A stretch of 60,339 nucleotides of DNA, counting the filler, from Sphacelaria rigidula (taxonomy: Eukaryota): assembly GCA_964200075.2 (NCBI GenBank). It is 9 parts of 9 records of this genome, joined end to end, with 100 filler letters (N's around TTAATTAATTAA, not from the genome) between each part and the next. Parts side by side here need not be neighbours in the genome. Positions count along the whole stretch, not along the records: positions 53,725 to 60,339 come from CAXNAA020019046.1; 8 more parts are not named here. One strand, 5' to 3'. Below the pieces are notes generated by a model that worked only from the letters and a program-made list of their open reading frames with translations, did no database searches and was not told the DNA's origin. The position numbers and the translations under genes were made by a program. Below, piece after piece: positions 1-60,339 of this stretch. Positions within the stretch are counted from its first letter, which is position 1, and each line of letters begins with the position of its first letter.

Positions 1-708
1 GAGCATGAGTTTCGAACGACGACGAGTTGGGTGTCGAAACAGATTTTTATGTTCGTGTCGGCAACGCACATACCAAAGGTTCAGGGCAATCGAGCAAGAC
101 CTCGGTCATGCTGGTTTTTCGTTTTGATCTGTCCCCCGACTGCCGCCATCAAACCAAATCATATCGGACGTGACGGCATAGCTTGAAATGATGAAAAAGC
201 ATGCCCGGGAGAGTGATCAGACTGCGCGACACACTCCGCGGCGGTTGCACGGTAGCAGGGAATCTGGTGGGACAGCCTGTATTATCCTCCGCCAATGTCA
301 ATTTCACTTCCGGCTATTTTTCGCCCAAATCTCTCACAAAACTCCCATTTTTGAGCTAAAGGTGAGTTGGGCCTGCTTGTGGTGACCACCGCAGTGGCAT
401 CAAGGCATATCTGTACCAACTGTTCCTGTGTTTGTAGCAGATTTGTAGCATTTTCTGAAAAACAATCTGGTCGCACACTGCAATTCATGCGTAAAAATAT
501 CAAGCACAGCAGCAACGAAGGGGATGGTCGGACCCATGTAAACAACGTACGTGAAGGAAAACATGGTTCTGGTGAAGAGGTGTGTATACCCTTTTCTCCG
601 CCATTTTGCGGCCTTTATCAGCACATGTTGATGCGTTTCGCGAGACAGTCTCTTCATATCTTGGGGGGGAAGTTCTGCTCATTTGTTGATTTCCCGAGGA
701 AGGAAGAA

Positions 709-748
<40 letters not shown>
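709..748. repeat. 40-nt poly(G) homopolymer, probably intronic or intergenic
   Basis: Direct run of G from 709 to 748. It produces the spurious poly-Gly ORFs in the track. Confidence 0.95.
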
Positions 749-749
<1 letters not shown>

Positions 750-936
750 GGTTGCGGCGGGCGGGCGGGGGGAGGAAAAGCAAGGATGGGGGGGTTGTTA
801 GTTTTTTGGGTTTGGTTTTTTGTCTAGTGTACGGTTATAGTAGCTTGTGTGCGTGTGTCTTTAGATCGCACACGTCTACCTCATTCCCCCTTGTAGTCTT
901 GTAATGTTGTCTCCCCTTGTCTCGCGCCGATTCCAG

Positions 937-3900
937 GAACCTCGCGCCCCCATCTTCGAGGTGCACGGAATAGTGCACGTGGATGCCTGTCGAATCTCTC
1001 CCCACCATGTCGACGGCTGGAAGGTGATGTTTATACCTGGGCGCACTTTTTCGTACCGACTGCTAGTCTACTGTACAGGTCGCTGTAGCGTGCGACGATT
1101 GCCTGTCCCGTATGGACCGCTTAGGAGACCGTGTGCTCACTGCTGTTGCCAGTTGCGATCTCCTGTGGAACAATGTGTATACGTATGGATGCCCTCTCCT
1201 TTTCCCTCTCAAAGCGCTACTCCTCGACGAGAATATCAGTACTCACATGTTTATTTATAGCTGCTGCTAGTGGTAGGGGCGGTGGCGATGAAGTCGATGC
1301 TGATGTTGGTGCAGCACTGCTTGGTACCCTGGCCCGGGGGGTTGAGTGGTTGAGCTCATGTCTTGCCCTCACGGAGCCTTGTTCCTGGCAAAGCGCTGTG
1401 CACGACTGTACGGTACATCATGATTTCCCAAGAAGTATTTCATGCGTCACTCGTGGCTTGGCGTCGCCCACAGAACGCTCGATGTTGTGCTTGCTACACT
1501 CTCCCTCCTTGTTTTCCCCCCGTCGTTGCTCGCTGATGCTTACTCGCGGTTTTTGCATGAAATCTCAGGAGGACAGGCAAGGGCTGGTACGCTTGAGCGA
1601 TTCGGGCATGAAGGTTGTGGATGCTGGCCACTTTGGTTACACCGACACAAAGGTTCTGCTAGAGGGAGAGTTGCCTCCGTACGACACCACCGAGTCTACG
1701 GCTGAAAATGATTCCGACTCTGCCGAGTCCGCCGGGAGCAATGGTGCTCTTCCTGTCGAGCACGACGCCGATCGGGTAGACTTTACCGCCGCCACCGACG
1801 CGAGGCCCTCCGGATTATCTACCGCCGACTTGTCGCCCGATGCCCGCGGCACTCCATCCTCACTCGCAGACGCAGCCGTTACCTCCTACACTGCAGACAT
1901 GCCATCAGCCCACACGCCGTCGCTGTCTGAGGCAGGAGACGATGTAGACGCTTCCACCAACAACTATGGGGTTGTCGAGAACAACGACGGTGCTTCTTCT
2001 GTTGACATGTCCCTACCACTGCCCCCGCCTACGGGAGAAGAAGATGGCGATGCTTCTGTGGACATTTCCGGGGACGAGCCCTTCTCTGAGGATGACACAA
2101 ATTCGCTGCAAACCTCGTCGCCGGAACTGCCGTCGTCTCCACAGCTGCCCCAAGAAGTGAAGGAAGCCGACATGTCGACTGGCCGCTCCGAGGATGGCGA
2201 GGCTTCGACCACACCCACTGCTGTGCCTGCCGCCGCTGTCACCCACTCTGTGCAGCCTGACACCGGAAGCCTGAAGCTGGTTCAATCCGATGATGATTCC
2301 GAGCGTACAGTCACTGATGGACCTGCCGCGGACGACGTTTCCTCGGCCGATTCGGTAGAGCTTGACTGGAATGACATGACCACCCAACTCGAATACATAG
2401 CGAAGTATTCGGCGTCACTTGTCCAGCAAGCCTCCGAGAGAAGCAGGGAGAAGATGCCAGTACCCTCGAGCCCCCAAGAATACGGCGCCGACAGCGATTC
2501 GAGGGAATCGTCACCCCTGCCCCCCTCAAGCTCACTGCCGCCGCCGCCGATCAAGACCGACGTGGCCTCGTTGAAAGTAGGCCAGTCTATCAAGCTGCCC
2601 GAGAGGCTTGTGTCCCCAGAGGGAGGAGCAGCTATCAGTTTGGGCCCTGATGGATCCGTAATGTCATCGAGGACATGTCAGGCTTCTGTAACCCCCCCCG
2701 CAGAGTCGGCCCGTGAGGGAGAGAATCACATCGACGGCCTTGGGCACGAGGGTGCAAGAGCCGACAAGAGCGAGTTTTTGGTCCGGTCCAAGTGGCGGAA
2801 GGTGTCCGCAGTATTGGAGAAGAGGGAATACGCTTCAGATATGGCAGAGACTTCGATGGAGCGTACCGACCAGGTGTCGGCGGGGCACACGGCCAAGCCC
2901 GGAGTCGGTGACGTTCGCGGTGTTGGGGTTGGAAGAAGCGGGAACAGTTGGTGGAATTGGATGGGAAAGGGGAAGCCCGGTTCAAAGGGTGAGAACGGAG
3001 TCCACCGCAGGAGAAAGCGAAGCTTCTGGGGTGCTCGCGATGCGCAGCGCCGGGAAGTGCGGGGTCCGAATGCAGCGGAGAATGAAGATGTGGTGATGGG
3101 TATCACAGACAAGGCTGTACTTGTGAGTGGAAAGCGGGGCTTCTTTTGTATGAGACCATCATCGATCTGGCGTTCCGTCCATGCCCAAAGTGTGTTGTAC
3201 CTACCGTTCGACGTTTTCCTATCGCCAACTCACTGATAGCTGTTGGTCGCCGCCTTCTTGTGTGGCATAGTCGCAGGAGTTCGCGGTTGGGGTTGCGTGT
3301 CCTCAAAACGTTTCATCAAGTACCTTGGAGGCAGCATCCTAGTCAAACATATGTTCCAGGGTTTGTGCCTTTTCCCCTGTGGTGAGGTGCGAACAAAATG
3401 GCCGGTGTCACACAGCTACGTACCCGCCACACGGCCACTGCCACACCGCAGCCGGAAAATACTGCCTCTGAGTGGATACAGTTGGAGAGGATTAGATGTG
3501 GAGAACGATACCGACAGTTCAGCGTGAGAACGAATTCTGGTATTTGTGGCACCTGCCGGACTGTAAGATGATGGCGTAGTTGGCGGAGTACGTACACGCC
3601 TGGAAATCAGTTCTGTGGGTATGACTTCCTCCAACACTGCGTGCGGCGGCCACGAGGCTGAGATGTGCGCGGTGGGAAATCTATCACCGAACCCTCTTCG
3701 ATCAAGGGATGACTTTGTTGCGCAGGTGGCTTCTCGGAAATGGCGAGGTTTAGAATTTCTCTTGGCGAGCTGTAGGGCACGCAAGGATTGTTCGTCTCAC
3801 TGTCATCACGCCCTTAGTATTATATATTACCAGCGGCGGCTTCGCCGATTGAATCGATTTACACCTTCCTGACAACTCATTTTCACGTTCTTCACGCTTA

Positions 3901-4107
3901 CTGTCTCTGCAGGAGGTGAAGATGGACGGTGCCCGGGTACTGGCGAAAGCTGGTCCTAGCAGTCTGGAACTTGTGAACAAGTTCCGCTGTTTGATGCGTA
4001 AGCGGTGCGACGGCTACGTGGCATTCGCAGAAGAAGACGGGGGTGTCGCGGTGCGCAGGGAGGACGGTGGGCTTGTGTACAGAATCAAGGGTCCGGACGC
4101 CTTTTGA
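937..4107 (+). CDS. Multi-exon gene for an uncharacterised protein with two hydrophobic segments flanking a long acidic, Ser/Pro-rich disordered region; 5' end unresolved
   Basis: Phase-consistent GT-AG exons: 937-1023 (EPRAPIFEV...GWK), 1261-1323 (LLLVVGAVAMKSMLMLVQHCL), 1569-3122 (518 codons, ends at GTGAGT donor), 3240-3360 (LLVAAFLCGIVAG...), and terminal exon 3913-4107 (after CTGCAG; EVKMDG...PDAF*). The link between 3360 and 3913 is uncertain. No family recognised. Confidence 0.65.
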
Positions 4108-6186
4108 AGTACTGTGCGTACTCATAGCACTGTGTAACGGTCAGACTGCCGATGCCCTCCGCAGGTCAACTGGTAACGCCTCTTTTGTTTCTCACGTCCT
4201 GTTGTATTTCATTCGAGTATACCCTTCCCCGCTCTGTTTTCGAGCTAGCCTGTCGGCGCTTCTAGCCTGTGGCTGTGGCGATGTACGGTACAGTCTTTGC
4301 CTTTTGGACTGGAGCAGCAGCAATTTGCGGGGTACGAGCTGCCTGACATACCCTAGGTGGTGGATACTAGCATTCGTGATCTTTGATTCTTTATACACAG
4401 AGCCACATAGTGGCACACGTGCTCTTGCACGTTTACCTGTAGTCCAGCACAACGATCTGGCTAAGAGAGTAGCAGGGGCAGAAACGTAGACAGCACACAG
4501 CTGGTCTGTCTCCATACGTATAAGTTTGGGGCCAAGCTAGGGCTGTTGTAGTTCCGCAGCTCACAGGATGATGAATCTGAGGCCGGGGGCGGCATTGCGC
4601 TGCGCTCTTGTTCTTGGCTGCTGATGTTCCGTGCGGCTTGTAAAGAGATAAGCCTACCCCCAGTTTGTCGCCAAGAAGTCGTGGGGAATAGTTGCCCCCG
4701 TGTAAGCCGTGAGACGAGCGTCTTCACCGTCGACGGCCACACACTCAGTTGGTTGCACGTTGAGCTTTGTTTGCAAGGCTATAGTGCTTGGAAGATAACG
4801 CTACTGTTTACATCGTGTACAACAGGTAGTCGTGTAGTATGTGCGCGGCTCCAGATTGCTGTACCTTCTTCAAAAAGGTTTCGAACAAGTGACGCCGTTG
4901 GTCTGATATTTTGCCAAGATGAATATTTTGCTCGAGTCTCCTTTTCGTGTGAGAGTGTGTTTCGGTCTTGATGGTTTGTCTAGTGCGTTGAGATGTGCAT
5001 TTGCCGTGAGATTTTGGTTTGACCCTCCACTGTTTTTTCTGTGTTCTCCTGGAGAACGTCGACATGTGTTTATCGGTAGATTTGGGTCTACTAGCGTTAG
5101 CCCTGGAGTCGGGATTAGTCACTAGGGTGTATGAGTTAGTCAGGATGCTGCCTGGAACTTTGTTAATTCTTGAGCACGCCAGGTGTCCCGACATTGAAAT
5201 GCCATCATGTTATCCTCCCAGGGTTGTTGAGGTGTTGTTTTCTCTTGCCAGCCGTGACCAACAAGTTAGTCGCGGTGAAAGGTTTCATGTCTTCGCCTCC
5301 CGGAGGTGATTGCGGGATATGTTCATTCAAAGCGCGCAAGAGCCCGTGTAAGAAACCACAGTAGGAAAGCCTAGCCTAACACCCCGACCCTGTACATGTG
5401 CTTCTCTCTGGGGTTGTTACTGTACTCCTCCTGCTTTGTTGGCAATGGCAAACCAATCAGCTGTGTGTGTTGACTTGTTATATTCACGTCAGAAAACAGG
5501 GGCAATTTCGGGATATTTTCAGTCGCAAGCACGGCTCATCACCACGACTAGAAAGCATGACAAAACGCACTCGCGTGGCTTGGTGAGAAGAACGGCCAGA
5601 GATCGCCATACATGAACATACAGACATATACTCATCATCCAACTGTTGAGATAAAGAGTCGTGTTGTACCGCCTGAAAAACGACAGATCGGAGGCCAAAG
5701 CACCAAGTTGACCGTGGGCGGTACTAGGCAATTTTGGTGGGGGGCGGGAGGGGAGGCCAAAAGGTCAAGGAAGCGAGGTTGACGTTGCTTTGACCCTTTT
5801 TCATCTTGAAACGAAAGTATGCCCACGAGCTGTGTGCCAGCCTAAATAATTCGTGAGCTGTCACACACATATCTCATTGACGCAGACGTATTGGGCAGTG
5901 ATGCGCACATCCTGTTAAAAGTCGTCCGACCAAGGGGCAGATACCCATCCGCTCAACCTCCCGGTCAGAGATGCTTTCTCGTTGATTAAACGCCACGTCG
6001 AGTAAATCCCGTGACAGCCGGAGATATCCCGATGCTTGTCTACCCGAAGCCGCTCCAGAATATAGTCACCGGATGCCGCTGACTTTTGGTTTGGACATTC
6101 CTTGGGGTACAGGGGGAAGCGATCGATACCCTCACCTTCACCGAACTCGTGAAAGTCTATGGAGGAATAACGACGTTTCGATTATT

Positions 6187-6570
6187 CCATCGCCCCCGTG
6201 GGTCAGTTGGTAACCTCCGAACCTTCTGACGGTTGGGTCGTGCATAGGTTCGAATCTCGGTGGGAGTCACACGATCTGGGATTCTTCTCACACCATGCCC
6301 ACCGGTGGAAAGTGAATATCTTGTGGGTACACAAAATTGGACCTCACGGTCGACGAGGGAAAGGGACTGCTGAACCCCTCTCGCGATGAAAGCATGGGGC
6401 AAAGCACCGCCGAAGGAAGGGCGAGAGCTCAAATACAAATAAAAAGTAAGAAAAACTCCCGTGTTGGCCTTCCTTCTGCGTGATCTGGGCTGATGCACTC
6501 ACATGTACCGAAAGGTGTAGACTGGCGTCCAGAATAGATGGGATGACAACATACAACACACATACACACG
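6187..6570 (+). mobile_element. tRNA-derived SINE (family S1), CA-rich tail
   Basis: Head has A-box-like TGGGTCAGTTGG and B-box GGTTCGAATC. It aligns over its full length with the reverse complement of 17709-18074 and ends in ACATACAACACACATACAC. Confidence 0.8.
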
Positions 6571-6616
6571 AGCGGGGCCAGTCGTGAAACGTGGAAACCC
6601 TCAGAACGCAACACCT

Positions 6617-6716
6617 NNNNNNNNNNNNNNNNNNNNNNNNNNNNNNNNNNNNNNNNNNNNTTAATTAATTAANNNNNNNNNNNNNNNNNNNNNNNNNNNN
6701 NNNNNNNNNNNNNNNN
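6617..6716. other. Artificial contig linker N44-TTAATTAATTAA-N44 (first of eight; others at 13333-13432, 20049-20148, 26765-26864, 33480-33579, 40195-40294, 46910-47009, 53625-53724)
   Basis: Identical 100-bp spacers containing six-frame stops, separating pieces of exactly 6616 or 6615 bp. Confidence 0.98.
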
Positions 6717-7514
6717 GGCCCAATTCGACGACTGTTGAGCTGAAATTTCAGGAAGACCTTCTGCACCCAAGGAACTGATACTTCACGTGTCCAGCTCCAG
6801 ATTCTCATTTTTTCCCTAGACTTCTGACATTATCTTGTTTTTGCTCAAAATTTCGACTGTCTATAGCGTTTTTTATTTTTTTCTTCGCTGGTCACGTGAT
6901 CTTCCGCATTTCGATCATAAAAAATCTGCTGTCAAAATTTCAGAATCCAACTCTTAACATCGCGCCGTGCGTCGCCTGAGTGAAATTCACACCTACTCTT
7001 GGCTGGCCCAGCTCCTATCTGGTTTCTCTTTGTTGCTTCCCGCTCCCGTTCGGACTACCCACTCATCGCAGAGAGCAGTTTTTTGGTTTCCAGGGGTATG
7101 GATTTCGGCGAAGTTCCAGACTACTCGTCGGTAGGCTCGCGTGTTGCGGAGAAAACTGCGTTAGCGAAACGCGAATCGTCTCTTGGTCCTCGCATTTCGC
7201 GAGCCACGGCTGCCCTCCTTGGCGAGGTACCGGTCGGATTCAGAGATGTCTGGAGCAGGCAAGTGGTGGCCCAAAATCCGAAAGATGCGAGTGATACCAT
7301 GAAGTACTGTAAGTTCACACATCTGAGGACCAATTTTAGCAGGGGGGTAGACATGGTAAGTCGACACTTTGCCCTCGACTCTTGGTGCTTCAGTAGACAC
7401 TGCAGCTCGTGTTCCGAATTCCACAAATATGGCGCGCTGTCGAGAGCACATAATCAATACACTTCACCGGGTAGTTTGGGAGATTTGCCGGTGTTACATG
7501 GTCATCACGAAAAA

Positions 7515-7953
7515 CAGCCGACCATTGAAATCGAGGATAGGGCTTTTCATTGACGATGAGAGCCCGGAGGATTAAATTTTCGTATCCACACCAAATGTTC
7601 GAAATACATTTCCATTCCTTCACCTACTGGTAGCTATTGACAAGTACTACACGCCCTACAAATTTTGGATTTCGAAAACTAAAAGTTGGGGTCGTGGATG
7701 AAGAAACAATGTTTGGGAATTTGGGTGATCCGATCGGATCGCCGAAATCCCCCGAAATTGGTTTTTCACCTAGGACCCCAACGTTTCGGTTATCGAAATC
7801 CAATTTTTTATGGCATGTAGTACTTGTCAATAGCTACCAGTAGGTGAAGGAATGGAACCATGTTTCGGAAATTTGGCGTGAATACGAAGATTTTTATCCT
7901 CCGGGTTCTTATCCTCGATGAAAAGCACCGTCCTCAATTTCGATGATCGGCTG
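7515..7953. mobile_element. Fully palindromic MITE (family M1, CAGCCGA...TCGGCTG), ~440 bp
   Basis: The two halves are reverse complements around GATCCGATCGGATC (~7734), giving mirror ORFs 7624-7830(-) and 7637-7843(+). A second copy lies at 48892-49332. Confidence 0.9.
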
Positions 7954-9629
7954 TTTAAAGGCATTGCAACCGCAACTAGCTTCCACAGAGTTTCATAATG
8001 GCTGCGCGGAGCATTTAGGTATCTCGAGCATGCCTGAAATTTCCACAATAATTCCACTTCTACGAGGTAGTAACCCTGGTATAATGGGAACACTGATCAA
8101 GCTTTAATCAGCAGTATTTATCAAGTTTACACCGTGCGGGGGTGTCATGGGTCTGCCATGTATCTCGTACACAAGTGTGAGTGTAGATCTCAGGATTCAA
8201 GCGGCCACCAATCTTGTAGAATTTGTGGTTCACACGAAAACAGAGGGAAGTATAGTTAAGTTGTTCAGTACACGACATTCTGACGTTTCTATGCACCGGC
8301 ATATTTTCCCGCAAACTCTCCACCGTACCTTCACCAATACCTCCTCCACGAGACTGTGATTTGAACCCTAGTATTCCCCGCTGCTCGCTTATTGAATCTA
8401 CCGTATACTCATCCTGTGAGTGGTGATGAGGGAGAGGTAGTGAGCGGTGATAGCACAATAATGGCAGTGGTTTTGCTCACTGGTGAATATGGACAACCGT
8501 GTGGCTGGTGTCTTCTTGAATCATAGATATGAGAGACGCATGGCTGGAGCAATGCGGCAAGTCGGGATTGCAAGAAGTCGGTCGTTGTGTGGTCTCTCGT
8601 GTAGCTAGCGTGACAGTGCTGAGGCTGAAGTCCGTAACAAGCAGTTTCGACTCATCTGAGGTACCATGTCAGTCAAGTCCTCTGTTTTCAAAGACGCCCG
8701 CGCTGTCGTCACAAAGCGCCCTATGCTCCTTTTAACGAAGCCGTGATCTACAGTGAGATGTGTCGCTTTCAAACTGCAAATCTTATATTCAACCCCATTT
8801 GCCGCACATCGTCGGCAACCTCAGCCACGAGACCCAGTTTCAAAACCAGATGGCGCCTATTGCTCTGCCTGTTACCTTTGAAGACAGTGTTTCGATGAAA
8901 ATATGTTGGGTACTGTAACTGCGGTCCAGCAACCAACAAGTCATTTTTCCAAAGAACGACTGTGCCCGTCGGACCTCCTTCGCCCGTCGGCCTTCCTTCG
9001 CTTCAAACGTTGGGAACCTTTTTCCCAGGCAAGGATCGTGCCTGTTTGCATCGTGGGAAGCTTCACATGTCGAGAATACCGCACAAGGGGATCATTTTTC
9101 TGGGGGCACGGCGGGTACCGCGGATATAGCTAGGGAGGGGGAGTGTGTGAGAGCAGTGCGGGAGGCCTTTGATCGGAGGGCGGTCATGAGAACCGCCTCC
9201 CGAGCGGAATGCTTCCGGAGAGGCAGGTCAGAGACTCTGCTGTTTCCTTCAACTTTGCCTTTGAAGCCAACCCTGGAGTGTTCTACGAGCGTATGTGATG
9301 CAGCAAGAGAACAGGGATTTCCCAAGAGACTGCAGCAAAGCGCCATTCACGGTTGGTCATCAACCAGTAAACCAACCGATATAGATCAAACACGGTATTA
9401 CGCCGAAGCTACCGTCCATCACCTTCGGACCAAGTATTTTTTTTGCGTTTTTGCTATGGCAGGCCTTCGCATTTCCCCTTCTATCGAATTTTTTCGAGCG
9501 AGTGTTTGCGCTTCGCTGACCTTGGACTGATGCCGCGATAGCCCTCTCCCAAGAAACGGCAGAAAGCGGCTGGTTCGAGGGGGCAGCATTTGTTTTTCGC
9601 ATTTTGAACTCCTCCTCTTCCTCGGGATG

Positions 9630-9886
9630 AGCCCGTGGTCCCAAGGGATCGACCCATCTCTCCCCCGGTACGCGCCTTACACTTTGGTCCCGCGGATTGG
9701 GTCAGCCCTCCCGCACTGCGTCGACTCACGTCACACAAACCCAGTCGACTACATTGTTTACTCACGTTTTCACGCTTTCCACGGTGAAAATGATGCATTC
9801 CGAAGAAAAAACCCAACGCATCGGGAATCGAACCTTCGTTCTCTCCGTCCACATGGCGACAGTCGGACCATTACACCACAGGGCCG
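9630..9886 (-). mobile_element. Degenerate tRNA-derived SINE (family S2)
   Basis: Minus strand reads GGCCCTGTGGTGTAATGG...GGTTCGATTCCCG (A and B boxes). The body (CGTGAG...TGACGTGAGTCGACGCAGTGCGGGAG) recurs at ~50635-50750(+). Confidence 0.6.
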
Positions 9887-12800
9887 TGGCGGTATTCAAC
9901 GTGTATATTCGAAATCAAAATGACAGAGGCTGAGCACACCGAGCAGCAGGAAACTCGCATATTTATGATCGTTCTCGCCTGTGTCACCGATGTGAAGCTC
10001 TCCATGCTGTCTAAACCCAGCGATTATGCGCTATAGAACCATTTTCTTCGTTGCAGTTCTGGAGCTGGCTTGGGGGGGGGGGGAATTTCGCGGCATCGCT
10101 CCTTGGCCGCGTCTAGGTTGCGAAAACGACTGGATCCCTCGAGGATCCGTTATCGTGCTACAGTCAATCAATCAATCAACCAATCAAGCAAGCAAGCAAC
10201 CAATCAATTAATCCTCAGGTGTCCTCCGGAGGCACACTCTCTCGAGGTGGGCTACCACACGCGGGACAAGACGAGTGGAACACGAGAAGTTCAGTCCCGG
10301 CTTCGCGATCAGGCGACTACCGTGGTCGAAGGCGACGGCGACGGCGTGCCACTGTCGTCGTCCCAGCTGCAGTGGTCTTGCCCGGTGGACAAAGTCGAAC
10401 CCTTCGCCGTTACCCTGTATAACGATTGTCGGAGGCGAGTTGTTCAGCGATAGGGGAAGAGGGTAATAGACAGAATTCACATTTTCTTCAGCAGCTTTTG
10501 GGCACTAACGTGGAAATGAGGCTCAGTCGTTCCCGTGGGGTTGCCGAAAATATCACCATAATTGATCACCAGAAGAGTTCCGGACGCGAATACAACGGTA
10601 AGGATAGCCCCAGGTATGTGTGCCTCGACAGTTTTGGGCCAAAACAGGTACAGGGTATACCACAGAACACGACGTCAATTTTGTAGCCATGTGGTGGGCT
10701 GCGATAGTCGGGCACTTGCCAACGACACAAAATGCCGCAGGTATAAGTGTTTTGTTGTCTTGTCCTCCAGTTTTTGTGCCTGGAATTTGACGTTCCGATC
10801 ATTCGGGTGGCAAGGGTTCCCTGCACGTGAGGAGGTCCCTAAAGAGCAAAAAAACAAAACATTTTCCCGCTTCTTCGACTGGGGAGCCACACAAGAACAA
10901 AATGGTCGCACACTTCCTTTCCACACGGTTTGCATGCTCCAGCTCACACGACGACCAAATGTTTGTTCATATTCCCCGACTTTCGAGTGAAGGATGATTC
11001 ATAGTCAAAACTGTTTTCTCGGCGAGCCAAATGTGGCACGCAAGTTGTACCGAATGCATGGTCAAGTAGAAACGGAAGTAAAGAGTGCCGAGGGATGAAA
11101 AAGAGGGCCAGCGAGTGCTGCAGAGTCATGCATACCAGTATCACAGCAGCCGCCCACACCCACCAGCCCCCAGACTGAGGTGAAGTACTGGTCGTTAGTC
11201 AGAGCCGTATCTGTTGCACTAGATCGTGATTAGGATATCTTCCGCAGGTTTTCGCTAGACAGCCGTGTTTTGGGCGATACTGCGCCTGATTGTTTCCCTT
11301 TCTGCACCCGTTGGCACTCATTGCGCCCGCTTCTGTTTGTCCTCGCACTCGATTCGCGGGCTACTATCGCGTGCATGTAAGACAAAGCCGGCATAACGCC
11401 GGGCTAACGTCTGCACAAAAAATAGTTCGACGCCTGGAGATCGAGAAACATGAATGCGCATACCGCGGTTGGAAGTGCTGCACCATGCGTACCGTGTGGG
11501 CAGAGATCGGAAGCTTGCGACATCGTCGTGTTGCCACTGTTTGTGAGAAGGGACTACCCCCTAGACTACCCAGTGAGCGCGGACTGAGAGGACGTACCGA
11601 GTTTCTGTTCGCGGTTCCTTGTTATGTTTCATCCTCTGAGACTCTGAGAGACGTTAGTGGGTTCACGCCTAGCATTGCGTCGGGAGTGGTGGCGCGGGAT
11701 GATGAGCGTCGGAGCCGCGACCGAAGAGCTTGTTAGAGGGAACTACCCACGAGACCGCTCAGTCAACGCTGACTGGGTGGTCCGGTGGATGGTTTCTTCC
11801 AACGAATAACCACTGTAGCAAGAACGAAAATACTTATTTCCCGCTTTTGGGGAATCGCCAAAGACGTGTACAAATTCCCGCCAGGTTAAATAGAACGCCA
11901 ACATTTAGGTAATGGTCTCTGAGAAAAACGACGAGAACTGACTACGCTTTCGACTTTTGCCACCACGAGTAGGTACGCGGCAGCTCCGGCAATCATATAG
12001 CCGAGAATCGATCGGTTTCCTGTTGTGGTACACTTTATTCCTGTTTCGATCCAAACGTGTCTGAGCATACCCGAAATTGTCGTTGAATGTCAAGATAACG
12101 GCGTGTATTGCATACTCCGTGGATATTATTGAAGTTGGTACAGTCACTCCCCTCTCTCTTTTGGGCGACTCAGGCGTTACGGATTGGTTCGCACCGCTGA
12201 GGAACGAGTCGCGGGACTACTTGGATCGGTCTTGGAACATATGAACGGTTCTGCGATTCTTCGACTTTTCGCCAGGATAATAGGGACACCGCCAAATGGG
12301 TTTAGGCTCGGAGGTCAGTAAACCGGCATCCCCATGTACGTGACGACAACAAAAGCATGGAGTCGTGTGACCAGGGGGGCTGGTGATCGGGGGAGAGGAA
12401 GGGGGTGTACTCATGATCTTGCATGCCATAGTCACTAGTACACCCCCTCACACACAGCTGGGGATGGGGGAATGACCAATTCCCGTGTGTACCGGTTTCG
12501 AAACATGCTTCTCCACAGCCACAACATATGCAGTGTTTTCCAACATGACATTTGTATTCTGACTAATGCCGAGCTAGCCCCCCCGCAAAAAGTGCACGGG
12601 AGAACGTCCGACAAACCGGCTGCGATCCCACTGTTGGGCTCGTTTGCAGCAATTTCGCCCACATGAGAGGCGTGTACCAGTCCGAAATCAGCTATAACGC
12701 CAAAATGAGTCGCGTCGTGCAGCACGAAACTAGCTCTAACGTCATTTATGATCATCGCCTCCGTGAACTTTTTTCGCCGTTTCGGGAGGAGGGGGGAAGG

Positions 12801-13654
12801 GCGATCTCGGTAGCAGTCTTCTCACACTGTATTCCACCTTTGTGTTTCAACACTCTAGACGGTGCGTACTGGTATTCGCTACCATCACATGCCTGGTCCT
12901 GTGTTTTGGCCTTGATAATCTTGAGTACGTCTATCTCGCGAACACTTCTGAATCCCTCGGGGATCAGGCAATCCATGTCAATTCATAGATCAATCAATAA
13001 GCCGATCTTCTCTGTGCCTGCGAGTATCCCTCATCTACTCCCGCCGCCCGCGACGACGATGTCTCCACTTCTCGCCATATCTCGCCCGGAATGGAGACAG
13101 TGCGCTGGCCACTGCAGACCCAAGAAGAAGTCAAAGGGCAGGGTTTAGAACCCGAGATGGCGGAACTTGTCACCACCGGGAGGGATTGGTTGATTTCCAG
13201 GTGCGAAAAAATGAGCAAGAGTCATGCTACGTTAGGGTGGGGGAGGGGGGGGGGGGGGGGGGGCGCATATGTTTTTGTTTTTTTGTTGGGTATTGGTCTG
13301 GCGCCCGCCCCCCCTTGCGGAGGGGGGGGGGGNNNNNNNNNNNNNNNNNNNNNNNNNNNNNNNNNNNNNNNNNNNNTTAATTAATTAANNNNNNNNNNNN
13401 NNNNNNNNNNNNNNNNNNNNNNNNNNNNNNNNATTTCAAAATACCGGATTGGGTCGGTATCGGTAGGGTACCAGATGTCCCAAATACCGGTACCGGGTAC
13501 CTACCTTACCTACGGTGCCTGTGCATAAATCCCCGAGAATCAAGTAGCGTGCCGTGCGATGACTTACCAATCACCGTTATCGAGGACAGCCTAGGGTCAT
13601 TGGTATGATTCGCTGCTGTATGAGCGATTTTGAATACCACCGCCCCCCCGATAG

Positions 13655-15025
13655 CAGCGTAAAAATTATATGTGCACCCGGGGACACCATCGAACTTCAT
13701 GCGCACCCCCTGGGATAATGGCAATAACACGTGCGGCCAGTCAGAGCCGCATGACCACGGCCACGACCGTGGTGCAACTTGGGTCACACTTTCAATCTGA
13801 GCCAGCACAACCAACGCAAACTACCGTAGTACAAGCATAACATGATGTCGCACTCTCTCTCATCTCTCGCCACTCGTCGCGTGGTCGAGTCTGCGTGACT
13901 CTCCACTGCCAGCTCGGAAACAAAAAAATGTTCTGTGTTGATTATTTCAAAGCTCAAAATTCTATGCTCACTTACTTCCATCCTCCATCAATGTACGATG
14001 CACACCGACAGATTATTAAGGGAAAGGAGCGGTATTTGTGTATACCCAGAGAAGCACAGAAACCGAAGGTAGAGAATGTGGCGTGTATCAAAATAGACAG
14101 CACCATGGCGACATTCTATTCTACTGTTTGTAAGTAACACCATGTGCGCCGTGCCATATCTACAGCATCCGTCCGGTGTTTGAAAAAACATGGAGAACGT
14201 GCCACACCGAGGGCGGGTCCTCTGTTTCTTCGACACAACTCTCACTTCAAATTGCCCACCCTGGCGGTCAGAGGGTTGGATTTTACAGCTGGCGGCAGAA
14301 AGGGGCCATGCTTCCCGGGGCTTTGGAGGAATCTGATCCTTCAGTGATCCTGATGACGAAGGGAGGAACGCAGTGGGAGGACAGAGAATAAGACGACTGC
14401 ACTGTACCGCTGTTTTATTTGGGCTTCCGTGTACATACAGTACATTGTAATTTGTACCGTCCTGTCTGTAGGTCATCATCCACTTTGTTGTAGAGACGGC
14501 ACGGCGCACATGGCGGTACCGATAGACTCAACACAAGTAACAACAAACAGCAGAACATGATATCGTCGCCATGATGTCTGTTCCGGTACACGCCACGCTC
14601 TCTACTTGGGTTATCTGTGCTGCTCTGGGTACACAAAGCAGCATCTCTTTTCCCTCCATAATCTATCGGTGTGCATCATACATGGACGGAGAATGGAAAT
14701 AAGCGAGCATAGAATTTTGAGCTTTGAAAATAATCAACACAGAGCATTTTTTGTATTTTCGAGTTCGCAGTGGGAAGTCAAGCAGACTCGACCACGCGAC
14801 GAGTAGTGAGAGATGAGAGAGAGAGTGCAACACCATGTTACTCTTGTACTACTGTAGTTTGCATTGGTTGTGCTGGCTCGGATTGAAAGTGTGACCCAAG
14901 TTGCACCACCCACGATCGGGGCCGTGGTCATGCGGCACCAACCAGCCGCACGTGTTATTGACATTATCTCAGGGCGCACATGATGTTCGATGGTGCACAT
15001 TTAATTTTTCCGCATTAGCATAATA
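13655..15025. mobile_element. Large foldback element: ~515-bp inverted arms (13655-14166 and 14486-15025) with ~320-bp spacer
   Basis: For example TTTCAAAGCTCAAAATTCTATGCTC (13943) vs GAGCATAGAATTTTGAGCTTTGAAA (14705), and TTTCAATCTGAGCCAGCACAACCAA vs TTGGTTGTGCTGGCTCGGATTGAAA. Exact termini are unclear. Confidence 0.85.
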
Positions 15026-17708
15026 GTAGGCTTGTGTATCAGTAGGATTTCCAGATATTACACGTATCGGCAGATCTGTGCCGCTGATTGGCCCATAGTA
15101 TATGATAATATCGGTGAATGCGACTTCAGGAATGCCGCAGGCACGAGCTGCGTAACCACCACGCGCGCAGGGGGGGGGGGGGCGAGGGTATCCGTGGAAT
15201 CGTCGCCGGAAGAAGAAAAAAATGCGCGGCTTGGCTTCTCTCCGTTCGAAATCGGGCTCAGCATGCACGACAAACAGGCTTTTGGCAACCACGCAAACAA
15301 CTCCAGCGATAGAAAAAAAAAAGGCTCAAGGGGAACCGTTCGGCAAGGGAAAAAATACGTCATTGGAACACATATGCGCACACACGGGGCCCTGAGGTTG
15401 TTTGCAAGGTCATCAGACCCTGACCCTGAAGAGGATGCCGAGATCGTATACAATGAACTCAAGGTTAGTTCACCACTTGGGAGGGTGAAAAAATTCTCGG
15501 AAATTGATCATTTCGGACAAACTAAAACCCTAACGCTAACCTTAACCCCATATCCCCAACGAAGGCACACCGAGAACCCTCGGCCAAGGGGGTACAAAGT
15601 GTTCGTTAGGCAAAGTGTGCTTTGCCAGACCTCACAACAGCGCCCCAGGAGCCAATTTCGACAAAAACGCGTTCTGCGCACGCTAGGAGCACGCTTGGAG
15701 CACAGCCCCGACCAAGATCCCAATTTCTATGCCCACACTAAAATTGTGTCGAATTAAAAATCAACCATAGCACCTTCCGAAGTGGTGAACTATAGTGATG
15801 AACTCAAGTGCTGTACTGTACTGCGAAATGCATTTCTGTTATTTCTACATTGGAAACCGTTCCGATCTCTGCACAGTACCTTTTATCTTCCGTGCTGGGC
15901 ATCTGATGCAGACGCCTTCCGCGGTCACACGTGAACCACCCAAAACGAGGTTCAAGCTTACCCCGAGACAGCGACCCCCCCGCGGGTGGACTAAGTTGGA
16001 CTATGCCACATTTGGGTTTCAAACGAGCTCTTGTCTCGCTACACAAAACGCCCTTACCATGGACATGTGGATATTCCGGCATCTACACAAAAAATAGTCC
16101 CAGAGCACCCCTGACCAGTTATGCCCCTGCAGTCAATTGTGTGCGGAGTCAGAATGTATGTGTACTGCATGTCTTCGCTGGATACACACGGCAAGAGACA
16201 GTATAAGGGTGCCATCGCTCTGCGCTGAACACAAGTTACTGCATGTTGCCAATGCCTCTGCCCGGTGTTCAACAACACTACAGACAGTGTGAAGCTATGC
16301 TGGCGACACATGAGGCTTCCGACAGGCGGCACAGACCTCGACCAGAGTACAAAACAAGATATTTGTACCCATGTAATCTCCGGTTGAGCTGCCATGACCA
16401 AAATGGGAGATGCTGGTAGACAGCGAAGTAGTCCACCTGTAGGGGAACTGCGTGCTCCTTCTAACGGCCGTGATTGGTCAGAATGGTCGTTCCACGCTCC
16501 CCTAGGCAAACTGTGCGTTGGCAGACCTGAAATCGACGCCGCAGGCGCCGATTTTGACAATAACACGTTCTAGGCAAGCTGGGTCCACTGCTCACCTGCC
16601 CCAATAGGCTTTTGCTCTTTGGGCATATAATTTTGCATAAAACGGGGTTTTGCGCATAAGCATGTGCGTTTTTTTTTCCAACATTTGTTTTTGGAGATTT
16701 CAGCATGACAAAGGCATAAAAGCCAAGTTTTACGCAAAACTTGGCGCATTTAGTACTCCAACGGGATTATGCACCCCATGTCCAGCAGCTAGTGGCTGCC
16801 CACGGCTGCTCAATATGGCGTGGTTCGTGGAGTCGTGAAGTCGTGGCGTTTGTGTTCATAATTTCTTTTCTTGAACTTTGTTGCGGGTCTGATATCGGTT
16901 ATGGTGCTGTATGTGAGTTACTTTTTGTTCATGTGAGACTGATGAAGAAAAAAGTGTAATAGTTCACATCAAACAGCGGGTCCCGCCACGACGTCACACA
17001 CCAAAACAGTCCAATCGATAACTGTACAGTGTACAGCGCTCAGTGCACAGTGGGCCGACAGTACAGCAGTGAGCACTACACTACTACGGCAGACCAGAAA
17101 GAGGTCGAGGTGACCGTGGTGCGGAATTTCGCGCCCCAACAGCGCGACGCGAAGGAGACCGCTGAGGAACAGAGGGCGAGAGAAAAAGCGCAGAATATAT
17201 TTTATTCAAGTTCTAATTTTTTATTTTCATTTTTTGCATTATTGTTTTTTTTATGGCCTTCATGATCAATGAGCGAAGGAAAAACGAGTGATACTATTTT
17301 CAAAGCAATCGTGAAATCTCGACATGTTTAGCGTGCCGTCTTGTTTTCTTGCAGGAAGGTACGTTCCATGAGGGTAATGGATGAAACCTCGAAATGGTCC
17401 GCTATATATATAAGGGTTGGGAGCTAAACGTTTCCGCTCCAAAACGGTCGACAGTCGAAGGTTAAGCTCCTGTCGCGTGGGTAGTGCGACAGACTCGTGC
17501 CGGCGTACCTGGCACTGGGGGCGACATCCCGGTGTAGCTGTGAATGTGACACCTTCCTCTAATACCAATCTACACATTCTCCAAGTTTCGGCGTCATCTG
17601 ATGCGAGGTGCGGATTCTCTTCCCGCCTAAGATTCCAAAACACCCCCTCCATGTTATGAAAAAGAAATAACACTACTGTGTCGATGAAAAACTACGCGCC
17701 GCGCGCGC

Positions 17709-18074
17709 GTGGGTGTGTGGTGTCGTCACCCCGTCTATTCTAGATGCCAGGGTATATTTCCGGTATATACGGGCGCATCAGCCGGGGTCACAGAGGAGGT
17801 CCAACACAGGAATTCTCTGTTTTCTTTTGTTTCAACACTGTACCGTGCTTCTGCGGTGTTTTGCTTCGTTAATCGCGAGAGTGGTACAGCAGTCTCTTCC
17901 CCTCGTCGACCGTGGAGTCGAATGTCGTGACTACACGACATACTCCCTCTCCACTGTTCGGCACGGTGTGAGAAAAAATCCCAGATCTTGTCATGTGAAT
18001 TCACTGAGATTCGAACCGGCGACGTAATCGTCAGAAGGTTTCGCGGTTACCAACTGGTCCACGGGGGTGACCGG
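17709..18074 (-). mobile_element. tRNA-derived SINE (family S1)
   Basis: Reverse complement starts CCGGTCACCCCCGTGGACCAGTTGG...GGTTCGAATCTC and is colinear with 6187-6570. A 3' fragment also lies at ~36802-36885(-). Confidence 0.8.
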
Positions 18075-20181
18075 CAAGAATGCAATGCTACAGCTCAAAA
18101 AATAATTACATACAGTATCGTTTCATAGCCGGTAACAGCAAACGGCCGATGTATCCGTCCCATTTGCTGATACGATACAGGGTCTTCTGTCGGTCCGCTG
18201 TACAGACAGTACTACTAAATTTCAAGTCGCCACAACTGCTAGTGGGGGAAGGCGCGGCCAATCGTCTCTTGCCTGTGATTCAAATTCCACACAGCACCAG
18301 TAGCAGAAGCAGCCGTGCGTATGACATCCTTTTGAATTGTGGTCAAACTACGACGGAGGTGTTGCAACTGGGGAAACCGCTGCGCGAGAATACTGATGAT
18401 AATGTGGGAAAAGGACGGCAGTGTCAACCCGAAAGTAAATACTGTTGTCTGTAGCAAGTGAAAAAGGTGCAGTACCATCAGCACAGTCGACGCCCTGCCC
18501 GCGGACGCAACGTCGCCATGCTCAGTGGCGTATATTATCCAAGAGGCGAGATTATCTGGTTATTTTCAAGCAGCTGGGACTTGCTTTGCCGGGTGTACTG
18601 ACTGTTGTATCTGCTGTAGTGTTGCGAATCACTGAGAAACTTCTGACTGTTGGTGATTTTGCTCTATCGAGACCCTCATAGGACTGTGACCATCATTACA
18701 TACCTCTCGACGGAACTCCGCGAGTTCCTCGCTCAGGTCCGACCTCATGCTGTCTCAGCCACGCCCCTCTCCGAGCTGAACTGCTGATGACTTAGCGCTG
18801 TTGGTGATGGGCCACGGGGTTTGATAGGTAGCTTCATTGGATGAGGGGAGCGTATCAACGGCTGCTCTGCTCGTGTGTGGAATAATGGCAGTTAAGTAGT
18901 AGGGTACGTTACGTAGTAACAAAATGACTGAGAGCTAGCGCCAATTTTCGCAGCATTTTCAAAATGGCTCATGTAAATAACCTCAACTCTACTTGTACAT
19001 GAATCGTGTAGAAGCAACCAACGATGAGTGCTTATTCGCAAACCAATTGTCTCAAACATCTGATCCATGGGAAGCTACAGCGCTATCCATGCCATCCCCA
19101 CATGCAGTTTGCAGAACAGTGCGCTCTTATGCTTCTCACCTGTTGTGCCGCAATGCAGGCAGTAGACCTCGTTTCCTTTCTCCAAGCCAGCAGAATTCAA
19201 AAAAATGTAGGGGGAGTTTTGACAGTATAGGACCAGACTGGACTGGACTGGACACAGAAGGCAAACGGAGTTCGCCGACAGCTTGGGTTGTTGACAAATC
19301 GCAACACGAGTGCAACAACGGGTTGTCGACTCCCCTCTGGAAGGGGAGTTCCCCTGTCGGCACTCGTGTCCAGCCGCCTTGGTTGTGCGACAAAGTATGC
19401 ACACAGTGGATGGAAATTGTTTGCCACGTCGATATAGGTCGTCATCTAAAACGCATCCAACCATGATCACATCATCACCCATGATCCGATCATTGTGCGG
19501 GGGCGCTTGGGGGCGCTGCTGGTGCTCTTCGTATAACGATAATTGAGGATTTGACAGCAGTAGTGCTGATTTAATCAGAGCATAGGAGCACGTTCGGTAT
19601 GTTTTCCCGATCGCAGTCGCCTAGACGCTAGGTAGGAGAAGAGGATACGGGTTCAGTACATCATTAAAGACCCGCGCGATGGCAAGGAAGCAGCGGCGAG
19701 CGATCTCGCACCTGTTCGAACGCTTCCCTACCTAAACACGCAACGACCGACAGCAATCTACCCCCATCCCCCGCCCCCTCTGCCACCCTTCCCCCAGATA
19801 TATTTGTTCCATATGTAGGCTATTTCCGTTCAAGAGAGGGCTACTTTGGTGATCAGTGTTGCGTACGTGATGACTTCGTCGCGGAGGACGCCCAATTCCC
19901 TAAATGACAAGGAGAAGAGACGATGGCGGTTTTGTTGCGCTGTACTATTATACTGTTGTAGTACAGATAACAGTATGATCCAGGCTGGGCCGCCCAAGAA
20001 GCTCACTTTCCTTCAGCCCGTTCTAAACTCAAGATGTATCGCGAGTTGNNNNNNNNNNNNNNNNNNNNNNNNNNNNNNNNNNNNNNNNNNNNTTAATTAA
20101 TTAANNNNNNNNNNNNNNNNNNNNNNNNNNNNNNNNNNNNNNNNNNNNGCCTCTGCATTCTACATAACAGAAGTTGAGGTA

Positions 20182-22107
20182 TTATAACCATTCGCTGAAC
20201 TCATCCAAGTCTGCGGCGTGCAATTGTGTTCCAGAAGGTCGCTCGGCTGCTAAAGGTGACACTGACACTTTCGCGAGATCAGGAGTTGACACCTCCTGAG
20301 GAGCTACATCCGCGTTCTCCGCCGGCCGACCCGCCCGGTTTCCGTCGATATTTTGATGCGCGCTGAAGATTGTCGCTTTTTTTGCGCCCCTCGCTGCTTT
20401 GGCCTTCTTCCTCTTGATCTCATCAAGAGTGGGCACTTTGAAGTTCAAAGAGCTCGACTTGCTCGCGGTAGTGGAATTTCCCAGGGTCTTCGCAACGCTA
20501 CCACCCTCTTCCCGACCGCCGTCCGCGCGTCGGCTCTGACGTGTGGTTCCCAGAGCCTGTGGCATCGACAACACCGAGGATATGGGCGTCTGAGACGATA
20601 ACTTTTGACGTTCAGCGGGTACTGCAGCGTGCTGACGTGCGGTACCCAGAGTCTGTGGCATTGGCAATACCGAGGATGTGGGCGTCTGAGACGATAGCTT
20701 TAGACGTTCAGCGGGTGCTGCACCACGCTGGCGCTTCTCATCGCGTTTGCCGGTTTCTGTGCGAATCCTGGTGGGTAAAGTGGCTCTTCCCTCCTCGCGT
20801 CTGCCGGCTTCCGTGCGAATCCTGGTAGGAACGACAGCTCTTCCCTCCTCGCGTCGGCCGGCTTCCGTGCGAATCCTGTTGGGAACAGTGACATTACCCT
20901 CCTCGCGTTTGTGCGGATCTCTGCGAGTGCTAGCGGGAACAGTGGCTCTTCCCTCGATCGGAGCCCCAGCCTGCGGTTGTCGTGCCGCATCAAGAGAATT
21001 AGTCTTGCCTGTGTGGAAGGTACTGCTCCGCGTATGTCGCGCCAAACCTGAAGGAGCATTGGCTCTGTCTGCAATTGCACTCCTACCCTGCGTCGGTCTT
21101 GCGGGACCTAAACGGTCCATGATTGAGCCCCTGCTGCTACCCGCTGCTGTGACCCTGCTTTCCGGCACGCCGACATGTTGTGGTCGTGGTTTTTCATGCT
21201 TCCCCAACTCTCGTTGCCGCACATGCCGGACTTGACTTTCGCTGCTACCGTCCCTCAGGTGCATCTCCGCCGCTCTCTTTCGTGTAATGAAACCTCCATC
21301 AGGTAACGCGATCACTCCACCCTGTGACGGAGCTTTTTCGCTCGTGTGCAGTGAAGGGGCTGCGTCGCCCTTTTTCTCCAAATTTTGGGCCGAGCTCGAC
21401 GAGCTCGGAGCAGGGCTTTGACCGTTCCTGCTAGGGTTTTCCGCTTTTGTTTGGTTTGAGACACCCGACGGAGCAACACTACTCCCAGCTCTTGCACCCA
21501 TAGTGCGAACAACGGCATCCAGGGGAACGGGACCATCGGGACCAATCACGTACATCGTCCCATCGGGGCCCAACATAAGGGGTGGGCTCCCTGGCGAGGG
21601 AACGCTCCCTAGTGCAGCAGTTGGGTTCGGCGATCCTTTCGGCGGTTGAGCAGAGCCACTGTGAAGATTCTCACCGTACCTTGCTTCAGGACTACTCGCC
21701 ACCGGCGCTATCGGGTGTGCTTCTATAAGCCCTGCAGATACATCCGTAGTACCCTGAGGCGTGTGCGACGCGTGAGAGGCTTGAGTGCTTCGTCGAGCGC
21801 TGCCCTCGTTCCCTGCCCCCGCGTCGGCATGGCTGAAGGGGCAAGCATCACCCTTCGTGCATTTTTCTTGCGCGAAAAATACGCACGGTTGTGAGCTTCG
21901 ATCCATCCCATCCCATGGGGATGGACGGGGAATTCCTCGGCCTCCAGCAAACACGCCACGACCACCACCAATGCCACGCCCGCTACCGAATCTCCCCCCG
22001 GGTCCAACTCGGGAGTGCCCTCTTCCCTGCACGGCAGAAGGTGGGTTGTCATACGATACGGACGGCGTAAGCATGAGCGAACTTCGTTCGCTACCTCGAA
22101 GGTGTGC
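20182..22107 (-). CDS. Large terminal exon of an RGG-box / CCCH zinc-finger RNA-binding protein (weakly ZC3H11-like)
   Basis: 630-codon open frame with RGG-rich GGRFGSGRGIGGGRG, a C-x7-C-x5-C-x3-H finger CVFFAQEKCTKGDACPFSH, internal tandem repeats and a C-terminal FKVPTLDEIKRKK motif. A candidate acceptor CATCAG| gives exon start 22107, or the gene may start at ATG 22074. Upstream exons were not identified. Confidence 0.85.
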   Translation of the reverse strand, partial: AHLRGSERSSLMLTPSVSYDNPPSAVQGRGHSRVGPGGRFGSGRGIGGGRGVFAGGRGIPRPSPWDGMDRSSQPCVFFAQEKCTKGDACPFSHADAGAGNEGSARRSTQASHASHTPQGTTDVSAGLIEAHPIAPVASSPEARYGENLHSGSAQPPKGSPNPTAALGSVPSPGSPPLMLGPDGTMYVIGPDGPVPLDAVVRTMGARAGSSVAPSGVSNQTKAENPSRNGQSPAPSSSSSAQNLEKKGDAAPSLHTSEKAPSQGGVIALPDGGFITRKRAAEMHLRDGSSESQVRHVRQRELGKHEKPRPQHVGVPESRVTAAGSSRGSIMDRLGPARPTQGRSAIADRANAPSGLARHTRSSTFHTGKTNSLDAARQPQAGAPIEGRATVPASTRRDPHKREEGNVTVPNRIRTEAGRREEGRAVVPTRIRTEAGRREEGRATLPTRIRTETGKRDEKRQRGAAPAERLKLSSQTPTSSVLPMPQTLGTARQHAAVPAERQKLSSQTPISSVLSMPQALGTTRQSRRADGGREEGGSVAKTLGNSTTASKSSSLNFKVPTLDEIKRKKAKAARGAKKATIFSAHQNIDGNRAGRPAENADVAPQEVSTPDLAKVSVSPLAAERPSGTQLHAADLDEFSEWL

Positions 22108-23900
22108 CTGATGTTCATGAACTCAGAGCGGATCGTGTGGACGCGACAAGGTACGGGAAACTGGTTTTTCAATCCCACTGTTACTGCAATCACAATGAGG
22201 AGTAAATTACAAACAAAACCAACGGTCGAGTAGCTGAGGTGCACGATAACAGAATCTACTCGCAATGAGGTGACAAAGGAGGGGGATAACACGCAGAGCG
22301 GTTTGGACTATCAAATTCTCATCAACAGGCCGGGGGGGGGGTTGCAAGTTCAGTCGTTTTCTACACTCAACAAAGCCCCGTGCTTCAAACAGATATCTCG
22401 TTTATCGCAAGACTCGATGAGGTGTTTCCAACCGCACCATCTTCTGCGACGTTTGCCCAGTAAAAGAGGAAACGTCAGGCTAGAGGTTCCATCGCCGTGG
22501 GCGATGTACTTAAACAAAGCTGGTTCCACCAAGAGATACTATGATTCGCTTCCAGGTCAACATTCAAAAGCTGAACTGAGGCAAATACGGAAAATACGGA
22601 AAAAACATCTCGGGATATTTCACGTGCACATGCCATGTCTTGACACTTTGGGAGTGGATATTATCTAGCTGTGGGCGTTACTTGAAGTCGGGAACAATGC
22701 CGTATTCACTCACGACTATCTAGGGTATAGTTTTATGATTGCCTTGGTCCGAAAAATCATTCATCCTATGTGGCACTGGCAAGAGCAAAAAGCTGTCAAT
22801 ATCTATCCAATTGACCTAAGCGTCGGTTCAGTTGAAATGAGACTTTGATTCATCACCGGCTTCACTTCAAGGCTTCATATACCCGTCCACTTTTTGTTTT
22901 CTTCTGATTACTGTAAGGGTGTTTGTGTCTTCCCCCTGTAGCGCTCGTGGGTGACAGTTCATGCCCAAATGGTGTGGTGCCCGAATAACGACCACGACTT
23001 CTTCTTCTCCTTCGCACGGCATTTACACTTACAGCCATGCTGGATGGAGTGGCCGTACTTTGCACCCTTGTTCACTGTTTCCTGAGTCACCACATTCACC
23101 ATCTTACGGATAATGAACACGGCCCGATTCCTCGGGGATCAGTTACTGTGCGTCAATCAACCAATAAATTTATCAATCAGACGTGTGTACAGATTTTCAA
23201 CCGAAAAAAAGCGGTCCCGCCAAGATAATTCATATATATATATGAATGCCCGCACTTGGCCCACATCCAACAATCGTTGTACTTGTTGTGAACAAAAAAC
23301 TTTCGTGTATTTTTTCACCGCAGCTGGATTATCCGGTGTCACGTGGCGCACAAGTCGGACACGACACAGGCTGCATTCCGCACCAATCGGCGGCACGTTC
23401 GGGGCCGTGCCACAAAATTAACGAAGCGAATATCGATTTTGGGCAACACTGTCGATCAGCCATCACTACGGCTTTCCCGCAGCCCACTCTGCGTGCACCG
23501 CCAGTGAAAGCATATCTTGACACGCTGGTGCACTAAATTTCATATCAGCAGCTGGGCGGCTGCTGCGCTGACAATAAAACATCGATCTGGATTGAGACAT
23601 CCACTGGATCATATAAACATGTACAAACTCATTCACATATCGCTTGCAGGGGTGCTCGGTTCGGGAGGCACGGCCGTACGCACGCTGTAGGCGCTGCAAC
23701 GCGAGGAAACTTCTGCACAGGTTATGCGAAGCACAGTCAACAAGCCCCTATCGCTGAATCTGGGGTTGTCTGTTGTGAAGTAGTGCGCAACGGGGTGAAC
23801 AGAGGTCAGATTTTGCCCTGAAGAAATGTATTTTTTCAATTTTTTATTTTGGTGCAAGACTGGGGAAGGAGAGATAAAACTCAATCTTGGAACAAATTTA

Positions 23901-24065
23901 CACCCTGGCAAAAGATGGTCAAAAGATGCAATAGACGAGAAGTGTACTGCATATAGTATAGGTCTATTGCAACTATTGCCGGCCGACAATAGTCGCAATA
24001 GACCTATACTTTATTCAGTACGTTTCTTGTCTATTGCAACTATTGACTATATATTGTCCAAGGTG
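23901..24065. mobile_element. Small palindromic MITE-like element (CACC...GGTG), 165 bp
   Basis: AGTATAGGTCTATTGCAACTATTG pairs with CAATAGTCGCAATAGACCTATACT; outer TGCAATAGAC pairs with GTCTATTGCA. Confidence 0.75.
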
Positions 24066-26643
24066 TGAACAAATTCAAGTGTCAGTCAGACTCCAAAACG
24101 ATGTGAAGTGGCAAGGGGCCCTACCAGGTGCACGCTAGCCCCGCTCCCCCCCCTCCCCATCAGAAACCTCATTCTCTCCATTTTTCCAACACTACACGCA
24201 GTCGAAGGACACTTCAACCACCCAAGGATCACCTAAGGGTGAGTAGCTCAAAACTGAATAGTTTTGCGGTGTCAGTCCATTGGGGGCTGGGGTTCGAGGC
24301 GGTCTGACCGTTGGTTCATGATTTTGAAGTCGCGCAGTGAATCGGAAAATGACTCGCATGTTGCACTTGACCCTTGTGGCACAGGCGCCGATACAAATGT
24401 GCGCAAGTACAGCACGGGACTCGGTATTCACAAAATAGATACATGGTGCACATTTTTGTGTATAAGAGTAAAGGGAACACAAGTGCTAATTTTGGCTGCG
24501 TGCATAAAGTTGAACACGCTTGACCCGTTACGTCCTCTCAATAGACAAAACTAATCGTACTGCACCGGAGTGACATTTTTGGTGCGCGCACGACGTATGC
24601 TGGTTGATTCTTATGTGGCCTTCCACCGTAAAATGGTTGCTGTCGGTATTTCTGTTTCCATTTTTTCTTATTTGTCGGGGCTTGAAATAAGGAGGCGTCT
24701 GGCCCGGGGACGAAAGAGGAGGGTTCCCGGAGGGTTAGTTGTCCCACTTACTGCACCCGCACATGCCCGTACACACCAGGGATAGATAAATAGTCGTCAT
24801 CGCTATCAATTGCATCTTGGGGGTACCCCCCCCCCCCCCCCCAAAGGGGGTACTCCCGCCCCAGGCCTCGTCCTTGAGGATATTTTCTAGAGTTGGGGGG
24901 AGAGGGCAGAGAGAGGGTGTTCTCATGATCTTGCATGCCGTAGTCACACTATCACCTCGCGTTACTACAAGGCCGGGACGCAGTACACCGAGTTCTCTCC
25001 GGACCAGGCTCCGGAGGGCAGGGAGGGCGTGGTCTGCAGGTGGTAGGCTCCCTTGGTAATAGAACTGAAGACGGGAACAAAGCCATGTTTGTCGTGATCA
25101 TGTAGGTAGGGCATACACATAAATGTGTTGACTTGGTGGCTTGATGGCTGCGAGATTATCGAAAATTGGAAAAGTACCACTTCGATACGAATCGAAATGA
25201 AACGACTGATATTTGGCTTATATGCATAATACTTTGTTCAGGTATGAAGCAGTACGTCGCAGCACAGTTCGGGACAGGGCGCCGTGTTCGTCTTGGATCA
25301 CCATCAAGCGGATGTGTGCAGAGGACGTGTGCCGCGGGTTCTTCCTCTTACTATTAAAAAAGCGTCATGGTAGAAGATTCCTTTGTCTCTTGGTGAGAAC
25401 AGCTCGTTTCCAGGACATCTGAACGTAAGTACCGCATACTCGTGGAATGGGACAGCTCACGCGTCGTGAAGCTTCCCGCCATTCATCACATATTAATCTA
25501 AAAGGTCATTATTCCGTGCTCAGGGTGATCGTATGCAATGTGCCGCGGGTGATGAACGGCTGGTGCTGCAAACAGCATACAGTCCATCAGCGTGGGGCGT
25601 TCGTCAGGGGATGATTATGCAAGGTACTCTTATGCTGCATAACATACAGTAAGTCCGTTTCCCAAATATCAGATAGAGGACTTGGAGGAGGCAGCAGGAT
25701 GCACTGTGAACACCACCCTGAAAGAGTGCTCTCTCGGCTCTAACGTAGCAACAGCTTACATACGGCGTACGCTACCCTCAGACGCCAAATTTGTACGGTC
25801 GAAAACTCGGAACTCGTGAGCGATGATTATGGGTGGTGGAAGTTTGTATATTATTGAATTTGGCCTCACTTGTAACTTGTCCCCCTTTTCGGGACGAGTC
25901 CGTGGTCTCGAGGGATCAGCACCTCTCCCCCGGTGCACGCCTTAGATTTTGGTATCGCGGGTTGGACCATGACTAACCCCTCCGCACAACGTTGATTGTC
26001 TGAAACAGTTGTCACTGGATAGGTGCGTGGGCCTTCCGTCAGACTTGTACGCGTCCCGAGGCATCAGACCAAAAGTCATTCCTAAAAATACCGAAAATGA
26101 AGCCAACGTGAACGCACGACATCTCGTCTCAACCAAAGCTGCAATGGAAACCAGTATTGACCCTTTTAGGACCGCTGATGGAAAATGACGATTTACAATG
26201 GACGTTTTCTTGGCAGGATTATGGATGTTTTTTTGCAAGTGTTGATGATGCAGCCCACCGGAACGGTACACCACTCTAATTTAAAGTATACTAATGTGAC
26301 AGATTCGTGCACCGAACTCGAAGCGACGTTTTCCCGGCGACGAAAGCTCGCAGATGGGAGTTTGTACTGTTTTTGGTAAAATCCAAAAGGGTTAATAAAT
26401 CCCCCAGTTTCATCTTTTCGAAACGATACCAACCGCTACCTGTGAACACTACGAGATCGTAGAGTCAACTCATCAAAATATAACTGACATACGTGGTAGC
26501 ACAGAGGAAGTGACGATTGACCGGTTCTCCAAACAATGTTTTTAGAGCTCGGAAATGGTTTGTCCAACCATGAACCATTCGGATGGTAATGTGTAGCGCA
26601 GTGATTAACCATTCAAATGGTGCGTAGAGGTTTGGTTATCTAA

Positions 26644-26764
26644 GGCCGCTTCTTATAATAGACAAAAATAAGAACCCGGAAAAATGTATTTTTGGAGCTC
26701 TTACGTCGTTTTATGCCCCAAAAGAGAGCTAGGCGGAATTCGACACCTTGGAATGACTTGCTCT
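26644..26764. mobile_element. Left end of Tourist/Harbinger-like MITE (family M2), cut by contig end
   Basis: TAA|GGCCGCTTC...GACACCTTGGAATGACTTGCTCT matches 43064-43530 and 27200-28146. Confidence 0.75.
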
Positions 26765-27199
26765 NNNNNNNNNNNNNNNNNNNNNNNNNNNNNNNNNNNN
26801 NNNNNNNNTTAATTAATTAANNNNNNNNNNNNNNNNNNNNNNNNNNNNNNNNNNNNNNNNNNNNATACCTTTAAAACTATCTACTAATACTAACCCCGGA
26901 GAGAAAAGGAGGGAGGGAGGGGGGCAGGGGGCGCGGAATTGCAAGCGTGATGGAAAAAAAAAAAAAAGACATGCACTGACGATCGTTGTGTACACGATAC
27001 TTTTCACGTTCGATGTGATGTGGATACAAGTCACACACGATATCATGAACACCATATCATGACTGTATCATTAGTATATTACGATAGCGAGGGAACCAAG
27101 CTTTTTCGTAAGGAACGTGGACGTTCACTGACTGCGACTGCTTTGCACGTGACGACATTTGATATGAGTACCGTATTCGCCAACGTGTTTCACTCCTTG

Positions 27200-28146
27200 G
27201 GTCGCTCCTTGTAAGGCTACTTCTCATGTATCAAAAAACGAAACTTGTTGAAAAGTGCATTTTTGACCCTTCTCTGTCGCTTTTCCCCCGAAAAGAGGGC
27301 TATAGGCGAATGTCGACACCTTGGAATGACTTGCTCTATTGGCTGAGACCGTTCCAGAGCACCTTCGCGTTTTCCGTAGGTCAAAGTTTCGTTTCTGGCC
27401 AAATGTGCATCTTCATGAACAAACAGTCAACTTATGCAATATATGGGGAAAACCGCCATATTTTCGATAACTTGACCGTTTGTTGTTGAAAATACATTCA
27501 CGGCCAAGAACGAAACTGTGACCTACGGAAAACTCAAAGGTGCTCTGGAACGGTCTCAGCAAATAGAGCAAGTCATCCCAAGGTGTCAACAGCCGCCGAG
27601 TCCTCGTTTATGTTCGGGGGGAAAACGACGGAGAAGGGCCAAAAATGCACTTTTCAACAAGCTTTATTTTTTTAATACATAAGAAGTAGCCTAACAGACA
27701 AAAATGAAAATCTGGAAAAGTGCCTTTTTGGAGCTTTGTCGTTTTTACGCTCTGAAAGAGAGCTAGGCGGAGTTTGACACCTTGGAATGACTTGCTCTAC
27801 TCGTTGAGGCGGTTCCAGGACATCTTCGCGTTTTCCGGTGGCCACAGTTTTTATTTTGGCCAATTAAGAACTCTTGTCCAAGAATGATCAAGTCCAGAGA
27901 AAAATGGCGATTTTTCCCTAGATTTGACTATTTTCGACCGTTCTAGGACAAAAGTTCTTGTTTGGCCAAAATAAAAATTGCGGTTACCGGAGAACGGGAA
28001 GATGTCCTGGAACCGCCTCAACGACTACAGCAAGTCATCCCCACGTGTCAAACTCAACCTAGCTCTCTTTTGGGGCGTAAAATGACGGATAAGCTCGAAA
28101 AAGGCACTTTTCCAGATATTTATTTCGGCTGTTAGAAGGAGCGGCT
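27200..28146. mobile_element. Palindromic MITE family M2 (outer element) carrying a nested related MITE
   Basis: The left end GGTCGCTCCTTGTAA resumes as (TAA)CAGACAAAAA after the insert. This mirrors the right end TTTCGGCTGTTAGAAGGAGCGGC. Confidence 0.8.
27215..27691. mobile_element. Palindromic Tourist/Harbinger-like MITE (GGCTACTTCT...AGAAGTAGCC), TAA TSD
   Basis: Perfect terminal inverted repeat, TAA at 27212-14 and 27692-94, and complementary arms throughout. Confidence 0.9.
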
Positions 28147-28403
28147 TTTGCACGATGAAAAAAAAAAAAACTGGAAAAAAACCCTTTGGTCGGCTGCTTG
28201 TTTTTCAGGGCCTCAACTGCGAGACCGATCGCATATCAAAACCAACCAACAAAAATGTTCGCATTATCATCTACATGAATGGGCTGGCAAACGACTGTAG
28301 TACACTAGTACACTGTGTGTCTTCTCAATCCAAGGATTAATTAGCCTGCACCGGGGAGAACCCGACGTGCTCCGTCCCGGCTTTATAGGGGCGGACCCCC
28401 CCC

Positions 28404-28890
28404 GTTGGGGTTGGCATCGGCTGGCGATGACGCTGTAAAACACGCCACTCACTGCGTAAGCTAGGTAACTAGGTGAAGGATTTTTTTCGTGCTTGCGTTT
28501 CTTTTGGCGGTGACCATGATAGTGGCCTCATGTTGTGTGGGGTGGGGGGAACCTCAACTCCGCGCAATGGCGATGATTGTACTACGTCGTGTTCCAAGAG
28601 TGAGACATCCGTGAGGCAGTGTAAAAGCCGTGGCTGTCTCAGGAAGTGGCGATACCAGAATATGAAGCGACTCATTGCAGGCTGTCATCTAGATGCAAGA
28701 TAGTCAGTAGGCTTTGAGCCGAACAATCGTAGCAGGATGCAGCTCACCCTTCATGCGACTCGCCGAACACACTCGCGCTTGGTGATTGAGTGCGAGCTTG
28801 GTCCGACGGGAACCCGGCGTGCTCCGTCCCGGCTTTGTAGGGATGCAAGGTCAATGGTCATATGGCTACGGCATGCAACATCATGAGTAG
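28404..28890 (+). mobile_element. ~490-bp non-autonomous retroelement (family C-SINE) with LINE-like 3' tail
   Basis: Colinear with 29727-30238 and 54770-55266, with the same 5' start (GGTTGGCRTC...CTGTAAAACACGCCAC) and a 3' end ATGAGTA followed by a C-rich run. Confidence 0.85.
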
Positions 28891-28943
28891 ACCCTCTCGT
28901 CTCCTCTCCCCTTCCGCACAAACCACACATCTTCCTCTCGTAC

Positions 28944-29066
28944 CTGAGCCTGCAATTTGATCTTGAAGAGATCCACGGGCGCTTCCACGATGGTGATCGG
29001 GATTGCAGCAAGCGAACCTGCCGCGTAGTATTGAGGGACCGTCAGCTCATTGCCCCCGCCAACAAC
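28944..29066 (-). CDS. Internal exon of a mitochondrial carrier (SLC25) family gene
   Basis: CCAG|...|GTACGA bounded 123-nt phase-0 exon encoding VVGGGNELTVPQYYAAGSLAAIPITIVEAPVDLFKIKLQAQ, which contains the carrier signature Px[DE]xx[KR]x[KR] (PVDLFKIK). Confidence 0.85.
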
Positions 29067-29341
29067 CTGGCAAAAATGGCACGAACAGCAGGAGAAGGGA
29101 TAAGCGGAGAACATCAGGGAGGAAAACACAACCCCTCTTGAGTATTATATAGCTTTGTTGCCGTCAGCCACCAAGAGGTCTGATACAGATTTCGAAACAT
29201 GAGCACACCACGATGATACTTGAAAAATTAGTGGATGTTACAAGTGCTTGTTTGCAGCTAAGCAGTGCCAAAGGTGGACTCCCTGTGGTGAAGATCCCTG
29301 GTCCCTGGGGCACGCCATGTTACTCCCCCCCCCCTCCCCCA

Positions 29342-29417
29342 AAACCCGGTGTGCTCCGGCATTGCAGGGATGCGAGGTCAATGGTCTGATGACTATGGCA
29401 TGCATTATCATGAGTAC
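29342..29417 (+). mobile_element. 5'-truncated C-SINE tail between two C-rich tracts
   Basis: CCCCCCCCCCTCCCCC-AAAACCCGGTGTGCTCCGG...GCATTATCATGAGTAC-ACCTCCTCCCTC. Confidence 0.8.
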
Positions 29418-29726
29418 ACCTCCTCCCTCGGACAAAACGGGGAAGAGGGGGTGGGTATGACAGTAGTGAAACGAAGTAGGGTCATAATCCAAACCCCCAA
29501 ACTCGTGAGGGAAGACGTGGTGAAGTCCCGGCAATGTTTGTGCGAGAAAATCACGTGTCTTGCGTACGGAGATGCCGATGCCTTGTATACTATTGTGTTT
29601 GGTAAATACAAGCACGGGTGGCAATGCCTTTTATGTTGAAATCCGTGACCAATTTTGTCGTAGCCATTCATATCACCAACAGTTCTACAGAGAACGAGGA
29701 TACCGATAACCTTCCCCCCACACCCC

Positions 29727-30238
29727 ATGGAGTTGTTGGCGTCGGTTGGCAACGGCGCTGTAAAACACGCCACCCACTGCGAAGCTAGGCAACCAGGTTA
29801 CCATTTCTTTGCGTGATCGCGTTTTTTTGCGGTAACCATGATGGTGGTCAAGGTAGATCATATTATGCGGGGCGGGAAAACCTCTACTCCGCGCAAAGGG
29901 GATGGTCATATCACGTATATTACGTAGTGTTGTAAACGGTGAGACACCCATGAGGCAGTGTATAAGCCGGAAGTGTCTCTGGAAGTGGCGATACCAGAAA
30001 ATTAAGCAACTCATTGTAGGCTGTGATCCAAATGCGAGATGATCAGTTAGCTTCGGGCTGAACAAACGTAGCAGGATGCAGCTCAACTTTCACGCGACTT
30101 GCCGAAAACACCACGGCACTTCGAGCTTGGTGATTGATTGCGAGCCTACTCCAGCGAAAACCCTGCGTGCTCCGTCCCGACTTTGTAGGGATGCGAGAGC
30201 AAGGGTCTCATGACTATGGCATGCATGATCATGAGTAC
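29727..30238 (+). mobile_element. Full-length C-SINE copy
   Basis: Colinear with the other two copies; flanked by CTTCCCCCCACACCCC and GCCCCCCTCCCCCCCTCCC. Confidence 0.85.
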
Positions 30239-32324
30239 GCGCCCCCCTCCCCCCCTCCCTCCATGAAAAAAACAGATAGACGAGGGACACCCGGACCTAC
30301 GAGACGGCTAAGACAGGTTAGACGCCAGTATGTGGGCGCGTACTTCCCTGGGGGCGTTTTTTCGAGCTGAATTGGTGACGTCCCTATAGGGGCCATTGCG
30401 ACGGTGGAGTACAATTTCACACCGTCGAACGCAAGTCCACCTCGTCACCTTCTGAAGCTGACAACTTAATCTCGTGTCTTTCTTCCTTCTCGCAACTTGT
30501 GCGGCGTGAACTGCCCTGCAAGCACTATTTCGTCGTACTCGTTGAAAACTGCAAGGCAATACAAAACAGTCGGATTCGGGTGGCGTTACACTAGATCATG
30601 TCTTCGATGGTACGTGTTGTGCACAAACGTTGGCGGCAACGATCCGACGGGCCGGTGCCCCCCCCCGTGTAGCGTGAAGGACGTGCTGGCATCGATCAGG
30701 GAACGGCGAAGGCTGTGGACAGACATGGCGCAACGGTACTGTCAAATATTGGCTGGGGACTGCACGCTTGACGAGAACTTTTACACTGCTGTGCACAGTT
30801 CGGAGCCAGCCTTGCGGAAGCAATATGTCAGGGCGTGTGACGAAATCACGCCGTCACCTTGAGTATAGAGTGATGCTTGGATGATGACTTGGGATCTGTA
30901 GTGATGATATGGATGATGACATCCACACAGGGGTGATACCCAGATGTGGTTTATGGAGCCGCCTGGGAGTCACTCGGAGATAATAAAAGGTGTTGTGAAG
31001 GCTAACAACTGAGACCTGAGACCAGTGGAACTGGGGGGTCCCTCAACAACACTAGACGCTGCAGTACTAGCGACCTGCTGGCGTCACAGGCGCAAGCCGA
31101 CGAAGGACGAGTCGTCGCCAACACGATGGCGTGGAGCAAGGAAAACAATAACGCCACAATCAGCTCCGTATCGTCGCCGACCGAAGCTTTGACGATACAC
31201 GCAGACGAGCGCGGGCGTACCCAACAACCCTTACAAATATGGGAACGGGTGCCCTCGAGCGCGGAAAACCCGAAGCCCCCGACGGAAGGGTGTCCGAAAG
31301 TATCAGGCAGCCAACCGGAATCTGCCAGATGTCAACGGGACACGGATAAGGTGGACGGCGACGTGAAGGATGATAAAAAGAGACCAGCAAACCCCGAGCA
31401 GCTCCCTGCTCCTGGAATTGCTCACGCGCCGTGATGCACACTTGTAGCATCGCGTGCTGGCCGGTCGCCACACAGCTGACGTGTTTGTTGACCGGGTGGT
31501 TGTATGCATCAGGGTTAGAAAAACTCCACGTGGGCCTGCGGTGGCGCAGATTATAAGGAAAAGTGGCCGATGCGCAGCTGTTGGGAGTTTCTCTTTGCGG
31601 CTTGCCGCAGGAAAAAAAAAATGGGGGTGTTTTTCTCGCCGCGAGGCTCATACCGTCGAAATGGACCCTATTCTGACGAAACCCAGGCATCTTTTGAGAG
31701 GAAAACCCCCAAAAAATCGCTCCGCGGGGCCCCTCCGAGTGGGGGCCTACGCGGCCGGCGCCCTCTGGGGGACCCCTGCGGGGGGCCGAATGTCGTCTTC
31801 GGCTCCCGCCTGCGAAGTTTTTCTAACCCTGGTATGCATGTTCTGATTCGTTCAAGTCGACTGTGAGCACAATTCTGGATTATTTGGGGCGTTCCCCCCC
31901 CGTGCACGCTTCACGTTTGCGACCGTTTTCACGATGAGCACGGCCACCTATTCAAATGGGCCTTTTTTCTCTGCCGGGCAACCACTTTGCTGTTTCAGTC
32001 AATCGACCAACCGTGCGTTGCTCATGTACGCGTGATCCTGTGTGTATCGGTGTTTGCGTACCTCTATTGGCATCGAAATCTGCGCCCGAGAAAGATAGCA
32101 CAGGCGGCACTACAGCAAAAAAAAAAAAATGCGTTACAACAGGTATTCCTTGTTTTGATTTGATGCGATACATTGTCGCATATTAACTGATCCCTAAGTC
32201 ATCCGGTCCTGGGCATTACCCACGATATAGACGTACCCAAGGTGAAAAAAATGGAACACTCGCTGTAGGGGAGAGATCTGATCAAAAAGGTGTAACAGAC
32301 ACAGAAAGCAGACTGAAAAAAAAC

Positions 32325-32736
32325 AGGAAGGGATACGTGACACGTGACGTTTTGACGCGACACATTTGAAAACACGTAACTTTGGGTCATTTAACGCTAC
32401 GCAAGATTGGATTTTTTGGATGGGATATATGTAACGTAACGTGATGTAACGTGTGGCCATTGCATGAACCCTAACATTGCGTTTTACTATCATAATGTGA
32501 AGAAAACTCTGCTTGTTTTCGTGAATATGTCACGTGTCACGTTAAAAATTCACAAAAACAGCCTTTTTTACATCTGGGAAACACCAAGAGACACTGCTTC
32601 AAGGTCCACATGTTACATCACGTTACGCTCCATTTGTCCCGTCCAAAAAATCAAACCTTACGTAGCGTTAACTGGCCCAAAGTTACGTTTTTCCCGTTTT
32701 TTTCAAATGTGTCGCGTGTGTCACGTATCCCTCCCA
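32325..32736. mobile_element. MITE-like inverted repeat element
   Basis: Complementary pairs GGGATACGTGACAC / GTGTCACGTATCCC, ACGTAACTTTGGG / CCCAAAGTTACGT and CGTAACGTGATGTAAC / GTTACATCACGTTACG. Confidence 0.75.
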
Positions 32737-33579
32737 GAAAAAAATAATAATAATAAGGCTGACCTCTGTACGGAAGCACTTGCTGGAGGGTAGTGATCTA
32801 AACAAAAAGGTGGAAGAGCAGAGGTGGAAAAGCAAACTGAAGAAAAAAAAGTGGAAGAACAGGGGAAAGAGCGCTAGAAATAATCGCCGACCCCTGCAAA
32901 AAGATGGCTTCATATGGAAACGGTCCTTTGCTCAATAGCACATACGCCTCCATACCGAATGGAGAATGAAGAACAAGAAAAATCCTTGGGCTCGGCATGC
33001 CGAAATCCGAATAATTATCAGCGTGACTTCTCATGTTTCCCACACCAACATCACGCTGACTGACCTTACCTCCGAGCATAACCATCTGCGTTTGTGCTAC
33101 GGAAAATACATCGCAAGTTGTAGAGCAAAGTTGGAATTTTATCCATTGTTCAACCATAGCACGGGAGGCCCTCCACACGATGGCGTTGAGTCGTGGACTA
33201 CAGGTAGGGCAATTTCTCGCAGCCCCTACAAGCTGGGCCGGCCAAGACGCCATTTTCCAAGCAATATCGCCATGCCCCTCTCATTTTTTTGAGTTTGAAC
33301 CTGAAATTTTGACACGTGATTTTGAGTACCCTTGCCCAGACATTGGAAGGAATTAGCAAAAAATAAAATAAAAAATACTATAGTTTTCGTCAAAAATGTG
33401 ATCGTGAAATGCGTTAAGGGGCCTGTAAGTCAGCAAGATTTTTTTTTTTTTTTTTTTTTATTTCTTTCTGTTTTTTTTTNNNNNNNNNNNNNNNNNNNNN
33501 NNNNNNNNNNNNNNNNNNNNNNNTTAATTAATTAANNNNNNNNNNNNNNNNNNNNNNNNNNNNNNNNNNNNNNNNNNNN

Positions 33580-34048
33580 CACTATATTCGTGAGATTCAG
33601 AACGTAGTTTCAGATTCAGAGTGAGACCCGAAACAATCGACCTTCCCGTCGATTTTGACATCGCCACAGTTCGAGGAGTAATTCGCACAGCTGGTGAAGC
33701 GGTGGCTTCAAAGCTGTCATCTACACGATCAATTTGACACATCACTTGATCGCAACGACGTAGTCAGTCCATTGCAACAAAAGATCCCCTCTTTCAGGAA
33801 AAACAGATTAGTGCCTGAAACAGTTCCAATTCCGAAATGCCCCCCCCCAGGCGTAAAAATGCTTTGTGCGGTATCTCACCAACCAGACCGCCGAATTCCT
33901 CGAATGGGGTACTGTACGGTAGCTGCATGCACAGCGCGGACGTGTGCTCAAGCAAAAAAAAAAAAAAAAAGTTGCCTGTTGGGACCCCTAGAGCATTCAC
34001 TGTCACTCTGAATCTGAAACTACCCTCTGAATTGCACGAATATATGTG
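33580..34048. mobile_element. Non-autonomous TIR element (~45-bp TIRs)
   Basis: TATATTCGTG...TCAGA..GTAGTTTCAGATTCAGAGTGA at the left; TCACTCTGAATCTGAAACTAC..TCTGA...CACGAATATA at the right. Confidence 0.7.
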
Positions 34049-35329
34049 TAGAAGGCGAGGAAAGACATGAAAGGATGCTAACTCGTCATGATATGACATT
34101 GTGCCGAAATTAATTCCTTCGCAAATGCTCACGCTAATTCTTGAGGTTGAACTCTGACACACAACATATACCTCGGGACACGACGGAACTTTTGAGTAAC
34201 GTTTTTTTCTCTTGCCAATTTTCGAGGGTACCAGGGGTTTGGAGGATTTTTGGGAATCACACGACTATCTGGGACCCACGATCATCAATTGAAAAACACT
34301 GTTCTTCGAAAGTCTTATGTGTGCAATTTTCCAGAGTTCAAGTCCAAGAATCGGCGTGAGCATTTGCGCCTTGGTGCGTTGAGGTGAGCTCGAAAAGTAC
34401 AAAATCCCAACTACTCGGTCTAAGGAGAAACGACTTTTCGGGGCGTTGCATCAATGATTTTTTTTCAGGATACAAAGCTTTGACAAAAATCCTCTCTGGA
34501 CTACCCAGGGCACATACATTATTTTCTGGGCATGGACGACCGCTGGAAGCCGGTGAGAAGCGGAGAATCTTTGAAATATGCCCAGCATTTTTTCATTTGG
34601 AGCACCAATACCTCCCGAAGAGAGCCGAGTACGAGGGCGACATGTTTTTTTTCACGACGGTCACGTGGGATCCTCGGGAGGCTCGCTGGGTTTTCGGTGC
34701 ATATCATCCGTGAAAATCTCACGATGCCAAAGCCGTACACCACCGAAATACGTCGCTTTGGGGAAATGAATCGATCTCACAGTAACCTTTTCCCATTTTT
34801 TTCCTGCATGAGATTCCGAGCTGATAGCGGTTACTGCGATTTGAAGCATGTGGAGATGGGGTAAACGTTGGGATGAGAATTCGTACTTGTCCCGGAACAA
34901 TTTAAAGGGTGCACACGCGACTATTTGGCTACCTCCAAAATTCCTCCAGGTGGGTGAACTTTTCGAGCTTTCAGAGGAATTGAACGTCTCCGGAGGGGTG
35001 CGCGACCCTGCAGAGATTTTTTGGTTTTCTTCAGAGGGATTCAACGCCTTCGGAGGCTTATTTTTGCCTCTGGAGGGCCGCGCATACCCCCAAATTCCTC
35101 AGGAGGGGTGCGCGCCCCTCCGCGTTGGTAGCGTTTGGTTTTCTCCAGGGGGATTGAAGGCCTCCGTAGGCTTTTTTCCCCCCTCGAGGGTGCTCCTGCG
35201 GGTGTATATTTTTTGCCAATATTCTCCTTGGCCTATTGTAGTTGGCGTGCTAGGAAATAAAAAAGTATTGCCTCTACATTTACCGAAGCGGACGGCTTTA
35301 TTGCTGTATATTTAAGGGTGATGCTATTT

Positions 35330-35790
35330 TCAAGTCGCGACTTGAAAATAGTTGTGTCCACCAGCAGCTGCGATTTGACTACCCGCACGCGTTCGTCCCA
35401 TGTGCCTTGCATTGACACCATAACACCTGCAATACACTCACACAGTCCGTAGCCATCGTTCAAGCTATCGTACGATGCAAACGGCCTCGTAGAGAGCGAG
35501 AAATGCGCCTGCTGCACACTGCCAAAAAGATACCGCCGCCCGGGTGGAGGCGGACAAAGGCTGTGTCAAGGTCGCAACTTGGACATATTATATCTACCAC
35601 CAGCGACTGGAATACCTGTCCACGCTGGTCCCAAGTACCTTGTATCGACACCAGAACAACTGCCATATACTCACACAGCTTGTGGCTATCGTTCAAGCCA
35701 TCGCACGATGCGAACGGCCTCGTAGCGGACGAGAAACGCGCCTGCTACACACAATGCCAAACAATACCGCCACCCGACTGGAGGTGGACA
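35330..35790. repeat. Diverged tandem duplication, ~235-bp unit x2
   Basis: ATCGTTCAAGC.ATCG.ACGATGC.AACGGCCTCGTAG occurs at ~35455 and ~35688. Both units end TGGAGG.GGACA. Confidence 0.8.
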
Positions 35791-37232
35791 TCATTAGCTA
35801 CCATGTCCCAGTCCAGTGAGTGGAATGCCGCGTATCCCTGCTGAGGCCTTCTGGGGTGTAGCCAAGTGTCCGCGTGTGTGGTTCTCGGTCGAGGTACCTA
35901 TTTGCCCTCAGCGCCATCACTAGGGGCTTAACGAATCTCTGGCATGTCACCCTCTTCAGTTGTGCACGGTCAGTATGGTATCGTGTACGCAACTATCGAG
36001 TAGGTATCGCGAACTGTGCATGCTGATGAGTGTTTTTGCGGGTCAACACCGAGAGACAGCCTGTATGGCCAGCGTCGAACCCCCACCCACCAAGAGAAAT
36101 GCTGTATCCATCCAGCTACATACCGACATTTTCAACCATTTGGCCGACTTGATTCTTCCGTTGGTGACGGTTCTCCATCAGGTGATGACCGAGACACCCC
36201 ACCGCCCAACCCCCACCTTTAACGGTAAAGAACCCAACCCCAACCCGTGCACCAGAGCTTGGGTGGTGTGCTTGATAAGGTTCTACATTAGTGTTGCTTG
36301 CGTAGGTACTAGGGCGGTGGACTTGGTTGAACCTAAGCGACGGCCTCACCGTTGGGGGCGGGCTGGAGTGCCTCGCTTACATGCATCCGGGGGGTTGCAT
36401 CGATTATTTGGCTGTCAGTCGATCTCAACTTTTCGCACAGTTCCCGAACACTACCAACGTATCGAGGACAGCCACCAACTTTCGTTCAAGAGGGCTACAA
36501 GTAGGCGAGAGTTCGAGACCTCGAAATGACGCGCTCAAGTCGTTGAGACGTTTCGAGGACATCTTCGCGTTTGCCGGTAACGGCCGTGTGTTGTGTTGCC
36601 AAACTTGCATTGCTGTCCCATTACGGGCATGAAGGGGTAAGTCTGAAAAGGCTGCCGTTCTCATCCGGACTTCGCCTCTGTACAAACATGATAAAAAAAC
36701 TGCGGTCACCCGCAAACGCAAAGATGTCCCAAGACCATGCTCGAGTAGAACAGGTCATTCCAAATTGTAAACTCCGCCTGGCTCTGTTTGGGCGTAAAAT
36801 ATGTTGTCATCCCTCCTATTCCGGACGCCAGTCTACACCTTTTGCTATATGTCGGCGCATCAGCCGGGGTCACACAGGAGAAGGTCTACACGGGAGCTCT
36901 GATTCCGCAGGATTTTTTTTCCGTTAGCCATAAGACGCGGTGAAACTGGCCGGATCTCTTCAGCCTCACGGCCGCGCCGCAAAGAAAAACATTATTGCAC
37001 CCATGATGGAGGAAGGGGGTGCGGGGGTCGTCAGTTGATACTGTCGTGGTATTTCAGTATCGAAAAAACGTTTGTTCAGCTGGTACTCGAGGTTCGAGAA
37101 TCTGCTTTCCCCTCGCTTCCAAAGCCAGTGAAAAATTTCAAGTAGCTGTACCTGAGCAAACACGTACGATACCTGCAGCCGTCCTGGCACTACAGTGATA
37201 CGCCCGTACGCAACATATGTTCTTCTTTGATT

Positions 37233-37253
37233 GGGTGGTGTTGAGTAAACACC
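37233..37253 (-). terminator. Putative histone mRNA 3' stem-loop of H1
   Basis: Minus strand GGTGTT-TACTC-AACACC-ACCC, about 51 nt after the stop; near-identical to the H3 hairpin. Confidence 0.75.
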
Positions 37254-37304
37254 AGGGTTTGTTGAGTGCCCGTCCCAGACGACAGGTTTCGGAGTTGCAC
37301 AAGT

Positions 37305-38513
37305 TCACGCGGCAGGTTTCGGGGCAGTCTTCTTGGGGGCTGACTTCTTTGGCGTCGCTTTTTTGGCAGCGGGCTTCTTCTTGGCGACCTTCTTTTTGGG
37401 GGTGCCATCCGTCTTCTTCATCACGGTCTTCTTCTTGACGACCTTTTTCTTGGGGGTGCCGTCCGCCTTCTTGGCAGCTGTCTTCTTGACGACTTTCTTC
37501 TTCACCACCTTCACCTTCTTCGGGGTCTTTTTCACCACCTTCTTCTTGGCGGGCTTCTTCACTACCTTCTTCACGACCTTCTTCTTCGGCTTCGGCGCCG
37601 GCTTCTTCGCCTCGGCCGACAGCTTGTACGAGCTCTTCACCTGCACGCACGTGGCAACAATTCAGAAACCCACAAGGTCTGACGTTGAGTAGCGCACACG
37701 GACACACCAATACGCCCGCCGTTATCGACAACTCGACTCTCGGACTCAATACCTGCACCTGAAGACCCGCATTTCAATCCACCTCTACTACTCTCAACGC
37801 GCGAGACGGATATCCACGGACGGGACAGCGCCCATCGAAACCACGTCCGATTTTTTTCGGAAGCTGAAATTGGATATGGGTTCTTGTTTGCAGTGCAGGA
37901 GTATTGGTCAACCAACGGTAGGGTTCGGCACGGACCTTGATGAACTTTCCGGATTCGGTGCCCTTCTTGAGCGCCGCGCGAAGCTGGTGCGGCGCGAACT
38001 TGGTGGTCAACTCAGGATGGGTGGTGACCATGTACTTCTTGATGGCAGCCAAGCTGGACCCGTTGCGCTCCTTGAGGGCCTTAATGGCCTCAAACACCAT
38101 CTGGCGAGTTTTGAGAGCAATGTGCGAGTGAAGGGTAGGCCGTCAGTATATTGCAGTCAACACGTCGAAGGTCTTCAGGAGAAACGGTGCAGTAAGAAAC
38201 TGGAACTGAGGGCCCCCCCTACATTATTGCGCCCCGTAGCCTACAGCGCACGTTGCGTGATGATATGCCTTGGTGCAATTGTGCACCTGTGTTTCGTGCG
38301 TTCAGACGCTGTGGAGACCTGCGCATCAAACCATCCGGTGTGATTCACCCATGTACACGAACAGGCACACGTGATGAAATGAGGCATCAGACTAATCGAA
38401 TGTCATTCCACCCCGACACATGATGCACGTGTTCTGTAGTACAGGGCTAACTCGGCTCAGGGTTGCATACTGTCCATTATCCATTTCGCTCTCACCTCGC
38501 TGTATGTCGGCAT
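37305..38513 (-). CDS. H1: Linker histone H1, 3 exons (38513-38496, 38100-37936, 37640-37305), 172 aa
   Basis: MPTYSE|MVFEAIKALKERNGSSLAAIKKY...KKGTESGKFIK|VKSSYKLS followed by a Lys/Ala/Pro-rich tail. All introns are GT-AG and phase 0, and the H15 globular domain is intact. Confidence 0.95.
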
Positions 38514-39259
<746 letters not shown>

Positions 39260-39319
39260 CCAAACTATGGCTGCAGTCCCCATCATCACTTCCTGCAGGC
39301 CACGTGCAACAAAAACATT

Positions 39320-39340
39320 GGTGTTTCCTCAACACCACCC
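39320..39340 (+). terminator. Putative histone mRNA 3' stem-loop of H3
   Basis: GGTGTT-TCCTC-AACACC-ACCC, 60 nt after the stop and preceded by AAAAACATT. Confidence 0.75.
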
Positions 39341-39637
39341 TCCTGCCAAAAGAAATTTAATCCGATACTACATAACGGCCCCGTACCCGCTCAATCAGGT
39401 ATTTTCAAAACTCATCCCAACGATACCCACGCATACCACGGTAGGGTATACCCCAGTAAATGCCGGGGGTATACCTGCTAAATACCGGACGTGATGCACT
39501 CCCCACGGTACAGCAGCTGGTCCCAACTTCCGCGAAGGCCAGACATTGTCGGAGCAGTAGCGTCTGTTTCCGTCATCCCCAAGAAATGTATACCCAGATT
39601 CCCCCTGATTTTCGTGTTCGGCTCGATTCGAGTGGAC

Positions 39638-39715
39638 TTGATTTGATTGACCGTCGCACTTTAACTGACTCCCCAGGGGCCCAGCCGTGATCTCATGACG
39701 GACCCACCCGGGAGG
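39638..39715 (-). mobile_element. Retroelement 3' tail ending in (TCAA)n; related copies at 51105-51178(+) and 52390-52450(-)
   Basis: Shared CTGGRCCCCTRGGGRGTCAGTTAAAGTRCGAC followed by AATCAATC. More distant (TCAA)n-tailed hairpins occur at ~10130, ~12950 and ~23125. Confidence 0.65.
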
Positions 39716-42700
39716 ATCACGCCCTTTTTCTCGATCGTATCCGATATGTCCGCATTTCTGTTCTTGGGAGGCTTCAACTCAAATTTATGATGGTGACGTA
39801 CGGAGGAAAACTACTAAACAAGATGAGTTTCTCAATCTGGAACATGCGGTAAAATGGCGCGAAGCGGCACGTGACTTTCATCTTGAAGATCACCATGCAA
39901 ACACATGTAGGCTTTTGCTTCTGCGCGCATATAATTTCGCATCAAACGGGGTTTGCACATAAGCATATAACAACGTTTTCGTGAGATTGAGAGTAGATCT
40001 TCGATTGAGAGTGGCTTTGGTCATTCGCTTTAAGTGAAATATTTTTTTATTCCACATGTGCTTTTCTTTACCCACATCACCTGCGTGTGTACAGCTACAC
40101 GTCGATATCCTACCCAGGGATATCAAGTGCCTCAGTGGCCAGCTCTTGCAGAAAGCATGTTGACTCTCGTGGAAGTGCATTTCGGAACTGAAACNNNNNN
40201 NNNNNNNNNNNNNNNNNNNNNNNNNNNNNNNNNNNNNNTTAATTAATTAANNNNNNNNNNNNNNNNNNNNNNNNNNNNNNNNNNNNNNNNNNNNTGTTTT
40301 GGGAGGGGTTAATTTGCGTGTGGCCCAAAAAAACCCCATTTGGTCGGGGGGGGGGGGGGGGGGGACAAATATGAGACATTGTGATCATCACTTTATCACA
40401 TTACATTGCATCACTCTGTCAGTGTCGAGATACGTTCATGTACTGCACCAGTCACTTCCTGCGGCGCGCACGGTATGCCTTCGGGGAGGGGCCGGAGGGG
40501 TGGGCGTACTCATATTTGGGGGGGGGGTGGTTCTGCGAGACATACCTGACTGCCCGGTGTTTCATGCAAAAGCATTCACAGATGCCATTATAGCCTATAT
40601 ACCGTACAGTAGAACACTAGATCAACGCGCTCCAGTTCAGCGCTGCCACGGTACCAGTCTGCTGACGCTATGCCGCCTTTCCCTCGTGGAATATGGTTTT
40701 TTGTCGGGTGCTTATTTTCGGTAGGACCTAAACCCTTGTATTGGGTGAATCCAACGATCTTTCCAAACGATTTGCGGGTCTCGTGAATCCTTGGACAACG
40801 AGCGTCGCCTCGGAACAGTTTTACAGGCTGAAAGTCCGAGACATCCGGGGGTTTCCAGGGGGCGGGGAAGGGTGTGGTTTACACCAGGTGGGGTGGGGGG
40901 CTGTTCGTAGAACAGCCGAAAAGCTCACCAAGTCTACCACGTGTGTTTGGAAGTTTCCCACGGAGGATAACGAGCCAAGAAGGAGGCCCGAGAGGATCGC
41001 AGAGACTATTCTGAACAATCACGGCTGCCAAAATGGTCACTTTGTTGCCCTACAGGTGGACTACAGGAGAATTACTTCGCTGTCTAGCCGTATTTCTGAT
41101 TTTAGTCACGGCAATTCAACCATAGATTACATCGGCACGAATGATGTGCTTTATACGCTGCTCGTGGTCTGCACCGACCGCCTGACCCCTCATGTGTTGC
41201 CAGCATAGCCTCACACTGTAGTGTTGTTGTGGAACACCAAGCACAGACATCAAGAGCATGCACTACATTGTGTTTAGCGGAGAGCGGTGGCACGCTGATT
41301 GTTTCCACCGTTGTATCTAGCGAAGACATACAGCACATATGCTAACTTTGTACGTGATAGACCGCAGGGTCGAAACCGGTCAAGGGGTTATCGGGGAGTA
41401 TTCCCTACATAGATCCCAAGATCCACATAATTATGAAAAAAAAAGACGTTTCCACCTGTGGAGGGGTTGCCGTCTGACGCCGTGTCTTATTAAAATTTAT
41501 CTCGAACGAATCCGTGCGGCGAAATTGATTCAGTTTGTTTTGCTGCGTTTTGGGTCCAAGCGAATTTGCACACTTCCGATCGAGAAAGCTTAGCGAAATT
41601 CGCGAAGCGGTACTTGTTTACTTGTAATCAATACAGACAGGACAGTACTGTCTGCACTGTCTGCACAGGGTGTGTGTTTCGTACATGGGGATGTGAAGAA
41701 GAGAGGGGCAACGGGCAGAACAGACAGCACAGGACTGTCCATATTCTCTTCATACAGAAGGGTACGAGAAACATTTGAACAACGTGCAGTTTTCTACTGC
41801 CTGTACTGTCCATGAGCGTGTGCGCAAGTCGGCCGTCCACCTTTCCACGTAGTTCCGTCGCCAATTCCAAACAGGACAAAGATGGTCAACTTTCGCCAAC
41901 AAAATAGTAACACATCATACCCAACTACTGCAGTGTATCTATCCCTGTGCTCAATTTGTGCTCTATGCCGCTGAGTTGCGGTGGTAGCTAAGAATGCGCT
42001 GTGTGGGGTATGCATGGTTCTGTGAACGGGTGGTGTTTGGCGTGGTGTTGTGCAACATAGGAATCGAGTGCCCGTTCGTACTTTCCGCCGCGTGTTTTTG
42101 ATCGAGAAAGCTACAGTAAGCCTTTCTGTATTTCACCCTGCCCGTCGCGCGCAAATAGTAATGAATTGGACTTGAAGCCACCTGAGAACATGAATGCCGT
42201 TGACATAGAAGATACGAGCTAATCACGACTGATTCGGCTCGACCGCGCGTTTTCGAGTAAAACAAGAATGACAAGACACGGCCCAATACTTAGACCCTTG
42301 GACGGCGAGAGTAGATCATCTGCTGAATCAGCAACAACTTCACGTTAAAAAATTATTCATGATCCAGATGGACCGCCCTCGCAGTGTAAGGGTCAAGACA
42401 AGGCCCGCACAACCGCCACACGGGGCCGCCATACGACATAGTTGCAGGAGCCGTAGCAGTGCATCATGTTTTGCCATCAGCAGCAGAGTCAATGCAAACA
42501 GGCACTTGTGCAACTGATCACATGGACTTAGTTCTATGTACAACAAGAAATATACGATGTTTTTCACTAGAGCATGAGGTACGTTCATGTACACACCTGA
42601 GTGCTACATGGGCAAAATATCATATTTTTACTATTTCGATACGTTTTCCCGTGTTTCGGAGCCTTCAACTCACTCTCGTATCAGCAGCAGTGTCCGCGAA

Positions 42701-43063
42701 GGACATCCCTTTGCGAGAGCTTTCACTCCATGTACGTCTTCACGCGGGAAGGCGCCGGCTGCACCACTGCAGATACAATCCAACAACAGTGCCTGGACGT
42801 GCAAGTTGCGCACATTTTCCCACGGTTATGCTCTCTAGGTTATACCAGCTGAAGTTCGCGTATTTACAAAAGTAAAAGAAATAACATTTCATCGATAGAT
42901 ACCCTTCCGAACCGTACCGGATTGTTCGGAACAAGGCTCCATAGCCTGCCGAGCCATACCGGAATGATCGGTACACATTTTTTCCCGCACAGTAATCCGA
43001 TCTCTTGAACCCGTGGTTAAAGACGTGGGCTTGTCTTTCCAATACCGTCCCTGCTATTCCTTA

Positions 43064-43530
43064 GGCCGCTCCTGATAGCGCAAAAAAAAAGAGGTCCTGC
43101 AAAAATGCTTTTTCGGTTCTTCGTCGTTTTACGCCTTAAAAGAGAGCTAGGCGGAGGTTGACGCCTTAGGATGACTTGCTTCACTCGTTGAGATGGTCTT
43201 CGGACATGTTCGCGTTGTCCGGTGGCCGCAGTTTTTACTCTGACCGAACTTGAATTTCGTGCAAGAGCGGTCAAGAATGGTCAAATCTAGAAAGAACTGT
43301 CATTTTTCTCTGGACTTGACCGTCTCTAGACAAAAATGCTTGTTTGGCCTAAATAAGTACTACGGCCACCGGAGAACGCGAAGATGTCCTGGAACCGCCT
43401 CGACGAATAGAGCAAGTCGTTCCAAGGTGTCAAACTCCACATTGCTCTCTTCTAGGGCGTAAAACGACGAAGAGAGACAACAAACGCATTTTTACAGGAC
43501 TTTTTGTTTTGTTTGCCATAAGGAGCGGCC
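43064..43530. mobile_element. Intact palindromic Tourist/Harbinger-like MITE (family M2), TTA TSD
   Basis: TTA|GGCCGCTCCT...AGGAGCGGCC|TTA, 467 bp, with complementary arms. Confidence 0.92.
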
Positions 43531-43859
43531 TTACATGACATTGAGTCCTCATCATTTTTTTCCCGAGACCATAGATTAGGGGCGTGTCTTATCACACTAT
43601 TTTTTGATCGGAAATGTGCGGTGGAAACGGAAAACTTCGATCTGATAGGTCGTAATTTCAACTAACGTAGTTTATTTCAAAGATGGTTGAAATCACAACA
43701 TATCAAATCGAGATATTTGTTTCCCACCACACTTTTTCGATCAAAAGTTGATGTGCTAAGACACAGCCTTACTACAAAAACAGAAGCAATCAACCAAATG
43801 ATAACCAAAATAAAAAGAATACGAGAGACACAGGAAAACAGATGATAAATAGCTTTCTG

Positions 43860-44366
43860 GAGTTCATCGGGATAAAGGGGGGGAAAAGCAGCTTCAGATC
43901 TGCTGAAAAGGCACCGGACCCACGGATAGACAATAACTTTGACTGGCATGATTTATCGATCAATCATAGCCTCTCAATACACCAAAATGTGGCGACCTTT
44001 CTTGAATCAGATGAGAGAATCGAGGGGGAATCGAGTGGTCAAATAGCTCTGATTGGCCAACACGTTGCGCAGCTGCGAGCCAGACAGCTGCTACCATCAA
44101 TCACTGGGGACCCGAGTTCATCGGGATGAAGGGGGAAAAAAAGCTTCAGACCTGCTGAAAAGGCACAGGGCCCACAGGTAAGCAAGAATTTAACTGGCAT
44201 AATTTTCCGATCAATCAGAGTCTCTCAATATACTCAAATGCGGCGACCTTTTCTCTATAAGATGAGATAATCGAGTGGGAATTGAGTGGTCACATAGTTC
44301 TGATCATTGGCCCACACATTGCGCCGCTGCGAGTCAGACAGCTGCAACCATCAATCGCTGGGGATA
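43860..44366. repeat. Tandem duplication, ~254-bp unit x2
   Basis: Both units start GAGTTCATCGGGAT and end CAGACAGCTGC.ACCATCAATC.CTGGGGA. Confidence 0.9.
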
Positions 44367-45555
44367 CAGCGGCTCCGTACTCGCTCAGTTTGTTTTCCCC
44401 AACCTCCAAGCACCCGCCTTACGTGTCTTCTCCTATCACAGCAACCGAGTACAATGACTAAAGTACCACAGAAGACGCAACAGGCAGCTGCACCGTCGTC
44501 ATGTAATCGTTTCAAGCTTGTGTAGACAGCACTTCAATTCATCCCACCCCAATTCTGTGGAGATCGAAACACGGCATGCAGCTGTACGACTGTTCAGGCA
44601 CTCTCAAGCGCAAACTACACCATGCGTGCCGTAGAGTTTTCAATTCGAGGGCACAACAGCACAGCGACAACTACGGCATATAAATGATGGGTGTAGCGCC
44701 TTGTTCGTTTGACGGAGGACGAAACAGCCAACACACTTTGAAGGTTTCAATCGTGTGTAGACTGCACTGCAGTGCCGACCAACACTACATTTCCTCTTAT
44801 TTTCTGTAAAAACGAACGCAGTGACAGTAAGGCAACTCAAGCAATTCCAGCGGAGACCAAATCGTCTTCGCAAAAGTTTGAACACACCACAGCGCGGTGA
44901 CAGCTACAGCACATGAGAGAGGGCGTGAGTGTGGTTATGCCGCAGCGCAAACAGTGAGACAGGACATGTCCCAAGTGATGGTTCGTCCCTTGATTTCAGA
45001 CGGGTTCTCAATTTTTGCCGAGTGCCGATTTTCGAACGTTCGGCCATAATCGCGTTCGCGCGAGAATCATTTATGTCACTAGAGATACCTGTATCTGTGG
45101 GAGGTGAGCCGTTCGAAAGCACATCAACAGAAAAGGGAAATAAAAGACAAGACAAGAGAAGGGTCTGTCATAAATATATTTCGGGACACGTAGGCCCCAA
45201 GATCGAAAATTCGAGTTTTTGACGGGGGGGGGGCACCCAGCCTGCTGTCCCCTAAATTTTTGCCGAGGCGTTGGCGGGTGCCGTCAGCTACCGTGTACAG
45301 AGATCCTTGGCATGGAGGTCGCTGAGATGACGGACACACCGCCCCTCCGAGCTCATCACCTACCATGATTACATTCATGAGATGATGTTCCGTGTCGTGT
45401 GCCTCGTCTACCCTCCACTAGTAGTCCGGGCAAATTTGGCAAGGCGTAAGAAAATGTTGCTACTTTGGCTACAGGCTGTCGCTACCGTGCGCTCGTGTAC
45501 TGTACATACGAGCTGGGCCAGCCGAGAAGCGATTCTGCAGTTTGCAGGCCTATTA

Positions 45556-45808
45556 TACGGCCAATACTTGGAGCTGGACCCTGAAATTTGGTATTGACAA
45601 TGAGTAGGGCATAACAAAAAAAAATACTGGCGTACACAAGTTCTTTTTCTTCATGAGTTGGGGGCATTTTACCGATATCTGGAAACTGATTATTGCCCTT
45701 AAAGCATGAAAAAACAAAAAAAAAACTTGTGTACGCCACAATTTTTTTTATTATGCCTACTCATTGTCCATACCAAATTTCAGGGTCCAGCTCCAAGTAT
45801 TGGCCGTG
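45556..45808. mobile_element. Palindromic Tc1/mariner-type MITE, TA TSD
   Basis: TA|TACGGCCAATACTTGGAGCTGGACCCTGAAATTTGGTA ... TACCAAATTTCAGGGTCCAGCTCCAAGTATTGGCCGTG|TA. Confidence 0.88.
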
Positions 45809-46198
45809 TAATGAGCCGTTTAGTGACAGGGTCAGAAGAAATTCGGAACAATATTTTACAGGCCATTTACCGGCCCACGTTTGGTGTCTGTGTATTGAAA
45901 CTTTGAGTGGGGCGTGGCTGGGGCATAATTAACAAAACAAAGTGGGTCAGGTTGATTTTTTTCATTTTTTCCGCTGGTTTAGGGCGTTCTACTATGGTTA
46001 TGACCATATCATTCGAGAACGACCTAACCTCCATGACAAAAAAAAAATGGAAGGTCATTTTTTTGTTGGCACTCTTCGGTGGTTCTCCACACCAAAATTC
46101 GTCGCCATCCGCTAAATGCATGGATCAGNNNNNNNNNNATCTGCTACCTCCCTTAGGTATAGGAATTACTGGACATGGGGTTTAATCAACGAGAAAAT

Positions 46199-46485
46199 AT
46201 GGGCCCAAACTTTCACACGTCGGACAGCTCATGAGCTACCTGGAAATTACTTTTTATTTGAGTACTGATCCGGATCATGAGCTAGCTCAGTTGGCAACAA
46301 TTTCCGCATTAGGTCTCGACAGCGATGGACACCGAGCACGCCGTGTAACGAGAAGGTAACGCTTTGGCTTCTCCGACACTTATGTCACGTTTTCTGTGTT
46401 TTTGTACAATGGATATGAGTTCTCTTCGAGTCGCCATTTCAGGTAGCTAATGAGCTGTCCGACGTGTGCAAACTTTTGAGCACAT
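46199..46485. mobile_element. MITE-like element with ~45-bp TIRs
   Basis: CACACGTCGGACAGCTCATGAGCTACCTG pairs with CAGGTAGCTAATGAGCTGTCCGACGTGTG. Confidence 0.8.
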
Positions 46486-46850
46486 GGGCACCTTCCCCTT
46501 GATTAGACGATTAGTACGATATGAGGATCACGGGTCAACTCGTCTGTGTCAACGAGATATTGCTTTTAGAGCTGAAATCCGTTTTTAGGCTGGCCCAGCT
46601 CGTGGATGTGTGTGACCGTTGCCGGCTTCCGAGGTCATCGGGACAGGGCGGGCAAGGAGCGGAATCGGATATGCGAACCTCGCAAAGCCCGCCATACTTT
46701 CCGGTTTTTGTTAGTGTCTGTTGATGAATTTTTTCACACAATTTCAACAAGAAAAATCACCAAATTCACAAAAAAAACATGAAAAAAATGTCAAGATCAT
46801 GATGATTTTCGAACAATTGTCCTCCGAAAATGAAGGGAGTGGGGGGGGGC

Positions 46851-46909
46851 GTACTCAATTGTTGCTTGCCTTAGTCGTGTGACCATTGACCACGCATCCC
46901 TTTCGAGAC
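46851..46909 (-). mobile_element. 3' end of the C-tract LINE, cut by contig end
   Basis: G9-C-GTACTCA.TTGTTGCTTGCCTTAGTCG... is the reverse complement of 57500-57559. Confidence 0.85.
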
Positions 46910-47437
46910 NNNNNNNNNNNNNNNNNNNNNNNNNNNNNNNNNNNNNNNNNNNNTTAATTAATTAANNNNNNNNNNNNNNNNNNNNNNNNNNNNNNNNNNN
47001 NNNNNNNNNACCTTGATACCCTAGGGTAATACAGTGCAGGACACTTCATCAGTACAATACATGATAATGCCGTGAGGTAGTACATGATGGCACAGCCGGT
47101 ATTGCGAGAACAGAGAACAAACAGTTCGCGAGCAGAGTTCAGTAGTGCAGTGCCGTATATCACCCCTCAAGTACAGCGACAGCAGCTAGGAGAGTACAGT
47201 AGCGGTCGTTATTGTGATACATATGGCAGCGCAGCGCAGCATAAAATATTGCTATAGGCGCAAGGTATGGCGTCAACACTTATTATCCGCTTGTCAAACC
47301 CCGTGCGAAGTTGCTTCAGCAGCTGCGGCGAGCAGTAGGCATGCCCTATGCTGTCACGAGACTGTCTTCTGCTGTCGTTGCAAAAATATCAAACGCCTCG
47401 TACTCTAGCATTGTACGTCAATGCACGTACGTCTCCT

Positions 47438-47625
47438 CAAAAAAATCGGGGGGAGTCACGATCTTGGAACGGATTCCCCCGATTTTTTCGAAAAAATCGG
47501 GGGAAACCGTTCCGACATTGTAATCCCCCGATTTTTTTCGCCCCCGATTTAGTCCAGATCCGTGTCCATAAAATGGGTTCCCCGATTTCCCCCCTCCCCC
47601 CCCCCCGCCCCCGATTTTGAAAAAC
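47438..47625. repeat. Cluster of AAAATCGGGG/CCCCGATTTT motifs in both orientations (TE subterminal-repeat-like)
   Basis: About seven copies of the motif within 190 bp. Confidence 0.6.
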
Positions 47626-48559
47626 TCGAGATTCGTGCCTGCCAAAAAAGTGGGTCTAAGTAACCGTGTTTTCGGGTAGTCCATTCCAGACTGAGTACAA
47701 GGATTGAGGCTGTAAACTGGCTGATACTGAGGCCGTGTCGTGTCGAGACAAAAAAACAGGAAGCGGGAAAAGGAACCAAGCAATGCAGCTTGCCGGCTCA
47801 CCACGACCACCTTGGGTCCTGACGAGGATTCAAAAAGCTGGCTTTGTGGAAAGAGCGGTGATTATTTCCGCTCTGGACGCCGTCGGAAACAGGTCTGGAA
47901 ATCTCAACGGGCGTGACTGAAGCCCAGGATAGAAACATGTTGAATTACACCTACACAATCCAGCCTCAGCAAAAACGCACACCCGCAAAACAAGCGCATC
48001 ACGCTTGGTGCCAGCTGTTGCCCATCTATACGCAGTGCTGTTTGTTTCACGGCAATCCGTTCGACTGGTATAGAGCTGACTGTGTATGGAACAAAAGTTG
48101 CTCACGACGGGGTCGTTGAGCCTCTGAGGTGTGCTACACGGCGCCCTTGTGACGGAAATTATCGCTTGTCACTCAATTTTGAACCGACTTTTCTCCAACC
48201 CGAAAACATCGTACTCAGTTAGTCGATAGATACGGCTCGAGCTATTCATATTTTTTCCTCGGACAGTGAGATTAGCAGTTCATGTGAGCTTATGCCTCAG
48301 ATCCGGGGTGTGTCACAGGTGTATACCAACGGCCATTGCGCCGCTGATTTACGTTGCCCTTCATGGCGAACAGCCCAAGCATTCTTGTTGAATAACCTGG
48401 ACAAAATTCAGAGAATTCCAACATATTTTTCGAAGAAAAGCGCCGCCGCCTTCTTCCGTTGGAGGACGTGGTATTCCAGCGACCAATCAGCATACACCTT
48501 TTGCTCGTTTCTTTTGTCGTTCGGTAAGACGGCCTGGTGCGTAAGCAGTAGGTATGTCA

Positions 48560-49820
48560 GCCCATCCATGCCGAAAAGCCGGCGTGATAAATCAGTGACG
48601 GTGGGATGTAAAGATCGACGTGACCATTCCTACTGATGAAAGATATAATGTCTTCGATGGGATCCGTAATGCGTCCCATGGCGGATTCATCCATGGGTTT
48701 AGCCCGTGCGGGCCATCGAGACATAGTCGGCCTTCGCATTTTTGGGTCCTGTTCGGCATTTCAACAACAAGTTGTTAGGCGACAGGATTTCGAACCAGCG
48801 ATGTACCTTTGCGTTGTCTTCCGCCATTTTGGCGAGACGTTCCGAAGACTTTTGGTCCGTATAAATGACAAGCGGAATGCCATAAAAGTAACAGCTGATG
48901 ATCGAAATAGAGGATGAAGCTTTTCATTGAGGATGAGAACTCCGAGAGGATTAAAAGCTCACTATCCACACCAAATCTTCGAAATATAGCTCCATTCCTT
49001 CACCTACTGGTAGACATTGACAAGTACTATAGGTCACACCAATTTGCATTTCGATACCCGAAATGTTGGGGTCCTAGGTGAAAAACCATTTTCGGGGAAT
49101 TTCGGCGTTACGATCGGATCACCTGAATTTCCCAAAATTATGTTATTATCTAGGACCCCAACATTTCGGTTATCGAAATGAAAATTTGCAGGGCGTGTAG
49201 CAGTTGACAATAGCTACCAATAGATGGAGGAATGGAATCATATTTCGAAGGTTTGGTGTGGATACGAAATTTCAATCCGCCGGGTTCTCATCCTCAATGA
49301 AAAGTTCCATCCTCAATTTCGATGATCGGCTGTAAAATACTGTATTGACGGGCAAGTCGCAGGTCCAAACGACTGCACCAGCCTCTTATTTCATCATCGA
49401 CAACATTTTGTTCGTTCGGGGAAGTGGTTCGACTCAGATATACAAAGGGGCGAACAAGAGCAGCTTCGTGCTCTTCTCCTGGCGTACAGCCAAACCCAAT
49501 TTTGAAGGAAGCCGTGTGTAGTCCGAGAGGACGTGAACCGTGTTGAGCAGCTCGCCAGTCTGAAAAGACCAAGATCGGGGGTCGTGAAAGAGTGTCAAGC
49601 AGGTTACGTACGATTTATTCCATTTCCGACGTGAACACGAACTTCACACCTTACTTGGCGAGAGTGGTGAGGGGCTTCAGTATTTGATTAGAATTGGCAA
49701 GTACTGTCGATAGCAGCTCAAACCTCCGAACAACGAGCGCAGGTGAGAAACATCCCGGGGCATGGGTACATCGGCAAGCCCGGGGACCTTGTTGAGGGTG
49801 ACGCTGCGACCCTCATGCAT
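48560..49820 (-). pseudogene. Ty3/Gypsy LTR-retrotransposon pol remnant (RT thumb/connection + RNase H), interrupted by MITE M1
   Basis: Frameshifted minus-strand peptides VPMPRDVSHLRSLFGGLSCYRQYLP, PILVFSDW...GSRP...GFG...VRPFVYLSRTTSPNEQN, and FYGIPLVIYTDQ...KVHRWFEIL...GPKNAKADY match gypsy RT/RNase H motifs. Confidence 0.85.
48892..49332. mobile_element. Palindromic MITE family M1, TAA TSD
   Basis: TAA|CAGCTGATGATCGAAAT...ATTTCGATGATCGGCTG|TAA; homologous to 7515-7953. Confidence 0.9.
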
Positions 49821-49834
49821 AATGGGGGGGGGGC

Positions 49835-49902
49835 GTACTCATTTGTTGCCTGCCTTAGTCGTGTGACCATTGACCACGCATCCCTTTCGAGACGGAGCAC
49901 CG
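49835..49902 (-). mobile_element. 5'-truncated C-tract LINE tail between G-runs
   Basis: Reverse complement encodes GAPSRKGCVVNGHTTKAGNK* followed by GTAC and the C run. Flanks are AATGGGGGGGGGGC and AATATAGGGGGAGGGC. Confidence 0.85.
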
Positions 49903-51192
49903 AATATAGGGGGAGGGCGATGACGAAGCATACATGATTACATGTTCACCTGATACTTGGCAAGAAAATTTGGCAGGCTTGTCAGACAGGCCTCTGCGAG
50001 CTTGGACATGGATTCGCGGAGCTCCTGTCGCCACAATAAAAGCACGGCACATAGCGCACATCAGCATATCAATACGGCCATCCGTCGAATAACCAACACC
50101 AACGCACATTTTGTTGACGGTGAACTACTAGGAGGGGGGAGGGAGGGGGCGTACTCATGACCTTGCATGCTCAGGTGGGATGCAGTGGCCCTCGATTGGG
50201 CATGCTTCGCTTTTCGGCGCGATGAAACTCCTCGCCCGAGGGAAAATCATTCGTTTTGTACAAGTGATCGAAAATGCGATCTTCGGTCGTACATGACACT
50301 CACGCCCGAGGAAACGTTCCTTGCAGCGAGTTCAGAAACGTTTCGGCGTTTCTCAGGGGATGGGGTTCGGTAGCATTGCTCCCCGTGAGGAGACACCAAA
50401 AACAGGTCGATTGTGTATAACCGGCGGGAAAACAAAAAATGGGGTGCATAAGAAACGGCCTGAGTGCATGACGCACCCATTTTCAAAGAAGAAATCCACT
50501 GACGATCGCATTTTTTTATTTATACGAAGTATGGGGCTTCCACTGACATTTTTGTGGCGGGCAGGTTCTAACTGTTTGCCTGCGCGGGTGGTCATACTCT
50601 GGCTGCGCGCCCGTTGGTACGACTGGTACAACTCAAAACCGTAAGCGTGAGGGTGTGAGTAGCACCGCAAAATTGACGTGAATCGACGCAGTAGTGCGGG
50701 AGCTCTGCCCCACTCCGCGATAGCAGAATACCATTATAGGGTGTGCGCGACAGGACGAACAATTTTGCAGGTAGCGGCAGCACGAGCTGCGCAAATTGCA
50801 GCGCAGAAGAGATTACTATTGAAAAATACAAAAGTAAAAGTCTTCGGCGGCATTTGTGACGATCCTTACTTTTCCTTTCTTTTCATCGTTTTAATGTATT
50901 TTATTTCATTTGCTCTGTACTTTCCTCGTCTTTTCCTCCTTTTTTTCGTTTCAGGTCGGCCATTTCTTCATGTGCTTTACTTGTGTTGACTTTTTGTCAT
51001 TACTTTTTTTTTTGTCACGACTTTATCTGCTCTGTCGTTCTGTTCGACCTTTTTTTTCTTCTGCTCCTTCTTTTCTTCAGAGCGTGTTCCAGTTTCGTTC
51101 TTCTTGAGTACGTCCGTCATGTGACCACGGCTGGACCCCTGGGGGGTCAGTTAAAGTGCGACAATCAATCAATCGATTAAAATTACGATCTA

Positions 51193-51462
51193 CAGTGGGG
51201 TGCATGCGACAGAACGAGCAATTTTCAGGCAGTGGAACCGCACCGTTACAGCGTACAATGCCACGAGATCGGCGTTGGGAAGGTGGCATCTACGGCAACA
51301 TCATTTGTTACAATCCCCCGTAACAGAACGAGCAATCTTCAGGCAGTGGAACCGCACCCAATACAGCGTACAGCACCACAAGATTAGTGTTGGGAAAAAG
51401 ACGTGGACGGCGACATCATTTGTTGCAACCCCCCGTATCCTTCTGTGGCATACACCCCACCG
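51193..51462. mobile_element. Tc1/mariner-type MITE with TA TSD and internal ~114-bp tandem duplication
   Basis: TA|CAGTGGGGTGCATGCGACAGAA...TTCTGTGGCATACACCCCACCG|TA; ACAGAACGAGCAAT.TTCAGGCAGTGGAACCGCACC occurs twice. Confidence 0.85.
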
Positions 51463-52029
51463 TAGACAGTAGAGTAACGAGGCGTGCACCAGACGAGGAA
51501 ATATGGGCTGATCCCTTGAGACACTGGATTCTTCCCGAGTTGTCCCGAGGAAAGGGGGTAGTGAAAGGTAGCACGGCGTTAACTAAGAACAAATATCTGA
51601 ACTTCACATGCACCTGCCCCGACCCAGTACACATCAAGGTCGTGACTATTACTCATTTTCCATTTTCCACTCTCATCTCGAGGTATATACGACGATGTAC
51701 ATGACGTCCGGAGGGGGGAGGGAACCTCTCCGAAATGACTGATACCGTAGTATATTCGTTTTGGGGTGCTCCCCCCCCAGCAAAAAAGACGAGATTTTCA
51801 TCTCGAGTATAATCGGAGAGAGTTGTGTCAGAGTAAAGTCGTAACAACTGAAAGTCGCCGAGAAAAAGGCTTAGATTATTTCTTCATGATTCTTAGTTTA
51901 CTAGACAAAACCAGCTTGATTCTGTTTTAGTACTCCACCTTTCCTCTGCGGCGCCTGCCTTTATTTTTCATCGCTAGAGGGGTGCGACGATCTCTTTTCT
52001 CGTCGATTGTGGCGTCGAACTTCGTGTGT

Positions 52030-52940
52030 TGTTGTCTTTACATCAAAAACCATTCCGATATCTGCGCAATGCTCCATACTGAGCATCTGATGCGGACGCC
52101 TTTCGCGGCCATAGGCAAACTACCCCAAAAAAGGTATAATGAAATCAAAGAAAAAAATAGTAAAGACCCAGGAAAATTCACAGAGATGCGATACAAAAAT
52201 AAATTAATGGTAACCACATAGTTTCCGGGGCCACAAACGACCATTCGGACTTCTAGAGGCAGAGCCCAACGTTCCCACTCAACGCGCGAGGCCAAACCGA
52301 AATAGAGCCGAACTCAAGAACCAGAGATCACTAACCAAAGCAAAAATAATCGCATAGTCTTACCCCTACCGAAGTACCTTTAGAGGGTGTTTATTTGATT
52401 GATTGGTCGTCGTACTTTAACTGACCCCCTAGGGGTCCAGGCGCGGTCTCGTATCCACGACAAAGTCACTCTCCACTGTTGGGCATGATGTGAGAAAAAA
52501 TCACAGACCGTGTGACTTCCCCGTGATTCGAACCCACGATCCAACCGTCAAAGGTTTTGAGATTACCAACTGAGCCACCGGGGCGACCGGTTCGACAACA
52601 ACTTGTTGTTTTCTTCACATTAAACACCGTTCCGATATCTGCAAAGTACTGTGTACTGGGCATCTGATGCGGACACCTTCCGTGGTCACAGGCTAGCTAC
52701 CCGAAGTAAGGTAAGGTAACTTGAAAAAACAGATGCGACTCAGAAAAATTCACAGATGCGATACAAGGAAGGAAAAAAAACAACAACTGCTAACCGCACA
52801 TGCTCCAGTGCCGTAGGCGACCATTCGGGCTACTGGCGCCACGGCCCAATGGTCCACTCAACACGCGAGGACAAACCGAAATGGAGCCAAACTCCGGAAC
52901 CAAGATCGCCAGTCATAGCGATAGAAATCGCAGGGTTCTA
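52030..52940 (-). repeat. Two copies (~52030-52360 and ~52600-52940) of a dispersed repeat, probably a retroelement 3' region; fragment also at ~15855-15930
   Basis: Shared TTCCGATATCTGC...GCATCTGATGCGGAC.CCTT and CCACTCAAC.CGCGAGG.CAAACCGAAAT. Confidence 0.7.
52390..52590 (-). mobile_element. Short tRNA-derived SINE: S1 head joined to the (TCAA)n-type tail
   Basis: Reverse complement CCGGTCGCCCCGGTGGCTCAGTTGG...GGTTCGAATCAC. The first ~140 bp align with S1, then it switches to CTGGACCCCTAGGGGGTCAGTTAAAG...AATCAATC. Confidence 0.75.
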
Positions 52941-53582
52941 TCCTTGTACCTCTAACGGAACAGCCATATGTGCGAATATACTAGGCATGACAAGAAAAGC
53001 ACCATACAAAAACACATCACCTCGAGGGGGGCAAGGTTCATCGAAGACAGCAATTACCGGTAGTAAGGAAACAGGAAGACATGGGGTAGATGATGTGCAG
53101 TCCTGAGTCCTGCCACCTCCGCCATGTTCAGCTTGGTACAAGCTGGCTAAACGTTCTTCCATCTCATTCCTGCTCTCCTCGGTCGCACTAGTATGGTATC
53201 CTCGATTTGAACATTTTTTTGCTTTTCCCCTGTATACCCCCTCTCTCTTCTGAGCCATCGTCACTGTAACTACAATGGGAAATTGTTGAGGCAACATTTC
53301 TAGTTAAATGTGTTTATAGTCTAGGGGATTCAACATATGTCAAGGAGAAACAAGGGCGTCCATAATAGGACGAAATCGAAAATCAGGAGTATTGCACCTG
53401 CACAACAGCACGCAAAGAAGACACAGTCGGTAGCCATCGCGTCACGTCTTCAACTTTTTGTCGACAGCACTTTGTGTCCACCCCAATTCTGTACAGACCG
53501 GAACACAGCCGCAGAACGAACAGGAACACATGCAATCTTCAGCACAAGTCAAACTGTGTTCGTCGGGTTCAAACGCACCACA

Positions 53583-53585
<3 letters not shown>

Positions 53586-53624
<39 letters not shown>
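53586..53624. repeat. (TG)n microsatellite at contig end
   Basis: Seen directly. Confidence 0.95.
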
Positions 53625-53724
53625 NNNNNNNNNNNNNNNNNNNNNNNNNNNNNNNNNNNNNNNNNNNNTTAATTAATTAANNNNNNNNNNNNNNNNNNNN
53701 NNNNNNNNNNNNNNNNNNNNNNNN

Positions 53725-53793
53725 CTCCGTCCCGGCTTTGCAGGGATGCGAGGTCAATGGTTTTCTGACTATGGCATGCATGATCATGAGTAC
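53725..53793 (+). mobile_element. C-SINE 3' tail at contig start
   Basis: CTCCGTCCCGGCTTTGCAGGGATGCGAGGTCAATGG...GCATGATCATGAGTAC. Confidence 0.8.
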
Positions 53794-54769
53794 ACCAACA
53801 GGCCCCTCCCAGAACTTGAGGTAGCGAGGTCGTACAAAGCGCAACGCCGCAGAAACTCGGTGTGACTCAGCTGTTTAGGGACCACATTACAGTATTTGGG
53901 CAGGAACCCTCACCCGCCGGCTCTGCAGGAGCGAGAGACTGGGAGACGAATACGGAGTTATGCTACGGTAGGGCTGCACAAATATTTGATGAGTTTAGAA
54001 TTCTTAGGTGCCCTTGATTTCATGCAAAACACCACTTACGAAAATATGTGAAAGTACGCCAGGACTACTACTCCAATGTGCTGGGGATATCCCGAATGGA
54101 TTTGCAAAGGGGGATGCCCTGATCCATATTCTTGCGCATTTAAAATCGTTAGGAGCCCCTGAAGTGGACACTATGTCGCGAAAAAAGTGCGTCCCTACCG
54201 TAGCATTGCTCTACTGTGGAATCTGGCAATCTCGATCCCACGATCTTAGACAAAATGTTCAGGTCTTCGAACACCCGTTTCCTTGCACTCCCCGACTTCT
54301 AGAGGGGTTGATACTGTCCCAGACGCAGAATTTCAGATTTGAGAGCGGGAATGTAAAGAAGGGTACTGATGAAAAATGGGAAAAAGCTGATACTACTACC
54401 ACTGCTGGAGGGCACACACGCCCTACCCTGCAATTGTAGGGGGTGCCCTCCAGGCGAAAATCAAGTCGCTGCCGTTGCTAAAAGCTCCGTCGACTAAATA
54501 TTCGGGGAGAAATACAGGGAAGTCACACATCATATCATCATCATCATCATCATCAACAACAACAACAGCAGTAGGGTTTGTTTGGAAACAGGCCCCTGTC
54601 GCGTCTTGTTTTGTCCTAAGGAAAGGTGTACAGCAAGCTCGTCAAAGAACGATCCCTGGGGTTTTACCCCGAGAATTTCGACTGAACGTTGTGTGCTGTA
54701 GAGCTGAAATACATTTTCTACACAGATTTTCTACGCCCGTCATACCTTCAACTTCTTCCCTTCTCCCTC

Positions 54770-55266
54770 TTGAGGGTTGGCGTCTATTAGCGACGACCCT
54801 GTAAACACGCCACTCACTGCGTCAGGTAGGCAACGAGGGTGTCGCTTCTCTTCTCAATTGCGTTTTTTTTTCGGAAACCATGATGGTGGTCGAGGTAGAT
54901 CCTGTTGTGCGTCGTGGCAGAACCTCAACTCCGCACAATGGGGATGACCGTACCACGTAGTGTTAATATGGTTAGACTCCCATGTGACAGTGTGTAATCC
55001 TTGGCTGTCTCTGGGAATGGCGATACCAAAATGAAGTAAGTTACTGCATGCTGCCATCCATATGCAGGATCATTTGTACCCTTTGGGCCGATCAATCTTA
55101 GCAGGATGCAGCCCACTCTTCACGCGACTCGCCAAGCAGATCTCGGCGCTTCGCGCTCGGCGATTGATTGCGAGTCCGGCCCGGCGAAAATCCGGCGTGC
55201 TCCGTCCCGGTTGTAGGGATGCGAGGTCAATGGTCTTATGACTTCGGCATGCAAGATCATGATTAC
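54770..55266 (+). mobile_element. Full-length C-SINE copy
   Basis: Colinear with 28404-28890 and 29727-30238; followed by ACCCCCCCCCCTCC. Confidence 0.85.
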
Positions 55267-55578
55267 ACCCCCCCCCCTCCGATCACGAAAAGAAAGTTCA
55301 CCTCGAGTCAGATCAAGCCATCTCCCCTCCGGTACATCCCTGACATTTTCATATCGAGGGTTGTATCAGCAGTCTTGCACCTCATCAATTCGCAAACTTC
55401 TCGTACTACTCATGTCCTCAGGCTTCCAACACCAGACAGAAATCAGAAAATTTTCGGAACAAAAAACGCCTACGAATATCTGCCGGGATTCGAACCCTTG
55501 ATCTTGTGTCTCATCTGGCGATTATTGTTGTGTCAGTCAACATAGACCGCCAGGACGCCGCACAGTGATGGTGCGATA

Positions 55579-55720
55579 TGCGGGGGGGGGGTGTGCTCAT
55601 GATCATGCATGCCATAGTGATAAGACCATTGCGGGGGGGGGCGGGGGGGGCGTAGTTGCTCGCTCTAGTCGTTTCAACGTTGACCACGCGCCCCTTTCGA
55701 GACGGAGGAGGGGAGGGGGG
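55579..55720 (-). mobile_element. Stacked 5'-truncated tails of C-SINE (55593-55629) and C-tract LINE (55652-55707) within G-runs
   Basis: TGCGGGGGGGGG directly repeated on both sides of the SINE tail; the LINE tail is bounded by G8 and GGAGGGAGGGGGGG. Confidence 0.8.
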
Positions 55721-55932
55721 GCGATTCCAGGACAAACATCGGCTCAAAGGTGTGTCAGATCGTTCATTTCTTCGCGGTGCGTTTGTACTTGGGTGAAAGC
55801 GGTGTCCAGTAGTATGATTCAGTGTGCTTTACAGTAAACAAGCGCGTTCGAACAACTGTTTCTGCTTTCAACGACCATATGAGGTGGAATTTCGTGGAAG
55901 AAATGGCCCCAAAATACCCCTCCCCCCCCCCT

Positions 55933-57559
55933 CGTAGCATCTTTCTGGACGTACGAAACACTTGTGACACAGTATGGAGAAATGGGCTGTGGAAAAAATT
56001 GTGGGAAACTGGGATCAGAGGAAAGATGTAGAGAAGGGTAAAGATAATAGACTGTGCCAAAAGTGCTATGATGCTAGACGGGGAAATATCGAAATATATT
56101 TGGATATTTTACAAGGAGTTGCACAAGGATGTACGTGGTCACCCACTCTATTCAAGGTATTCACCAATGACCTGATAGTAGCAATAGAACCAGCAAAGCA
56201 ATGGATCAAGGTAGGTGAAGATATGGTATCAGGATTGATGTTCGCGGATGGTTTTGTCGGAGTATCAGGAACACCAGAAGAATTGAAGGAACAAATAGAT
56301 CAGGCGCTAGAATACACCAGGAAATGGAGAGTGATAACAAACGTCAACAAATGCGCGATACTCGTATGTAGCGAAGATAAGAAACATCCGGTAGAGTTCA
56401 AATAGAAGTGGGGAGGAAAGGAACCGCCGATCGTAAACTAGTACGCATACCTTGGCGTACAGATCTCAAAAACGGTTCTTGGGATGCACACATATACGAA
56501 GTAATAGAAAACGGTAAGGCGCAGATAGGCAGGATGGACGTGATCCTCGGAGAGTCGCACCTAGGTACTAGGATTAAAAGTTTTAACCTGATGAACGTGA
56601 TTGTAACAAAGGAGGAATATGCAGGAGAAGTATGAGAGGGGAACGTAAAGTTGGCGAAGAAGTTGGAAGCAGTACAGGTGGCAGCATCTAAGAAAGTACT
56701 TGGGTGCTCGAAAACGACGAGTAATACAGTATTGAGAGCAGAGTTGGGAATGTACTCACTTGAAACTAACAGAGGCATAAGAAAACTGAGATGACAATAT
56801 CGCGTAAAGAACTTGCAGAGAGAGAGATTGCCAGCCATAGTTGATAGGGCTGTATGAAAGAAGAATACGAAAGGGCAGGTTGGAAAAAGGTGGGATAGAG
56901 AAGTCGAGAAAATATGAAAAGAGATAGGAGGAAACCAAGACAAAATACTACAAGACAAAAGTGAGAGACACGATAGAAATAAGGGGGAAAGAAGCGCTCA
57001 GACGCAAAGTAGACGAGGAAAAACACCTGGAGGTAGACGGGGGGTTGAGAGAGGGGATAGGGATGAAAGCATGTCTGTATGGCCCCGAGGACGCGGCGAA
57101 ATTTTTGAAACTGTGATTTCGGGTGGGGGACCTGGACCTGCCAGGAAGAAAAAAGAGGTGTACCAGTAGACGAGAGGAGGAAGAAATAGGTGCACATAAT
57201 TATCCCTGTGGCAACGCAATAGAGAGCAGAAGTCATATCGTTGCAGAATGTGAACTATACAAGGAGGGACGGGACGTGCTAGAGGGGGAAATGCGGGACG
57301 TCAAAGAAGTTGGCATGAAATCGTCTGATGCATTAGACAGTAGCAAGAAAACGATGGCTATACTAAGAGATAGATGGTGGCCGCAGACGGCGAAACAGGA
57401 CGGAGATAAGATATGTAATTTTCATGTATAGTGTATGGAAGCAACGTGATGAGCACCGGGATGTTAGAGGTGCCTCTATTAGGAGTAGGAACAGTGCTCC
57501 ATCTCGAAAGGGGTGCATGGTCAACAGTCAGACGACTAAGGCAAGCAACAAATGAGTAC
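55933..57559 (+). mobile_element. 5'-truncated, decayed non-LTR retrotransposon (LINE) ORF2: reverse transcriptase + C-terminal Cys/His domain
   Basis: FLDV..TCDTVWRNGLWKKLW, GVAQGCTWSPTLFKVF.NDL, LMFADG (YADD-like), KWRVITNVNKCAIL, YLGV and PCG.AIESRSHIVAEC, with several stops and frameshifts. Flanked by C-runs on both sides. Confidence 0.92.
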
Positions 57560-57828
57560 ACCTCCCCCCCCACCCCTATCGTAGCAGTGCTGCGCAGCAC
57601 TGTATATACCTCGTATGTCGCAATTGGCAGGGCATACGAATCCTGGGTAATAAAAAAGACACACTCCGGAGACGATGTTACCGATTCCCAGCACAAACAA
57701 CCGATATCAAAAAGGGGTCAGCGAAGCGATACTTTCCTTCTTCCATAAGCAAATTTTATCTTGGATGAGTTTATTCTTAAGAATTGAGGTCTAACCCTGC
57801 GCCGCTATCTTTACGGTATTGAGTAAAA

Positions 57829-58030
57829 ACAGGAGATCCCGAAGAATGAGAACGAAATTTTCCTATGAGAGTGAACAGAGGTCGAAATTTTATATCCTTT
57901 TGAACCTAGTACCCGTCAAAGCTTGCCGTCAAGGCACGTTTGATGGGTACTAGGTTCAATGTCATGTACAACTTCGACCTCAGTATGCTTCTATGGAAAA
58001 TTTTCGTTTCCATTTTTCAGGGTCGTCTGT
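57829..58030. mobile_element. Palindromic MITE-like element, ~200 bp
   Basis: Complementary pairs TTGAACCTAGTACCCGTCAAA / TTTGATGGGTACTAGGTTCAA, GAGGTCGAA / TTCGACCTC and AACGAAATTTTCC / GGAAAATTTTCGTT. Confidence 0.75.
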
Positions 58031-60339
58031 GACTAGCTCTTGTCTTCGACACAATCGTCTTTGCTGGGAGTGATACCGCGATAGGCTCCTCCAAAACCAG
58101 CCCCAAAACTAACACGACAAATATCGCCATACAGTGCATGGTACCTGGTTTCAGCCTCGCATGAAGCCCCTCATATGGGCGACATTGGCGAAAACTATCC
58201 CAAGCATGGAAGGTCCCAGCTGCTCGGTGTGCTCGGCTCCTGTCATTTTAGTGTACATGTAGAGTTTCCTTCCTCATACCAGCCATTAATCCGGGGGGGG
58301 CTATCGCGTCATCACGCAGGAGTGTGTTTCCCTATTCAACTAGCGTCATCGCGCCATACAAAAGTCAATTCACTCCAAAGATGGCACCATGACGGTCGAC
58401 GACGTTGGTCATTAGCCAAGGCAACAGTTTCAACAAATAATCGTCGTAGACTGTTCCAAGATATTTGATTCCACCAGAAAAAGGAAACGACGAGATACGA
58501 AGAAACGCTGAACATCATAAGTGGAACATGGCACACATGATACGCGCACAAATAAACATTCGACCTTAGGGTTAGGGTTAGCCTCACCCTAAGATACGCG
58601 CACACATAAATATTCGTCATGACCCATGCTTCGGTCGCCGGGTGCCCACTGCAACACTACAACACGCCCGAGCAAGTCGCCAACAGCCCACTCTGGCAAA
58701 ATCACGCAACACAATGAACCGGATCCCATCGGATCGCAAACGGACTCACGAGTACAAAAAAAACAAAGAAGTCTCGCCGGCACGAAAATCAGTTTTCGAC
58801 GTACGCCCTTTCCAGCAGCCCCGCGCTGCTGAAAAAACTTGGGCAGATAATGTATCCAAACATATTTCGACGAGCGCGTGTACTGCCACTGCATAGCCAT
58901 ATGCGTCAGTCGCAATCTGCGGATCACTCTGAACCTTACAGGAACAAGTCGCTGCCAATACGTTCTTCAGGGCATGCCAATAATTTCACTTGCTTTTTCT
59001 GCGAAGATCTCGTTCTGTTTCGCTGGCCGACCCCGAGTAAATTGAACGATGCCTGCCACAATTGGAACACGCTTGCGCTCCCCACATACCGCGGTACTGT
59101 AGTTGGCAAGCGGACAGGATACGTATCGACACAACCCGAGCGTCAAAAGACGCATCTGATCGTCTTGAGCTCACGTCCCCTGCACGATTTTGCGTTGACC
59201 CCACGTTTCTGATGCCCCGGGGCTATGTCATCGGAGGCAGCTGTCACACAAAACATGGAAGCCGCGGTGCTAGTACGGCAGTACTGGTAAGCTACATCAT
59301 GAAACAGATGGCATTTTGATGGTACCCCTAACACATAATCATCGGAGATGGCAGACTTGCGATGCGTACCTGGAAAGCCTCAGTGCTAGTAGGGCAACAC
59401 TGGCCAACACCGAGACACCACACAACATTGGCTTCTCTACACCTGCGACAATCTGTAAGCTCACACTTCGGTTTGCTTACGTATCAAACAAGAACGCTGA
59501 AACATTCGGCGCAGGCCATCACATCATTTCCACCCCCGGCAGCGACCTCCGAGCAACGCAAAAAGCGCGACACGGTCACGAACGTCAACCATCTAACACC
59601 ATCACCAACAGAGTAAGCGAAAAAAAGGTACCAAGGCGCCAATATTTGCTTGTAAACGATACAAGAGTCCCATGTGGAATGAAAACACACAAAAAATTAA
59701 CCAATGAAATAACAACAAAGCAACATTGATAGAACGACATGGGCAACCATAGCCTGATCCGCGGCATGCTGACAATCATACCGTACAGAAAAAAATCCGG
59801 TATTCGGAGCTTCCCCGGGATAAATCGTCGCCTTGGTCTACCCTTCATCACGTCCCCAAGGTATCGCGAATTCGTCCACGTATCCTACGAACGCTGCCAA
59901 AAAAATGGGACGTGGGCTCGAAAAAAACATAGAACGTCGCGGTATGGCCTGCGGCCGCAACTTGAGGTCAAATCGATGGCGACCTTGTCGCAGCTCGACT
60001 TAGCCAACATGTGCGTAGCCAAGGAGTGTCAGATCTCTTGGTTCTTGCATACAGAGACACACATATACCCCCCTCGAATTTCTGGCCCTAGGGCTCTTGT
60101 TAACGAGGCAATTTGTTCAGATTTATCTCCTTATTTTTTCCGACTTTTGTTTCCCCCCGACTTTTCCCCAGAACAGAATGCTGGAAAAAACTCCGACGCT
60201 TAATCCTCGGAAAAATCTGTAGTCCGCCTCAAATTAATGTATTCCCTGACCTGGTAAAAAATCTTGGGCAATATACAAAAAAGGGTACACCCTTAGGCTT
60301 TTGGAGCAAAAAAGGGTGGCGCATTTTTCGCTCTGGGGC

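Follow-up and report, generated by a model that had tools for sequence, protein, structure and literature searches.

C-rich runs flank most copies of an RTE-X-like LINE and its non-autonomous partners in the Sphacelaria rigidula assembly

The window analysed here is the whole stretch of 60,339 nucleotides, filler included, taken from the assembly of Sphacelaria rigidula (GCA_964200075.2). It is made up of nine pieces of ~6.6 kb with N44-TTAATTAATTAA-N44 spacers between them, which were treated as separate small contigs of one assembly. A gene for a CCCH zinc-finger protein lies at 20182-22122 on the minus strand, and for the 703-aa open reading frame at 1125-3236 no homolog and no Pfam family was found. 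Runs of C or G of at least 7 nt are frequent, with 38 of them in the ~59 kb; one is a G40 on the plus strand (709-748), and a G11 (13322-13332) forms the terminus of one contig. The last piece contains a decayed LINE, which is bordered by C-rich runs on both sides:

55922-55931, plus strand: C10 run adjoining the 5' end of the truncated LINE; it is the 5' flank and part of a possible TSD, ACCCCT-C10-TCGTAGCA
55932-57559, plus strand: 5'-truncated, decayed RTE-X-like LINE with RT motifs, a C-terminal Cys/His motif, the stop codon TGA at 57553-57555 and GTAC as its last bases
57560-57575, plus strand: 3' C-rich run ACCTCCCCCCCCACCC, representing tail and/or target

The earlier note on this DNA placed the LINE directly behind the C10 run and saw no poly(A) at its end, and this was borne out by the sequence; the element terminates in CAAATGAGTAC at 57549-57559, followed by ACCTCCCCCCCC, and its RT domain was recognised as Pfam RVT_1 (4.9e-10) at 55968-56405. 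Stop codons are present in all three frames. Protein homology begins at ~55942, and five frame-shifted tblastn segments match residues 815-1360 of the relative P0005 with 64-68% identity; the protein identity to the Ectocarpus-type P0004 is 58-65%. Because the homology covers residues 815-1360 of a 1360-aa EN-RT protein, the window copy represents the 3' 40% of a single-ORF LINE of the APE type, and its endonuclease is missing since the copy starts only at residue ~815. The bases at 55932-55939 may be TSD or microhomology; likewise, TCGTAGCA at the 5' junction may be element sequence or microhomology instead of TSD, and other copies read CGTACTGTTTCTTTCTGGACG at this position (loose contig end at 55961).

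The full-length relatives P0005 (1360 aa) and P0004 (1328 aa) are each one protein with an Exo_endo_phos domain (residues 170-392 in P0005 and 142-383 in P0004) plus RVT_1, and the external contig L031 carries one intact open frame of 1382 aa spanning EN and RT. The single EN-RT ORF, without a separate ORF1, that characterises RTE-X elements is therefore found in the relatives (on L031 as judged from the open frame itself), as is the combination that marks an APE-type LINE, namely a LINE-type RT and an N-terminal apurinic-like endonuclease within one ORF. The nearest solved structures to a full-length relative are those of L1 ORF2p and R2. The Ectocarpus protein P0001 was found to be near-identical to part of P0004, and the C-terminus of P0004 matches the 3' module of the window. 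Placement of the element as RTE-X-like follows the blastp notes of a paper on Ectocarpus (PMC12477816), and its protein identity to P0004 suggests a family that is related to, but different from, RTEX-1/2_Ec32.

The full-length proteins end in ...APSRKG.VVNGQMTKASNK (...TKASNK). The window reads ...APSRKGCMVNSQTTKASNK (...TKASNK*), followed by TGA, GTAC and the C run; the element terminus is ...AAC AAA TGA GTAC and then a purine, so only 4 nt follow the stop codon. As the C-terminus of the relatives is that of the window, with TGA close to the end, the conserved terminal 70 nt are the C-terminal coding sequence of the ORF, leaving a 3' UTR of ~4-5 nt. The window was searched with an nhmmer profile that covered the terminal ~72 nt of the element and 5 bases of flank, and matches with E<=1.1e-3 were regarded as significant. 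This gave 13 significant tail matches, the LINE and 12 others, on 6/9 pieces. The 12 are exactly the sites, spread over six contigs, at which the earlier note had seen the 3' end recur. Tails of the LINE type occur at 46851 (minus), 49835 (minus), 55652 (minus) and 57559 (plus); the partner-type tails are one base longer than these and out of frame, and the two types align and are detected by a single profile. The 5' truncation is variable and the 3' end constant, with copies ranging from ~22 to 1628 nt. Besides the LINE, the copies, candidates and fragments are as follows:

675-688, minus strand: candidate ultra-short LINE-type end of ~14 nt, with 40 C's upstream of it (the plus-strand G40 at 709-748); not significant alone
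12407-12438, minus strand: partner tail, ~32 nt; the 3' flank is C-rich, the immediate 5' flank is not
24917-25010, minus strand: diverged partner tail (E=1.7e-10)
28352-28395, plus strand: 3'-truncated fragment of a partner tail, joined by C8 to the full-length copy at 28404
28404-28890, plus strand: full-length N1-like partner, ~490 nt, with C8 immediately upstream
29342-29417, plus strand: 5'-truncated partner copy, ~76 nt, behind C10TC5
29733-30238, plus strand: full-length N1-like partner, C-rich on both sides
40506-40517, minus strand: candidate ultra-short copy, the 12 nt AAATATGAGTAC, with C10 on one side and a C-rich run on the other; below significance by itself (E=2.6)
46851-46909, minus strand: LINE-type tail cut by the contig end, with a 3' C9
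49835-49902, minus strand: 5'-truncated LINE-type tail, ~68 nt; G10 on the plus strand (49824-49833) is its 3' C run
50151-50172, minus strand: partner tail, ~22 nt (E=0.0011)
53725-53793, plus strand: partner tail cut by the contig start, with the weakest 3' C flank (6/12)
54776-55266, plus strand: full-length N1-like partner, with C10 past the 3' end and a CT-rich 5' flank
55593-55631, minus strand: partner tail, 39 nt, inside the C tract behind the copy at 55652-55706, with a 3' C10
55652-55706, minus strand: LINE-type tail, ~55 nt, with a 7-nt internal deletion near the end and C runs on both sides

The three full-length partners are ~490-505 nt long, share the same 5' start and have 74-77% pairwise identity; the copies in the window are old. 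The earlier reading of a LINE/SINE system stands insofar as the partners have the 3' end of the LINE. No tRNA was found within any copy by ARAGORN (whole window), and no Rfam family scored above threshold in 28300-30300, a region that contains two of the three long partner copies; the partners can be called SINEs only loosely, since no tRNA or Rfam head was found. A search for conserved RNA structure in the shared tail gave 0 compensatory changes among 13 predicted pairs and a covariation term of -0.28. By manual count, 12 of the 38 C/G runs touch the end of a significant copy, or 15 when the two ultra-short candidates are included, and at 23 there is no recognisable copy.

A C-rich stretch follows the element in every copy. 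At least 6 C were counted in the next 12 nt at 15/15 ends (the 13 significant copies and the candidates at 40506 and 675, both on the minus strand; background P=0.0675), and at least 9 of 12 at nine of these ends (background P=0.004). This agrees with the earlier observation on the 3' ends, in which 53793 had already been singled out as weak. Among contigs extending past 57571 (one public run, n=290), the consensus adds 15 more C's, with an agreement of 0.38. On the other side, the 5' junction is visible in 11 of the 13 significant copies, the remaining 2 being cut by contig ends. The 15 nt upstream hold at least 8 C in 8/11 copies (background P=0.029), and the 25 nt upstream hold 12.9 C on average against a background of 6.25, a mean reached by 0/100,000 random sets; in these counts the 5' boundaries were placed by eye where similarity ends, and 55593 and 55652 were counted separately though one C tract is common to both. 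The flanks that are not C-rich are those at 12438 (0 C of 15), 54776 (5) and 29733 (7). The C-rich flanking in the window is real and far beyond chance, and the view that 5' flanks are usually C-rich despite differing truncation points is upheld, though the list on which it was based had omitted the poorer flanks.

One way to account for these runs is to regard them as the element consensus itself, with C-rich 5' and 3' termini. The annotation '(C)n termini' for RTEX-2_Ec32 (PMC12477816) agrees with this, and the full-length partners begin immediately behind C-rich sequence. However, truncated copies of ~22, 32, 39, 55, 68, 76 and 1628 nt keep C-rich 5' flanks (the immediate flank of the 32-nt copy excepted), and the lengths and interruptions of the runs vary between copies, which makes this explanation very improbable. 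An origin of the G/C homopolymers in sequencing or assembly errors, such as poly-G read ends in a fragmented short-read assembly, is hardly credible. The pieces are small, a contig terminates in G11 and one of the runs reaches 40 nt, as such an origin would have it; yet the runs lie at defined element ends, follow the orientation of the element and occur in five contigs of other assemblies. Moreover, (C)n ends appear in an independently curated library (PMC12477816), and contigs of four runs show no differences where they cross 55248-55610 and 57542-58188.

In most copies, the 5' C run adjoins the element directly, without a unique TSD part. This direct contact fits long C-tract targets and equally C's made during integration. 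The head-to-tail pair at 55652 and 55593 is joined by a C tract. TSDs were sought by aligning each 5' flank to its own 3' flank, with those of the 12 remaining copies as control. True pairs scored a mean of 17.0 and mismatched pairs 16.9 (permutation p=0.41), so that TSDs with a unique part were not separable from the C-run composition, the flanks being all C-rich; when C:C matches were down-weighted, the true pairs of these old copies were still no better (p 0.42-0.58). By eye, a candidate TSD can be seen at the LINE (ACCCCT-C10-TCGTAGCA / ACCTC8ACCCCTATCGTAGCA) and there are further such candidates, but these are leads only, because true pairs score no better than mismatched ones. A BLAST search with the copy flanks found no paralogous empty site within the window. 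Likewise, no joint across a copy was seen among the joints listed for contigs of four public runs on 53725-60339, where cross-mapping copies dominate. In the same four runs, the summed depth of the element bins is 10^4-10^5 times that of unique bins; this ratio is not a copy number. The contigs do show the family to be very highly repetitive in the source organism.

Relatives were also found outside the window. A gapped tail pattern retrieved 30 loci from three public collections, corresponding to 26 distinct ones, of which 5 are true family members; the 12 nt 3' of the match contain 9-11 C in the true members (5/5) and 1-7 in the chance matches (n=21). The lineage therefore has the 3' C run as a constant trait. 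The 5' flanks speak against a simple target reading: eight external copies, most of them from a divergent partner family whose algal contigs lie within a bacterial MAG, have on average 7.1 C in the 25 nt upstream, the background being 5.85 (p=0.08). A 336-nt truncated copy on contig L025 has C9TC9 at its 3' end and 4 C of 15 upstream. The 3' run is thus seen in external copies that lack a C-rich 5' flank, which shows that the (C)n tail is genuine. At the junctions on L044 and L045, a C-rich stretch is followed by 5-10 unique bases and then by the element, which would be the expected look of an L1-like TSD that starts with primer-complementary bases. Head-to-tail pairs linked by C tracts are frequent: contigs L026 and L031 carry a LINE, GC13 and a partner head in this arrangement, and on L047 a second partner head lies ~35 nt behind the CT-rich tail of one copy. 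A partner-type 27-mer gave 0 metagenome matches, and a protein scan of viral contigs found no family proteins.

In L1, a T-rich nick pairs with the poly(A) tail. In the present case, the evidence favours a lineage of RTE-X-like LINEs in brown algae, with one ORF and an APE endonuclease; its last 60-70 nt recur as copies in non-autonomous partners, and a (C)n end takes the place of poly(A). The RNA, with almost no 3' UTR, would end in (C)n, and it is probable that a nicked bottom strand ending in G's pairs with this end and so primes TPRT. Priming from G runs would make C:G tracts the preferred targets, and every insertion would leave a fresh C tract, leading to later copies beside earlier ones, to tandems and to abortive copies of very small length. 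If insertion is into C:G tracts, C runs are expected on both sides whatever the truncation point, and from this we infer a target preference in place of C's added during integration. Against such a preference are the small 5' enrichment of the external copies and the three of 11 window 5' flanks that are not C-rich. A (C)n tail and a target preference are not mutually exclusive alternatives. The earlier note had argued for insertion into G:C homopolymers and against a templated tail; the first part is in keeping with C runs on both sides in 8/11 copies, and the second has to be given up, as the external copies show a real (C)n tail.

It is also conceivable, but rather unlikely, that there is a tail and no target preference at all. 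The RNA would then carry or acquire (C)n, and the 5' C's would stem from template jumps, in which the reverse transcriptase passes from one template's end to the C tail of a second RNA and soon halts, from untemplated bases or from accumulation beside old tails. That a LINE reverse transcriptase can jump between templates is established for R2. Several features suit this explanation: the external copies have the 3' run mostly without a C-rich 5' flank, C tracts link head-to-tail arrays and ultra-short fragments, C8 joins a 3'-truncated fragment to a full-length copy at 28352-28403, and the 5' C runs touch the element with no unique TSD part and a null TSD test. However, as read from the flanks, the 3' end of another copy precedes just one of the eight C-rich 5' flanks (55593, behind 55652); the copy at 28404 follows an internal fragment and the remaining C-rich 5' flanks follow unrelated sequence. 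The scarcity of preceding 3' ends makes the explanation less economical. Each jump would, moreover, have to copy nothing but C's, and untemplated additions of the kind made by other RTs would leave G instead of C at the 5' junction of the sense strand. Target-primed insertion at G runs, combined with a (C)n tail, is the reading preferred here.

Elements of this kind have been catalogued before. In the 2025 mobilome of Ectocarpus sp. 7 (PMC12477816), RTEX-1_Ec32 is entered as "single EN-RT ORF; (C)n 3'" and RTEX-2_Ec32 as "(C)n termini/TSD". RTEX-N1_Ec32 measures 604-607 bp and is described by "60 bp 3' end 83% RTEX-1/RTEX-2", "can be present in tandem" and "may not be true SINE", and RTEX-N2_Ec32 measures 188 bp. 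For all four, the TSD is given as "C-rich" in table notes without analysis (Supplementary Material 3); in the main text as available, the words "C-rich" and "homopolymer" are absent and targeting is not discussed. The supposition of the earlier note that no G/C-homopolymer family had been described in brown algae is in substance countered by these entries. The window LINE and its relatives resemble RTEX-1/2_Ec32 in the single EN-RT ORF and the (C)n 3' end, and the partners resemble RTEX-N1/N2_Ec32, which have the last 60-100 nt of the LINE at 83-87% identity, in sharing its 3' end, in occurring in tandem and in having a head of unknown origin (PMC12477816, table entries). They differ in the length of the long partner (~490-505 nt against 604-607 nt in Ec32) and in the host, which probably belongs to another brown-algal order. 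The element adds one more member to a kind that is already catalogued, now from a second order of brown algae. Because the 3' module is present both in Ectocarpus-type proteins and in the probable Sphacelaria genome, the lineage looks old and vertically kept. Short-repeat 3' ends in place of poly(A) also occur in the same host group in RTE-1/2_Ec32, with (CAA)n, and CRE-1_Ec32, with (CA)n; these have another repeat unit, and no C-rich TSD is annotated for them in the available tables (PMC12477816).

A 2013 review of microsatellite-specific APE-type LINEs (PMC3812793) lists, in the part available, Waldo (ACAY)n, Mino (AC)n, Kibi (TC)n, Koshi (TTC)n and Dong (TAA)n, in which the endonuclease is thought to choose the repeat. 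The present element is likewise of the APE type and has the same simple repeat on both sides in most window copies. Unlike those LINEs, it would belong to another clade, its specificity is a candidate one, its unit would be the single base C:G, which is not in the 2013 list, and the 5' run is missing in 3/11 window copies and most external copies. L1/Alu tails are known to seed mononucleotide microsatellites (PMC3812793).

A further comparison is offered by L1 and Alu themselves. These have a poly(A) tail and a T-rich nick site, and by analogy the logic of tail-target complementarity, the 5' truncation and the mobilisation of partners via a common 3' end or tail would be alike. The differences are that C/G takes the place of A/T, that a specific 3' sequence of ~60-70 nt is common to LINE and partner, and that there is one ORF with almost no 3' UTR. 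No LINE specific for a C/G homopolymer was found described in the literature searched. A brown-algal genome preprint does not contain retrotransposon, transposable element or RTE as whole words (its four matches to 'line' are unrelated to LINEs), and a paper on Chlorella RTE-X elements does not mention tails and targets.

The family and its C-rich ends are already in print, and what is added here is a second host lineage, the coding nature of the common 3' module and a sharper statement of the targeting question. It is quite possible, though we propose it tentatively, that this LINE lineage is specific for (C)n:(G)n, has been kept since before the split of the two brown-algal orders, and both needs and makes C:G homopolymers via G-run priming. 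If so, it would be the first with this specificity, as the list of the 2013 review as available (PMC3812793) has no LINE for a C/G homopolymer, and abortive insertions of near-zero length would explain much of the G/C-run load. If tail and target are both C:G, the pairing logic of tail and nick in L1 would not be tied to A/T, and the family would offer a natural system for asking whether endonuclease or priming sets target choice. One transposon lineage would then be tied to the abundant G/C homopolymers of brown algae, at which short-read assemblies break and which can adopt unusual DNA structures.

The window is composed of nine pieces of about 6.6 kb linked by spacers of the form N44-TTAATTAATTAA-N44, the first at 6617-6716 and the others following every ~6.7 kb; the adjacency of the pieces flanking a spacer carries no meaning. 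Piece 7 also includes an internal N10 at 46129-46138. The following features were recorded:

709-748: G40 run (C40 on the minus strand), within a C/G-homopolymer-rich stretch at 663-794
1125-3236, (+): open frame of 703 codons
6192-6268, (+): tRNA-Gln (CTG), predicted by ARAGORN
20182-22122, (-): open frame of 646 codons; its CCCH zinc finger gives weak Pfam matches, under the curated cut-offs
28352-28403: 3'-truncated fragment of a partner tail; C8 links it to a full-length partner copy, at that copy's 5' start

The best named homolog of the zinc-finger frame is a protein of Sphacelaria rigidula, with relatives in Laminaria and Scytosiphon, and the gap of ~120 codons in the homolog match looks like an intron. 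For the 703-codon frame, no Pfam family was found, nor any homolog among 8000 scored candidates.

In the whole window (~59 kb), 38 C/G runs of at least 7 bases were counted, several of them 17-40 bases long; 23 of the 38 abut no recognisable copy. A G11 (13322-13332) forms the end of one contig, which suggests that homopolymers break the assembly. Upstream of the 40-base run at 709-748, no recognisable element 3' end was found; the run could represent a tract that has expanded, the tail of a copy that cannot be recognised, or an artefact of assembly.

Pieces truncated at the 3' end are not produced by target-primed reverse transcription alone, and the fragment at 28352-28403 may have been generated by template switching or by a deletion after insertion. 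At ~1470-1500 (-) of L044, an external locus with family relatives, the 3' end ATCGAGTAC occurs twice with a 9-nt CT-rich spacer between, in the order ATCGAGTAC-GTCTCTCCT-ATCGAGTAC-ACCCCC, and the second ATCGAGTAC looks like a 9-nt abortive copy within the tail of the first.

Algal sequence was also found in two genomes filed as bacterial MAGs, namely in L031 (G002:C43) and in several G001 contigs. These contigs, which bear an intact LINE ORF of 1382 aa and N1-like partner copies, are plainly algal, and their presence in the two bins is eukaryotic contamination.

When contigs of four public sequencing runs were mapped to 53725-60339, contig depth outside the copies also reached 10^3-10^4 times the unique level, at 53946-54387, 55714-55934, 58145-58365 and 60134-60339, indicating that the copies are flanked by other repeat families. 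One repeat, at 55837-55931, stops at the 5' C10 of the LINE, and may provide a source of paralogous empty sites in the full genome.
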